Assembly (NCBI GenBank): GCA_002269645.1 | Contig: NIVC01000103.1 | Location: 62,001-126,000 of the forward strand | DNA: 64,000 nucleotides | Reading direction: 5' to 3' | Origin: Macrostomum lignano | Lineage: Eukaryota | Part shown: positions 1 through 64,000 of the stretch, piece by piece | Layout: the number at the start of each line of letters is the position of its first letter | Position numbering within the stretch: the stretch's first letter is position 1 | Made by a program: the position numbers and the translations under genes | The notes under the pieces: model-generated | Databases searched by the model: none | What the model was told of the DNA's origin: nothing | What the model saw: only the letters and a program-made list of their open reading frames with translations

Positions 1-574
1 GGTCATAATAGAAATGGCGGGTTGGCGAAGCAAAGGGTGAAATAGTCCCGGCGATTAGCCCTCCTGCCGCTTCAAAGATAAGAGACTGTCTGTTGGCAAG
101 AGTACCCGGGGTTTAGTTGGGGGGGAGGCTCCTTCGGGTTGCCACGGCCGTGGGGGCGGTCTTATGACCGGTGTTTTTGGCCTATCTAACCCAGGAGAAG
201 GCACGGGCTCCCCTGAATGGTTCACTCTTGTCCCTCTAGCCTCGGGGAGGTTTATGATTTGTACCCGGGGGTGGTGGGCGGTCGGCCCCAGCATGGTAGC
301 CACGGCTCTAGGCCTTCGGGCCATCCCTAATAGGCTTGGGTCCTATCTAACCTGGTTTTTGGGCACGGGCTTCCTGACTGGTATGTCGTTCCGCTGTCAC
401 TGTCCCCCGGGGAGGTTTGTTTTTTTTGATACAGCCCTGTACAGTCCTCTATAGTCTAACTTGGCTTTTAGTGTACATTAGTACACTCCCTAGTAGGAAA
501 CTCATTTATGTCTAGTGGCGTAAGAGCCTATTTCAATGGCTGAGGCGCCGGAGCACTTATTTTAGTTTAGTTAG

Positions 575-1525
575 TTAGAGCGCAAATTCGGCGAGCCATT
601 CGTCCATGTCAGGTAGTTGTGGCGAGTGCCAAACCATCGGAGCTTGAACGCGGCGGCGGTCACCGAGACTAGCCATGCCTGCCATGACCATATCGGCCGG
701 CGTGAACTCCGGGAAACAGGCGTTCGTGGTAACGACCTGCGTATCCGGGGTGGCGATGTCGCCTGCGTGATCGACTACTGTTAAGAGCCAGTAGGCAGTA
801 CCCTCCGGGATGTTGGTGAGGTAGCCCACGGCAATCCGTCCTGAGTGGACAGCGTCCTCGACAAACCTTGAGAAATGTGCGAGGGTGGGTTGCGGCAGAT
901 GGTGATCGTTGGCGTCCTGAGCGGCGGGTGGCTGCCAGGGAGCCGGAAAGAAACGCTCGGCACCACTACGCACTGTTCACTTGCCAATAGCGTTACAGAA
1001 ATCAGCAACGCATTTCGGCAAGATGGTGTCGGTTTGATGTGCGACTCTTCCATCTGTCCTGCGACCGGTAACCTTGGAATACACAGCGTGTATTCGGGCG
1101 CAGAGGTAGTAGCGGCAGGCACCAGCGAATTCGTCTTCGGTGCACGACGGGGCTACGTCCTCAGCCGGCCAGAGCTCAGTCACAATGGCTCTGTATAGTT
1201 TTCTCCAAATGTGGTCGAATGGAGCGTGATTCATCACGACCTCGATTCGGTCATTGGAGATGCGAAGGTCCAGCCTTCGGGCAAGCTGGTCGATCCGAGA
1301 TGGCGGCGGGTCACCGCAGTTGCGTCGCGGCGCCGTGCTTGGCGTCGGCTGATGCACTATAGCCGGTGGCCTCGGCGGTCCAGGTCGGCGAGTAGTCTGG
1401 TGGCCAATGGATTGGCTACCTCTGCCCATACTACGCTTTCCGGCGCCTGATTGCGACCGTCTATCGCGGTTCGGATCCTGCCTAGGTCGCGCGGACGACG
1501 GGCCGGCCGGCCTATTGGACGACAG
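575..1525 (-). pseudogene. Endogenous partiti-like (dsRNA) virus capsid protein gene with one in-frame TGA
   Basis: ORFs 977..1429 and 575..973 are in the same frame, separated only by TGA (977-979) and one codon. The frame stays open upstream to a CTG at 1523-1525 and encodes an Arg/Pro-rich arm. Motifs YYLCARIHAVYSKVTGRR, LPKCVADFCNAIG, EGTAYWLL and FPEFTPAD match my recollection of invertebrate partiti-like virus capsids. Confidence 0.72.
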
Positions 1526-1941
1526 TGTACAAAAACTTAATTCTTAGGCTAGACTGTATTAGTACTACAGGCTCCCCCGAACTTCAACTGCTAGATACTT
1601 GTATAGAACTCCCCAACTCCTCGATCTATTCCTGGCATAATTATTTCCCAAGCTAAAACTACTAATAGTAGCGCAAAAGCCTATGTGCCCTAGTACAATA
1701 AAATAGCAAAAAACGCTAATTTTGATACTGAAAAAGTGTAGAACCAGCCAATATTATCAATAGTTTCTCTGGCCGATACAGTCTCTTTTTAAATTAAACT
1801 TATTAATTTGCGGTGGTTTGCAAGTTTGAAATCTTCACCACTGTTTCTATGCTGTAACCTGGGGACTTAGTTACCTCATCGTCACTTTAACCTTACCTGT
1901 TTCATAGACACACATTCTCCCCTAAAAATGCCTTTTTTAAG

Positions 1942-2597
1942 TTCGGCTGGGCCGCGGTCCAAAATTCGCACCTGTCGCTGATACCTCAGCTAGCGGAGAC
2001 GGACACCGAACGGACTCGTTTAAATTCAATCCGATTCGCTTTCACCGTGGCCAGCAATATTGTTGTGTACCTGAGCGCATTTCTATTACTGAAATTCAAC
2101 GAAATTGAAACTGGCAAGCCGGACGACGACTCAGGCCAGCTGAGTCCGGCTGATGCCGAGAGTTTTCGCTACTTAGTATTCATAGTCTGCAGTCTTGGCA
2201 GCCTGTGCACCCTGCTGTTTCATCTCGTGCTAAAGGAGGTGCCAAATTCAACAGTCGAAGTCAACGACAATCGCGCCGGCATCAATGACGCAGAGGAAGT
2301 CGATGACGGCGTCGAGGATCGACCGCTAGCAGCAGCTACAAGCTCAGCGTCCACCGCTGTCTGTACCAAGATGCGCGCGTTGGACTGGCTGAAGGAGCCA
2401 CAGTTCTATGCCATCGGCACTCTGTACATGCTCACCCGGCTGATAATTAATGTTGCTCAAGTTTACCTGCCGCTTCTGGTTACAGAATCTTTCGGATTGC
2501 ACAAGGCTTGGATTGCTATTGTGCCGTTAGTTGTGTACTTTGTTAGCATGCTTACTAGCGTCTTGATTGAGACTTGCCACGCTCTAGGCAGGAACCG
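1942..2597 (+). CDS. MFSD12: MFS transporter MFSD12-like, internal exon (5' exons not in window)
   Basis: Acceptor ttttttaag| at 1941, then FGWAAVQNSHLSLIPQL...RFAFTVASNIVVY, matching the MFSD12 FGWAATQISHLSLIPEL motif. WLKEPQFY..LYMLTRLIINVAQVYLP follows. Donor CG|gtgagt at 2598. Confidence 0.88.
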
Positions 2598-3127
2598 GTG
2601 AGTCCGAGAGAATTTAATATCCTATGTTTTAAGTACATTGCAGCATTTAACAAGTCTGAGTTTCACGCTATACCACCATTCCCCGTGCGTGCGGTCACCG
2701 CAAGTTTTGTCGTGCCCAGCCGTGAGGGCCAACAGAGATTGTACATGACGATGCTGTGACAAAAATGGCTAAAATTCGTTTGAGTCGCTCTAGTGACTTT
2801 GAACGACTCAAACGCGTTTAATGCAACACTGTTGTTGCGTCACAAGCGCGTCACGCGAGTTGTAGAATCGCTCGCAAAAGAGTCTTCCAAGAATCGTTGT
2901 GTTGGTGCTTAACTTTTGCTTATTCTAGAGTTGCTAAAATGGTCACTGTTACTGTTACTGTCTCCGCTTGATTTAGTCCACAGACCTGCTTGCAATTATT
3001 GATATTATAGATTGTAGTTTTTCATTTCTGACAAAACAAGAATTGAGGTTTATTTGGCATTCATCCGTATCTGCACCGGTGCTTCGCTTAACTACTTGTT
3101 GGGTTATTAATTAATTTCAAACTGCAG

Positions 3128-3599
3128 CAAAGTGGCCAACCTGCTTGGCTTGGCTTTGATTGGCGGCTTCTCAGCCAGTGCCTACCTGGTGCAGCCCGAC
3201 ACGGTCACGCCATGGCAGTTAGCATTCCCGGCATTGTCCTTGGGCATTGGCAGTTCAATTATCATGATAATGTCCATGTCTCTGACAGCGGATCTGATTG
3301 GCCCGGATAGGGATAGCTCAGCGTTTGTCTACGGCTGCATGAGCTTAGTTGACAAGCTGGCTAATGGAGTGACGGTTTGGATTGTACAGCACACGCAGCC
3401 GCATATGCGACCTGGTGGCGATATCTGTATGAAGTTCTTCCGCGAGATTGAGGGCTTCGGCATTGGCGGCTTCGCTGCTGTGGCCTTCCTGCTGACGCTC
3501 TGCCTGCTGCCAGTCAGGATTGGGCAGCGTAGAAAATTGGCCGCTAAGAATGATGGCGCGAACGGGTACGGCAGCGTCGGGCGGAGGCCTGATGCGTAG
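3128..3599 (+). CDS. MFSD12: MFSD12-like, last coding exon
   Basis: Acceptor ctgcag| at 3127 is phase-compatible with the previous exon. Contains MSLTADLIG...AFVYGCMSLVDKLANG (MFSD12 C-terminal motif). Stop TAG ends at 3599. Confidence 0.88.
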
Positions 3600-3774
3600 T
3601 ATAGTGCTGCGGCTACTGGCTTTTTCATGTCTCTTGATGACCAATTCAGAAGAATGGCAGGTTTTTACTAATGAAAGGGTAATAAGTCAACTATAGCATA
3701 AATTTATAGTGTTGAAACTGGTAATGCTTGAGTTTTAAATTCAGTTGAAAGACTTCGGAAATCATTTTGAGTAG

Positions 3775-4192
3775 CCTCAAGTGAGTAGCCACAGGCAGGT
3801 AGCCTCAGGTAGGTAGCCACAGGCAGGTAGCCTCAGGTAGGTAGCCACAGGCAGGTAGCTTCAAGTACGTAGCCTCAAGTAGGTAGCCTCAGGTAGATAG
3901 CCTCAGGTAGGTAGCCTCAGGTAGGTAGCCACAGGCAGGTAGCTTCAAGTATGCAGCCTAAGGTAGGTGGCCTCAGGTAGTAGCCTCAGGTAGTAGCCTC
4001 AGGTAGTAGCCTTAAGTAGGTAGCCTCAGATAGTAGCCTCAGGTAGGTAGCTTCAGGTAGTAGCCTCAGGTAGGTAGCTTCAGGTAGTAGCCTCAGGTAG
4101 TAGCCTCAGGTAGTAGCCTCAGGTAGATAGCCTCGGGTAGTAGCCTCGAGTATGCAGCATCAAGTAGTAGCTTCAGGTAGGTAGCCTCAGGT
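3775..4192. repeat. Minisatellite, 13-14 bp unit (GTAGCCTCAGGTAG)
   Basis: Tandem array read directly from the sequence. Confidence 0.9.
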
Positions 4193-4804
4193 GATGCACG
4201 AAGTATATACACGAATTTTCAAAAAAGGTATCGTTGACATTAATTCCCTATTCTTTGGTTATGAATATAATTACCTACGGGTATTATTGACCGTAAGCCA
4301 CCAGTTATTATTTGTTGTTATCGAAATTTGCACACTTTATATCATGTTTATAGCAAATCTGTGTTTTAATGAAGCAACTAATTTGATTTTATTTGCTATA
4401 ATTTTTCTGTAAAATAGACTTGAATACAATATATTTGCAGCTGCACAATCTGAGTAAGGCGGTGCGCTTATCAGCTCTGCTTCTCCGTGTGCATGGTTGA
4501 GGCGTGCAACGAATTAAAGATGATGAACTCGTATTAGTTTGATGTTCCATTATACAATATTTCTGCTTGATTAGCCAAATCAATGCACCGAAAACCAGAT
4601 TGGTCCAAGTTTGTTTTATGTTTTCTCCACGTTAGCCTACTACTAATAGTAGGCCCATATCCAGATAGCTCGGATGTTCCAACACGCCTCTATATATATT
4701 CTATTTTTGCAATCCTTTATACCATAATCTGTGTTTGAAATATCTTATTTTCTACTAAATACATTATTTTCTATGTTCAATAAGTGATTACTGTGGCTAA
4801 GTAG

Positions 4805-7055
4805 TGCCTCAGTGACTGAGTTGTGTGTCTGTCTCCTGTGAACACTTCCTTAGTGAGTGGCTCAGTGACTGAGCTGTGTGTCTGTCTCCTGTGAACACTT
4901 CCTGAGTGAGTAGCCCAGTGACTGAGCTGTGTGTCTGTCTCCTGTGAACACTTCCTGAGTGAGTAGCCCAGTGACTGAGCTGTGTGTCTGTCTCCTGTGA
5001 ACACTTCCTTAGTGAGTGGCTCAGTGACTGAGCTGTGTGTCTGTCTCCTGTGAACACTTCCTTAGTGAGTGGCTCAGTGACTGAGCTGTGTTCCTGTCTC
5101 CTGTGAGCACTTCCTTAGTGAGTGGCTCAGTGACTGAGCTGTGTGCCTGTCTCCTGTGAACACTTCCTGAGTGAGTAGCCCAGTGACTGATCTGTGTGCC
5201 TGTCTCCTGTGAACACTTCCTGAGTGAGCGGCTCAGTGACTGAGCTGTGTGTCTGTCTCCTGTGAACACTTCCTTAGTGAGTGGCTCAGTGACTGAGCTG
5301 TGTGCCTGTCTCCTGTGAACACTTCCTGAGTGAGTAGCCCAGTGACTGATCTGTGTGCCTGTCTCCTGTGAACACTTCCTGAGTGAGCGGCTCAGTGACT
5401 GAGCTGTGTGTCTGTCTCCTGTGAACACTTCCTGAGTGAGCGGCTCAGTGACTGAGCTGTGTGTCTGTCTCCTGTGAACACTTCCTGAGTGAGTAGCCCA
5501 GTGACTGAGCTGTGTGTCTGTCTCCTGTGAACACTTCCTGAGTGAGTAGCCCAGTGACTGATCTGTGTTCCTGTCTCCTGTGAACACTTCCTGAGTGAGT
5601 AGCCCAGTGACTGATCTGTGTGCCTGTCTCCTGTGAACACTTCCTGAGTGAGTAGCCCAGTGACTGAGTTGTGTGCCTGTCTCCTGTGAACACTTCCTGA
5701 GTGAGTAGCCCAGTGACTGAGTTGTGTGTCTGTCTCCTGTGAACACGTGAGTGAGTAGCCCAGTGACTGAGCTGTGTTCCTGTCTCCTGTGAACACTTCC
5801 TGAGTGAGCGGCTCAGTGACTGATTTGTGTGTCTGTCTCCTGTGAACACTTCCTGAGTGAGTAGCCCAGTGACTGAGCTGTGTGTCTGTCTCCTGTGAAC
5901 ACTTCCTGAGTGAGTAGCCCAGTGACTGAGCTGTGTGTCTGTCTCCTGTGAACACTTCCTGAGTGAGTGGCTCAGTGACTGAGCTGTGTGCCTGTCTCCT
6001 GTGAACACTTCCTGAGTGAGTAGCTCAGTGACTGAGCTGTGTTCCTGTCTCCTGTGAACACTTCCTGAGTGAGCGGCTCAGTGACTGATTTGTGTGCCTG
6101 TCTCCTGTGAACACTTCCTGAGTGAGCGGCTCAGTGACTGAGTTGTGTGCCTGTCTCCTGTGAACACTTCCTGAGTGAGTAGCCCAGTGACTGAGCTGTG
6201 TGTCTGTCTCCTGTGAACACTTCCTGAGTGAGTAGCCCAGTGACTAAGCTGTGTTCCTGTCTCCTGTGAACACTTCCTGAGTGAGTAGCCCAGTGACTGA
6301 TCTGTGTGCCTGTCTCCTGTGAACACTTCCTGAGTGAGTAGCCCAGTGACTGAGCTGTGTGTCTGTCTCCTGTGAATACTTCCTGAGTGAGTGGCTCAGT
6401 GACTGAGTTGTGTCTGTCTCCTGTGAACACTTCCTGAGTGAGTAGCTCAGTGACTGAGTTGTGTCTGTCTCCTGTGAACACTTCCTGAGTGAGCGGCTCA
6501 GTGACTGAGCTGTGTGCCTGTCTCCTGTGAACACTTTCTGAGTGAGTAGCTCAGTGACTGAGTTGTGTCTGTCTCCTGTGAACACTTCCTGAGTGAGTAG
6601 CTCAGTGACTGAGTTGTGTGCCTGTCTCCTGTGAACACTTCCTGAGTGAGTAGCTCAGTGACTGAGTTGTGTGCCTGTCTCCTGTGAACACTTTCTGAGT
6701 GAGTAGCTCAGTGACTGAGTTGTGTCTGTCTCCTGTGAACACTTCCTGAGTGAGTAGCTCAGTGACTGAGTTGTGTGCCTGTCTCCTGTGAACACTTCCT
6801 GAGTGAGCGGCTCAGTGACTGAGTTGTGTGCCTGTCTCCTGTGAACACTTCCTGAGTGAGTAGCCCAGTGACTGAATTGTGTGCCTGTCTCCTGTGAACA
6901 CTTCCTGAGTGAGTAGCCCAGTGACTGAATTGTGTGCCTGTCTCCTGTGAACACTTCCTGAGTGAGCGGCTCAGTGACTGAGTTGTGTGCCTGTCTCCTG
7001 TGAACACTTCCTGAGTGAGCGGCTCAGTGACTGAGTTGTGTGCCTGTCTCCTGTA
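4805..7055. repeat. Tandem repeat, 53-bp unit (GAGTGAGTAGCCCAGTGACTGAGCTGTGTGTCTGTCTCCTGTGAACACTTCCT), about 42 copies
   Basis: Unit counted from the sequence. It explains the many repetitive ORFs in the track. Confidence 0.95.
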
Positions 7056-7639
7056 ATGTCTGCTTGTCTGGAGTATTCAATTTTACTGGAAATGTAAAAT
7101 CATGTTCTGTTCTTCCACGTGAATGGAATTCCTATTGCCTTTTTTGCCACTTGTGCCTGGAATTAAAAAATTTTCTAGATTTATAGATGCATGCGTTTTG
7201 GATAATGTTGTGATTCAATTATTTTTTATTACTATTACCATTTGTAATTGTTTAACTGTAATTGTTTTTTGCACCTATTCTGCGTCTTTCCTTAATTGTT
7301 CGTCTGGGGGAGGCATCACCTATCAGGTTTGTGTTGTTTTTATAATTTATCACTTTTTTAATTCCTCAAAAAGGGAATAAACTTTTCCAAAGTAGAGCAC
7401 GCGGTTCTGTGGCTTAAAAATTTGATTCCGATTTTGCCACAGAATTGGATGTAATCTACGAAATTATCTGTGTAGTGTCTTGTATTCATTTTATTGAAGA
7501 CAACGATTAATATTCTGTTAATGCCAGTGTAGGTGCCAGTAGGTCCGTTAAAAACCTCACTGCTGCGTGCGTGGCTGTTTGTCTGTATGTCTGTTTATGT
7601 CTTCCTGTCCGTCTGTTTGTTTGCTTGTGACTTGTGTCT

Positions 7640-8600
7640 GTTTTTGGCGGCCTGTCTGTCTGTCTGTTTTCGACTGCCTGCTGTCTGTTTTTGACAGTCT
7701 GCTGCCTGTTTTTGACTGCCTGCTGTCTGTTTTTGACAGTCTGCTGTCTGTTTTTGACTGTCTGCTGTCTGTTTTTGACTGTCTGCTGTCTGTCTGTTTT
7801 TGACTGCCTGCTGTCTGTCTGTTTTTGACTGTCTGCTGTCTGTCTGTTTTTGACTGTCTGCTGTCTGTCTGTTTTTGACTGTGCTGTCTGTCTGTCTTTG
7901 ACTGTCTGCTGTCTGTCTGTTTTTGACTGTCTGCTGTCTGTCTGTTTTTGACTGCCTGCTGTCTGTCTGTTTTTGACTGTCTGCTGTCTGTCTGTTTTTG
8001 ACTGTCTGCTGTCTGTTTTTGACTGTCTGCTGTCTGTTTTTGACTGTCTGCTGTCTGTTTTTGACTGCCTGCTGTCTGTTTTTGACAGTCTGCTGTCTGT
8101 TTTTGACTGCCTGCTGTCTGTTTTTGACAGTCTGCTGTCTGTTTTTGACTGTCTGCTGTCTGTTTTTGACTGTCTGCTGTCTGTCTGTTTTTGACTGCCT
8201 GCTGTCTGTCTGTTTTTGACTGTCTGCTGTCTGTCTGTTTTTGACTGTCTGCTGTCTGTCTGTTTTTGACTGTGCTGTCTGTCTGTCTTTGACTGTCTGC
8301 TGTCTGTCTGTTTTTGACTGCCTGCTGTCTGTCTGTTTTTGACTGTCTGCTGTCTGTCTGTTTTTGACTGTCTGCTGTCTGTTTTTGACTGTCTGCTGTC
8401 TGTTTTTGACTGTCTGCTGTCTGTTTTGACTGTCTGCTGTCTGTCTGTTTTTGACTGCCTGCTGTCTGTCTGTTTTTGACTGTCTGCTGTCTGTCTGTTT
8501 TTGACTGTCTGCTGTCTGTCTGTTTTTGACTGTGCTGTCTGTCTGTTTGTTTTTGACTGTGCTGTCTGTCTGTCTTTGACTGTCTGTCTGTCTGTTTTTT
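7640..8600. repeat. Minisatellite, 21/25-bp units (GACTGTCTGCTGTCTG(TCTG)TTTTT)
   Basis: Tandem array read directly from the sequence. Confidence 0.93.
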
Positions 8601-8830
8601 TCAGTCTACACATCTGCCTCTATCTCTGTCTGTCTATCGCAGCAGTTAGCGTTATTCCAAGCGTTTCAACTTGCAGGTGATCAATTTTGAAATAGCAAAC
8701 TATTGCAATAAATGAGTGAATAAGTTTTCAGTCACAAACCCAATTAAATAAAGCCAATCTGTATTTATTGCAGTAGCAGCATCTGTTGAGCTGATAAATC
8801 TATTACTGACAGTAGTGAAGCACAGACAGC

Positions 8831-9059
8831 ATGTGGCGCAAACCGGTCTCAAAGTACAAAAATGCCCAAGCTGCCGAGCAGCCGGCTCAAGCTGTTAAAT
8901 TTGCTCAGATTGGACTGGCCGCCTGTACTGAAGGTCCCGAGCTCGTTGCCTGCAACCGCGGAGTCCTGCTGGCAACCAGCTGCTCCAGGCTGTGCTTGTG
9001 GCGGCTGGCTGATGAGGCAGCCTCTCTGCAGCCCGTCTCTGTTGCCGGGGGAATCTCGG
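8831..9059 (+). CDS. CORO7: Coronin-7/POD-1 exon 1
   Basis: MWRKPVSKYKNAQ resembles the coronin N-terminal SKY/FKN motif. Donor G|gtaag at 9060, phase 1. Confidence 0.85.
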
Positions 9060-9300
9060 GTAAGATTAGGTTAAGTGATTATTTTATTATTTGTATCTGT
9101 CCTATTTGTTGTGCTTTTGGCTTTAGCCTTAAGCAATTGTCAGTCTAGCGGTCTGTTGACCTCTGACGCGTCTATTCTTTATTTCATAACTCAATAGCAT
9201 GGTTCAATTCATCAACGCAGTCGCGTAACAAAAATGTCTATGGCAAAGCCATCAACCCACAACACCCTCCCTCTTCTATAGGTAGGCGTACAATTATCAC

Positions 9301-10560
9301 TCAGGTGCGATAAAAAATTCTAGTTTTCTTGGCCAAGCGTTCGCTTCGCCTGGGTGACGGCTTGGATTGAACTCCGGCCTCAGTCTGTTGCTGTTGTGCT
9401 CTCTCAGCTTGTTCTGTTCCCGGTAGTGTCTCAGTGTCTGTCGATGACGGACGCGTCTGTTGGCCGTCGTCACTTGGACTGCTGCCACCGGGCTTGGAAT
9501 CCCCCATTTCCGTAGTTCCGTGAGCCTCAGGTACCTCACCGATTCGTAGTTGATCGAGGTGGGTCTTTAGATTTCGTCCAGTCTCTGTGGTAACGACTGC
9601 TGTGTTGCTGCCAAGCATTTTGGCGAATCTCACAGTTCGTGGCTCATGAGAACTTGATGCACGGTAGATGAGTGATTCTCCTGGGATCCACTTGGACTGA
9701 GTGCTGCTCTCCGAGATGGGGAGTCTTATTTGTCTGCCGTTCAACAACTCGGACGGTGATGCTTGCTGCTTCCCTTTGGCAGCTCTGTAGAACAGTAGAA
9801 ATCTGTCAATACTTCTTTGGGATAAACCATTGGTCTTGATTGTCTCTTTGACGGTTCGCACCATTCGCTCTGCAATGCCGTTGCTCTGTGGATGGTAGGC
9901 GGGCGTTGTGATGTGCGAACAGCCAATCTGGGTGAGCCAGCCGGTCACCGCTTCGCTCACAAAACTAGGGCCGTTGTCTGACACGAGACACTTGGGCACC
10001 CCCTGTTGTGAGAACAATCTTCTAAGTCTGGAAATGACTGTGTCGGCCTTCATGTCGCTCGTGATGAAGACTTCCGGGTAGCTCGAGTGCGCATCCACAA
10101 TGATGAGTAGGTACTTGCCCTCTATCGGACCGGCAAAATCAATGTGCACTCGCTCCCAGGGGTTGTCTGGTTCTGGCCACGAGTGCCGAAAGTTCTTATT
10201 TCTGGACTTGTACGCGTTGGACACGTTGCATCGTCCAATGTAGTCAGCGATGTCACGGTCCATCTGTGGCCACCAGAACTGTTCCCTCAAAATTGACTTT
10301 GACTTTTCCACCCCAAGGTGCGTTGAGTGTACAGCTGCCAGGGGCAGTTTCTCTCAGGACACGAGGCAATACAATTCTGTTCATTCTGTAAATAATTCCA
10401 TCATTGACAGTTAGCTCATCTTGAACTTTCGAGTAGCTGAGTAGGTGTGGGTCGTCAAATAGATTATTGTTAATTATGGCTGCGCCCAGGCATCTGAACT
10501 CCGGGTCCTCTCTGGTTGCGTGTGCAATGCGATCCAGCTGAATTACTCCCGGGTTGTCAG
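9301..10560 (-). pseudogene. Gypsy integrase, out of frame with pol (two frameshifts near 10560 and 10343)
   Basis: HSTHLG..WWPQMDRDI..CNVS (last Cys changed to Ser), PWERVHIDFAGP, VSDNGPSF, HPQSNGIAERMV. Confidence 0.9.
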
Positions 10561-13247
10561 ATCGATGCTGTCTGTGCATTCGGCTTAGCGGGCACCAGTC
10601 GAGATAGCGCATCCGACAGCATTAGCTTTGATGGTCGATACTGTATGTCATAGTCATAAGCAGCTAGCATGATTGCCCATCGTTGTAGTCGAGCTGAAAC
10701 TCTGGTGGGCAGCTGTTTGTCTGGCGCGAATATGTATGTGAGGGGCCGGTGATCAGTTATCAGTGTGAACCTCCGGCCATACAAGAACCGATGGCATCTT
10801 TGAATGCACCAAACCAGTGCCAGGCCTTCACGCTCTATTTGCGAATATTTTGTTTCGGCGTCAGACAGAGTCTTGCTCATGTACAGCACGACTTGACCGC
10901 TTTGTGTCAACACTCCGCCCAGAGCTCGCTGAGAACTGTCGCATTCCAGTTCAATGGGCTTCTCCGGATCAAATATTTGAAGGCTCGATTGATCAGAGAG
11001 AGTGACCTTGATTTCGTCAAATGCTATTTGACACTCCTTTGTCCACACGAAGTCCTCATTTTTCTTTCTTAGTCGATTGAGAGGCTTGGTCAGTGCAGCT
11101 AGGTTTCTGATGAACTTGCCGCTAAAATTTACGAGACCCAGGAAAGATTCAAGCTCGCCAACGTTCTGCGGTGGTGTCATGTCCTGGATTGCCTTCACTT
11201 TGGCTGGGTCCAGCTTGAGCTGATCTCCTTCCAATAAGTAGCCTAGAAACTTGATCGAAGTCTTGCGGAATTCACTTTTCGCCGTGTTGATCTTCAATCC
11301 TTGCTGGTTTAGTCGATGCAATACTTCCGTCTCACGAACTGCCAATTGTTCTACGCCTTTGCCGCATATCAATATGTCGTCTACGTAGGCAATGACGCCA
11401 GGAATTCCTTGTAGGACTTGGCTAATGTACCGCTGGAAGATCGCAGGTGCTGTTTTCACTCCGAACGGAAGCTTGTTGAAAGCGAACATCCCAAATGGTG
11501 TTGACATTACTGTCAGCTCTTTGGAAGCTTCATCTAGTGGGATCTGGTGATAAGCTTTCTCTAGGTCCAGACGAGTGAATATCCGGCTGCCAGCAGCAGT
11601 TGCAATCACTTCGTCAGGTGCAGGCATCGGATATGAATCGTTGATAAGATGAGAATTGATTGTCACCTTGTAGTCGACGCAAAGTCTGAGCTTTCCAGAA
11701 GGTTTCTTGACCACGACAATTGGTGAGGCCCATTCACTGAACTTGACGGGCTTGATGGTGTCTTCTTCAAGCAACCGATCGATTTCATCCTTGACTCCCT
11801 GTCTGAGTGCGAAGGGTAGCGGCCTGGGTTTGCAATGAATTGGAGTGGTTCCTTCCTTGATCTTAAGAGTTACTGGTGGAAATTCGCATGACTGGGTTGC
11901 CGATGTGCAGCTGTTGTCTACAGCGTTTAGCGTGAAATTGAGCTTGTCTCGGCCAACCAGAACAAAGTTCCTCTGCGATTCCACAATGAAGAATGTGATT
12001 GGAATGAACTCGTCATTGTACTCCAACTCAGTGTCGTGTGTTTCAAAGACCTTCATCTGCGTATCAGCGTATGTTGTCAGAACAGTGTCTGTAGGTGTCA
12101 GCTTTGGACAACCCAATCGTTTCCAGATCGTTTTTGACATTACCGAAACTCCTGCCCCAGTATCGATTTGTGCGTTCACGCTAAGCATCGACCCGCTCGT
12201 GTGTCTGAGCCTAACAGGCACGGTGTAGCTATCAACGGGATGTCGAATGTGAAAACAATCCTCCTGTTCAGCTTCGCTTGCATCTACAAAGCTTGTGGTC
12301 CTTGGCCACACTGCAGCTCGCCTAAATTGACCAGATGCTGACGGGATTTTGAACGATTTTCGGCCTTTGCCAAAACCAGTTGATTTCGTTTTGCAAACTG
12401 TTGCGAAGTGGTTTTGCATGCCACATTTGTTGCACGTTTTTCCTTTCGCAGGACACCCTCCATTGGAGCCATGCATAGTGCCACATCTGCCACACTTGGA
12501 GCTTGTAGAGTGGGAGCCTCTGGCCACCGATGCTGAAATTTTCATTACTTCAGAAGACTGCGGCTGACTGGTGCAACCCTTTAGTATTTGCGTTTGTGAT
12601 AGGTTCTGGTGCGCCTCAGCGATGTTGATAGCTGTCTCAAACGTGAGAGTGCTGAAGTCCTGTTCCAATAACTTGCTGATGGCCACCTTGTCATTCAAAC
12701 CGAATACGAGCTGATCTCTCAGTCTCTCATCTCTGGATAGGCCAAACTGACACTTGTCTGCCTGCATGCAGAGTTGCTGTGCATACTCACGAATGCTCAT
12801 TGATGCCGTGCGAGTGATATGCTGGAAATTGAATCTCTCAGCCATGACGAACGTCTTTGGTTCCAGGATGCTGGCCAGTAGTTTGGTCAGTTCATCGAAG
12901 CTCTTTTCTCCCGGCTTCTTGGGAGCGGCTCGATCTGCCAATGCGTCGTACAGCTTGGTGCTGAGCTTCATCAGCAGCAGCTTGTTTTTCGTGTCGTCCT
13001 GCCAGCCGTTGAGTTCGCTGCACAGTGTGAATCGGTCCAACCACCTCTGGAAGTTCGAACTTTCATCGAGTTTTTCGATGTCAACTTGCTGTCCTCTCGA
13101 TACTTGTGCGCTTGGGTTCTGCGCTGTCGCTGTTGCCGACTTTGTCGCTTGGACTGATTTCGACGAGATCGCAAGCGGTGGTGCTTTGTCGCTCGAAACC
13201 GTTTTACCAACTCCTTTAGTTGGCGATGCTGGCGTACTTCCAGGCAT
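10557..13247 (-). CDS. Gag-Pol: Gag with two Zn-knuckle-like motifs, aspartic protease (DTGA), RT (YVDD), RNase H
   Basis: ORF track shows CGRC..H..C, CNKCGMQNHFATVC, DTGAGVS, LDLEKAYHQI, YVDD, CDSSQRALG and TDHRPL. Confidence 0.95.
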   Translation of the reverse strand: MPGSTPASPTKGVGKTVSSDKAPPLAISSKSVQATKSATATAQNPSAQVSRGQQVDIEKLDESSNFQRWLDRFTLCSELNGWQDDTKNKLLLMKLSTKLYDALADRAAPKKPGEKSFDELTKLLASILEPKTFVMAERFNFQHITRTASMSIREYAQQLCMQADKCQFGLSRDERLRDQLVFGLNDKVAISKLLEQDFSTLTFETAINIAEAHQNLSQTQILKGCTSQPQSSEVMKISASVARGSHSTSSKCGRCGTMHGSNGGCPAKGKTCNKCGMQNHFATVCKTKSTGFGKGRKSFKIPSASGQFRRAAVWPRTTSFVDASEAEQEDCFHIRHPVDSYTVPVRLRHTSGSMLSVNAQIDTGAGVSVMSKTIWKRLGCPKLTPTDTVLTTYADTQMKVFETHDTELEYNDEFIPITFFIVESQRNFVLVGRDKLNFTLNAVDNSCTSATQSCEFPPVTLKIKEGTTPIHCKPRPLPFALRQGVKDEIDRLLEEDTIKPVKFSEWASPIVVVKKPSGKLRLCVDYKVTINSHLINDSYPMPAPDEVIATAAGSRIFTRLDLEKAYHQIPLDEASKELTVMSTPFGMFAFNKLPFGVKTAPAIFQRYISQVLQGIPGVIAYVDDILICGKGVEQLAVRETEVLHRLNQQGLKINTAKSEFRKTSIKFLGYLLEGDQLKLDPAKVKAIQDMTPPQNVGELESFLGLVNFSGKFIRNLAALTKPLNRLRKKNEDFVWTKECQIAFDEIKVTLSDQSSLQIFDPEKPIELECDSSQRALGGVLTQSGQVVLYMSKTLSDAETKYSQIEREGLALVWCIQRCHRFLYGRRFTLITDHRPLTYIFAPDKQLPTRVSARLQRWAIMLAAYDYDIQYRPSKLMLSDALSRLVPAKPNAQTASI

Positions 13248-13504
13248 TTTCGTAGCCTATTCTTGCCGACGCCACTGTTGTGCTTTTGGCTTTAGCCTTA
13301 AGCAATTGTCAGTCTAGCGGTCTGTTGACCTCTGACGCGTCTATTCTTTATTTCATAACTCAATAGCATGGTTCAATTCATCAACGCAGTCGCATAACAA
13401 AAATGTCTATGGCAAAGCCATCAACCCACAACACTATTCTTGAACAGTGGCTTTCGGAACCCCGGCGCTAGACCTAGACCATGGCGCTAGACTGCAGCTA
13501 CACC

Positions 13505-14240
13505 TAAAGCTACCACCCCTGAAGCTAAATCTGAAGCTACCCCTGAGGCTAAACCTGAAGCTAAACCTGAAGCTACCCCTGAAGCTAAACCTAAAGCTAA
13601 ACCTAAAGCTAAACTTAAAGCTAAACCTGAAGCTAAACCTGAAGCTACCTCTGAGGCTAAACCTGAAGCTAAACCTGGAGCTACCCCTGAAGCTAAACCT
13701 AGTTTTAGCTAAGCTAAAACTAAACTTGAAGCTAAACCTGAAACTAAACCTGAAGCTAAACCTGGAGCTAAACCTGAAGCTACCCCTGAGGCTAAACCTA
13801 AAGCTTAACCTGAAGCTACCCCTGAAGCTAAACCTAAAGCTAAACCTAAAGCTAAACCTGAAGCTAAATCTGAAGCTAAACCTAAAGCTAAATCTGAAGC
13901 TAAACCTAAAGCTAAATCTGAAGCTAAACCTAAAGCTAAATCTGAAGCTAAACCTAAAGCTAAATCTGAAGCTAAACCTAAAGCTAAATCTGAAGCTAAA
14001 CCTAAAGCTAAATCTGAAGCTAAACCTAAAGCTAAATCTGAAGCTAAACCTAAAGCTAACTCTGAAGCTAAACCTAAAGCTAAATCTGAAGCTAAACCTA
14101 AAGCTAAATCTGAAGCTAAACCTAAAGCTAAACCTAAAGCTAAATCTGAAGCTAAACCTAAAGCTAAACCTAAAGCTAAATCTGAAGCTAAACCTAAAGC
14201 TAAACCTAAAGCTAAATCTGAAGCTAAACCTAAAGCTAAC
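13505..14240. repeat. Minisatellite, 12-bp unit (GCTAAACCTGAA), in CORO7 intron 1
   Basis: Tandem array read directly from the sequence. Confidence 0.92.
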
Positions 14241-14373
14241 CCTTATAGTTAACGCTCGAACTTTTCTAGAGCACAGCTTAAAATTATGTACTACTCACCT
14301 GCTGTAAGTAGACTAAATCGAATTTGACAAGCGCAATCGTGAACATTTTGATTAATTATCGTCTTTTTAAAAG

Positions 14374-15080
14374 GCCAGCTGTCCGACCTGCAGCTGAGCC
14401 CGTTCAGCGCCGCCGACGACGATTCAGCACTGGCAGCGGCAGCCACAGCCGATGGCCGCCTCGCCCTGCTGTCCGTGTCTTCGCCGAAGCCCGACTCCTC
14501 CGCGGCTGCTGTGGAGCTGCGCCAACTCATCGATGCCGGCTCGCTGCCGATCAGCCGGCTGCAATTCTCGCCTTCAGCTGGTCACCTTCTGGCCGCCTGT
14601 GGCGCCTCCTCGCCTAGGCTGAGCCTCATCGATGTGGAAGCTGGAAAGTCCGTGTTGGACATTGCGGATGTCGGCATTGGCGAGCTGCATTCGGTCGCTT
14701 GGACTTCGGACAGTGGCCAGTTGGCCGTGTCGTCCGGCGCCGCTGTCCGGCTGTGGGATCCGCGAGTGGCGCCGGCATCGTCAGCATCTGGCGCCAGTTG
14801 GAAAGCGCCAGGCATGTCAGCCGAGCAGCCGAGTCTGGCGCGCTGCCTGCAGAGACCCGGTGGCGGCGGGGGAGGCGGCGGGTCGCCTTTGATCGCTCTG
14901 AGCGGCTTCGACTCTTCGGGTAGGGAGCGCCGGCTCGGCCTGTTTGATCCGCGAACTGCCGGGGTCGCCGCCGGGCCGGCGCTTGCCAGCGAATCGCTCG
15001 GCAGGGCGGGACGGCGAGCCGGCGAGCCGGCGAAGCTGCTGGCGGACTGGCACACCGGCATGCTGTTCTGGGCTGCCCCG
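14374..15080 (+). CDS. CORO7: Coronin-7 exon 2 (WD40 propeller 1)
   Basis: Acceptor aaaag| at 14373. QLSDLQLSPF...ATADG, VAWTSDSGQLAV, VRLWDPR, DWHTGMLF. Donor gtaagc at 15081. Confidence 0.88.
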
Positions 15081-15123
15081 GTAAGCGGGGTCTGGTGGAG
15101 GCGAGGGGAGATGGAGGGGGAGG

Positions 15124-15595
15124 GTAGATTTAGGGTAGATGGATGTGGTAGATTTAGGGTAGATGGATGTGGTAGATTTAGGGTAGATGGATGTGGTAGA
15201 TTTAGGGTAGATGGATGTGGTAGATTTAGGGTAGATGGATGTGGTAGATTTAGGGTAGATGGATGTGGTAGATTTAGGGTAGATGGATGTGGTAGATTTA
15301 GGGTAGATTGATGTGGTAGATTTAGGGTAGATGGATGTGGTAGATTTAGGGTAGATGGATGTGGTAGATTTAGGGTAGATTGATGTGGTAGATTTTAGGT
15401 AGATGGATGTGGTAGATTTAGGGTAGATGGATGTGGTAGATTTAGGGTAGATGGATGTGGTAGATTTAGGGTAGATGGATGTGGTAGATTTAAGGTAGAT
15501 GGATGTGGTAGATTTAAGGTAGATGGATGTGGTAGATTTAAGGTAGATGGATGTGGTAGATTTAGGGTAGATGGATGTGGTAGATTTAGGGTAGT
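15124..15595. repeat. Minisatellite, 24-bp unit (GTAGATTTAGGGTAGATGGATGTG), in CORO7 intron 2
   Basis: Tandem array read directly from the sequence. Confidence 0.92.
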
Positions 15596-15905
15596 TGGAG
15601 GGAGAGGGTAGATGTAAGATAGATAAGGTGATAGATTTGGGTAAATTGAGGGGGTAAGTGTAGGTAGATAGAGGAGGGTGGATAGAGCGGAAGGGTAGAA
15701 GTAGGTAGATTTAGGGTAGATGGAGGGCGTATATAATGAGGGTATGGGGAGTAGCTTATAGCGGCAGGTTAGAGTAGTTAAAAATATTTGGATGTAGATA
15801 TGATGATGCGTCGAAGTGTCATGTCAAGAAGTTGATCTGTTTCAGATTCTCACATTACACATGCAGTTGACAATCTCATTAGCACATTCACTCGCAATTA
15901 TTTAG

Positions 15906-15969
15906 GGCGACGAGTCTGTGACATTCGCCGAACTGGAGGGTCCAGATGATCGGCCGACTTTTGTCATTC
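15906..15969 (+). CDS. CORO7: Coronin-7 exon 3
   Basis: tttag|GGC GAC GAG (GDESVTFAEL, compare KGDGNIRYYE). Donor C|gtaag. Phases fit. Confidence 0.8.
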
Positions 15970-16051
15970 GTAAGTTTCTTGGAAATTGCTTGCGTACTCT
16001 ATGCAATGACCTCTGGGTGCATTCAGTCTCTCATTCTATCGTGTGTTTCAG

Positions 16052-16200
16052 GCGATCGGTTCCTGCTGCCCGATGAGCAGGTGCTCGACCTGGCCCTAGT
16101 CGATAAATTTAGCCTAGACGTTGGCCGCTGCGAAGTAAATCGTGTTGCCATGGTCACTAATAAGTCTGTTCGTCTGGTCAGCTATCGTGTGCCAAGAAAG
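16052..16200 (+). CDS. CORO7: Coronin-7 exon 4
   Basis: Encodes LDVGRCEVNRV...VSYRVPRK, the coronin CEV..VPRK motif. AG/GT boundaries present. Confidence 0.88.
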
Positions 16201-16282
16201 GTGCGCATTGTCTTTTTATCTTAGCATTGCTAATAGAGAGGCTGGAATGAGTGACGACTTTATCCTGAATTCTCCCCTACAG

Positions 16283-17000
16283 ACCGTGTCCAGTTTCCAC
16301 GCGGACCTGTTTCCGGACTGTCCGGGCCGGCAGCCGGCCATGCGTCCGGAAGATTGGCTGACCGGCCGGACGGCCGAGGCACCGTTGGAGTCGCTGGATC
16401 CGGCCAAGAAAATCTCCGAGAATTATATTGCCATCCAGACTACTGCTGACAGTAGTAAAAAAGAGGAACATACGGAAATAATTGGAAGCGACGGATCCGC
16501 AGTGATTACCTCATCAATGACGTCATCATCGTCGGCTGTGACGTCATCGCCTCACGTGGGCTCTCTGAGCGGTTCGGAGCGCGCTACAAAATTGCGCAAC
16601 GTCGCCACCGCTATCGGCCAGAGGAGCACCTGGCTGACCGAGCTGCGCCAGCTGATGAAGCTGGACCTGCCGCCGGAGGCTGAGACGCTGGCCGCCAACG
16701 ATCGCTGGGTGGCGCTGCCGGTGACCGGGCCGGGCGGCCGGGTCCTCGTCCTGCCAGTCAGGCTGGCGGCCGCCGGCGGTCGAATCGACTCGTTGCCCGG
16801 CCGTCGGCTGCTTCGACACGAAGGCGCTGGCGTCACCGCGGTCGCTTTTGAACCGTTCGACGCTGGCAGCGACGTCGGCGACCGACTGGCCGTGGCGCTC
16901 GACACCGGCGCCGTGTGCGTGTGGCGCCTGGACAGCGCCGAGGCTGTGAACGAAGGCGAAGTCGACTGGAGCGCCGGAGATGAAGCGGAAGGGGATGCTG
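16283..17000 (+). CDS. CORO7: Coronin-7 exon 5 (linker and start of propeller 2)
   Basis: FHADLFPD..EDWLTG..SLDP, then VAFEPFD..RLAVALDTGAVCVWRL. Donor G|gttagt. Confidence 0.86.
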
Positions 17001-17512
17001 GTTAGTAGGTTTATTAGTAATTAGTTATTAGTTTACCGAGGTATAGTCAGATATTTTACAAGCTTCCTAAATATACATTATTTGCAACAAGAATACATTC
17101 CAAGAACCTATATATTATAGTGTTTAAATGACGTCGTAGTAGTCTAATTTTTATAGTAAGTTGACAATTTTTATAGTAAGTTGACAATTATCTCCTCATG
17201 TTACGAAGTTAATAATGCCTTGACGTTTTGACTTTCAAGGTCGGAAGAATAGATTTTTGTTTATAACAAGTATCCAATTCTAGCTACTTACGTCACGGCT
17301 ATTCTAATTTTAGCTAGTGACGTAACTGCAAATCTATTTTTAGCTACTGAAGTCACTGTTAATCTATTTTTAGCTACTGACGTCACAGCTAATCTATTTT
17401 TAGCTACTGACGTCACTGTTAATCTATTTTTCTGTTTTTAACTACTGACGTCATTGTGACATCAGTTCTAGTGACGGCATATTATAAAAAGCATCTCCCA
17501 TCGTTTCTTCAG

Positions 17513-17976
17513 CCGCCTCTGATCGTCATCAGCGACTCCGCGGTCACTCCGTCCGCGCCCTCCTTCTAGCCTGGAATCCGCGCGCCTCCGACCTTCTGGC
17601 CAGCGTAGCCGCCGACGGCGAAGTCCGACTGTGGAATCTCGCCGACGCTTCCGCTGCCGCTGTCGTGTCCGCGGCTCCGTCGCCAGCGGTGGCCGTCTGC
17701 TGGACCCAGTGCGGCCGGCAACTGCTGCTCCTTGGCCGAGACGGACGGCTGCACGCGTTGTCCCGCGACTCTGGCACTGTGGTCTGGAGTTCGAGTCCCA
17801 ATGTTGTTGCTGGCTTGAAGCAGCCGCTGCGGGCCGGCCGCCTCGCCTCCGTGCTGGGCGGCCGAGCGGCTTTGGTCAGCGGCTTCGCTGCCAGCAATGC
17901 GGCCGCGAGGCGACTGGCCCTGGTGCGGCTGGACGGCCTTGGCGACGGCGACAGCGAGGGCGAGCCGTGGAAACAG
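17513..17976 (+). CDS. CORO7: Coronin-7 exon 6
   Basis: RGHS..AWNPRASDLLASVAADGEVRLWNL (WD40 repeat). Donor cag|gtgggt. Confidence 0.87.
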
Positions 17977-18343
17977 GTGGGTGTCCTAATAGACATTTTT
18001 AAGTTTCCTTTATTTTACTGCTAAAGGCGACATTCTGCGCATTAATGCTGTACACAGGCACGCACTCACACACACGCTCACACGGGGTGTACAGCGATGA
18101 GAGAGTCAGGGCCGCTGTGCACCCTGTGTGAGCGCGTGCTCAGGGGCAGCGGAATAGACACAGCTGCTTGCCTACTCGCTCTCTGCGGGTCGAACCGTCG
18201 CTTTGATTTTGCGGCAGCTCCCAAGCCCTCTTCTCTGACTTAACTGGCTTTATTGTTTATTATATAGGTAGCTATGACGTCATCATCTAAATATAGCTTC
18301 CGTCATGATGTCATCTGCGATATAATCTGCTCCGCTCCCGCAG

Positions 18344-18664
18344 GTCGGCGAATGCGCCGACTTCACTGACGGCGGCACAGCGCCGCTCAGCCTGTCCGCT
18401 GATCCGGATTTGCACCTGGTAACCTATTGGTCGCGTGGAGATCGAACCCTGGCCCATCTGACCGTCGGCTGGGACTGCGGAGTGGTGCCCCTGCTCGGCT
18501 CCGAGCACCGCGACTCCCGCGTCCTCGTGGCCGCCGCCTGGCTCACCAAGCGCACCGTTGATGCCGCCAGCGTGGAGGTGGCGCGGGGGTTCCGGCTCAC
18601 TGCCGAGGGCACCCTGGAGACGGTCAGCGTTGCCGTGCCGCGGGTCATCGATCAGCTGTTCCAG
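18344..18664 (+). CDS. CORO7: Coronin-7 exon 7
   Basis: DPDLHLVTYWSRGDR...ETVSVAVPRVIDQLFQ. AG/GT boundaries, phase 0. Confidence 0.87.
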
Positions 18665-18679
18665 GTGAGGCTTTCAGGT

Positions 18680-19150
18680 CGTGACCTTTAACTTCTTTGT
18701 TCGTCACCTTATCTTTTCAGGTCGTGACCTTAGCTTTTCGGGTCGTGACCTTAGATTTTCGGGTCGTGACCTTAGCTTTTCGGGTCGTGACCTTAGCTTT
18801 TCGGGTCGTGTCCTTAGCTTTTCGAGTCGTGACCTTAGCTTTTCGGGTCGGGACCTTAGCTTTTCGGGTCGTGACCTTAGCTTTTCGGGTCGTGACCTTA
18901 GCTTTTCGGGTCGTGACCTTAGATTTTCGTGTCGTGACCTTAACTTTTCGAGTCGTGACCTTAGCTTTTCGGGTCGTGACCTTAGCTTTTCGGGTCGTGA
19001 TCTTAGATTTTCGTGTCGTGACCTTAACTTTTCGAGTCGTGACCTTAGCTTTTCGGGTCGTGACCTTAGCTTTTCGGGTCGTGATCTTAGATTTTCGTGT
19101 CGTGACCTTAACTTTTCGAGTCGTGACCTTAGCCTCTTTGGATCGTGACC
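18680..19150. repeat. Minisatellite, 21-bp unit (CGGGTCGTGACCTTAGCTTTT), in CORO7 intron 7
   Basis: Tandem array read directly from the sequence. Confidence 0.92.
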
Positions 19151-19219
19151 ACCTTAACTCCTCTGATCGTGAACTTTCACATAAAAAGTTAACACGCTTT
19201 TGTCAAACTCGAATTGCAG

Positions 19220-19600
19220 GACGACTTACTGGGACGCTGCTCAGTTACTTGGCAGCCGAGTCTGTCAGCTGCCAACTGGCTGTCCGGCAGCGACCCCAGT
19301 CCGCTGCTGTGGCCTTCGGTCTCTCTGCAGCCGGAGGGCATGCCAAGCGTCACCCAGGTCGCCTCCGATCCGCAGCTTCAGTTGCAGTTCTCGCAGAAGC
19401 AGCAGCCGGCGAAACAGCAGAAGCAGCAACAGCAGGCTGCTAAAGTTCGCCAAGTTGACGCCCTGGACTTGGAGCAGCAACAGCAGCAGAAAGAGACGGA
19501 GCTGGTCACCGCCATGCTGGCCACCGTGCAAGCCGACGCGGGGCCGCTGCCGCAGGACCTCATGGAGGGCGCCGATTCGGACGAGTGGAGCGACGACTAA
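19220..19600 (+). CDS. CORO7: Coronin-7 exon 8 with acidic C-terminal DEW motif
   Basis: Ends PLPQDLMEGADSDEWSDD*, matching the CORO7/POD-1 PLPQD..EGVDEDEW tail. Confidence 0.92.
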   Translation, partial: DDLLGRCSVTWQPSLSAANWLSGSDPSPLLWPSVSLQPEGMPSVTQVASDPQLQLQFSQKQQPAKQQKQQQQAAKVRQVDALDLEQQQQQKETELVTAMLATVQADAGPLPQDLMEGADSDEWSDD

Positions 19601-19734
19601 AATTGCAACGGATTAAAGTGGCTAAGAGTGACTAGAATAGTGTGACTGGATGTTTGGAATTCTAACTCATATTTACACTGGAGTGACTTGGGTCAAAATG
19701 ATGTGACTATTTTGCTAATAAAGTGACATTAAAG

Positions 19735-20235
19735 TACTGGAGTGAGTAGAGTGCTACTGGAGTGAGTAAAGTGCTACTGGAGTGAGTAGAGTGCTAATGA
19801 AGCGACTGGAGTGCTACTGGAGTGAGTAGAGTGCTACTGGAGTGACTAGAGTGCTACTAGAGTGACTAGAGTGCTACTAGAGTGACTAGAGTGCTACTGG
19901 AGTGACTAGAGTGCTACTAGAGTGACTAGAGTGCTACTGGAGTGACTAGAGTGCTAATGAAGCGACTGGAGTGCTACTGGAGTGAGTAGAGTGCTACTGG
20001 AGTGACTAGAGACTAGAGTGCTACTGGAGTGACTAGAGTGCTACTGGAGTGACTAAAGTGCTACTAGAGTGACTAGAATACTGCTGGAGTGACGATAGTG
20101 CTAATGAAGCGACTGGAGTGCTACTGGAGTGACTAGAGTGCTACTGGAGTGACTAGAGTGCTACTGGAGTGACTAAAGTGCTACTGGAGTGACTAGAGTG
20201 CTAATGGAGTTACTTGAGCACTAATGGAGTGACTA
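19735..20235. repeat. Minisatellite, 20-bp unit (GAGTGACTAGAGTGCTACTG)
   Basis: Tandem array read directly from the sequence. Confidence 0.9.
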
Positions 20236-21699
20236 GGGCGGGTCAGAGTAGTGACTTGAATGCAAATTAAATAAATCCATATACTTTGGAGCTAAATGTC
20301 TTGATTCTGAATAATTCCACAAGATAGAACTGGTGCTATTATGGATTTAATATTTTCTTGCATGTTCTGCTGCCATATTCCTGATTTGCTAAAACTATCA
20401 GCTAAATCTCTAGATTTTTATTCGGCACATTTTGATAAGTTAGCTTTGAATACATTTGTCTACTTTTGTGCTATTCGAAATATTTTAATCAATGGCTTAA
20501 TTGTAAATTTTATTTTAATTAGGCAAAAACGATTGTATCGTCATTAACGAATTTCGTATTTTTTCACACTTCTAAACTTCTGTCAATATATACACGGAAT
20601 TAACTCCACAGAGCGACTCTGAAATTTTAATCACTGTGCGTGTTTACTGCTAAATCATTGGCCGAATACACTTCTCTACCATCTGACACGTGTGACTTTC
20701 TCTTCCTCTCCTCTCCCCTCAATCTACTTCCCTATCTCCTCTCCTCTCCCCTCAATCTGTTTCCGTTGTTTGCCTGTTTCTATACTTGCCGATATGTGTA
20801 AGCTGCATATAGAATCATGCATAAATATATCAGAACATTATTTATATCCATAAGCAAAATAACGTATTAAGCATTACATTTAAGTTACATTGTTGTTGTG
20901 CTTTTTAAAATGCTAGTACGGATCACGTGATTTATCTGGCGAACTGCTATTGTGGCACGTAAACAAACTGGTTTGCGAACTTCATTCGTACTTCCACTCC
21001 TGCCATAAATTTGTACGTTAAAAAGCCCGATAAACTCGACATTACCCGTGGAAATTCCATGGAAAATCCACGGAAAAACCGTGGAATTTGCAATCCGAGG
21101 ACTGCTGCTATGTAAACTCGGCATCACCCGTGGAAATTCCGTGGAAAATCCACGGAAAATCTGGAATTTGCAGTTCAGGTACTAATGCTTTGTGTTAAAA
21201 GCATTCGCAGCACTAAGATCATGAAAACTCTTTCCTTGGTCAACTCCTGCTGCTGGGCCACTGTTCTTCATAACTAATTTCAGGTTGGTAAATTCATTTT
21301 TAATTGTATCTACAGGTAGATCTAGTTATGAAAGAATCAATCAAATTGGCTAAATATGCATGGTGCTACGCTAGTACATTAGTTTATACTCTGTACAGTA
21401 CATTAACTTTAATTATGAAATTATAGCTGTATACTCGTAAAATTCCTAGTATGTTTTGTCGAACAAAAACAACATTTAGATCTTACTCGTAATAATGGTA
21501 ACTAAACTTGCAAATTTCCTTAGAAGCATTTTTATGTAGCTTATTATTCATACTATAAAGTTGTCTTAAACCTAGATTATCATTTTAAATTACAGCTCAA
21601 TCTTGATTCCAGACAATGACTGATCTATCGATTCTTATTTACAGTTTACTACATTTAGAAATTAGTATATTGTGATTAGTATGTGGGATTTATTGTGTA

Positions 21700-22390
21700 T
21701 TTCAACTGAAAGTACAAATCAATCAGGACTCTCAACTGAAAGTACAAATCAATCAGGACTCTCAACTGAAAGTACAAATCAATCTGGATTCCCCAGCTGA
21801 AAGTGGAAAATCAATCTGGATTCCCCAGCTGAAAGTGAAAAATCAATCTGGATTCCCAAGCTGAAAGTGGAAAATCTATTTGGATTCCCCAGCTGAAAGT
21901 GGAAAATCAATTTGGATTCCCAAGCTGAAAGTGGAAAACCAATTTGGATTCCCCAGCTGAAAGTGGAAAATCAATTTGGATTCCCCAGCTGAAAGTGGAA
22001 AATCAATCTGGATTCCCCAGCTGAAAGTGGAAAATCAATCTGGATTCCCCAGCTGAAAGTGGAAAATCAATTTGGATTCCCCAACTGAAAGTGGAAAACC
22101 AATTTGGATTCCCCAGCTGAAAGTGGAAAATCAATTTGGATTCCCCAGCTGAAAGTGGAAAAACAATTTGGATTCCCCAACTGAAAGTGGAAAAACAATT
22201 TGGATTCCCCAGCCAAAAGCACAAAAATCAATCTGGATTCCCCAGCCAAAAGCACAAAAATCAATCAGGATTCCCCAGCCGAAAGCACAAAAACCAATCT
22301 GGATTCCCCAGCCAAAAGCACAAAAATCAATCTGGATTCCCCAGCCAAAAGCACAAAAATCAATCAGGATTCCCCAGCCGAAAGTACAAT
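21700..22390. repeat. Minisatellite, 32-bp unit (AATCAATCTGGATTCCCCAGCTGAAAGTGGAA), with a variant subtype in the distal part
   Basis: Tandem array read directly from the sequence. Confidence 0.9.
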
Positions 22391-22801
22391 TCGAACTACA
22401 TGCACTATGTATTAAAACTAGATTGCGATGCGAGTTTAATTGAAATCTAACTGAGCAAATGTAAAATTTCTCGCTTCCAGAGCCAGACGAGTCGCGACAT
22501 CGGCAGCACACTGGGGAACTGTTCAATTGAGCCATTCAGTAGAATGCTAAGAGGCCATCTGCAAAGTCTGGAGTTCTGCAAAGCTACTGCGATGTTCGAT
22601 CAGATACATTCTATAATACCTTTTGGCATATGGTTCTAAACTCTAACACAAAAATATATTTTTTTGATAATTATATTCCCCTTTATTAACAGCTTCTAAC
22701 ATTTATATGTATTTCAATTAAATATTTAAATTTATCTGTTTTAATTGCTTCTAAAGTTCTTTTTTTGAGCTGCTTTTGGGCTTAGCGAGGCCGCCGACAT
22801 T

Positions 22802-23683
22802 GTGCGCAAGATGGGCTTCTGCGACACCAAAGTGCTGCTTTGCGTTGTGCTGCGAAGCTACACCCTAACAATGTCGGCCAATATTTCGCCCGACGAAGCA
22901 AACGCGGAACTGCACCGAGCGCTGGACTTTGTCTCAAAAACATTGAGCAGCCGGCTGTCGCCTCTGACTGGCCAATGGCTCGGCTTTGATTCCAACTGGG
23001 AGGCTCTGACGGCGGCCGTCTACCTCGCCTCCAGCGCTGCCAGCCCCGCCTTCGTCAGTCGGGAGGCTCGCCGTCGGTCCTTCGAGCGGGACGACGTCTG
23101 GAGACGCCGAGGCGGCCGACAGTCGCCGGAGGACATGGTCGAGAGCGGCTTCTTCTACCTTGGAGAGGCCGACCACGTCAAGTGCTTCTTCTGCGACCTC
23201 GACCTCAGAGACTGGGACTCTGGAGACGTGCCGGAGGCGGAGCACGCCAAGTTCAGCCCGCTGTGCTTCTTCTTGAAGAGCTCGCGCGGTCTCGACTGGC
23301 TGCGGAGATCGAGTCCGCGACCTCCGAACTATCCGACATCGTGCAGCCGGCAGGACCACAACCGGCTGCTGCGGATTCTGGCAGACGAGCTGCAAAGCGA
23401 GGCCGCGGACATTGTGCGCAGGGTCGGCTTCAGCGACACCAAAGTGCTGCTTTGCGTGGCCAGGAAGTTCATCCAGTTCAGGCAGAAGTTCAGCAGGCAG
23501 GAGCTGCTGCTGGAGAAGCAGAAGGAGTGGGACAGGGAGATGTCAGGCGAGCCTGAGCACTTCGTTGGCCGATTTAATCTGGCCGGGGTGCTGCGCTCGC
23601 ATCTCAGCGCTCCGGAGTGCAACGCAGCAGCGAGTTTGCCGATGCCGCAGCTCTTCATCAGTGAGCAGCTGCAGCCTCTGTGA
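22802..23683 (+). CDS. IAP-like protein copy 1: single BIR plus UBA-like segment, no intact RING (start uncertain: ATG 22811 or 22871, or spliced)
   Basis: BIR signature CFFC-X16-H-X6-C, with RRRSF..W and ESGFFYLG..DHVKC. Confidence 0.85.
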   Translation: MRKMGFCDTKVLLCVVLRSYTLTMSANISPDEANAELHRALDFVSKTLSSRLSPLTGQWLGFDSNWEALTAAVYLASSAASPAFVSREARRRSFERDDVWRRRGGRQSPEDMVESGFFYLGEADHVKCFFCDLDLRDWDSGDVPEAEHAKFSPLCFFLKSSRGLDWLRRSSPRPPNYPTSCSRQDHNRLLRILADELQSEAADIVRRVGFSDTKVLLCVARKFIQFRQKFSRQELLLEKQKEWDREMSGEPEHFVGRFNLAGVLRSHLSAPECNAAASLPMPQLFISEQLQPL

Positions 23684-23959
23684 TGCCTCTCTGTCTCCGT
23701 GGATTTGTTCATTTTTATTGGATGGATTGATAAAATAGAGAGACTTTCTGATACATAAGATTATTTACACGTTGACTCTTCAAAAAAAAGTTTGCTAACA
23801 ACAACTAATTTGGTAATTTTTGTTACTGTTTTTGTTACACTGTGTTCTACTGTTGGTTTCAAGCCACTTTCCAGCAAGCGTACTAACGAGGGTCTGTTTG
23901 AAATCCAACTATTTTTTGTTAACATCCGTTGTGATTTTCTGTTAAATGTGTTATTAACA

Positions 23960-25654
23960 ACAACAACAACAACAAAGTACGCAGCCCGGCAAGCAAGGTC
24001 ACAGTTGGAGCAGGGTGCGTCAGATGGCGCGTCGCAGGGCCGTTGGCAGTGTCGAGCGCCCCGGCGTCGCGTAGGAGGCTCGGGCCTGACCCGGCCTGAA
24101 CGGGCCCTGCAAGGTGAGCAGCAGGACGTCCTGAACAGGTTGGGGGCAGTAGCCCTCGGCCCGGATCACGTGGCCCACCAGTTGAAGTCGCCGCCGGCGC
24201 CAGATGGTGGACGGGCGCTGCAGCTTGGTCCGATCGTACAGGGCCTCGGTCCCGACGCTCTCGTCAACTCGAAAGGCCGCACGGAGCAGCCCTGTGTGCG
24301 CCGAGTCCAGCTGCCGCTCTAGGGTAGCCGTCAGCGTCCAACGTCTCGGCGTTGTACAGCAGGACGGTTTCGACCACCGCCTGCCACAGTCAGTACCTCG
24401 GTCTTCAGCGTGTTGACAACCAGATCGACTCTTGATGCCACCTCGACCAGCCTGTCGATCTGGCGCTGGGCGCCTTCAAACGACGAGGACAGGAGGGCGA
24501 AGTCGTCGGAGTAGCTTTTCGCAGTGGTGGTGACCGATGCGTCTGCGCAGCAGGAAGCCGTCATCAGCCGAGGGGAGTGCAGTCCGAAGCACCCAGTCCA
24601 GCAGCAGCACGAAGAGGAACGGCGCCAGCGTGTCGCCCTGCAGAACTCCTGACGAAGTGTCGAACAGGTCAGACAGCCGCCGTCACCACAGCAGCTCGAG
24701 TGTCGCAATACAGCGCCATGACAGCGTCGATTAGCTGCTGTGGTACCCGGTAGGCTCGAAGGACAAAGGGAAGCGCGGCTCTCAACACCGAGTCAAACGC
24801 CTTCCGAAAGTCAACGAAGACAATGATCAGCGTAGACTGGCGGATGCGCGCCTCCTCGATGACACGGCGGAGTACGAGGCTCTGGGTCACTGTACCGCGT
24901 TGCGGCCGGAATCCGTTCTGCTCGTACCGCAGGTCCAGCACCGACTGCAGACGGTTGAGCAGCAGCCGGTAAAAGAGCTTCGCGGCGCAGGACATCAGCG
25001 TGGTCTTCTTTCCGCTTCGTCCCTGCCTTCTTCGGGATCGGCACGATGTGCACGACGGTCCACTCGGTGGGCGCGGGGGCGCTGGCGAGCACGCGGTTTA
25101 TGACGCCTGTGACCTGGGAGGCCACACAGCGGAGCCGAAGCGCTTCGACCGGGACTTCGTCGGGGCCGAGCGCCTTGCCGCCTGATGTTTTCCGAGCGAA
25201 CAGCACATCGTCCTCCGTGATGACTGGTCTGGTGCAGAAGTCCTCCTCAGCTGGGAGCGGCGTGTCCAGTGGGAGCGCAAAGCGGCGACGCGGGCGCGTT
25301 CACGATGCCGGCGAAGAAGTCGCGCAATTCATTCCTGCGCTCCTCCAGGGTGTCGCCGGCCAGGTTCAGCGCCACGCACTTTTTGCGCCCCGTCAGAGTC
25401 CGGACGGCCGTCCACACTGCGCGGCTCTTCACGTCGGGGCCGGCTGCAGTGATGGACCGGACGGCGTCGTCAACAGCCGCCTGCTGCCGCTCATCTGGAA
25501 CGCGTCTTCAGCGTCGCCCGTGGGCCGCCGGTTTCTGCGGAGTCGCTCGATGTTGAGCAGCGCCTGTCTGATGGTCGGGTCGCTCTGCCAGACAGTCAGA
25601 GATTTCTGCGCTAGCCGCATCAGCGGGACCGTCTGCTCCGCAGCGGCTCTAACC
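23960..25654 (-). mobile_element. 5'-truncated, degenerate non-LTR retrotransposon (RTE-like LINE)
   Basis: RT motifs KALGPDEVP, HIVPIPKK, QNGFRPQRGT, FVDFRKAFDSV, QGDTLAP, YSDDFAL across broken frames. (TTG)n 3' tail. Candidate TSD TTATTAACA at 23951-23959 and 25655-25663. Confidence 0.9.
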
Positions 25655-26784
25655 TTATTAACAGACTAGAGCTCTCTCGCAAAATCATGTGCAGATTTAA
25701 AAATGCACATTAGCCTCATTGTCCTTGTTAGCGCTTTGTAGTTTTGTTATTTTGTCTAGATATGTTTTATGTTTAAAACCGAAATCGATCTTGAATTGTT
25801 TGCTGTTACATAAAAGCTATTTAATTGTACTTTCAGCATTAGCAAACATTGATGTAAATTTGAAAATCATATTTGAAAATTTGAAATTTTAAAACTGTTC
25901 CCTACTTAACTCCCAAATTCCTAGCGCCGAAATCCACGCAATTAGTTACGCAATGAGTGCGTGTTAATATTCTACTGCCTAAATTTCTCCGAATATTTTT
26001 GTCTGAACAGAGCCGTATTAAATGATCCCATGAGAGCAGGATGTATACTTTATCAGCGATGGGGCGGGCAAGCCGCAGGCAGAAGCAGGTGTTCCATGCT
26101 TCAGAGTCTGGAGCAAAAAGATGCTAAACTATTACAATTTTAACTTTGTTTGACTCCAAAATTTCTCCATCCTGATCACGACATTCGACCATTTGGTAAT
26201 GTTTATATGCTGTCTCTAAATTTCTAAAACTTAACAGCACTTAAATATTTAATATATTAAATATATATGTTTATCTACTTAAAACAAAATCGCTCGTAAT
26301 TTATATTTTTGGCACAAATTCTATCTGTATCTCCGATATTATGCTATTAGAATTCGAGGAATTCGTTTCAGGACTTCGACCAATGCGAAGATTCGACCAT
26401 CTAACTTTCGTCTATGGTCAAAACACCGTCTATGGTCTGTGGCACAGAGCAGTTAAATTTAGACAAGCCGTGCCAGCCGTACAAATGGAGCTGGAGAGGC
26501 CACCAGATGAAATCAATCAACAGATTATCACCGTTGCCAAGAGTGCAGCAGTTGGTTTGCTCACTTTAATCACATTTGTTCGCTTTCTTCGTAGCTTCGC
26601 ATTTTCTATGCGGGTAGTCAAAACAGGAGACTCCATACCATATGCTATCCATACAATCCGGCACGAGAGGCGTTAAGAAAAACGTCGCCATAGACTACGC
26701 CCAGATAAGCCATAGACTATAAACAGAGAATTAAAAAAAGATCTGCAGACTATTAATATTAATACAAGAAAGACCCGACACCCT

Positions 26785-27345
26785 TAGGCACTCATTTTGG
26801 CACCGCAGGCACTCATTTTGGCACCGCAGGCACTCATTCTGGCACCGCAGGCACTCATTTTGGCACCGCAGGCACTCATTTTGGCACCGCAGGCACTCAT
26901 TTTGGCACCGCAGGCACTCATTTTGGCACCGCAGGCACTCATTTTGGCGCCGCAGGCACTCATTTTGGCGCCGCAGGCACTCATTTTGGCGCCGCAGGCA
27001 CTCATTATAGCACCGCAGGCAATTATTTTGGCGCCGCAGGCACTCATTTTGGCGCCGCAGGCACTCATTATAGCACCGCAGGCACTCATTTTGGCGCCGC
27101 AGGCACTCATTTTAGCACCGCAGGCACTCATTTTGGCGCCGCAGGCACTCATTATAGCACCGCAGGCACTCATTTTGGCGCCACAGGCACTCATTTTAGC
27201 ACCGCAGGCACTCATTTTAGCGCCGCAGGCACTCATTTTAGCACCGCAGGCACTCGTTTTAGCGCCGCAGGCACTCATTTTGGCGCCGCAGGCACTCATG
27301 TTGGCGCCGCAGGCACTCATTTTAGCGCCGCAGGCACTCATTTTG
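26785..27345. repeat. Minisatellite, 21-bp unit (GGCACTCATTTTGGCACCGCA)
   Basis: Tandem array read directly from the sequence. Confidence 0.93.
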
Positions 27346-28159
27346 GTACAGAAGGCGCTACATTTTGGCACCATGAAGCAAAATTATTGATTACCATAAC
27401 GAGCCACAATTGGTGCGACTGGGGGACAAAGCTTTGGCATTTCTCCCCATGGCATTTATTGAGGGGGGCATGCCCCCCCTGCCACACTGATCTGAACTTA
27501 AACTTTATGTACACAGTTGTGGCCCTGCCAGTTTCACGAGAAGACCGTTTCCGAAATTGCAGGTTTTCTATGGAATACAATTTCAAGGATTTCCTATCAG
27601 TTAAAGGTGAATAATTGATCGAATGGCAGATTGATTTATAGCTAAACTGTAGTGACTAATCAAAGCACGCAAATGAACTTTGTGTTAGATGGTAGATGCA
27701 TGTATTTTTGCTTCAAATTAAAGTTAAACCACTGATTCTTTAAAATCCTTTTGTGCTTAATGCAATCTAGCTCACAATAAATTGATTCATCAATAAGAAA
27801 TTTTATGATAAAAACTGTCAGTTAGCAGGCAGTATGGATTATCGTAATTTTATAAATATCAAAAATCTGATTCCTAGTATCGATTTTCCTTTAGATTGTA
27901 CTTTTTGTAAAAAAAATGCTACGGAAAATAGCAGAGCAACAAAGAGAACAACATGTAATAATATTGTTGAAAATTTAGTTACATATCGCTGCAATAACAA
28001 TACTAGCAAAGATTTTTATATATCAAGCTGTTAAAAATAGCTTCACGGGGTTTGCGAACAGGGACGAGAGTGCACAACATTCTGTCAGAGAGAGAGAGAG
28101 AGACAGATACGAGTACAAGCTGTACATACAAAAAAGGGAACTTCAGTCCCTTTACATCA

Positions 28160-29113
28160 CTAACAAATATAAGCTCTCAGTTTGTCGGTAATTCTCAACT
28201 GACAGCGGTTCCTTGGGCAGTGTTGAAGCAGCTCAGCGCACTGCCGGCAGGAGTAGAAGTGCCGGCATGGCTGGAAGACAATCTCCAGCGGTCGGCTCCG
28301 GCAAAGTCGGCAAAGTGCGCTGCTCAGGTCCTGCTGATCTGCATTGTCAGGAGTGCTGGCTTGGCTGCAGACAGAGTTCAATGCGGTGTCGAGATCGAAT
28401 TCTGAGCTGAAAATTGGCCGCTCTCTGTTCTGATCGCAGTACAGCTCGTGGATCAGATCCTCTGGTTCAAGCAACCTTCTTTGACGGATAAACTTCCTGG
28501 CCACGCACAGCAGCACTTTGGTGGGACAGTAGCCCAGCTTCCTGAAGTCCGAGAATCTTCTTGTCTGTACAGCCAATCTCTGCAGCAGCTGGTTGTGGTC
28601 CTGCCGGCTGTACGATGTCGGATAGTTCGGAGGTCGCGGACTCGATCTCCGCAGCCAGTCGAGACCGCGCGAGCTCTTCAAGAAGAAGCACAACGGGCTG
28701 AACTTGGCGTGCTCCGCCTCCGGCACGTCTCCAGCGTCCCAGTCTCTGAGGCCGAGGTCGCAGAAGAAGCACTTGACGTGGTCGGCCTCTCCAAGGTAGA
28801 AGAAGCCGCTCTCGACCATGTCCTCCGGCGACTGTCGGCCGCCTCGGCGTCTCCAGACGTCGTCCAGCTCGAAGGACCGACGGCGAGCCTCCCGACTGAC
28901 GAAGGCGGGGCTGGCAGCGCTGGAGGCGAGGTAGACAACCGCCGTCAGAGCCTCGCATTGGTCCAGGATCGACCGAGACCGAGCCAGGGGGGACAGGCGG
29001 TCTCCCAGAGTTCTCGACACGTGGTACAGCGCCTGACTCGTTTGGTTTTCAGATCGAGTCTCCTGCGTGTTGATCTCGCTTCCCTGTTCAGTGGGCAGCT
29101 TTTCAGGAATCAT
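28160..29113 (-). CDS. IAP-like protein copy 2: BIR, UBA-like segment, C-terminal RING (317 aa, no intron in CDS)
   Basis: BIR CFFC-X16-H-X6-C. IAP-type RING at the extreme C-terminus: CRLC...VFQPCRHFYSCRQC..LQHCPRNRC. Confidence 0.9.
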   Translation of the reverse strand: MIPEKLPTEQGSEINTQETRSENQTSQALYHVSRTLGDRLSPLARSRSILDQCEALTAVVYLASSAASPAFVSREARRRSFELDDVWRRRGGRQSPEDMVESGFFYLGEADHVKCFFCDLGLRDWDAGDVPEAEHAKFSPLCFFLKSSRGLDWLRRSSPRPPNYPTSYSRQDHNQLLQRLAVQTRRFSDFRKLGYCPTKVLLCVARKFIRQRRLLEPEDLIHELYCDQNRERPIFSSEFDLDTALNSVCSQASTPDNADQQDLSSALCRLCRSRPLEIVFQPCRHFYSCRQCAELLQHCPRNRCQLRITDKLRAYIC

Positions 29114-29699
29114 TTTGCCACTTCTGGGTTGCTTTGTGTTCTCAAATTACTCGTACAGATTGCTTTTACAACTTATTGCGGCCTTACCAAAGTGTTTCAC
29201 CGGCTAGACCTCAGCCTTACCGCGGCAATCCCGTAGGTTTCCCTTTTGACCTTATCAGGAACTTCCCTTAGTTTATAACACGTATGTTCGCATTTCTACT
29301 AACAGTAGCTGAACGGGACATAACTCACTATCCGGCTAGAAAAATAAACTTCACTACTGAAACAAGTGTGTACTAAACTAGATGTACTTTGAAACGGAAT
29401 TCCTGACAGGCCGTACAATAATGTACATTGAAAAGTAGTGTCTGTTGGATGACACTGTAAATCTTTCTTATAGAGTTTTGTTTATTTTTACTTATGTACA
29501 TTTATTTTATCACACGAAATTACCATAACATTTTCTGTAGGCAAAAAAAGTATCCAATACATGTAAATAAAAAAGGGTCACCTGAGTAAGTCATTTTGTT
29601 CATTTATTACTTTTTAATTCTTGTATGTAGGGTATACTTGTTAGTAAAAATGACTTCTGACTTCTGTGCTGGAGTTTTCACTTAACTCTTCTCTTCCAA

Positions 29700-30690
29700 T
29701 CTTCCCATGTTCCCCTCCTCCCATCACCTTCTAATCTTCCCATCCTCCCCTCCTCTCATTTTCCCATCCGATCCCATCTTCCCCCTCCCATCTTCCCATC
29801 CTCCCATCTTCCCATCCTTTCATCTTCCCATCCTCCCATCCTCCCCTCATCTCATTTTCCCATCCTGCCATCTTCCCATCCTCCCATCCTCCCATTTTCC
29901 CATGCATCCTCCCGTCTTACCATCCTCCCATCTTCCCATCCTCCCATTTTCCCATCCTCCCATTTTCCCATCCTCCCATCTTCCCATCCTCCCATCTTCC
30001 CATCCTCCCATTTTCCCATCCTCCCATTTTCCCATCCTCCCATTTTCCCATCCTCCCATTTTCCCATCCTCCCATTTTCCCATCCTCCCATTTTCCCATC
30101 CTCCCATCTTCCCCTCCTCCCATCTTCCCATCCTCCCATTTTCCCATCCTCCCATTTTCCCATCCTCCCATTTTCCCATCCTCCCATTTTCCCATCCTCC
30201 CATTTTCCCATCCTCCCATTTTCCCATCCTCCCATTTTCCCATCCTCCCATTTTCCCATCTTCCCATTTTCCCATCCTCCCATCTTCCCCTCCTCCCATT
30301 TTCCCATCCTCCCATTTTCCCATCCTCCCATTTTCCCATCCTCCCATTTTCCCATCCTCCCATTTTCCCATCCTCCCATTTTCCCATCCTCCCATTTTCC
30401 CATCCTCCCATTTTCCCCTCCTCCCATCTTCCATCCTCCCATCTTCCCCTCCTCCTATCTTTCCCTCCTCCCATCTTAGCCTCACCCCATCTTCCCCTCC
30501 TCCTGTCTTCCCCTCCTCCACCTTTCTCATTCTCCCATCTTCCCCTCCTCCATCTTCTCATCCTCCCATCCTCCCATTTTCCCATCCTCCCATTTTCCCA
30601 TCTTCCCATCCTCCCATCTTCCCATTTTCCCATCCTCCCATTTTCCAATCTTCCAATCTTCCCATCTTCCCCTCCTCCCAACCTTCCCGT
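29700..30690. repeat. Minisatellite, 16-bp unit (CCCATCCTCCCATTTT)
   Basis: Tandem array read directly from the sequence; G-rich on the minus strand. Confidence 0.9.
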
Positions 30691-32986
30691 GATGCTGCTC
30701 AGTCTGTTGATCAGATTAGCAGATTAACGGTGGATTAACAGTGGATTATCAGCGGATTAACAGTGGATTAACAGTGGTTAACAACTGTTGCAAATACACG
30801 CGATTCCAGTTGGTCAGCTCCAATTAAATACATGTATTTTGTTCAAGATCGAGAAGCCTCTTTGATTTTCATACTGTGTACTAGACTTAGATCGTTCGTT
30901 GCGTCTAAGTAATGCGTGCTTTTGACAGAGCGCTAACGTCAGTTACTATTTACATGACATCCGTTATGTACTATTAATACGCGCTTTTTCATTAGAAAGT
31001 ACCTTATTTTTCAAACAGAATAAATAGGCTGCAACTTGCACAAATTTCAAACGATACCCTATACCAAATTAGCAAATATTTTTGATCGAATATGGAAATG
31101 CAGATCCATGGAGTCTGATCGCTGCACGCCTGTTAATTTTCATGGGTAAGTTGCGCTTTTCAAGCCCGCAGTTTATTGTATAGACCCATTAGTTTCACAT
31201 TGACATTGCTACTAAAGTAATTGGTAATAATTTTGACTTTCGATATTACATTTTATTAATTGCTATTGAGTAGAATCTTAAATGATTAACCATTCGATCA
31301 CGCGGTCGCATCTCGTCTTATAAATTTATAATATGAGGGGTGTTGCTGTGCGCTAATGAGCAGATTTTTTGCCAAAACTCCTTTGCGTAAAACTGCAAAA
31401 CGATTCTACATGCTGAGAACATCTTATGACGATTTTAAACATGTTTAAACATGATTTGCTTCTTCTGTTTGATTGAGTGACTAAAAAATCAGCAACTGAA
31501 AATGTATAATGATATATTACATTTTACATTATTTTTTAATACAAAAAATGTATTAAAATGTAATGTATAATAATAAATGCACTACATTCCGGCGACTTGC
31601 ACTTACACATTCGCTCACCCACACTGCAAAAAGGGCGCGTCTTGTCTAAATTTAGAAGATCACAAAATAGGAGTAGAGTCATAAGGTACAATTGCAGTCT
31701 TTCGTCCTGGGCTATTTTTAGTCAAAGTACGCATATGCACAGATACGAGTACGGACAAAATTACGTCTGTGCTAACAAAAGGGATTGATCAAAGGATTTA
31801 TATCATTTGCGAATATTTTTTGTAGGCTTACACTGACTCGCCACTAAATTGCGTCACAATAGTTTACGTCAGTATATAAAAATATTTTAAACTGTATTTA
31901 ACTTCGCAAAAAAACGAAAAAAAAAATTTGCTCGTACCGTAGCGCTAAGAACAGATCGTTATAGCTATAGCCATTTTTGGCCATAGACAATTTCTTAGAT
32001 TTCATTCTTCTTTTTTTCTTTCTCTCGAGTGTGAAAATGTGGGGCTCTGCACCCACACCCCCACACCCTCGCTCGATCTTCTGACTTTGCCATAGACATT
32101 TTCAGCGGGCCGTGAAATCGACTGAATGCATCGGAGTAAATGAGATTTTACCATAGACAGCATTTTCCCTTCCCCAGATCGTCAGATTGATAATGGCAAT
32201 CAGTTTTTGCAAACAGGGAAAACAAGATATAATGGTATTTGAAAGGCTTTGTAGAGGATTTAGAGACGATTTGGAAGATAGGATTCAAGTCATGGAATTT
32301 CAGCTGATGGATTTCAGAGAATGAACTTCCGGTGATGGGAGTTCTTCCCCTTTCTCCTCAAGAGGAATTCCACTCAATACTCGTTAACCTGGGCTTATGT
32401 TAGAACATTTCACTACATTTAATGCTCACTTGAGTTGTTGATACTACGATTGCACGGGATGATGCGATAGTTGAGCCAATATTGGTATATTGTAAAAAAA
32501 ATTTTTTAACGCAGCTGAGACACAGAAGAGATAGTTATGTAGTGTCCTGGGGCGGTCGAGAAGCCTTTCTCTCTTTCTCTTCGTCGAAAGCTTCTTGAAT
32601 CTTGAAGAGGTTGATTAATGCTACTACGGAGTGAGTGCTAATAGCCTATTCAATGTTTACTTCTTGAATAGAAGCTCGGTGGGTCAACACTGGCCCTTTT
32701 TACTATAGGATTCAGAAAACAAGGAAATGTTTAAGGAATTAATGGTCCTCTTGGCATGCTAGCAGTTCATTAACACCTTACTAAATCACTAATATGACAT
32801 TCATTATTTCATTATGAGCTGTAGCCGCGAAAACGGCGTGAGCAAGGGGACCGCGGGAGCCAGGGGGCCGAGGCTTAAAACTTATTTTTTACATGTAAAT
32901 TGACTTATGCTGAAATTTTCTTCACATACATAAATGCATAAACTCGTAAGTATACGCTCGTACATAAAATAAATATTTTCGTCCAG

Positions 32987-33720
32987 ATGCGAAGGTAGAG
33001 GAAGATGCCAAGAATACAAGTCAGGCGCTGTACCACGTGTCGAGAATTCTGGGAGACCGCCTGTCCCCCATGGCTCGCTCTCGGTTGGTCCTCGACCAAT
33101 GCGAGGCTCTGACGGCGGCCGTCTACCTCGCCTCCAGCGCTGCCAGCCCCGCCTTCGTCAGTCGAGAGGCTCGCCGTCGGTCCTTCGAGCAGGACGACGC
33201 CTGGAGACGCCGAGGCGGCCGACAGTCGCCGGAGGACATGGTCGAGAGCGGCTTCTTCTACCTTGGAGAGGCCGACCACGTCAAGTGCTTCTTCTGCGAC
33301 CTCGGCCTCAGAGACTGGGACTCTGGAGACGTGCCGGAGGCGGAGCACGCCAAGTTCAGCCCGCTGTGCTTCTTCTTGAAGAGCTCGCGCGGTCTCGACT
33401 GGTTGCGGAGATCGAGTCCGCGACCTCCGAACTATCCGACATCGTACAGCCGGCAGGACCACAACCAGCTGCTGCAGATTCTGGCAGACGAGTTGCGAAG
33501 CGAGGCCGCGGACATTGTGCGCAGGGTCGGCTTCAGCGACACCAAAGTGCTGCTTTGCGTGGCCCGGAAGTTCATCCGGTTCAGGCAGAAGTTCAGCAGG
33601 CAGGAGCTGCTGCTGGAGATGCAGAGGGAGTGGGACAGGGAGATGTCAGGCGAGCCTGAGCACTTCGTTGGCCTGTTTGACTTGGCGTCTGGTTTGGTTG
33701 GCTTGCAAACTGTTTCCTAA
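32987..33720 (+). CDS. IAP-like protein copy 3: BIR plus UBA-like segment, no RING; probably spliced at the 5' end
   Basis: Acceptor ttttcgtccag| at 32986, with the frame open into ORF 33037..33720. Same BIR signature as the other copies. Confidence 0.82.
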
Positions 33721-35609
33721 TTAGTTGTATATTTTGTACGCTTAAATGAATTCAATTTTCATAGGCTAATATCGAGTTTTTCTGATGTGTTGTGAGATGA
33801 AGGTTTCGAGGGGTGGGAAGTTCTTAATAATGTGATATGAAGAAATGGATCTTCTTCAACAAATGGCGATATATTGCAGAATGTTTCTCCTACAAGATAG
33901 ACAAACCAGAATACAACAAAGCATAGCTAATTACTTATATGCACCTCTTTCTAGGAACCCAGCATCCGACACAATACGTAGGCTCTAATTGAGCGAGTTT
34001 TAATCGTACAGTAAATAGAAAGTTATTGTGAATTTACATCTTATTTAGAAAAACACAACTTATTAGACGTATACTGTAAATTATCCGTATTTGCTAAAAG
34101 TATGTATGGAAGCATAATAAATGCGTATACACGTACTTCAACAGGTGCAGGCTGGTGGTGGCGCCCCTAAAGCTTTTGTCGTCCATCTATATTAGACCTT
34201 GAAAAGTTACACATGGTAGTTTTTATCTTTACTCGCCATTGCAAGCTTAATTTTTATCGCTACACTCTGTACTTTCTACTTATTAGTAGACGAACTCTGA
34301 CCCCTCTCCTCTGACCCCTCAGCTTTCGTGCGGTAGCTTTTATACGTCTCGCCGAGTAATCATGCTTCGCGTACATGTAGACTGGTCAAATCAAAATTAC
34401 CGTTCGAACTTTAACAAATCGCATGCATTGTCAATTAGAGAATAGAATCAAATTTTATTAATTTGCAGTTTAATAGTACAGTATGTATTTGTAGGTAAGG
34501 AGCGAAATATTAATAGGAAAAAAATTATTGCCACTTTAATATTGCAGTAGGTTAACGAAGATTTTGATTCAAAAAGGACAATAGCAAAACAGCTGTTGCA
34601 TGTAATATAGCACGAATAATAGAATTGTCTATCATAAAATTTTGATTAAAATGATTAAATATTTAAGTGCAAGAAACATGTCGTACATTTTACGTGATGT
34701 ACACGCAAGGCATCAGGTGCAACACCATAAATAAAATTCCTCTAAATATGCATTGGATAAATAGGAGCCAGCTCTGGCCAAAGCAATAATAAAAAGTAAT
34801 CTAAAGAAAAAACGTACAAAGTTGTAAAACAATTAGTACTTAACATAATTTTGATTTCTTTAACTCAAAATTCCAAAAGCGTTACCTCGGGCTCCAGATC
34901 CTTAAGTTGCCGTGAATTTTTTACTATAGTCCCTTATATCCCTGCTGCCGAATCTGATATGATACAATTTAGAGGCAAACTCGCACTTGAAAAGCAAACA
35001 ACAATACATTCCCCAGCTGACTGTGCTTGGAGACGACTGGGGCCCCCGACGTCCTAGAATTATCCCAGAAAATAAAAAATTCCACATGAAACTCCTGTTT
35101 TAAGTGACCCTGGTAGCCATTACAGCTATGAATGGCTATGAGTCCATTCCATACGTCTCAAAGCTTGTCTCTTAACAGTCCAGCAGACGAAAATAAAGCT
35201 GGAAAATTTAGTAAGTAATTCCCTACCATGGAAACAGGGTTATAAAAATGGAATAGATAATAACAAAAAATAAATACTCCAGTAGTTAATTACAAGTTAC
35301 TCATTACATGCATTTGAGGCACAAAAGGTAAAGTTATTTCAAAATTTTAGGCGTAAAAATGTCGGGTCTCAGATAACGCGAAACCCGCTTCCATTGTAAT
35401 GGGTTATAGCTCGCGAACTGTACATGTATTTTGCACGGCCCAGCTCGCAAAAGCTTCAAACAAATAAAAAAGCTTAAAGAGCGAAATAATAAATAATAAA
35501 GATTTGAAACGCTATTTGGGTTTATCCGCAAAGATATTGGAATCATAAATATTAGATTAAGACTTACAGAACTGAAACGATGGCTGAATCGACCGAGTAA
35601 AAATGTTTA

Positions 35610-38600
35610 CTAATCCTCGGTTTTCCACTTGAAAAAAGCTGGTACTGACAGACAGGTCTCACGGATGGTGTCCTCGAATCCCATTCTGCTCCTCATCTTA
35701 GACCTTTGCCACACAGCCAGTAGAAGTACAAACCAAGACCCGGAGGCCTCTGTGTGCCGGCGCCATTCGTCGAAGAACTGGTCGCTCAGCATATTAGACG
35801 TGTTGTCCACCAGGAAGGCCTCTATTCGTCCTCGAACCACAGCCGCCGAATTGCTCATGACGAGTTGGTGGTCGTAGCGGCAGGTGCATTCTTTGCTGAC
35901 GATGTTTTTCGCCACTTGTGTTAACACGCCGATGTATTCGTCGTGCAGTAGTTTCTCCGACTCTGCCGATTCTGCTTTGCGCAGGCTAGATCCTCGGTAT
36001 TCGTACTCGTTGTAGATGCCTTTGCAAGCAGGGCAGCTAGCGGCGGCCGCACTAAGGTGACTCCAAACTATTCTTTCCCTCAAGTGATATTTCTTGTTCA
36101 GTCGATTGTGAATCTCTTGAGTGAAATTTCTTGAGTTTTCCAGATTTCTGTGCCGCTTCTGCTGGACATATCTCACGGCACTCCTAGGCTCCACGATGGC
36201 CAACTCGTCCACTTCGTCCAGATCCGACTCCGGATCTTCGCCCCAAATATCGTGAAACTCGTGCGGCCTGCTCGCTCCGTCCGCTTCGTCGTAGTCCCCG
36301 TTCTGCTTGATCAGCGGCACGAGGCGCTTGGCGTAAACGTCTCTCACCTCGGTAAACTTTGCGGGAAAATCGGGCAGTACCGAACGAAGAGTAGTCTGGA
36401 AGTACCTCAAAATGGAGTCCTTGGGTAGCTGATTCATCGGCATGTTTGGAAACACTCTATGAGCGTCGTTTCCTGAGAAAAGTTCAATTTGAAACTGGAG
36501 GTACTCGCCAGGCTGGTGTGCAAGGAGCTGAATTTTATGTTTTGATTGCTCCTTGATTTCGCCTTTTGATTTCAGCACGCGCATAATGCACAGTTGTCGC
36601 TCACCAGTTAGAAAGAGTTCTTCCTGCATCTGGAACATCTTCAAAGTGACATTCTTGATCCACTTGTATATTCCTGCAGTTTCCTGGCGAAATTTGTTTT
36701 CGGGAAAGCATCCAACTACTCGTATTTCAAGGCTATCAATCATATCGTTCTCTTTCCATTTCGTAACTAACTTGAGCCGCACTTTTAAAAGATTTGTCAC
36801 AATGAGCTCAGATCTGTTGCTTGGCAACTGGCAGTAGTATTCGAGGCTTCCAGAGGCTGGTCCACAGGCCAGATCAATGCGCGTGAACCCAGTTAATAAT
36901 CCATCAGAATCATTCCGATCAGAGGCTGCCGACTTCTGATTTGTCTGTTCAAATTTCACATACAAAGGCCTTTTACCCGACAACATGAGCTGCCGTCCAT
37001 GCTTAAACATTAAAAGCGACTTGCTAGCTTGAATTAATTCATTTCCTGTGCACTCTTTGGCCTTCGTGCCATCGGCATTCCTGCACGTACAACCGCATGA
37101 TGATTTTTCCTCGCCCACATTCCTGGCTGCATTTGACTCAGCCGGCGTCAGGGACCCATTTTCTTTAGTGCCACTTCGTAGCAAAAACTTTCCGGAAATG
37201 GTTATATCTTGATCTTTCCTCTTAGCTTTTGCGGGGCTCGGGACGGTAAAAGAAGCCAGTTGAAGGGTCACATATACTCCTGGCCTGACATCAATGCTTC
37301 TGTAGTCACTGCTCACTGATACTTCGTAATTAATCTCCCCTCGCAACGGGTCGCCTTGGAGCTTGATGGTCTTGTAGTATGTAACTAATGTGACTTTCTT
37401 GTTAACTTTGTAAGCCAATAAAAGCTCCGTAAAGCAGAGCTGCTTTTTGTCAATATTTAAAAAAATTGTACCATTAATATACGCGTTGAATTTGATTTTG
37501 TGGCTCCACTTCTCAAGGCCGATCGGATCTTCCCTTGTTGGCTTCTTTTCTTGGGGCGAACGGATCAACTGAATGTATTCCTTATCAAAATTCGTTCTAA
37601 TGCTAATATTCTGCAAAAATTCTTTAAATTTTATTTCACAAAACGCGACGATGTTTAAGGTAACAATCCGCATCTCTGTAGGCACCCCTCCCCATGTCAT
37701 GCCATGATCCTGATCCGATTCCTTCTGGTCCGATTTCTTCTGGTCCGATTCCTTCTGGTCCGATTCCTTCTGGTCCGATTCCTTCTGGTCCGATTCCTTC
37801 TGGTCCGATTCCTTCTGGTCCGATTCCTTCTGGTCCGATTCCTTCTGGTCCGATTCCTTCTGGTCCGATTCCTTCTGATCCGATTCCTTCTGGTCCGATT
37901 CCTTCTGGTCCGATTCCTTCTGGTCCGATTCCTTCTGGTCCGATTCCTTCTGGTCCGATTCCTTCTGGTCCGATTCGTTCTCATCCGATTCCTTCTGGTC
38001 CGATTCCTTCTGGTCCGATTCCTTCTGGTCCGATTCCTTCTGGTCCGATTCCTTCTGATCCGATTCCTTCTGGTCCGATTCCTTCTGGTCCGATTCCTTC
38101 TGGTCCGATTCCTTCTGATCCGATTCCTTCTGGTCCGATTCCTTCTGGTCCGATTCCTTCTGATCCGATTCCTTCTGGTCCGATTCCTTCTGGTCCGATT
38201 CCTTCTGGTCCGATTCCTTCTGGTCCGATTCCTTCTGATCCGATTCCTTCTGGTCCGATTCCTTCTGGTCCGATTCCTTCTGGTCCGATTCCTTCTGGTC
38301 CGATTCCTTCTGGTCCGATTCCTTCTGGTCCGATTCCTTCTGGTCCGATTCGTTCTCATCCGATTCCTTCTGGTCCGATTCCTTCTGGTCCGATTCCTTC
38401 TGGTCCGATTCCTTCTGATCCGATTCCTTCTGGTCCGATTCGTTCTCATCCGATTCCTTCTGGTCCGATTCCTTCTGGTCCGATTCCTTCTGGTCCGATT
38501 CGTTCTGCTCCGATTCCTTCTGACCTAAATCAATCCAGTCACTCAGCCACCATTGAGCTATCTCCTCACCCTCGGTTTTCATTTTTTCCGATGATTTTAA

Positions 38601-40397
38601 TAAAAAATATGCCTCTTCCGTTAGGGAATTAGCATCCTTATTGGTTGGACCTCGAGTCACGTGATACACTAGCTTTGAGCCATCCTTCCCGACTGATTTC
38701 GTCACCAAAAGCGTTGTTGACTTAAAGTATTTTACGCCTTTTCCGCATTCTTCACTCCAATTTAACTGGTTGGTCTGCAAACATCTCCGATTGCCCAGTT
38801 CCATGCAGTTTCCGGTCACGTGATGCGACTCGTCGACTTTATCCTCGCAGTCAAAATAGTACATGACTAAATTGATCAGGCTGCATTTGTCCATGGGCTG
38901 AATTTCTAGCGTGTTAGGAAGGTCCTCTAATTGACCTCTGATGACAACGCCGTCAGCAGTTGCTGGCACACCTGAAATCTCCACGAGGAAATTCTCCACG
39001 GCTCCACGAAATTCCACGTCGCCTTGGAGGCACTTCCAAACTTTGAAGCTGACGTAGCCATATTCAAATTCCAAATACTCGTAAGTAACCTGGCATACGT
39101 GAGATAAGACGAAACGGCCATTCTGCCCTACCTCGTTCTGGGTACATTTGTGAGAATGGTCACCAATGCTGGTAAATATCCAAGCGTCATCTGCTTTCTC
39201 AGCTTCCAGCTCAAAGCAAAGTATGAAACATTTTGGAACAAGCAAGACTGCTTCGAACGGCTCAATCTTGACGCGAACAATTACTCTCTTTAAGAGGTTT
39301 TCCTTGTCTTCACCTAGTTTTTCTAAGCTAAACATATTTTCTTTCGTTGAAGAATCTTTAGTTTCTGAAATCTGCATGATAAACTTACAGTCTTTAAAGG
39401 ATTTCTCTTCACCATCGATAACTGGAACCAGCTTCATTTCTTGTCTGAACACTGTTAGGGTAGTTGTGCCAATAAGGTGCTGGCTGTCAGTTTTTCTTTC
39501 AAGTTCGATATCCTTATCTTCATGGAGTAATTTCACAGATTTGTGTTCCGTAAGATTGTCGCAGTCGATGCGGAACTCAAGCACCAGAGAATGCTCTGAA
39601 TGCGTCATTGTTTCTTTTTTCTTAACAGTAGTCGCGGGGGCTTCCTCGAAACCGTTTGGTTGCTCGGTGATTTCCACAGCTTCATCATTATCTGTCGCTG
39701 CGCGTACGACAAGACTGAAATTGGACTTGGACTTACCAGTCCACTTCAGATCAGGTAATTTAGCCTTTGTTACATCACGGTTCGTGTCCACGCGATGGAA
39801 TTTGGCGGCGCAAATTGCTAGGCTGTCCAGTGGTTTGAGCACGCTGGTTTTGCATGATGTCATATCAATCTGCAGCTCAGAATTTGATATTGACACAGAA
39901 TTTTCGCACTGGAAATTTAGCGTGACAGGATAGATGGGCCTACAAAACCACTTGTACTGAGGCCTTTTTTTTGTGAATTTTACATCAACATTTATATTGT
40001 TCTTTCCCGTTGAGTTGGAAATTTTTAGTTTCTTGGTACTGAACTCAAGGACCTTACTTGGAGTGTGTCCGATGCAGAGTTCCATTTTGACATTGTCATA
40101 ATTTCCTGCGTTAATGTTGCACTCACGTTCGGCCGTTAGAAGTTGAATAGATCTAGAGTCAGACGTGCCAATAATCGTCCAGTCCGTGTTGGCATCCATC
40201 CAGGAGATGCAATTTGTACTGTCCAGGTGTAGTTTTACGTTGCTGATCTCGGACGGATCAAATTCTAGGCTCTGCAGGCCGGCCTTTATGAAATTAATAA
40301 AGACACGAATGGTCATTTTGGCTGTGTCAGCTGCTTTGCTTGCCTTTGTCGCGGCGCAGAAATTTTTCTTTTTAAGAACTTCTGCACATTTCGACAC
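35610..40397 (-). CDS. Large uncharacterised protein (about 1595 aa) with a central (QKESD)n repeat
   Basis: 4.8-kb stop-free frame, about 4 kb of it non-repetitive. First ATG at 40316, possible acceptor near 40420. No family recognised. Confidence 0.8.
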   Translation of the reverse strand: MSKCAEVLKKKNFCAATKASKAADTAKMTIRVFINFIKAGLQSLEFDPSEISNVKLHLDSTNCISWMDANTDWTIIGTSDSRSIQLLTAERECNINAGNYDNVKMELCIGHTPSKVLEFSTKKLKISNSTGKNNINVDVKFTKKRPQYKWFCRPIYPVTLNFQCENSVSISNSELQIDMTSCKTSVLKPLDSLAICAAKFHRVDTNRDVTKAKLPDLKWTGKSKSNFSLVVRAATDNDEAVEITEQPNGFEEAPATTVKKKETMTHSEHSLVLEFRIDCDNLTEHKSVKLLHEDKDIELERKTDSQHLIGTTTLTVFRQEMKLVPVIDGEEKSFKDCKFIMQISETKDSSTKENMFSLEKLGEDKENLLKRVIVRVKIEPFEAVLLVPKCFILCFELEAEKADDAWIFTSIGDHSHKCTQNEVGQNGRFVLSHVCQVTYEYLEFEYGYVSFKVWKCLQGDVEFRGAVENFLVEISGVPATADGVVIRGQLEDLPNTLEIQPMDKCSLINLVMYYFDCEDKVDESHHVTGNCMELGNRRCLQTNQLNWSEECGKGVKYFKSTTLLVTKSVGKDGSKLVYHVTRGPTNKDANSLTEEAYFLLKSSEKMKTEGEEIAQWWLSDWIDLGQKESEQNESDQKESDQKESDQKESDENESDQKESDQKESDQKESDQKESDQKESDENESDQKESDQKESDQKESDQKESDQKESDQKESDQKESDQKESDQKESDQKESDQKESDQKESDQKESDQKESDQKESDQKESDQKESDQKESDQKESDQKESDQKESDQKESDQKESDQKESDENESDQKESDQKESDQKESDQKESDQKESDQKESDQKESDQKESDQKESDQKESDQKESDQKESDQKESDQKESDQKESDQKKSDQKESDQDHGMTWGGVPTEMRIVTLNIVAFCEIKFKEFLQNISIRTNFDKEYIQLIRSPQEKKPTREDPIGLEKWSHKIKFNAYINGTIFLNIDKKQLCFTELLLAYKVNKKVTLVTYYKTIKLQGDPLRGEINYEVSVSSDYRSIDVRPGVYVTLQLASFTVPSPAKAKRKDQDITISGKFLLRSGTKENGSLTPAESNAARNVGEEKSSCGCTCRNADGTKAKECTGNELIQASKSLLMFKHGRQLMLSGKRPLYVKFEQTNQKSAASDRNDSDGLLTGFTRIDLACGPASGSLEYYCQLPSNRSELIVTNLLKVRLKLVTKWKENDMIDSLEIRVVGCFPENKFRQETAGIYKWIKNVTLKMFQMQEELFLTGERQLCIMRVLKSKGEIKEQSKHKIQLLAHQPGEYLQFQIELFSGNDAHRVFPNMPMNQLPKDSILRYFQTTLRSVLPDFPAKFTEVRDVYAKRLVPLIKQNGDYDEADGASRPHEFHDIWGEDPESDLDEVDELAIVEPRSAVRYVQQKRHRNLENSRNFTQEIHNRLNKKYHLRERIVWSHLSAAAASCPACKGIYNEYEYRGSSLRKAESAESEKLLHDEYIGVLTQVAKNIVSKECTCRYDHQLVMSNSAAVVRGRIEAFLVDNTSNMLSDQFFDEWRRHTEASGSWFVLLLAVWQRSKMRSRMGFEDTIRETCLSVPAFFKWKTED
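37712..38522 (-). repeat. Coding minisatellite, 15-bp unit, about 54 copies, encoding QKESD
   Basis: Tandem TCCGATTCCTTCTGG on the plus strand. The frame of the giant ORF is preserved. Confidence 0.95.
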
Positions 40398-40749
40398 TGA
40401 CTTGATCTCAGGAGTAGACCTAAGCTATTCTGACCCGACTAATAATTTGGACTTTGGCTTTGGATTTCAACACGATCGCAATTGCTGCAACCGCTATATG
40501 CTTTCACCGTGATCGTGAGCAAGGGATGTTGGCTTAAGATATTCCTACAATGGTAATGCAAAAATTATGCAGAAGTTTTTTTTGTAAAAGCAAAGAGTAG
40601 TCGCTGACAGAGCAGAGTTATAATTATAAAACGGAGCAAAAAGGTTCTGCCTGAAGGGCGTACAATATACTCATATACTTCAAGTATATAATTGAATTCA
40701 AGCTAGCTAAAACACGCATGTGACGAGTGAACGGGTTGGAATGGAAGTT

Positions 40750-43550
40750 CTATCCCCCAGACTTATTGAATGTACACTCCTCCTGTCTTTGGGGGTGGGG
40801 GGGCAGAAACAATGGATCTACGACAGACCAAGAAGTAAGACTAGACTGCGCATGGAGAGTAAAAAAGTGTGCCTCTTTCCCATGCCATTTCTCATTCCCA
40901 TGGCATGAAGCAAAACTTGCAAGACATTGCTGCTTGGAAAAATCAACCCCCCAGTCCCTTCTTTATTCAGCACATTTTTCATGGTGACAAGAGAGCAGGG
41001 CAACCGTGAAGCCGCTGACATTTCAGTGCTGGAAATGAGTGCTGATCTGCCCGGGGCGCATTCAATTAATTTAAGCATACTACGGACCACTGCGCCTACA
41101 ATGTAATACACAATCGACTGGCATACTTCGTATTTTGATGAATTCACACAATGTTGAATGGAATTAAGGCTTAAACCCAAACTTCTGAGCATTTATCTGC
41201 TTCCATTGAGGTTTTCCTGCCTCTGTTGATTGTGACGAAGGCAGTAAAGATAATGACAACTAAATAGTGGCATCCTGTTGCTTAACATTGGGACTAGTCG
41301 ATTGGAGAATTCCCTCCAGCGTGCACTAGTAACTGTCTAAAGGCTGAGCGAAACTGTCCCGGAGTCGGATTGTGATTCCAGCCGTTTCGAAGTCTGACGG
41401 CATTGAAAAATAACTCAAGAAAATCCCGCGACAACTTGTAAGTGCAAAGAAAGAAAAAAGCACAACTTGAAAACTAATACTTGGCAAGGGCCATAACAGC
41501 CTCACAATTCACCATGAAGCCGAGAAAGCCAGTTTTCTTTGCAGTTTCAACAATTTTGCGTCCAGACAGATTTTCAAGACTTCCGGGGAACTTAATCGAG
41601 TCAGTAAAGAAGTCAATAAAGTCCGACTGGTTGTCAGCTCTTAGAGCCATTTTGGCCCCGTAATTTACTAGTCGCTTGGAGTTAAAGGCGTCGAACAAGT
41701 CATTCATGTGCTCAATAAAATCTGCCGTCACAAGTACATCATGGTGCTCGAATCCGGCCAAAGCTTGCTGATGTACCCACCGCAGGGAGTCAGAAACTGA
41801 CTTACTAAAAATCTGGGATGCCAAATAGACCTTCATCTTTAAATTGGCAAAGTTGATGTGATGCCTGCTTAGTTTATTTCCCAGTTTGAGCCCGTGACTC
41901 TCCTGAACTTGCTGCAATAGTGAAACATATTTCCAATCAATATTCCCCCTATTCGGCCAAACTATCGTGCCCATTGATTGCCACTGATTGCGAATCAGCT
42001 TCAACATATGAGGCGGATCGAGGAAGGCAGAAACCTGAATTCTTGGGTCACAAGGATGAGGGAACGTGGCGACAATTGAGTCCGGAGAACTAATTTTAGC
42101 CCCAAGAAGTTCAATAGCTCGAATGTTGTGCTGCGTTCCATCGCATGTCACGACAACGCCAACCTGATATAGCCTCTGAATTTATTCTTCTACAACACTA
42201 GACAAAAATTCACCATTCACACCATTGTAGTGAGCCGCTAGTTTAGTGTTAGGCGTCCCCCTTTGTCAGCAGTTTCCCTCGCCCGCGTCCTCGCCCTGGG
42301 TTGCTGTCTGCCGCTGGTCAGCTTCCCGTCTCCCTTGTCTGTCTGTTGTTGCCCCTTTTCCTGCCCTGTTCGTTTCTTGTGCCTCTGTTTTCAGCCCTCA
42401 GCCTCTCTGCTGTGGGCTGTCTCTGTTTCATTCCCGTCCCGGTTTCCTCTGTCATGTGAGCAAGTCACATGACAAATCTTGCGTTCTTGGAGTCCTAAAG
42501 TGCAGTAAACATGTTTACTGCACTCGCTGGTCCTGTTTAGGGAGAATCACGTGCCTCGGGGCCCTTGCCTTCCCTAAGGCAAAGGATGACTCAGTATCTA
42601 AAAATAGATACTGAGTCATGCGGCCCCTTGCACTTCTCTAAGGCGGAGAGTGACGTCAGTTCTAAAAATAGACACTGAGTCACTCCCGGGCGCACTCTTC
42701 CCGCAGACCTCAAGTGAAGTCAGTTCTAAAAATAGAACAAGTCACGAGGGCTGGAGAATCCCGGCTATAAATAGGACCCCTCTCCCCCTAGTTTCCGTCA
42801 AGGAGTCTTTGCCTGCCTCTAAACTTCTAAGATCCCGTGTGCGTTATTGACTGAACTAAGTGCCCCTTTGCGGACACTGAATCTGCTTGTACTGGTCTTA
42901 CTGAGACCCCACTAAAGCCCAACCTCGAACCTACGAGAGGCTAGCTCAGCCCTCCCATCCACCAACCAAGCCCGGCAGGTGCTGCTGACGAGACGTCTTT
43001 TACGTTGAGCTGCAAATCTGCACGTCGTGCTGTGTTCGTTGACTTCGTTATTTCGTTCCGACGGGAAGCTCACCTCATCGAAGGCCGAGACCTGAAGGAA
43101 CTGGTGGCAGAACTACCTACGCTACTGAGAGTTAAGAGAACTTCCCACTGAAAAGGCTCGAGACTTAAGGTAATCTTAAGTGCCTAAACCGGGAAGCAAA
43201 CTGCCTTCTACTTCACCATTTCAATACTAGAAAATAACCTAATGGCAACTTCCAATAGTTCTTCAGACCCACAGCCATCACTACCAATGCCGACGTCGCC
43301 TCCTGATCACTTGCCTTGCCATCCCCTTTGTCAACATAGCCGAAGAACATGCCTTCATTCGAATTCCATTCAATCATTGATTCCAATGACATCTCATCAG
43401 CCACTACATTGCAGTAGTCAAAGGCAGTGCCATCGTCGGAGCTGCGTCGATGAGAAAGTTCTTGGAAAGCATGATCACAAAATCCAGGAAAGCATTTAGC
43501 GTTTGAAATCCATCTACGAAGAGATGCAGAAACTTCCTTCGAATTTCTAC
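40750..43550 (-). pseudogene. P-element/THAP9-type transposase relic, interrupted by a solo LTR
   Basis: LRRW, VVADEMSL, YWKLPLGYFL, VTCDG, FLDPPHMLKLIRN, KMKVYLASQIFS, FDAFNS, GWNHNPTPGQFRSAFR, GGLIFPS. Frameshifts and stops present. Confidence 0.9.
42226..43215 (+). mobile_element. Solo LTR, 990 bp
   Basis: TGTAG...CTTCA ends and CCAT TSD (42222-42225, 43216-43219). Removing it rejoins the transposase (with a frameshift at the junction). TATAAATA at 42766. Confidence 0.8.
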
Positions 43551-44090
43551 GCACGTTGTACGCACGGAGCACCATTGGGAGCGCAGCCCTGACAACCGAG
43601 TCAAACGCCTTCTTGAAATCAACAAAGATGACAATCAGGATCGCGATAACAGCAGGCGGTTGAACAGCTTCGCAGCGCAGGAGTGAAGGCAGATGCCTCG
43701 GTGCTCTTCAAGCCTCGTGGTGCCCGGCTTCTTAGGAACTGCGACGATGTGTGCCGTGGTCCATTCGTTGGGTGCCGCCTCACCGGAAAGCACTCGATTC
43801 ATCAATCTGGCGACCTCACTGGCCACACAGTGGATGCGCAGTGCTTCGATGGGCACCTCGTCCGGACCCAGCGCCTTGCCGCCCGGTGACAGCTGGGCGA
43901 GTTTCACAACGTCGGCTGTGCTGACTGGGGCTACACTGAAACTCTCCTCTGCCGGCAACGGCGTCTCCGGCGGCAGCGTCAGGTTATGCGGCAGCAGGGG
44001 CGGCGGCGCATTGACGATGGCGGCGAAAAACTCACGCAGCTCATTTCTGCGCTCGTCCGCAGTGTCGCCTGCCAGGTTTAGCGCCAACCG
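43550..44090 (-). mobile_element. RTE-like LINE RT fragment, same family as 23960-25654
   Basis: LNLAGDTADERRNELREFFAAIVNAP, GGKALGPDEVP, HIVAVPKKPG, FVDFKK and VLRAY parallel the other copy. Confidence 0.85.
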
Positions 44091-44339
44091 AAAAATCCTA
44101 TTTTTAGTAATACCAGTAATATCACGCAAACAGCGAGTGACTATGCTATTGTCCGAAAAACCGGTTCTCGACATCTATTTTTAGAACTTCCAAATTATGG
44201 TACATGTTAACCTGAATGTGACCAAAGTCTCACCCTTTTCTATTCAAAAACCCCACCTGTCAAGTTTGTCGCAAAATCCCGGGACTGAAATCCCGGCTTT
44301 AGAGGCCAAATCCCGGGATCCCGGGATTGGAATCCCTAC

Positions 44340-45365
44340 GCAAGAGGGACAGCAGCACGCTTAAAAAGCGATAACTGAAGTCTGATGCTGTGCCTACAAT
44401 TCTCCCAATGCACCAAAGTGCCTGTCAACGCCTCGACAACCGGCGCAAAGCACGTGTTCGACTCGACTTGAACAAGATGCGTCTTTAGGGTGAGATGGAC
44501 GATTTTTGTTGAATACTCAATTCTCGATCGCACACCTGTGGAGATTCAGGAGTTGCTCGATGCAGAGCAGAGCCGACCTGCTGGATTTCACACCAGCATC
44601 TGCAACGGCCAGTTGTGTATTTACATGCTAGATTTTAAGCCAGTCTGCCGGATCGCCTGTTCCATCTGCATTGACTCCGATCATAAAGTCTCTATCGCTA
44701 TCAACGGCTTCCCCGCTGTCAAAGGACAAGGTGACGAAGGCACGATTTCTACTATTAGTGGGCTGCCGAATCTTATGGCAAAGTTGAAGAACTGGAAGGA
44801 AAGCACTGATCTGTCTGAGTCACCCGAGCAGGCTAACGGCTTCCTCGACCGGCAGAGGACAAGCTAACAAATGTGCTCGAACAGAAAGATCGACAGATCT
44901 GTGGCATTTCTTCTGGAGCAGCTGTATCTCAGTGGCTGCGAGTCCTGCCGGGAGCTTCTGCTTGAGTTAGACGTTCTGCTTCCTCGTGAAGCAGACACTC
45001 TGCTCCAGTCCGCTGCCTTCACTGTTATTGATCTAGCATCTCGCAAATCCAGCAAGCCACTGTTGGAGAATTTTTGAGGAGATTCGACACAGAGCGAAAC
45101 ACTGCGATGCCAGCTGCTCTGCTCTCCGAGCCAGGTGCTGCTGTTCCCCAACCTCGTGGATGAGCTGATGGAGGATGGTGTCTTCATGGAAATATTCTTT
45201 GATCGCACTATCTGTTCTCAAGGCCACTGCATCAAGGGCGGTGTTGTCAGGTTCTTCTTTAACTCAGTGATGAAGAACCTGTCGAAGGACTTGTCAGCAG
45301 CGACCACCGCTGCCAGAAGAAATAGGAAGCCAGCGAAGCTTTCCAGCCTGTGCACTGACAAGTAA
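44340..45365 (+). pseudogene. Second THAP/P-type transposase relic with an internal deletion of the catalytic core
   Basis: LKSDAVPTILP (end of a THAP domain), FLLEQL, then C-terminal-type RFFFNSVMKN..RKPAKL. No DDE core between them. Confidence 0.6.
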
Positions 45366-45737
45366 GGCAAATGATCATATCGGAACTGCATTAATGGACA
45401 TGTTCTCAAGTACTATGCTGTCAAATGTTGATTAAGAGGTACCTGGCAATATCTTATGCTCATATCTGAATGCATCAATAGCTCACAGAATTATTAACCT
45501 CATACAATGTTGGGCGTTAACTAGTTAATTGTTTAACTAGTTAATTTTTTTTTTAAATCGTTAAATTTCGTTAATTTTTTTATGTATTAATTAACTAGTT
45601 AACGAAATTTTTCTGTAAGTTAAAGTTAAATGACAAAACATTCCGGAGTTAATAATTCCGGGAAATGGAGTTCCCCGGGTTCAAAATCCGCGGGTTTCAA
45701 CAGCTTGTATGCCATTAAAAAGTAAAATTAATACATA

Positions 45738-47959
45738 TGATGTAACCACGCTCTGGTCGCGGGATAGGGCATGGGAACTTTTTCGTAAGTGCCTCCTATC
45801 CCGTGTACCCCCCCTGCACAGAGCTGTCGAGACTCGGCCAGGTTTCCGACCAGGCCTGGAGTCTCCCGCTCTGCTGCACCCCCCTGCTGCCTTGGTTCCG
45901 TCTCCCCTGCCGCCACACCTGCCTTTCCGGAGCTCCCTGTCCCTCTCTGTACCCTCCCCTCTACCTTATCTCCCCTGCGCTCCACCCTATTCTTCTTGTA
46001 CTTTCCCTATCCCCCCTCTTTTTGTCTCTCTCTGCACTCTTTTCTTGCGCTGTCCCCTCTTTCTCTACGTCTACTTACAGTATGTTGTGTGCTCACCGAC
46101 CTCCCATCCTTTCCCAAACTCCCAAACGGTGACGCAAGTCGTGTGACCCCTTCTTCCCCTCGATGACTCATCGATGACTCATCCCCCTCTCTTGCGCAAC
46201 CTTTTCTCATGCCATTGTTCTCCTCCCCAAATTTCTCATGCGACCCCCACCCCACCTCCGCTTCTATTGTTCTCGTTTTCGATTCTTTTGTTCTCTTTAC
46301 CCCCACCAATTATCACATTTTCTCCGATTTTCTCTTTCTTTTGTTCTCGTTTTCGCACCTAATTATCACCTTTTCTCCAATGTTTACTTTTCCATTGTTC
46401 TCGATTCTCCCGAATTATCCCCGATTTCCAATTCCTTTGTTCTCAACCCCAGCCCCATTGTTCTCAACGTTTGCTTGCGCAACACTTTCGCGACCACCCG
46501 CTGCGCCAATTATCCCCCCACCCCACCTCCGGATTGCGCAATTTCCCTTTTTCTCATGTTGCTATGCCGGTCTCATGCTTCTCATCATGACTCATTCTGG
46601 CGTCATTCGGCCGGCAGCCAATCAGAGAGAGGGAGTCATGGAAACGACCTTGGAGCGGCGGCTGGGAAGGCTATAAAAGGAGGCGGTTTTCGGCGTGAGA
46701 AGACTCAACTTTTGCCCACCTTCGGGCTCCTAGTCTTTTTTTAGACTTGCCGTCAGACTGAGTTCTGACTCATTCGTCTATAAGACGAATCCCTGCCGGT
46801 CCGCGGTCTGTTACCGCCAAGTTATCTTCAGCTCCCCAAGTGAGCTCGCCTATTGGCCAGCGGTCTGATACCGCCCAGCATCATCAGCTTCGCCTGATCT
46901 ACACTAGCGCCTCGTCGCCTCAGCGCATCGCCGCTTCACTGTCTGCCTGACTGCAGCCTACAGCCGCCCTCGGTCACTCCACCTCTCTCTCTCTCTCTGT
47001 GCAGCTGCCGGTAAGTTCCTGTTACTGATTTGTGCTCTAATTGCCTTTGCTTATCCGGAGTTTACCTATTTTTCCATTGTCTGATTAGAGAGCTGAGCCA
47101 GTTGTAATACCGTACCTTTTGCTGTATTTTTACTTAATAGTGAAGCCGCCTAATTGCCTGATTATTTGCCTAAGGGCCTAATTATTAACTATTAACTAAC
47201 CTCATTATTATTCACTCTTTCACCATCATTTCACCCATGGCTCGCTAAGCCTTTCTCCGGGGGTGGCAAAGCATAAGGGAGTTTGGGTAAGCTAATGGCC
47301 TCTCCCCGTGCAAAGCCCGCCTGTGAGTGCGTGCTGCGGGGCCGCGTGTTCGTGTAGTAGAGGGGTTAGCGAGTCTTGGCACAGAATGGCAGTAGGAAGG
47401 TTGCACCCCCATGCTAACGCGTCCCTTCGCCCTGAGCAATCTAAACTGGAGACAGTACATGTTCGCCTCATACTACTCTTAGTAATCAAAGTCGCAAGTC
47501 AGCCTCGCTCACAGCCACAAAGGATCCCCTGCTGAGAAATCCTCCAGATTGAGCCCAGAGTTCCCGATCATGCCCCAAGCAGAGTCCCTGTACTCGGCTG
47601 CATGTGTCTCCCCTGTTAGCCTAAATCTCCTGGTAACCATCCCAGGCGCGTCTCTAGCCTCGAGAGGTCTGGTAGAAAGATCCAGGTGCGCCAGGTCACA
47701 TAGAGTGGTGGCAGCCACTCGGTCATACTATGACCGAGTGACCAACTATTGCACCTTGGCTACAGGTGGGGTCCATGTGGGTCCTTGGCCCTCTGGTCAC
47801 AAAGCGCTACCAAAGCTATCAATCATGTGGGCGGGACAGTCTGGTGCTGGAGGTCCGTCAGGTCATTGCCCGGTCATAGGCAGCCTACGGTCATTGCCCC
47901 CTCTGGTCATGCGTTCGTCTCTCAATAGGAGCGGACCGGCGACAAGGGCGGTTACATCA
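45738..47959 (+). mobile_element. Large solo-LTR-like insertion, 2222 bp
   Basis: Perfect 10-bp terminal IR TGATGTAACC/GGTTACATCA and CATA TSD (45734-45737, 47960-47963). TATAAAA at 46672. No recognisable ORF. Confidence 0.72.
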
Positions 47960-49374
47960 CATACATAAAATAACTTCGCCTCTCTAAGCATTATACAACG
48001 CGTCTCAAACTATTACATGTATATGTTACAAGTTACAAGTTACAATGTATAGAATATTCCCGAAGATTCTGGAATCTTCAACTATTATCTATTGATATTC
48101 TACCCAAGGACTACTAGAAGTTAGCGTGTACACATGTACTGATTCTGCCTTTCCTGCTGCGCTGCTCCGCGTCGCGCTGCATAGATATTTCCTTGTCGCG
48201 TTGCACCATACTGCGCCATGTCGCGCCGCCGCACGACCTCCTGCGCTGCGTTGCGCCGCCGCGCGCCGCGCCGCGCCGCGACCTGGCTACAGCCGCGCCA
48301 CGCCGACCTGAAATTTAAAAAACTATAAATTTTAAAAGTTAATTAAATATTTAATTAGTTACAGTTAATTTTTTGGAGCAATTAAATTAACTTTTTAACT
48401 TTTAACGAGTTAAAAAATTGGTTAACTTGCCCAGCACTGATATTATATTACCGTATACTCGTACTTTGATGTTCTTCAATGCCTTTTTACTTATATGTTG
48501 AATAATTTGTTTAAAATTTTAGCTGTTACAAAGTTGCTAGTTAGATGATTATTTTGATGATTATGCGTGTGATTAAAATGTACTGAACTGTGCCTACTCT
48601 GAGATGTGAACGTTTTTATCTAGTGTTAATTCTATCTATCTACTGATAATTCTAATAAATATATCAATAAGAGATTCTAAAATATACGTGAATAAGCTTA
48701 ATTGTTTTTACAAACATAATTTTATTATTAAAAACCTCTTAAAATATCCACTAGCGTGCGTATCACTTCTGCAAAATACAGCCGCACACAATTGGCCAAA
48801 GCCGGCCTCATCTTGCAGGGGGGGGGGGGTAAAAAACCTTGCGTGTCCCAGTGCTAGCTTAAGAAGTCCCTGGCTAGACAAACGCAAACCACAAAAAATG
48901 TGGAGCAAATTTGTCTGAAGATTGCACTTTCCAATGCTTTGGCGCCAAAATAGACAGGTACATTTTTTAAGTGTTTGTAAATCAAAATTGATCTTTGAGA
49001 CGAGGCAGGGGCGCGTCCAGAAGTTTCAGGATGGGGGGCCAAGTTAAAAAACTTCAGTAAAAACTGAAGGGGCAACACCAACATCTCGAATTGAGTTTTT
49101 TTAATTATTTTAAAAGCTAATTTTTTACCGAAAAGTAAAAATGAAATCGAAAAATACCTCGCAAAGAATGAATGGAATAGCTAAGTTGATTTAACTAACA
49201 TTCTAAATGTTTTTTCCCAAGAAAATTACTTTTAGGATTTGCAATTGGAAGGCTTTTGAATCTATATAACTTAACCTGATATAGAAAGCTAAACACGAAT
49301 TCATTTAGCTTCATATTTACTTTTTCTGGCAGATCCTCGTCAAAAAAGCTCCGTTGATTCATACATATTTTTAC

Positions 49375-50450
49375 TGTGAGAGGAGAGGAGAAGTGAGAGG
49401 AGAGGGGAGAGAAGTAGGGAAGAGAGTACGGAGAGAGAAACGGGAGGAGAGAGTAGAGGTGAGAAGAGGGAGAGATGAGAGAGATGAGATGAGAGAGAAG
49501 AGAGTAGATAGAAGAAAGTAGAGAGGAGATAGAAGAGAGGAGAGATGAGGGAGGAGAGAGTAGATAGGAGAAACTAGAGAAGAGATAGAAGAGAGGAGAG
49601 ATGAGAGAGGAGAGAGTAGATAGGAGAAAGTAGAGAGGAGATAGAAGAGAGTAGAGATGAGAAAGTATAGAGATAAGGGATAAAGAAGAGATTATAGGGT
49701 GGAGTTGAGCGAGCAAAGAGAAGAGAGGAGAGATGAGATGGGAGAGATGAAAGAGGAGAAAGGAGAGATGAGAGAGCAGAGCCGAGAGATGTAAGAGTAG
49801 AGCTAGAACAGAGGAGAGAGAAGAGAGAAGAGATTACAGAGACAAGAGGAGGAGGAGATGGAAGATAAATATGTGAGAGCAGAGAGGAGAGACAATGGGA
49901 GAGAAAAGTGGTGAGGAGAGAGGAGATAAGAGGGGGGAGAATCAAGAGGACAGTGAGAGAGGGGAAGGGAGAGAAGAGAGGGGAAAGGAAAGAGAAGAAT
50001 GGAGAAGGGAGAGAGTAGAAAGGAGAAGAGAGATGGGAGAGCAGAGAGATGAGAGATAAGAGGTGAGAGATAAGAGAGGGAAGAGAGAGTAGAGGAGAGA
50101 AAATAGAGAGAAGAGTTGAGAGATTTGAGAGAAGGAGTGGAGAGACGTTAAAAAGGAGAGTACAGATTAGAGATTAGAGAGAGAGAGGAGATGAGACAAG
50201 AAATAGATAGGAGAGAGGATCGAGACGAGAGAGGAGAGAGAATAGAGATGATAGGAGAGATGAGAAATGAGAGCAGAGAAGTAGAAAGAAGAGAGGAGAG
50301 AGAGAAGAGGGAAGTTTTGAGAGAGGGGAGAGTAGAGAGCAGAAAGAAAGGAGAAGAGATCAGAGATCAGAGATAAAAGAAGAAAAAGGAGAGATGAGAG
50401 AGCAAAGACGAGAGAAGAGGGGGGAGAGGAGATAGGAAAGAAGAGAAGAC

Positions 50451-50488
<38 letters not shown>

Positions 50489-50500
50489 AGGAAACAGAAG
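49375..50500. repeat. GA-rich purine low-complexity tract ending in (GA)n
   Basis: Composition seen directly in the sequence. Confidence 0.9.
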
Positions 50501-51516
50501 AGAAGATAGAAGTTTCAAAGGATGCGAGGGACGTAGAGAGAGGCAGAGGCAGAGGTCAGAGTTTGCCAATACATGTTTTCGAAAGACATTGCCTGACATT
50601 CTACGCAGCACCCCATCCAACGAGATCAATGCTTTCCTCAAATCTTAATTTTACACGAATTTACTCCATTTTATGTTCACCTCCATCCTAATTATTAACA
50701 AGTTTTTGTTTGATTATGACTTCAGATTTTAGAATACGTGCAAAAATAATTCCGGGGATTGGAATTCCGCGGGTTCAAAATCCGCGGGTTTCAACAGCTT
50801 GTGCTTGTATAAAAACCATTGTTTCTAAAATTAAAATTATAAAAAAAGGTTTTTCAAAATATTTTTTGGAAAATCCAAAGTAAAAAACTGAAAGTGGGGA
50901 GCCACAGGGGGGCCGTAGCCAAACAGGGGGCCCAGCCCCCCCCCCTGGCCTCCCCTTGGACGCGCCACTGGAGATGCATGACCGCAGACGCAAACAAAAC
51001 AGATTCAAAAAGAAGTACAGTATACCTTAATTCAGAATAGCTAAACCCCCTAAAAATAAATAAAAAACCATGCATAAGCTGGACTACTAAGAGTGAGATA
51101 GAAGATGAGAACCCAGCCACGATTCTATTACTTCAGTATTAAGATTGAAAAAGTTCATCCTCATCTATTCATCCATTTATGCTGCTGTGTCCGAGACGTC
51201 TACCTAAGGGGATCATTCCTCGTTCGCTACCCTTCATCAGGGCAACGTGCGGGAGGGCTTCTGTCGCACTGGCCGAACCGAGTCTAAATTCATGCTGCCG
51301 TGAGGTCGCCTTGCACATCCCAGCTGACTCAGTCCGCCCTGCTCACAGTACGATTACCGAAACCAACCACGAATAAACATATAAAGACGTGGCGGTGGCG
51401 CTTACAATGTACTTTTCATTGAGATACGGTCGAACGTTGCCTCACTGGAGCACGCTCGTTGCCGACAATTGGATACGAAATACATGTAATTTTTGCTGAC
51501 AATGATTACTTGTTAA

Positions 51517-53678
51517 CAGTAGAAAGATCACGCTATTTTTCCCCATGGGGAAAGACCATGGGGGTGTATTACAAATACACACAACCAATTTCACCATAGC
51601 TCGCAAACCGAGTAACCGATTTTCGTAAAAGTCCACCATTTGGATCAAAATTTCCCCCTCTTTCCAACGAATTAACTTTTAAAGTCATCCGACGTCAGCA
51701 TCGTCGAGATATTCAACGATTCTTGTCGAAGAAACTGGTGGCAAGGACAACCAACACTACACTGTATAAACCTTTATGGTGAATCTATATTGGCTCAATA
51801 ATCTGGGTCCATCTGTCGGAGAGGCCTTTCTTCTCAGCATCCCAGGAACCAGGGTCCCCTTCATCACCGTCTGGAGCATCGGCGGCGACCGTCAGGACCT
51901 TCAACAAAAGCACCCGATCGGCATCGCAGAGACGGCTGCGTTCCCAAAACTGAAATGGAAGAATCCTCTTCTGCATGCAGCATTCAGTCAGTAGACATAA
52001 TCGGTGAATGAAATGGACGACGGCGACCCTCTAGGTTGACCTGTAGACATACAAGCGACCTTCGGGACCTTCAACGGAGTGCCACCACGCGGCCCCGACT
52101 AGCTGGCACCCCCAACATCGTGATTTTTCTGTCAAGGCACCATACCAGGCATGTCTGCATATTATACTATGCTTTTGCACCGTGTTAAATTGGAGAGTTA
52201 CAGATTTAACTGGCGACTGAATAATATAAAATATATTTAATTTGTCAAAAATGATATTACAGCAGGTCAAAAATGATATTACAGCATGTCAAAAATGATA
52301 GTACAGCAAATTCAAAGCAGAAGGATCTAAACACTGACACATAGACACAAAGGCTGAGTCAATTGTCACTATTTAATTTGGGGCAGTAATGGTGACTCAC
52401 TGTCTCTTCTATTGCAGTGTGTCTTCGGCAAATTCCTTCGTCACACACGCAACACTTCCTTGTTGTCGCACTCAAGGCACGCTTCTCATCCTTTGACTTT
52501 TGTCTCGCGCATGTTGCACAGCGCTTTCTGCCACCAACTGACACCACAGCCGCCGCTTCGCGTGCCTGTTCCTTCATTTTCTCGTCGTTGATTCGACAAC
52601 CTGCGAGCTGGAACATCAGCCTGTGATGATTGGACAGATTTTGAAGAAGAGCGGCCGATTGCGAGCGCTCCTCGATCAGAGGTTGCAGAAGTTGCGCAGC
52701 TGCCTTGCGCTGGAACTCGTTGCGATAGTTCGGCGAGGCGCAGAGCTCTGGGTGCGCCAGTCTCCAGATAGCAGCGGCATTCACAGCTGCTATGTTGAGT
52801 ATGCCGCCGAAGATTGCCTTCTCACATGAGTCGGACTTTCGCTTGCAGTCGGATGTGCGGAACATCCTGTTGCAGGTGTCCGTGCCACTCTTGGTAGAAT
52901 TGTAGTACGAGCCTATTGCTACAGGCTTGCCATTGGGAAGCAATTGTCTGTCGTGATGCATGGTGGACAGCAACATCACGTTTCGGCCCGCTTTGGGCCA
53001 GTTAAATCTGTAACTCTCCAATTTAACACGGTGCAAAAGCATAGTATAATATGCAGACATGCCTGGTTTGGTGCCTTGACAGAAAAATCACGATGTTGGG
53101 GGTGCCAGCTAGTCGGAGCCGCGAGGTGGCACTCCGTTGAAGGTCTCGAAGGTCGCTTGTATGTCTACAGGTCAACCTAGAGGGTCGCCGTCGTCCATTT
53201 CATTCACCGATTATGTCTACTGACTGAATGCTGCATGCAGAAGAGGATTCTTCCATTTCAGTTTTGGGAACGCAGCCGTTTCTGCGATGCCGATCGGGTG
53301 CTTTTGTTGAAGGTCCTGACGGTCGCCGCCGATGCTCCAGACGGTGCTGAAGGGGACCCTGGTTCCTGGGATGCTGAGAAGAAAGGCCTTTACGACTGAT
53401 ATGCATAGTTTCCTGAGCCGACGTGGTTTCAAGATGAGATTTTGTGAACAGAAAAAATTTGCCAATGTTGGTGGTTTTTGCCACCGGACACCCCGAGGAG
53501 AATCGTTGAATATCTCGACGATGCCGATTTTCGTGATTCTCGGAGTTGCTTCATCGAATAGAGCGGAAAATTTTAGCCCGCGTTCTGGATTTTGATGGCA
53601 ATTGGTTGAATATTTTCGGAGATCTAGACAAAAGAAAAATGTGTGTATTTGAAATACACCCCCATGGTCTTTCTACTG
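51517..53678 (-). mobile_element. Non-autonomous piggyBac derivative with long inverted arms
   Basis: TTAA at 51513-51516 and 53679-53682. TIR CAGTAGAAAGA. Carries the transposase C-terminus. Confidence 0.88.
52359..52997 (-). pseudogene. piggyBac transposase C-terminal fragment with Cys-rich domain
   Basis: VMLLSTMH, GKP..YNSTKSGTD, LNIAAVNA, RKRCATC...CCVCDEGICRRH. Confidence 0.88.
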
Positions 53679-55973
53679 TTAAAGGGCTCTGTGCAATTAT
53701 TTAGTCACCTGCAGTAGCACGTCGGACGAGCGCTTTCTACTTTGATGTAGGAGGCGCGCGCAATTGTTTCTATTTGAACTGATTTAAACCCTATAAGGTA
53801 TCGCTATACCCAGCCAGCCAACATCATAAGTAACACACCTCACAACTGTTTCTAGGCAGTCGCGGCTGAGGGCTCGTTTCTGTCTGAGACGAACGAAGCC
53901 GATTAATTAGTTCCAATTAGTTTAACAGCGGTTCGGCCATGCTCGACTTCAAGTGCTGTCATTAATTTTGGGCTAAATTGGAATCTTGGCTTGGGCCTGC
54001 TACAATCCAAAGCCCCCCACCTGGAACTAAGGACCAGTTTCTCGTTATCATCGTCGGTGCATTTGTCAGACTCGGACGTTCGACTTCCTGCTAGGCCAGC
54101 TCACCAATTAGGGGAGGTTCGGCTTCTTGGATCAGAGGCCCTGGCTCGACCCCTTCCCAGGACCTCCGCTGAAGTTTCCCGACGGGCAATTCCTTGCAAT
54201 GTGCCTTATCTGATTGTTATCTCATATACAGTAGCTCGTATAAGCTAGTACATAGGGGGCTTCGCTGGCCGCTATACATGTATACATTCTGCACCACATT
54301 GATGTCCTGCTGCAACGACCGACGAACTGACGCCGACAGCCACGTCCATGAGCCTATTCACACCTTCGTCCCCCATCACGACAGCGCACATTCGTACGCT
54401 CGACACCGACAGAAAAACAAAGACGTAAAACGACACTATAGCTTACACTTTCACAACACCCCTCTCATAAACACCCTCACAGACAACATATCTTGGTCAC
54501 TGCACAAATGTTGTCCCGAGACAGACCAGCCAGCCCTACCTCACGCTCAGACGAAAAACAAAAACACAGCAAATCAAATATCGAATATCAAAACAATCTA
54601 AAAGTTTCCGAATGTGATCGAGCTTGCGCAAAATCAATGTTTAGTGTTGAATATATCAGCATCATCAGCGCAGTCTTTTGTGGTGGCTGAGGTGTCATTT
54701 TAAAGCTGAGACATGCGTAAAAAGTAAATCGAAGCATTTTTTAAACCAGCATCTTCTTTTAGGCTGCTACGATCGAAACAATTTCAGTCAACGATAAAGC
54801 GATGTCTAATCAGTGTTGCTAAGCAATTTTAAATCAATGTATCTCAAAAAGTTACTAATTTAGTAAATAAATTAAAGCTCATTCAACGCCTAATCATTAC
54901 GTAAATATTTTGTTAAAAAGATGGTTGAAGCAGGTCAATTTTTTAAAAGTTAAGACGATCGTTTTGAATGTACCTAGGTCTGAAAGTCTTTACTGAGATC
55001 GGGGCCGATAATTAGGGAAACCCTCACGGCCTCACATTTTGGTATTGGTTAACTTCCCTCTTAAAAAGATCCCAGTGATGTTAGGCCTACCAAAGTTAAT
55101 GTAGGGCTTGTTTATATCTTAGGCCTAGGGGCCTATCGAAATCTTACTAATGCCATCAAGATGACAGCTCTCTGTTCTCTTTAAAATATGCAATATAACT
55201 TTAGTCTTTCGGCTCTGGCTGATTTGTACATTGGCAGAAATAATTCAAATATAGAGCAAATACAATTTTTGACTTACTTGACTTAACTGCAGGGCTGTCC
55301 CGGAGGGGACACAGCGGGAAGGCGCGGGCGCCCATTCCGCTAGTCCCTGAAGAGCAAATACAATTATAGACATTAATTTCACGAAATAAAATAAACATGC
55401 CCTTGCCTTAAGTTGGTCAAATTTATCATATTTAAAGGTTAAAATCTTATAGATTGGTCAAGTTGTCATCATCATAGGCCTATGACAATTTTGAATATGA
55501 CAATTTTGACTATATCTATTTCATGTAGGCCCTGATGCAGATATTAGGGGGCCTACTAGGCCTAGGCCTAGTACTAGTAGAGTATATAATTATGTATTTA
55601 TCTACTAGTACTATATGTATTGTATTTCAATGAGTGGGTGGTTCACTCTACTATAAGTAGTGCACAGTGTTTTCCTAGAATTTCACTGTCATAAGTAAAG
55701 TATAGATGCAAACTTATATGAGATATAAGTTTATAGGTAATTTAATTATTTCCAGATGAATATGATTATGATATTTATTGTATTTTTATATATTTATAAC
55801 TTTTACTTTTATAATTATAGTTTTATTGAGCTTTTTGTATAGTTAATTTATATAATATATATTTATACTCATTTAACATCAGGCCTATCAATTTTGGTAG
55901 TAAGAATAGCACCTCCAGGGAACAAAGCCTATGATGACTAGGGCCTAGGCTCTCTCACTGGGGTCTTAGGTTA

Positions 55974-56829
55974 CAGTGTTGGGCACTTCCATTACCAAGT
56001 AACTTGCAAATGGTAACGCAAGTTACTTTTTTGTAAAGCATTCCTTACGCAAGTTACTTTTTTATTTTAGTAACAGAGTAATGGTAAGTTACTCAAATTT
56101 CGAAAGTCTGAGTTATAGTTACTTTGCAACAATTGCAATATTTAAATTTAAAACTGAAATGCTTAGGCTAGCTTATTACGCCGGTTGTCACATGTTTTTG
56201 CATTTTTCATTCCTAAATTCAAGTGAATAGTATCATATAGTATTGCACTTTAATTAATGAAGAAATACTTAATAACATGTTTTACTTTGTTATAATTTTG
56301 GTAAAATATTTTTGCCTTTCATTTTCAAGTTACTATAAAAATTTTCAAGTTTGATTCAAACAAACAACCAAAGAAAAAAATTCTTCTGTAGCCTCCACAA
56401 GTCCTTCCACTGGCACTGCAGTACACTACACCATTTATATAGTTCTATTTATTTTATTCTATTGAATTATTGATATTTGTTTATTTTATCATTTATAATT
56501 TTAATTATTGATTGCCATTGCCCATTGGTCCTTCTACTTGCCTTATATTGTGTTGCCAATTTCTGTCTGTCTGTTAATTGGTTAATACCAATGCCCAATG
56601 GCAAATTTCAGTAACAACAATATGAAAAATGTGCAATGTGAAAAAAGCAGAAAATTTTTTTAATAACATGGGTAACAGAAGTGAGTAACAGACAGTAACT
56701 CAAAAGTTACTGGGTTTTTGTCTAAAGTTACTAGGCTAGGCCTAACATAAGTTTTTAAAATTTAAAAAAAATTGGTAACTTAAGTTATAGTAATGCAAGT
56801 TACTTTTTTGAGTAACTTGCCCAACACTG
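55974..56829. mobile_element. hAT-type MITE, 856 bp
   Basis: 12-bp TIR CAGTGTTGGGCA, 8-bp TSD TTAGGTTA on both sides, subterminal AAGTTACT/AGTAAC repeats. Confidence 0.88.
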
Positions 56830-58212
56830 TTAGGTTATAGCAAGGCCTTTGTTTAGCTCTCATTCTTATTCCTTTTTTGATTTGGCTCTAATGCAGTTAT
56901 ATCTATCTTAGTTGGCTCAGTTCTTTCATTGTCTATTGATTTATCCTCTATTTCTCCTTTATTCTGTTCAATTTTGTCTTTATCTCGCTCAATTTCTCTG
57001 GCTTTCCATTGAATTCTTTCTTCCTCTGAACTATTGTCTAGTATTATATTAGTTCTAAAGCTCTTTCTTTTTCTTTGGTTTCTTTTGTTGCTGTTGGCTT
57101 CTTTTTCTGGTTCTCCTTTTGCTTTCCCCTATTTGTAGGTTCCATTTCTTTATTTGGTTTGTTTGGGAAGTCTATTAGGGGGCCATAGCCCAGCAGTAAC
57201 GCAGCTGCTCTGGTGTGCCAGCAACCCAGGCTCAATTCCAAGTGCAGTCACATTAATTTGGGGCTGAATTGGAATCTCGGCTTGACTCTGCTCATGCAAT
57301 TAACGGCCTTGAGAGCCAACCCTCCAAGGTGCAGTGAAGTGTACATGCCTAATGATAAAATAAAGTTAGGGCTGCTGTACACTCCTGTGTGAGTGTGCCT
57401 GCATATATATCCGCGTGCTTGTGTGCCTGCTCAGGGGAGTCAGTGAAATGGGCAGTAATGCCTCTCGCCGGTTGTGTGCCTATGTCGCTTAAAGTGCGCC
57501 AGGGTGCACATAACCCCCCTGTCTCTAATAAAAAAATTGGGAAGTCTATTTGTGAGTTAGGCACTGGAGTGAGATTATAAGACTAGCATCTTCTTGCCAC
57601 TTCTCACTCTGTCTATTTCTTATTGTACTCAAAGAACTGTCAATCAGAGATTCTCACAAGAACTCTAATGCTGCTCTTTTCTTGCTCTTCTTTGAAATAC
57701 TCTTGAGTCTTTGTACTCTTCATTGTCTTCTACTTCTCTAATCGGATCAGTCTGGCACCTCTGATGCTTGTAGCTAGAGATATTGGTCTGACTTCAGTTT
57801 ACTGTAACAGTAGGAAGTACTGAACTGGACCTGTCTCAGCTTTGGTGCACTGTTCTGCCTTAGTCTCCTGATTATCTTCTAATCTCTGCAGGTTGTCTTG
57901 ATAATCCATATGCATTGGTGTGTTTAGCTTAGCACCACTTCGGTATTCAATATACCGAACTGGCTCTAATTCTAAGCAGGCACCAATGCTGTCACAACTC
58001 GCGTCTGTGTCTGTGAAATTCTGAATTCCTTTCTTAGTTATCTGGATCAGTGCCAATGGAAAAATAAAAAGCTGCATAGCCATAAGATTTTAACTAAGAA
58101 TCAAAACACCAATTTTGCAGGCATCTGAACCGCCCCAGCTACTGCAGCCCCATCACAGGCTGCCACAGCTTCAGTTGGATCTGCAAACCCTAACAATGCC
58201 GCCGAGGAGGAG

Positions 58213-58768
58213 ATGACGTCATCCTACCCCCGTGGCGCATCTATGCCAGGCGCAGTCATATTCTACCATCGGACGGTCCCCGCTACTCCGCAATGCGCAG
58301 TGAACTGGAATTGCCAGCCCTGCCTGATATGGTGTTCGACCGCAACTGTCTCCGGCTTGAGCACATCGAATCCGGCTGCTCATTAGAGTTCAACGCTCTC
58401 GATGCTTTGCGCCGAGTTGATGCTCATTCTAGCAGCCTGAAACTGGCTGTGTCCGAGCAGTGGCTGAGCACCCGGCTTGAATATGCTCAAGAATCTGCTA
58501 AGCCATACGATTGGACGTTTGCCAGCGATTATTCCGGCACCCTGCTGGGCTCCGGCTGGAAGGAGGAGCCAGCGGCTGCCGGCGATGCCATCAATCTGGA
58601 GCGGCTGCGTAGGCGGGATCGAATTCTGTTCTACTGCGAGACCCAGCTGTACGAGGATGAGCTGGGCGACAGCGGCACCGCTCAGATGTGCCTGCGCTTC
58701 AGAGCGATGCCCCAATGCTTTCTGCTGTTGTTGAGATACTTTCTGCGTGCTGACGGTACTGTTGCTAG
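58213..58768 (+). CDS. TIPRL: TIP41-like protein TIPRL, main exon (apparent frameshift in the C-run at 58227-58231)
   Basis: PW..SHIL, ELELPALPDMVFDRN, LEFNALDAL, KPYDWTFASDYSGTL, LYEDELGDSG, RAMPQCF..LRYFLRADG. Donor AG|gtgag. Confidence 0.9.
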
Positions 58769-58799
58769 GTGAGAGTTTGCTTGCTTGTCATTAGTTTAG

Positions 58800-59300
58800 T
58801 ATGCTAATGAGGTGCTCAGGTAGCTAATGAGGTATTCAGGTAGATAATGAGGTATTCGGGTAGCTAATGAGGTATTCGGTTAGCTAATGAGGTACTCAGG
58901 TAGCTAATGAGGTACTCAGGTAGCTAATGAGGTACTCAGGTAGCCAATGAGGTATTCAGGTAGATAATGAGGTATTCGGGTAGCTAATGAGGTATTCAGG
59001 TAGCTAATGAGGTACTCAGGTAGCTAATGAGGTACTCAGGTAGCTAATGAGGTATTCAGGTAGCCAATGAGGTATTCAGGTAGCTAATGAGGTATTCAGG
59101 TAGCTAATGGGGTATTCTGGAAGCTAATGGGTTATTCAGGTAGCTAATGAAGTATCCAGGTAGCTAAGGAGGTATTCTGGTAGCTAATGAGGTATTTAAG
59201 TAGCTAAGGGGGTATTCAGGTAGCTAAAGAGGTATTCAGGTAGCTAATGAGGTATTCAGGTAGCTAATGAGGTATTCAGGTAGCTAATGAGTTATTCAGA
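58800..59300. repeat. Minisatellite, 20-bp unit (GTAGCTAATGAGGTATTCAG), in the TIPRL intron
   Basis: Tandem array read directly from the sequence. Confidence 0.92.
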
Positions 59301-59348
59301 TACAAAAGTGGTAATGCGACACTCACAAAAGCGGCTTCTACAAACCAG

Positions 59349-59541
59349 GTGCTGGGACACCCGCCTCTACTGGGAGTCGGGCTGGACTCACCTGTTGCGG
59401 GAGGTGAAGCGATTCGAGTCAGGCTGGGACAGACTGGCCAAGCTGCCAGCCGCTGTGCTGACTGACGCCTCGGCATTGCAGGAGCACCTGACCTTGATTG
59501 ACTCTCGGCTGGATCGGTTGGTGTTTGGCTCCACAGATTGA
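59349..59541 (+). CDS. TIPRL: TIPRL last exon
   Basis: Acceptor aaccag| is phase-compatible. Encodes DTRLYWE...LLRE (compare NDTRLYHE..MLRE). Stop TGA. Confidence 0.88.
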
Positions 59542-59869
59542 TTTGTTTTAATCAGTAGTATGTATCGTGCATCAATGCATTCATTGTTTGTGTGAATTCA
59601 TTTTTTCAACTTTTGTATTACAAAATTTCTTTGTGGCACCTGGCTGTGCCAATGCTTGTAGTAGTTCGAGTTGTAACTGATATGTGAGTTTTTAATGTGT
59701 ATGTGAATGCTTATTTCATAGTTAAATAATATATTGCTCTGGCATTCGTTAATGAATAAATCTTGCTATATTTTCTGTAAAAAGAACCGATTCGTGAGAA
59801 ATGACTGTTTTTTTATTCAATAAATCTTTACAAAACTTGCTCATTTAATTAAGTAACTCAATCAATGGT

Positions 59870-60875
59870 TTCTGTGTGAATCTGGGTGTCTGAGTGAATC
59901 TGGGGTGTCTGTGTGAATCTGGGGTGTCTGAATGAATCTGGGTGTCTGAGTGAATCTGGGTGTCTGAGTGAATCTGGGGTGTCTGAGTGAATCTGGGGTG
60001 CCTGAGTGAATCTGGGTGTCTGAGTGAATCTGGGGTGTCTGAGTGAATCTGGAGTGTCTGTGTGAATCTGGGTGTCTGAGTGAATCTGGGTGTCTGAGTG
60101 AATCTGGGGTGTCTGAGTGAATCTGGGGTGTCTGAGTGAATCTGGGGTGCCTGAGTGAATCTGGGTGTCTGAGTGAATCTGGGGTGTCTGAGTGAATCTG
60201 GAGTGTCTGTGTGAATCTGGGTGTCTGAGTGAATCTGGGTGTCTGAGTGAATCTGGGTGTCTGAGTGAATCTGGGTGTCTGAGTGAATCTGGGGTGTCTG
60301 AGTGAATCTGGAGTGTCTGTGTGAATCTGGGTGTCTGAGTGAATCTGGGTGTCTGAGTGAATCTGGGTGTCTGAGTGAATCTGGGTGTCTGAGTGAATCT
60401 GGGGTGTCTGAGTGAATCTGGGGTGCCTGAGTGAATCTGGGTGTCTGAGTGAATCTGGGGTGTCTGGGTGAATCTGGGGTGTCTGAGTGAATCTGGGGTG
60501 TCTGAGTGAATCTGGGGTGTCTGAGTGAATCTGGGGTGTCTGAGTGAATCTGGGGTGTCTGAGTGAATCTGGGGTGTCTGAATGAATCTGGGGTGTCTGA
60601 GTGAATCTGGGGTGTCTGAGTGAATCTGGGGTGTCTGGGTGAATCTGGGGTGTCTGAGTGAATCTGGGGTGTCTGAGTGAATCTGGGGTGTCTGAGTGAA
60701 TCTGGGTGTCTGAGTGAATCTGGGGTGTCTGAGTGAATCTGGGGTGTCTGAGTGAATCTGGGGTGTCTGAGTGAATCTGGGGTGTCTGAGTGAATCTGGG
60801 GTGTCTGAGTGAATCTGGGTGTCTGAGTGAATCTGGGGTGTCTGGGTGAATCTGGGGTGTCTGGGTGAATCTGGG
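59870..60875. repeat. Minisatellite, 18/19-bp unit (GTCTGAGTGAATCTGGG(G)T)
   Basis: Tandem array read directly from the sequence. Confidence 0.94.
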
Positions 60876-61565
60876 AAACGCAGATTGTGTCTTGAGGATT
60901 CATTTTTTTTACAAAAGTTCTCGTGCACTCATAGTTTCATGATTTAACTGCACTACTGCCAGTAGCTCAATTCTTTTTTCGACGTAAATTTTACGAAAAC
61001 AAATTCGCTTTTAATAAATGTAAAGTTCGCACAAGTTGCACACAAAATGAATAATTAAGAATGGGCAGAAGGAACCTAAGTCGCCTTGTCTACGACTATT
61101 CAATATCTTGATTGCATGTTGGTGACTGCAAACCCAAGGAGATTTGTCTGAATTTGGCCGATTAGCTTTGGTATCGGATACAAACCGGTTTGAGCTAACT
61201 GGGTGCTCAAGTCTCAAGTTAGGTCAAGAATCATCTTGTCTGCAGGCCTTGTTGCGGGCGATCTCTCGCGGCAGCACATCTATCACCACCGCTCGTATGA
61301 CGAACCCTTAATTTCGTCGTTCTTTACTTAGTGACGTTCAGCTTTCGAGCAAACAAAGATTACTCATCCATCTGCCTGTGCTGAGAGCTTCTTGTGCCGT
61401 TTTCTTGTTTACGCTTCTCTTCCAGTGTACACAACTTCTGGGAATTAATCCTAAACTGCTTCACAAGGTTTTTTGAAATTGTTCCTGTTGAATGTACTTA
61501 TAAAGTCTGCGATACAGGCATTGAGCATAATATTCCAGTCTGTGAAGTCTGGAACTTCTGACGAA

Positions 61566-62700
61566 CTGCAGTGTCTACTGAGTGATCTGGTAGAGCTGCA
61601 GTGTCTACTGAGTGATCTGGTAGAGCTGCAGTGTCTACTGAGTGATCTGGTAGAGCTGCAGTGTCTACTGAGTGATCTGGTAGAGCTGCAGTGTCTACTG
61701 AGTGTTCTGGTAGAGCTGCAGTGTCTACTGATGATCTAATTGTAGAACTCTAGGTTCTACTGATGATATTGTAGAATTCCAGTGTCTACTGATGATCTTG
61801 TAGAACTCCAGTGTCTACTGATTGATCTGGTAGAGCTGCAGTGTCTACTGAGTGATCTGGTAGAGCTGCAGTGTCTACTGAGTGATCTGGTAGAGCTGCA
61901 GTGTCTACTGAGTGATCTGTTAGAGCTGCAGTGTCTACTGAGTGATCTGGTAGAGCTGCAGTGTCTACTGAGTGATTTGGTAGAACTCCAGTGTCTACTG
62001 ATGATCTAATTGTAGAAATCTAGGTTCTACTGATGATCTTGTAGAATTCCAGTGTCTACTGATGATCTTGTAGAACTCCAGTGTCTACTGATTGATCTGG
62101 TAGAACTCCAGTGTCTACTGATTGATCTTGTAGAACTCCAGTGTCTACTGATTGATCTGGTAGAACTGCATTGTCTACTGATTGATCTGGTAGAACTTCA
62201 ATGTCTACTGATTGATCTTGTAGAACTCCAGTGTCTACTGAATGATTGGTAGAACTGCAATGTCTACTGAATGATCTGGTAGAACTGCAGTGTCTACTGA
62301 ATGATTTGGCAGAACTCCAGGTTCTACTGATTGATCTGGTAGAACTCCAGGTTCTACTGATTGATCTGGTAGAACTCCAGTGTCTACTGATGATCTTGTA
62401 GAACTCTAGGCTTTACATACTGATGATCTTGTAGAACTCTAGGCTTTACATACTGATGATCTTGTAGAACTCTAGGCTTTACATACTGATGATCTTGTAG
62501 AACTCTAGGCTTTACATACTGATGATCTTGTAGAACTCCAGTGTCTACTGATTGATCTGGTAGAACTGCATTGTCTACTGATTGATCTGGTAGAACTTCA
62601 ATGTCTACTGATTGATCTTGTAGAACTCCAGTGTCTACTGATTGATCTGGTAGAACTCCAGTGTCTACTTAATGATCTGGTAGACCTCCTTATATCTACC
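61566..62700. repeat. Minisatellite, about 30-bp unit (GTAGAGCTGCAGTGTCTACTGAGTGATCTG) with variants
   Basis: Tandem array read directly from the sequence; each unit has a GTAGA/TCTAC inverted pair. Confidence 0.92.
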
Positions 62701-63539
62701 AAATGATCTGGTAGACCTCTTTATCTCTACCATATGATCTAGTGGACCTACAATATCCGTACTAGATGATCTGGGGACCCTCCAATATCTAGTAATTGAT
62801 TTGGTAGACCTTATATCTACTAAATATTCTGCTATGTCTGCTATCTGTAAAAACTGATGTATCTAATAAACCTCTTATATCTCTACTAAATGCAGTTGAG
62901 GCAACAATTACACTGTTGACTGAAGGCAGCAAACAATTTTAACAGCTTCACTACAATGATTTCAGAAGTGCAATTCACAGTTTTTTTGTGCAATTTTATA
63001 GCAGCCACTCTGTCGCACTGGAATGTATTTGAATAACTATAGTTGCAGAAAAATACACAGCGGAATTGAAGTGCATGGCCTTCCCTAAGCTGAGGATCTC
63101 TTGGCGATTCCCCTCTAGGAGCAGAAACTATACGGGACAATGGGTAGGAGCGCTGTGCAAACAAATGCATCCCTCGTCTTTCTCGAGAACTTCTATAATA
63201 AAACATTGTAAGGGCGGCAATTGGTGAGCTAAACAGGTGGCGGGACGGGTACGGATGAATGAACTGCCCCTAACAGTGAAGGGAGAGTGAGTCCTGGTGT
63301 AGTAACTGGAAGCGTGAGCGAGGACTGAGTGGGAATTAAGGGGAGGGGGGCGAAATTTTTTAGATATGCGATAAATATTTTAGTTAAAAATATTTTTCTG
63401 AAGCCAATAATATACTCGTATGCAAAATATGCGATATGACTGTGGACTATTGCAAGTACAGCAGGGAGATCTGGCCAGAGATGAAGACAGAGACTGGTTT
63501 GATTGGTACGTGCAAATTTGAATAAAATAATTGTAAGCC

Positions 63540-63980
63540 AGTCAGGAATGATGGCAGACAGTGAGGGCAGACAGTGAGTCAGGAATGATGACAGACAGTG
63601 AGTCAGGAATGATGACAGACTGTGAGTCAGGAATGATGGCAGACAGTGAGTCAAGAATGATGGCAGACAGTGAGTCAGGAATGATGGCAGGCAGTGAGTC
63701 AGGAATGATGGCAGGCAGTGAGGACAGACATTGAGTCAGGAATGATGGTAGACAGTGAGTCAGGAATGATGGCAGACAGTGAGTCAAGAATGATGGCAGA
63801 CAGTGAGTCAGGAATGATGGCAGGCAGTGAGTCAGGAATGATGGCAGGCAGTGAGTCAGGAATGATGGCAGGCAGTGAGGACAGACATTGAGTCAGGAAT
63901 GATGGTAGACAGTGAGTCAGGAATGATGGCAGACAGTGAGTCAGGAATGATGGTAGACAGTGAGTCAGGAATGATGGTAA
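63540..63980. repeat. Minisatellite, 24-bp unit (GAGTCAGGAATGATGGCAGACAGT)
   Basis: Tandem array read directly from the sequence. Confidence 0.92.
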
Positions 63981-64000
63981 ACCGGAGACTCCAGTTGCCA

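What the first reader, a model, noticed from the sequence alone, without database searches (positions are those of the whole stretch)
575..1525. Near full-length partiti-like dsRNA virus capsid gene integrated in an animal genome
Seen: a continuous 316-codon minus-strand frame with one TGA, a basic N-terminal arm, and the motifs ARIHAVYSKVTGRR, LPKCVADFCNAIG, VRSG, EGTAYWLL and FPEFTPAD. Knowledge: I recall this motif order from capsids of invertebrate-associated partiti-like viruses. Partitiviruses have no DNA stage, so a chromosomal copy must have been reverse transcribed by host retroelements. Inference: this is an EVE recording infection of this lineage by an undescribed partiti-like virus, and it could act as an antiviral small-RNA source or a co-opted protein.
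Basis: partly seen in the sequence, partly recalled or inferred. Interest (0 to 1): 0.85.

Follow-up and report, generated by a model that had tools for sequence, protein, structure and literature searches.

The report
Partiti-like virus capsid fossil in flatworm
A nearly full-length copy of the coat-protein gene of a small double-stranded-RNA (partiti-like) virus sits, with one premature stop, inside what is probably an intron of a transporter gene of the flatworm Macrostomum lignano (or a very close relative). It is an ordinary viral fossil of a known kind, though I found none reported for flatworms.

Summary
The minus strand of 575-1540 carries one frame of 322 codons with a single internal stop, against 9.8 +/- 3.0 in shuffles, and all the quoted motifs are present. 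A full HMMER scan of 1.84 billion proteins found 102 relatives (best E 4.8e-27, 36% identity). Nearly all are about 300 aa and sit alone on contigs of about 1.2 kb. One is the second-segment protein of Xinzhou partiti-like virus 1. An AlphaFold model (pLDDT 87.5) matches the solved capsid of Pepper cryptic virus 1 best (E 7e-5, TM 0.51), and predicted partitivirus capsids dominate the viral fold library hits. The host is Macrostomum lignano or a very close relative: a TIP41 exon in the window is 99.8% identical in DNA to that species. The copy has 1 stop and 0 frameshifts. It lies antisense about 400 bp upstream of an internal exon of an MFS transporter gene, so it is probably intronic. No significant target-site duplication or poly(A) tail was found, so the route of integration is inferred. 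Fragments of the same capsid family also lie in chromosomes of a whitefly and several nematodes, and partitivirus-derived genes in animal genomes have been surveyed. This is a new member of a known kind. Any role in small-RNA defence or as a protein is untested.

The parts
575..1429 (-). Capsid-like gene of a partiti-like virus, from the first ATG to the natural stop. It is broken: 1 in-frame stop, 0 frameshifts.
   Evidence: Translation. 102 relatives by phmmer, best E 4.8e-27. All 96 tblastn matches of family proteins fall in one frame, one match each, spanning 581-1375. AlphaFold model pLDDT 87.5. Best solved-structure match is the Pepper cryptic virus 1 capsid.
1430..1540 (-). Upstream extension of the same open frame: 37 codons, no ATG, G+C-rich and basic like the N-terminal arm. 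It may be the original start of the coding region or 5' leader. The G+C-rich block ends near 1520-1540.
   Evidence: G+C 0.60 here against 0.38 in 1541-1950; 8 K+R against 2 D+E.
429..574 (-). A+T-richer tract downstream of the stop, ending in a run of eight A. It may be the viral 3' untranslated region, with length and composition like those of exogenous relatives. Membership is uncertain.
   Evidence: G+C 0.42; relatives have 3' UTRs of 67-181 nt with G+C 0.23-0.44. The A run also aligns with the start of the next 165-nt unit, so it need not be a poly(A) tail.
1942..2601 (+). Neighbour: an internal exon of a host MFS-type transporter gene, preceded by a pyrimidine tract and AG. The viral copy lies antisense about 400 bp upstream of it.
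   Evidence: Pfam MFS_2 E 2.3e-10, starting at profile position 114 of 427. Translation. Sequence read directly.

Best explanation
This is an endogenous viral element: a DNA copy of the capsid segment (about 1.2 kb, one gene) of a small-capsid partiti-like dsRNA virus, fixed in the germ line of Macrostomum lignano or a very close relative. The source virus belongs to the family that includes Xinzhou partiti-like virus 1 but is not close to any sequenced member (36% identity or less). The plus-strand RNA of the segment was most likely reverse transcribed by a host retroelement enzyme and inserted, antisense, into what is probably an intron of an MFS transporter gene. Today it is most likely a non-functional pseudogene with one premature stop. 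The absence of frameshifts, the retention of most family-conserved residues and the sharp G+C boundary suggest it is either fairly young or was constrained for some time.

Shown: viral origin, capsid fold, chromosomal context at assembly level, and the count of breaks.
Inferred: the reverse-transcription route, the intronic position, the age, and the lack of function.
For: - **Family.** There are 102 relatives, 58 of them at E<=1e-10, and matches run through the position of the stop.
- **Named relative.** P0023 is the hypothetical protein YP_009329868.1 of Xinzhou partiti-like virus 1, on the 1222-nt record KX884239.1. The virus's RdRp, YP_009329867.1, is placed in the Partiti-Picobirna clade (PMC7150801).
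- **Genome form of relatives.** They sit alone on contigs of 1.15-1.6 kb with A+T-rich UTRs.
- **Fold.** The model has pLDDT 87.5 and pTM 0.78. The top PDB match is 7ncr_A, the Pepper cryptic virus 1 capsid, at E 7.3e-5 and TM 0.51, followed more weakly by the Atkinsonella hypoxylon virus and PsV-F capsids. The named BFVD matches down to about E 0.1 are nearly all capsids or coat proteins of partitiviruses and partiti-like viruses.
- **Host.** The TIP41 exon is 100% identical in protein and 99.8% in DNA to M. lignano. The window also holds MFS, BIR and coronin-like genes and transposons.
- **Breaks.** 1 stop and 0 frameshifts.
- **Conservation.** The copy keeps 13 of 15 columns that are >=90% conserved and 32 of 46 that are >=70% conserved. 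This is within, though low in, the range of the exogenous relatives.
- **Composition.** G+C is 0.59 against 0.38 and 0.42 in the flanks.
- **Reverse transcriptase source.** A Ty3/gypsy-type element with RT, RNase H and integrase domains lies 8-12 kb away.
Against: - No significant target-site duplication, poly(A) tail or retroelement fusion marks the ends. The best flank repeat is 19 nt at 84% identity with E about 5. The route and the exact limits are therefore unproven.
- Continuity with host DNA is known only from the assembly; no reads were available.
- The named relative is annotated only as 'hypothetical protein'. No Pfam family or PDB sequence matches, so 'capsid' rests on the fold match (TM about 0.5) and the segment architecture.
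- A single stop in an otherwise clean frame could also be an assembly error or one allele.
Confidence: 0.85

Rival explanations
1. It is a co-opted, still functional host gene or regulatory RNA derived from the capsid. Either the protein is made and the single stop is an assembly error, an allele or read through, or transcription of the host MFS gene through the intron yields RNA antisense to the viral capsid message that feeds small-RNA defence.
For: There are no frameshifts over about 285 codons, and the natural stop is kept. Most family-conserved residues are retained. G+C and third-position G+C (0.63) resemble host exons (0.59-0.79) more than exogenous relatives (0.40-0.55). The element is antisense to a host gene.
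Against: The frame as it stands is interrupted. No ATG precedes the G+C-rich upstream extension. No gene with the exact product of the first open stretch is on record in the public assemblies searched. The conservation score lies in the lowest tenth of the family. No expression or small-RNA data could be examined.
Confidence: 0.08
2. It is an assembly artefact or contamination. On this reading, viral cDNA or a read from an infecting virus was joined to host sequence, so nothing is integrated.
For: The element lies near the left end of the window, with only 574 bases of flank visible on that side. No retroposition hallmark was found. The window is not identical to the deposited contig NIVC01001340.1, with about 95.7% identity in non-coding DNA, so its assembly history is unknown to me.
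Against: A dsRNA virus has no DNA form that could enter a DNA library. A replicating virus would not be expected to carry a premature stop in its capsid gene. The right flank runs without a break into a host exon 400 bp away and then 62 kb of host sequence. No exogenous relative closer than 36% identity exists in about 15 billion public proteins.
Confidence: 0.04
3. It is virus-derived, but not from the shell protein. It could come from a capsid-like paralogue on an accessory segment of a partiti-like virus (I recall 'chaq'-type extra segments of insect partiti-like viruses), or from an unrelated small segmented RNA virus.
For: The only named relative is a 'hypothetical protein'. There is no sequence-level match to any recognised capsid family. 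The fold match is moderate (TM 0.51, rmsd 6.1 A).
Against: The best PDB match and nearly all the named BFVD matches are partitivirus capsids, with probability 1.00 for the top 20. Xinzhou partiti-like virus 1 has consecutive RefSeq protein accessions for its RdRp (YP_009329867.1) and this protein (YP_009329868.1). A disordered basic N-terminal arm followed by a helical shell domain is the usual capsid layout.
Confidence: 0.05

Closest known systems
[quoted passage not shown]
   Same: Same protein family: phmmer E 6.1e-20 with 34% identity; tblastn E 3.3e-26 over residues 30-283 of 316. Similar size, a variable N-terminal arm and the same conserved blocks.
   Different: The window copy is DNA in an animal chromosome and is interrupted by one stop. 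It is no closer to this virus than to any other family member (distance 0.82 against a family median of 0.80). Its coding G+C is higher (0.59 against 0.51).
Capsid protein of Pepper cryptic virus 1 (Deltapartitivirus), PDB 7NCR
   Same: Best solved-structure match of the model: Foldseek E 7.3e-5, probability 1.00, TM 0.51/0.44 over 243 columns. Both have a largely helical shell domain.
   Different: Only 14% identity, with no detectable sequence similarity. The rmsd of 6.1 A shows considerable divergence.
Partitivirus capsid- and polymerase-like genes already reported in cellular genomes (plants, insects, nematodes, protozoa, fungi: PMC12027680; partiti-like RdRp elements in Toxocara canis: PMC11445058)
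   Same: The same phenomenon: a gene of a dsRNA virus with no DNA stage found in a eukaryotic chromosome.
   Different: The word searches of PMC12027680 found no flatworm, and no paper found links Macrostomum to such elements. Per that survey, most capsid transfers are alpha- and deltapartitivirus genes in plants. This one is from the small-capsid animal-associated clade.
Chromosomal fragments of the same capsid family in Bemisia tabaci (CAH0392746.1/CAH0392747.1, chromosome OU963868.1), Caenorhabditis auriculariae (CAD6186033.1), Heligmosomoides polygyrus (VDP17960.1) and Panagrolaimus sp. ES5
   Same: They are members of the same family by phmmer and lie in large host contigs beside host genes.
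   Different: Those examined are partial: one 618-nt piece in B. tabaci and two pieces of 549 and 618 nt in C. auriculariae, swallowed into host gene models. The window copy spans nearly the whole gene.

Membership tests
Capsid protein of partiti-like viruses (Xinzhou partiti-like virus 1 type, ~300 aa) | Significant sequence similarity to the second-segment protein of a named partiti-like virus | tested here: met
   P0023 = YP_009329868.1. E 6.1e-20, name, tblastn E 3.3e-26.
Capsid protein of partiti-like viruses (Xinzhou partiti-like virus 1 type, ~300 aa) | Relatives encoded alone on a short RNA segment (about 1.2-1.6 kb, one gene, UTRs at both ends) | tested here: met
   Of the 20 best relatives looked up, all sit on contigs of 1148-1579 nt. 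Single-gene loci L001-L007 have 5' UTRs of 150-218 nt and 3' UTRs of 67-181 nt.
Capsid protein of partiti-like viruses (Xinzhou partiti-like virus 1 type, ~300 aa) | Partitivirus capsid fold | tested here: met
   Model pLDDT 87.5. Top PDB match 7ncr_A at E 7.3e-5 and TM 0.51. Fourteen BFVD matches at E<=1e-3; all of those that carry a name are partitivirus or partiti-like capsids. TM is only about 0.5, so this shows the same fold class, not a close match.
Partitiviridae (recognised genera) capsid families | Sequence-level match to a curated capsid family or to a solved partitivirus capsid | tested here: not met
   No Pfam family for the window protein or for any of 44 relatives. No PDB sequence match for the protein or the profile.
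Partitiviridae (recognised genera) capsid families | Partner segment with a partitivirus-type RdRp; T=1 particle of 120 subunits | not testable with these tools
   [quoted passage not shown] No particle data exist for this clade as far as I could find.
Endogenous viral element of a non-retroviral RNA virus | Sequence derived from a virus that has no DNA stage | tested here: met
   That partitiviruses are dsRNA viruses without a DNA stage is established knowledge.
Endogenous viral element of a non-retroviral RNA virus | Physically continuous with host chromosomal DNA | tested here: met
   At assembly level only. A host MFS exon starts at 1942, 400 bp from the element. The remaining 62 kb holds host genes, and TIP41 is 99.8% identical to M. 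lignano.
Endogenous viral element of a non-retroviral RNA virus | Junctions confirmed by independent DNA reads or PCR | not testable with these tools
   No read data were available.
Endogenous viral element of a non-retroviral RNA virus | Marks of retroposition (target-site duplication, poly(A) tail, fusion to retroelement sequence) | tested here: inconclusive
   The best direct repeat across the element is 19 nt at 84% identity, E about 5. An A8 run lies 146 nt after the stop but is also part of a neighbouring repeat unit. The flanks do not match any other part of the window.
Co-opted (domesticated) virus-derived gene | Uninterrupted reading frame with a start codon | tested here: not met
   One in-frame stop. 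No ATG in the upstream open extension.
Co-opted (domesticated) virus-derived gene | Expression, and purifying selection across orthologues | not testable with these tools
   There is only one weak negative: the exact product of the first open stretch is not on record in public assemblies.

The most novel reading that the evidence does not exclude
The copy is young and records a partiti-like virus lineage that still circulates in Macrostomum. Because it lies antisense in an intron of an expressed transporter gene, host transcription makes RNA complementary to the viral capsid message, which is processed into small RNAs that restrain that virus. This would be an EVE-based immunity of the kind described in mosquitoes, here in a flatworm.
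Probability: 0.08. Interest if true: 0.6.

Novelty: new member of a known kind. Interest (0 to 1): 0.3.

Why it matters
The element shows that small-capsid partiti-like viruses, so far tied mainly to nematodes and arthropods, also infected the germ line of a free-living flatworm. It comes from a lineage with no close sequenced relative. It also helps to name a family of about 100 unannotated ~300-aa proteins in public metatranscriptomes as partitivirus-type capsids. Macrostomum lignano is a laboratory model with transgenesis and RNA-seq resources, so expression and small-RNA production from the element can be checked directly. Beyond that it is an ordinary viral fossil.

Tried and rejected
- **Word-indexed protein searches.** The single-protein search found nothing. 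The family-profile search returned only one member, because the candidate list saturated.
- **IMG/VR.** A scan with the C-terminal half found no relative. The family alignment was too variable for pattern scanning.
- **Sequence libraries.** Pfam and PDB sequence searches gave only chance hits (CYLD and histone H2B against the low-complexity arm).
- **A second copy or a polymerase partner in the window.** Family proteins match only 581-1375. I did not screen the window with an RdRp profile.
- **Ends of the insertion.** Self-comparison of 1-2000 gave no significant repeat. Short shared words in both flanks are not above chance.
- **The two diverged 165-nt units at 96-420, tested as a possible structured viral 3' element.**
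  - The fold is not better than shuffles, z -1.5.
  - There is no Rfam family and no tRNA.
  - A 20-base pattern from them hit nothing in viral contigs and only two chance sites in metagenomes.
- **Identity of the relatives' samples.** No paper mentions the run accessions.
- **Position of the window in contig NIVC01001340.1.** The window turned out to be a diverged copy, not that contig. I therefore could not reach the matching site there to see whether it is empty.
- **Housekeeping.** Please redact it.

Full report
**1. Observation**

The minus strand of window 575-1540 translates as one frame of 322 codons with a single internal stop before the terminal stop. The first ATG is at 1429. The frame stays open for 37 more codons upstream without an ATG.

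The other five frames of the stretch carry 7-15 stops. Shuffles of the frame carry 9.8 +/- 3.0, and only 1 of 5000 had as few as one. The first 58 residues are basic and proline-rich (10 K+R, 3 D+E, 11 P) and are predicted disordered.

**2. What the protein is**

Curated libraries give nothing. Pfam has no match and PDB sequences give only chance hits. The word-indexed search of 5.8 billion clusters also found nothing.

The exhaustive HMMER scan of 1.84 billion cluster representatives found 102 proteins at E<=1e-3 and 58 at E<=1e-10. The best was 4.8e-27 at 36% identity. Most are 300-340 aa, and the matches run through the position of the stop.

An alignment of 44 relatives with the window protein shows several well-conserved blocks after a variable N-terminal arm. 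Of the 20 best relatives looked up, all lie on contigs of 1148-1579 nt. The loci fetched each carry one gene between A+T-rich UTRs of 150-218 nt and 67-181 nt. This is the layout of a monocistronic segment of a segmented RNA virus.

One relative carries a name. P0023 is the 316-aa hypothetical protein YP_009329868.1 / APG78354.1 of Xinzhou partiti-like virus 1, on record KX884239.1 of 1222 nt. [quoted passage not shown]

**3. Fold**

An AlphaFold2 model of the window protein was built with the family alignment, with an X marking the stop. It has mean pLDDT 87.5 and pTM 0.78.

Against the PDB, the only match at E<=1e-3 is the capsid of Pepper cryptic virus 1, a deltapartitivirus. That match is 7ncr_A, with E 7.3e-5, probability 1.00 and TM 0.51. 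The next matches, much weaker, are the capsids of Atkinsonella hypoxylon virus and Penicillium stoloniferum virus F.

Against predicted viral structures, the named matches down to about E 0.1 are nearly all capsids or coat proteins of partitiviruses and partiti-like viruses: Lysoka partitivirus, Verdadero virus, Camellia cryptic virus 2, Galbut virus ORF1 and Netjeret virus.

The profile of the family still finds no Pfam or PDB sequence match. 'Capsid' therefore rests on fold, segment layout and the named relative, not on sequence similarity to a recognised capsid family.

**4. Host and context**

A TIP41 exon at 58293-58769 is 100% identical in protein to BOX15_Mlig001131g2 of Macrostomum lignano. 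It is 99.8% identical in DNA to the deposited contig NIVC01001340.1, while adjacent non-coding DNA is about 95.7% identical. The window is therefore a paralogous, homeologous or allelic copy of that region, in M. lignano or a very close relative.

The window also holds the following:
- MFS, coronin-like and three BIR genes;
- a Ty3/gypsy-type element with protease, RT, RNase H and integrase domains;
- P-element-like and piggyBac-like remnants;
- many minisatellites.

On the plus strand, an exon that starts at about 1942 after a pyrimidine tract and AG matches Pfam MFS_2 from profile position 114 of 427. Earlier exons must therefore lie to the left. None is visible in 1-1941, so the viral copy most likely sits antisense in an intron of that gene. 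This is an inference.

**5. State of the copy**

All 96 tblastn matches of family proteins to the window fall in one frame, one match per protein. They lie between 581 and 1375 and reach the relatives' C-termini. The count of breaks is therefore one in-frame stop and no frameshift. There is no second copy in the window.

The copy keeps 13 of 15 alignment columns that are >=90% conserved and 32 of 46 that are >=70% conserved. Only 4-7 of the 44 relatives score as low or lower.

Its G+C is 0.59, with sharp drops to 0.38 and 0.42 in the flanks. Its third-position G+C (0.63) resembles host exons more than the exogenous relatives do.

In a neighbour-joining tree it is a long branch inside the family. 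Its distances to other members equal the family median, so no sequenced virus is close to the source.

Together these features fit a fairly recent insertion of a virus from an unsampled lineage, now decaying. A period of constraint cannot be excluded.

**6. How it got there**

Partitiviruses are dsRNA viruses without a DNA stage, which is established knowledge. A chromosomal copy therefore implies reverse transcription, usually ascribed to host retroelements, and an RT-bearing element lies 8-12 kb away.

I found no significant target-site duplication, poly(A) tail or fused retroelement sequence. The A8 run 146 nt after the stop also aligns with the start of a neighbouring repeat unit. The route and the outer limits of the insertion remain inferred. 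The limits lie somewhere within 429-1941.

One paper proposes reverse-transcriptase activity of a partitivirus RdRp itself (PMC12027680). I could not test that.

**7. Comparison with what is known**

Partitivirus capsid- and polymerase-like genes in plants, insects, nematodes, protozoa and fungi have been surveyed (PMC12027680). Partiti-like RdRp elements are reported in Toxocara canis (PMC11445058).

The same small-capsid family also has chromosomal fragments in Bemisia tabaci, Caenorhabditis auriculariae, Heligmosomoides polygyrus and Panagrolaimus sp. ES5. The two I examined are partial pieces of 549-618 nt inside host gene models.

I found no report for flatworms. A survey of flatworm viruses states that its sequences were absent from flatworm genomes (PMC9241645), and no paper found links Macrostomum to such elements.

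The finding is thus a new member of a known kind. It is notable for being nearly full length and for the host phylum.

**8. Rivals**

- Co-opted gene or small-RNA source: possible but untested, and the frame is interrupted. Confidence 0.08.
- Assembly artefact: unlikely, given the stop, the absence of any DNA form of the virus and the uninterrupted host flank. Confidence 0.04.
- Derivation from a capsid-like accessory segment or another virus group: not excluded, because the sequence link to recognised capsids is missing. Confidence 0.05.

**9. Verdict**

Function is probably none. Interest is modest (0.3).

Housekeeping: notebook entry 1 holds ORF-tool bounds that reveal the place of the break and should be redacted.

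Noticed in passing
window 96-420 (read on the minus strand): There are two tandem, diverged units of about 165 nt, with 73% mean column identity and several exactly conserved blocks. They are G+C-rich (0.61) like the viral gene and begin right after the A8 run downstream of it. The units are found nowhere else in the window. They are not significantly structured, and no Rfam family, tRNA or relatives were found. It is unclear whether they are host repeat, part of the inserted RNA, or another element.
   Followed up: partly
window 48000-64000 versus L012 (NIVC01001340.1): The window is not the deposited M. lignano contig but a diverged copy of the same region: 99.8% identical in the TIP41 exon, about 95.7% in adjacent non-coding DNA, and 76-93% elsewhere. 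This fits the duplicated genome of this species or a second haplotype. The other copy could serve as a presence/absence test for the viral insertion.
   Followed up: partly
window 9301-13247, minus strand: A Ty3/gypsy-type retroelement with long open frames: 896 aa with gag-like, aspartyl protease, RT and RNase H domains, and 336 aa with integrase. It shows that this genome region has a potential source of reverse transcriptase.
   Followed up: partly
window 22802-23683 (+), 28160-29113 (-), 33037-33720 (+): Three closely similar BIR (inhibitor-of-apoptosis) domain genes lie within 11 kb, in mixed orientation. Only the first was scanned against Pfam. This is a local gene-family expansion.
   Followed up: no
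window 35610-40397, minus strand: A single open frame of 1595 aa with a long internal run of a five-residue acidic repeat (from a 15-nt minisatellite at 37710-38522). It has no informative Pfam match, and its exact product is not on record in public assemblies.
   Followed up: partly
window 3770-8599 and many other places (e.g. 13518-14243, 18672-19150, 26786-27372, 29692-30680, 59867-60875, 61563-62719): The density of minisatellite arrays is unusually high, with periods of 14-53 nt and 20-60 copies each, for example a 53-nt unit repeated 42.6 times at 4808-7054. Several of them create long spurious open frames.
   Followed up: no
window 41474-42151 (-), 52359-53060 (-), 24811-25206 (-), 43635-44174 (-): Transposon remnants. 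These are a P-element/THAP9-like transposase fragment (TNP-like GTP-binding domain, E 1.6e-34), a weak piggyBac-like fragment, and two similar open frames that look like the N-terminal part of non-LTR reverse transcriptases but have no Pfam match.
   Followed up: partly
L008 12489-13106 (Bemisia tabaci OU963868.1) and L009 8609-9157, 10732-11349 (Caenorhabditis auriculariae CAJGYM010000003.1): Partial copies of the same capsid family are embedded in annotated host gene models. One of them is fused to a PITH-domain gene model. These gene models probably include viral fossils by mistake.
   Followed up: partly

Follow-up and report, generated by a model that had tools for sequence, protein, structure and literature searches.

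A large intronless gene of Macrostomum lignano belongs to a lineage-restricted protein family with a CBM20-like unit and a conserved C-terminal module

Invertebrate STBD1 proteins consist of an N-terminal CBM20 domain and a non-catalytic tail, and carry no hydrophobic anchor (PMC12913940). We describe here a gene from M. lignano whose protein resembles this arrangement in outline and departs from it in size and composition. The gene lies in a 64-kb stretch of contig NIVC01000103.1 (the window), in which a sequence-only reading had singled out an orphan protein of about 1600 residues encoded by a single uninterrupted exon. A giant open reading frame of that size is indeed present: the stop-free frame spans 35613-40424 on the minus strand (1,604 codons), a strand that the sequence-only reading had left unnamed, and from the first ATG at 40316 (context caaaATGa) to the TAG at 35610-35612 it specifies 1,568 aa. 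The locus is 100% identical to NIVC01000103.1 over 24.7 kb, and the gene corresponds to the GenBank hypothetical protein BOX15_Mlig010431g1 (PAA90782.1), with the same ATG and stop. Its features are as follows.

35610-40316, minus strand: complete coding sequence of BOX15_Mlig010431g1, read as a single exon (from the ORF, start context, stop statistics and the GenBank span of 4,707 bp)
38907-40316, minus strand: N-terminal region, aa 1-470, beta-rich (beta-like pattern z ~1.7), with no relative detected in searches that included the paralogues
38520-38894, minus strand: the single recognisable CBM20-like beta-sandwich unit, aa 475-599, located only with the family profile
37710-38519, minus strand: in-frame minisatellite encoding an acidic KESDQ-type spacer, aa 600-869 (from TRF and charge)
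37065-37709, minus strand: middle region, aa 870-1084, beta-rich, with no relative detected in searches
36555-37064, minus strand: aa 1085-1254, collinear by BLASTP with the closest paralogue, P0002 (Mlig026577g1), only
35613-36554, minus strand: conserved C-terminal module, aa 1255-1568, matched by all relatives

The public product is 1,348 aa long, 220 aa shorter than the genomic reading, and omits 660 nt inside the repeat, a gap that has GT..AG ends at no possible placement. PAA90782.1 therefore under-represents the genomic reading, since its gene model treats 660 nt of coding minisatellite as an intron, one that lacks canonical splice sites; a single uninterrupted exon is what the sequence shows, in conflict with the public product. 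An exact-product look-up of the 1,568-aa reading returned no record. The minisatellite itself (TRF: 37710-38522, 813 bp, period 15 bp, 54.2 copies, 95% matches) encodes a spacer with a net charge of -59. With 38 of 54 units identical in DNA, and 45 of 54 encoding the same peptide, this 54-copy acidic array is very young.

Several lines of evidence indicate that the frame is coding. With the repeat excluded, 1,298 codons run without a stop (chance probability ~1e-34), while each of the remaining five frames contains 14-49 stops per half, so chance persistence of a frame of this length is not possible. The description of the coding sequence as non-repetitive thus holds for these 1,298 codons but not for the 813 bp of tandem repeat. 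Across 453 codons aligned with P0002, differences at the three codon positions occur at rates of 0.446, 0.380 and 0.647, and pN is 0.41 against a saturated pS of 0.79. The third-position excess, together with pN below pS, argues for constraint at the protein level rather than an absence of purifying selection, and, judged from these codon comparisons, the reading frame of BOX15_Mlig010431g1 is kept open by protein-level selection.

With regard to transcription, the GenBank models for this assembly were built on a genome-guided transcriptome, based on RNA-seq, from which repeat-overlapping transcripts were excluded, and BOX15_Mlig010431g1 was retained despite that exclusion (PMC5730564). Transcription is thus implied by the RNA-seq-based origin of the model (PMC5730564), and the gene is a genuine intronless host protein-coding gene of M. 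lignano with a transcript-based model. It is already annotated and uncharacterised: our literature search found no described function, domain model or publication for the family proteins and no tissue or expression table or paper naming the family genes, and the gene identifiers are absent from the available portions of the supplementary tables of PMC7336406, PMC5816591, PMC5730564 and PMC12896417.

The protein had been called an orphan of no recognisable family. In keeping with this, searches of Pfam, PDB sequences and PHROGs with the whole protein and with its halves gave a sole match, to low-complexity HC2, which came from the acidic repeat, and no full-length match to a known family was found. 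An exhaustive HMMER search of 1.84 billion representatives with the C-terminal half as query did, however, uncover relatives, two of which pass the Pfam CBM_20 model. All 11 matches are to the C-terminal module, and they include the gene's own GenBank entry, six M. lignano paralogues (PAA93800.1, PAA82511.1, PAA69187.1, PAA78668.1, PAA55589.1 and PAA46276.1) and three further relatives. By BLASTP, residues 1085-1566 of the window protein align with residues 1058-1521 of P0002 at 36% identity (E = 3e-84). In the wider family comparison, similarity to P0002 has E = 1e-84, and that to five other paralogues ranges from E = 4e-29 to 4e-11. A word-indexed search of 5.8 billion proteins returned nothing for either half, not even the gene's own entry, and only P0010 for the module alignment; since that index evidently misses M. 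lignano proteins, these negatives carry little weight. A metagenome scan with the module gave no match, and there are no paralogues inside the 64-kb window.

As aligned, the family is defined by the ~310-aa C-terminal module, and most members carry at least one divergent CBM20-type unit ahead of it. Five module residues (R1495, G1496, R1497, E1499 and W1528) are invariant in 13 of 13 aligned copies, so that the window protein has both the Arg-Gly-Arg-x-Glu core and the Trp that mark the family, as well as a beta-sandwich unit N-terminal to the module (aa 488-523). The module has no Pfam or PDB match; a single-sequence model renders it mostly helical at low pLDDT, and it is probably folded. The family is small and so far found almost only in M. 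lignano, and this flatworm-restricted combination of unit and module supports the earlier proposal of a lineage-specific multidomain protein. A candidate ATG8-type motif lies at F1355-I1358, where an aromatic-x-x-aliphatic core precedes acidic residues, and most M. lignano paralogues have something similar; cores of this kind often arise by chance.

Paralogues differ greatly in length and unit number: the window protein is the largest but two, and P0009 (383 aa) comprises one CBM20-like unit and the module. At least five paralogues are intronless and lie on different contigs, with neighbours that include an HAD hydrolase, an SNF2 helicase and an M10 peptidase. Rapid turnover is indicated by two duplicated regions that hold different family genes and, in addition, a gene remnant. 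Hyper-divergent alleles were considered for the P0005 and P0006 loci; the gene remnant and a conversion-like tract favour differential loss among tandem paralogues. A 93-bp piece, 86% identical, upstream of both the window gene and P0002 was likewise considered as an ancestral promoter; its conservation greatly exceeds that of the coding sequences, and it is therefore a younger dispersed repeat.

The link to CBM20 comes through the family. Paralogues P0005 (37.8 bits) and P0002 (24.0 bits) exceed the 23.3-bit cutoff of Pfam CBM_20 (PF00686), a model that finds no match in the window protein, whether searched whole or as six segments at E <= 10. A profile built from 10 paralogue units, with the window protein left out, scores 16.4 bits at aa 488-523, a signature stretch that includes G502-N509, and that score was reached by none of 2,000 global and none of 2,000 local shuffles (hhalign E = 1e-4, probability 57%; HMMER i-E 3e-4 to 1e-3). 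The connection of the window protein to CBM20 is thus transitive, via the family profile, and spans ~36 residues. Eight of the 11 PDB matches of the unit profile are CBM20 domains over the same stretch, individually weak (E = 0.05-1.8), and single-sequence AlphaFold places strands in aa 483-574 at a pLDDT of only ~50-57. In one partial PDB alignment, a tryptophan is conserved in most units at one position and missing at another; the unmatched position is the tryptophan after the Leu-Gly-Asn motif of the solved CBM20, and for this reason sugar binding by the family's units may have been lost. A second CBM20-like unit ahead of the module (aa ~1196-1229) was tried and rejected at an hhalign probability of 2.5%; aa 1085-1254 may contain a degenerate second unit, without statistical support.

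The remainder of the protein is less readily placed. Some 55% of the protein outside the repeat, made up of aa 1-470 and aa 870-1084, is without a relative, and for aa 1-470 this holds for the word-indexed protein search, BLASTP against paralogues and segment-wise Pfam. The layout proposed from the sequence, of two beta-like halves separated by a charged repeat and followed by a helical-looking tail, stands up: alternating hydrophobic pentads modestly exceed the number in shuffled sequences in the N-terminal half (20 versus 13.2 +/- 4.0) and at the start of the C-terminal half (18 versus 9.0 +/- 3.3) and fall below it in the tail (1 versus 5.3), where helices are predicted at low confidence, as are strands in the N-terminal region by a single-sequence model. 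Likewise, as had been claimed, the protein has no signal peptide or TM-like segment (maximum Kyte-Doolittle 19-residue average, 1.53). Of the suggested follow-ups, self-alignment of the halves revealed no mutual similarity (best BLASTP E = 1.2), and the single-sequence structure models, with mean pLDDT of 39 and 34, were unusable, Foldseek on one of them giving noise alone.

Taken together, the best overall explanation, to which we assign a probability of roughly 0.6, combines a host gene of a lineage-restricted CBM20-like family, which the data show, with a product that would act as a cytosolic glycogen scaffold. In its specific form, a cytosolic scaffold or adaptor tethered to glycogen, with a partner-binding module and an acidic spacer that drifts by slippage, the proposal is a guess of low confidence. 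The CBM20-derived unit or units would tether the protein to a glycogen-like alpha-glucan, and a partner would be bound through the C-terminal module and its invariant Arg-Gly-Arg-x-Glu core. Between these parts, the acidic repeat would be no more than a flexible spacer, free to drift in length through replication slippage. The window protein itself has grown around a core of unit and module by gaining the 470-aa beta-rich N-terminal extension, the acidic spacer and the second beta-rich stretch. A bolder version, which we regard as doubtful, would make the module an undescribed domain, possibly with a new fold, the proteins a flatworm-restricted set of glycogen-granule adaptors that replace or supplement an STBD1-type role in Macrostomum, the window protein a member enlarged recently, and its additional beta-rich regions degenerate CBM20 sandwiches that sequence methods no longer detect.

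The alternative that survives best, though we would not bet on it, is a fast-evolving structural protein of reproduction (sperm, testis or seminal fluid) whose units act as beta-sandwich protein-protein modules without carbohydrate binding. Such a protein could account for a family that is lineage-restricted, intronless and dispersed, with variable length and unit number, for the rapid turnover seen in the duplicated regions, for the youth of the minisatellite and for the tryptophan not retained after Leu-Gly-Asn; in addition, reproduction-related genes are reported as fast-evolving in Macrostomum (PMC7336406). However, the module is well conserved among paralogues and has invariant charged residues, a pattern more in keeping with a conserved molecular activity than with pure structural drift.

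A viral or transposon origin, also raised by the sequence-only reading, we consider highly improbable, either as a captured gene or as cargo of a P-element-like transposon. The neighbours named in that reading are indeed present: three BIR/IAP ORFs (22802-23683, 28160-29113 and 33037-33720; an exact-product look-up for one neighbouring IAP gave no record) and, directly upstream on the same strand, a P-element/THAP9-type transposase relic. TE fragments abound in the region of the intronless ORF, which lies ~400-900 bp downstream of this relic and shares its orientation. Yet searches of IMG/VR contigs and PHROGs gave no relative for either half of the protein, and no inverted or direct terminal repeats flank the ORF alone or the ORF plus relic, a search around the ORF giving only short pairs of chance quality. 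Moreover, the annotation that dropped repeat-overlapping transcripts kept this gene (PMC5730564), and the paralogue loci have no nearby transposase, and all that they have in common with the window are short dispersed repeats (<=320 bp) that lie off the gene ends. Capture is unsupported, as at least five paralogues are intronless genes set among host genes on other contigs, with no common termini. Finally, a decaying or non-functional ORF (a gene that died recently, or an artefact of assembly or annotation) from which no protein is made would fit the half or so of the protein without a relative, the unstable repeat and the 220-aa disagreement with the public product, but can be set aside as scarcely credible given the 1,298-codon open frame, the third-position excess with pN below pS, the intact invariant family residues and the transcript-derived gene model (PMC5730564).

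Returning to the glycogen scaffold, its value would depend on the units: if they still bind glycogen, the C-terminal module becomes a candidate new domain, and the family would offer a view of flatworm energy-store organisation through a domain combination not described elsewhere. The smaller but certain gain is to show that the public protein, at 1,348 aa, falls short of the genomic reading of 1,568 aa; the value is mostly one of annotation, and no new biological principle is suggested. M. lignano is a model for regeneration and stem cells in which transgenesis is available, which makes the lineage-restricted family directly testable.

How, then, does the family compare with known systems? 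The paralogue units align to the first ~50 positions of CBM20 domains from glucoamylase, CGTase, beta-amylase, maltotetraohydrolase, laforin and GPCPD1. In contrast to the amylolytic enzymes, laforin and GPCPD1, no catalytic domain is attached and one canonical tryptophan is unconserved, and the window protein is recognisably related to CBM20 over ~36 residues only. With STBD1 the family shares the plan of an animal protein that is not an enzyme and is built from a CBM20-type unit followed by a non-catalytic C-terminal part; like the invertebrate form, the window protein is without a signal peptide or hydrophobic anchor, and the short member P0009, with its unit and module, has a matching overall layout. 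Outside CBM20, the exhaustive HMMER search with the C-terminal half returned no mollusc or other STBD1 among its matches. The window protein differs in being 4-5 times longer and in having an acidic minisatellite and large regions that match no relative, and the Macrostomum family differs from STBD1 in that its C-terminal module is conserved and probably folded.

A frame open from 35613 to 40424 on the minus strand (1,604 codons) accounts for the stop-free coding stretch that the sequence-only reading had placed at 35610-40421. Its first ATG lies at 40316, in the context caaaATGa, and a TAG at 35610-35612 closes a protein of 1,568 aa, hereafter the window protein. This frame is by far the longest in the window, the runner-up of 899 codons being a retrotransposon pol, and the remaining five frames at the gene contain 14-49 stops per half each. 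The description of the coding sequence as non-repetitive applies to only part of it: the 1,298 codons outside a tandem array are stop-free (P ~1e-34 at local base composition), whereas the array itself, 813 bp of a 15-bp unit, lies inside the ORF. On either side of the resulting acidic repeat (aa 600-869) are an N half and a C half. Beta-like alternation of hydrophobic residues shows a modest excess across the N half and the opening part of the C half and a deficit over the final ~270 aa, and the sequence contains no transmembrane-like segment and no signal-peptide-like N-terminus, in broad agreement with the earlier sketch of beta-like halves, a charged repeat and a helical-looking tail. The two halves, for which self-alignment had been suggested, are unrelated to each other, and no paralogue was found within the window.

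The array (37710-38522; 54 copies, 95% matches) encodes a KESDQ-type spacer that is acidic, disordered and of recent origin; the array must be very young, since 38 of its 54 units share one DNA sequence. An exhaustive HMMER search with the C half against 1.84 billion representatives returned 11 matches, the best of which (100% identical) was BOX15_Mlig010431g1 of M. lignano (PAA90782.1, UniProt A0A267GZR2), so that a public record of this sequence, named "hypothetical protein", already exists. The window itself matches contig NIVC01000103.1 (GCA_002269645.1) at 100% identity across 24.7 kb. The public product, at 1,348 aa, has the same ATG and stop as the genomic reading and is without 660 nt inside the repeat, corresponding to 44 units, or 220 aa encoded in the genome. 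Because GT..AG ends are found in none of the 16 placements of this gap that reproduce the public product, the "intron" is most probably an artefact that arose when short-read or collapsed transcripts were aligned over the minisatellite; a shorter allele with fewer 15-bp units is a possible alternative source. The single uninterrupted exon proposed earlier is thus the better account of the DNA. The GenBank gene models of this assembly go back to RNA-seq assembled with genome guidance (StringTie/TACO) and supplemented by de novo transcripts, and any transcript that overlapped annotated repeats was discarded (PMC5730564). Given this origin and this filter, the existence of the model speaks, indirectly, for transcription and against a transposable element class.

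The window protein had no match among PDB sequences or PHROGs, and neither the whole protein nor six segments of it at E <= 10 matched Pfam. A word-indexed protein search with each half also returned nothing; it missed the gene's own entry too, so its silence means little. The protein is therefore an orphan with respect to Pfam, PDB and PHROGs, but the exhaustive search does find paralogues: six in M. lignano (Mlig026577g1, Mlig023762g1, Mlig034522g1, Mlig011641g1, Mlig018956g1 and Mlig031750g1/g2), with three more relatives from ENA and Logan assemblies. A UniParc entry of 4,007 aa is apparently a chimeric prediction built on a piece resembling P0002 (Mlig026577g1, the closest paralogue). All relatives (handles P0002-P0011) align to aa 1255-1568, the last ~310 aa, a module present two to four times in some of them. 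Among 13 aligned copies of the module, five columns never vary (R1495, G1496, R1497, E1499 and W1528 in window protein numbering) and seven more are at least 90% conserved. No family member has a Pfam match to the module, metagenome contigs scanned for it held no relative, and a PDB search with its profile gave nothing credible, the best match, to part of an RNA polymerase subunit (E = 0.007), being taken as chance. Residues 1085-1254 are collinear with P0002 only, and for residues 1-470 and 870-1084 these searches gave no match, paralogues included. The C-terminus of P0010 has a strong transmembrane-like segment (Kyte-Doolittle 2.47), whereas the tail of P0004 is borderline hydrophobic and that of P0007 Cys-rich and polybasic. 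Family members may differ in membrane attachment, which the window protein lacks.

The gene lies among the following features.

Features of the window (coordinates, strand, description)
9301-13247, perhaps to 7507, minus: Ty3/gypsy-type retrotransposon pol, an 896-aa ORF with protease, reverse transcriptase and RNase H
16142-17005, plus: ORF piece with coronin-type domains (WD40_4, DUF1899), probably a coronin gene exon
22802-23683, plus: BIR-domain (IAP) coding piece, member of the IAP cluster
28160-29113, minus: BIR-domain (IAP) ORF of 317 aa, BIR plus RING finger
29707-30738, both strands open in several frames: Pro/Ser/His-rich long tandem repeat, no Pfam match
33037-33720, plus: BIR-domain (IAP) coding piece, member of the IAP cluster
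40791-40882: 93-bp element upstream of the window gene, 86% identical to one upstream of P0002 (locus L003, 5218-5302)
~41297-43707, minus: P-element/THAP9-type transposase relic upstream of the window gene, with RNase H N, GTP-binding and RNase H C domains in pieces
42569-42736: ~64-bp tandem repeat, two to three copies, within the stretch that separates transposase domains in the relic

The integrase of the Ty3/gypsy-type element is on a separate 336-aa ORF, implying at least one break after RNase H, and Pfam has no match for a 368-aa ORF further downstream (7507-8613). The 317-aa ORF may be a complete single-exon IAP gene; a look-up of its exact product found no recorded protein. The repeat at 29707-30738 is probably a non-coding satellite. 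Pieces of the transposase relic occupy two reading frames and are separated by one or more frame changes and one or more in-frame stops, although short introns would be indistinguishable from such breaks. The 93-bp element is probably a young dispersed (MITE-like) repeat, as its conservation far exceeds that of the two coding sequences.

The proposal of a captured viral or transposon gene, or of P-element cargo, is unsupported, because no terminal direct or inverted repeats surround the ORF, IMG/VR contigs and PHROGs yielded no viral or phage relative, the relic has no counterpart at paralogue loci, and the sequence that the flanks of this gene have in common with the other loci consists of short dispersed repeats (<= 320 bp), none at gene ends. 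Family genes sit on different contigs, and wherever neighbours were called they proved to be normal host genes, encoding a HAD hydrolase, an SNF2-type helicase and an M10 peptidase. P0002, P0005, P0006, P0007 and P0008 are intronless, as their coding spans are exactly 3 x (length + 1); the span of P0004 exceeds its coding length by 684 nt. Across 453 codons aligned with P0002, the window gene differs at 44.6%, 38.0% and 64.7% of first, second and third positions (pN 0.41; pS 0.79, saturated), and protein-level constraint is apparent in this comparison.

In the paralogues the module is preceded by one to three beta-rich units of ~120 aa. Pfam CBM_20 scores above its cutoff of 23.3 bits in P0005 (37.8) and P0002 (24.0) and just under it in P0009 (22.1). 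A profile of ten paralogue units, the window protein left out, had 11 matches in PDB, all weak (E = 0.05-1.8); eight were CBM20 domains whose alignments covered one and the same N-terminal stretch, including those of maltotetraohydrolase, beta-amylase, CGTase and GPCPD1. This profile has a single site in the window protein, at aa 488-523 (16.4 bits, with 2,000 global and 2,000 local shuffles reaching 9.6 bits at most), and hhalign gave E = 1e-4 with a probability of 57%. Together these scores point to one recognisable family unit at ~aa 475-599, directly before the acidic repeat, whose CBM20 ancestry is inferred transitively, through the paralogues.

Two paralogue loci, L004 4841-8192 (NIVC01001342.1) and L006 4890-6601 (NIVC01000672.1), are duplicated regions with flanks 89-99% identical, yet the family genes inside them differ: P0005 (649 aa) and P0006 (529 aa) share 35% identity. 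One 161-bp tract within the module is 89% identical between the two genes, and a remnant of a P0006-like 3' end follows the P0005 stop. We read these regions as probable tandem paralogues that were lost differentially and underwent gene conversion.

The window protein is thus probably transcribed, constrained, cytosolic-looking and multidomain, with invariant charged residues in its C-terminal module, and the earlier suggestion of a lineage-specific multidomain protein stands in the form of a lineage-restricted family. What is new is the corrected 1,568-aa single-exon reading, this family, with its CBM20-like units and undescribed module, and the case against a transposon or viral origin; as a non-enzymatic CBM20-type protein it founds no new category. 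By analogy with invertebrate STBD1, the CBM20-derived unit(s) would attach to glycogen-like alpha-glucan, the module would engage a partner and the acidic repeat would serve as a spacer. We hold this working to be doubtful (probability roughly 0.25-0.3), because the Pfam test failed for the window protein, one canonical CBM20 tryptophan is not retained in the family, over half of the protein has no explanation and a look for expression data turned up none. The main rival, about equally likely and not mutually exclusive with it, is a fast-evolving reproduction-related structural protein in which the beta-sandwich units would serve for interactions of a generic kind. At F1355-I1358 an aromatic-x-x-aliphatic core precedes acidic residues, a pattern that recurs in most M. 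lignano paralogues; it could be an ATG8-interaction candidate, but chance often produces such cores. For the glycogen-binding reading, the nearest known parallel in architecture is the glycogen receptor STBD1 in its invertebrate form, where an N-terminal CBM20 precedes a non-catalytic tail that lacks a hydrophobic anchor (PMC12913940); the likeness lies in a CBM20-type unit followed by a non-catalytic C-terminal part.
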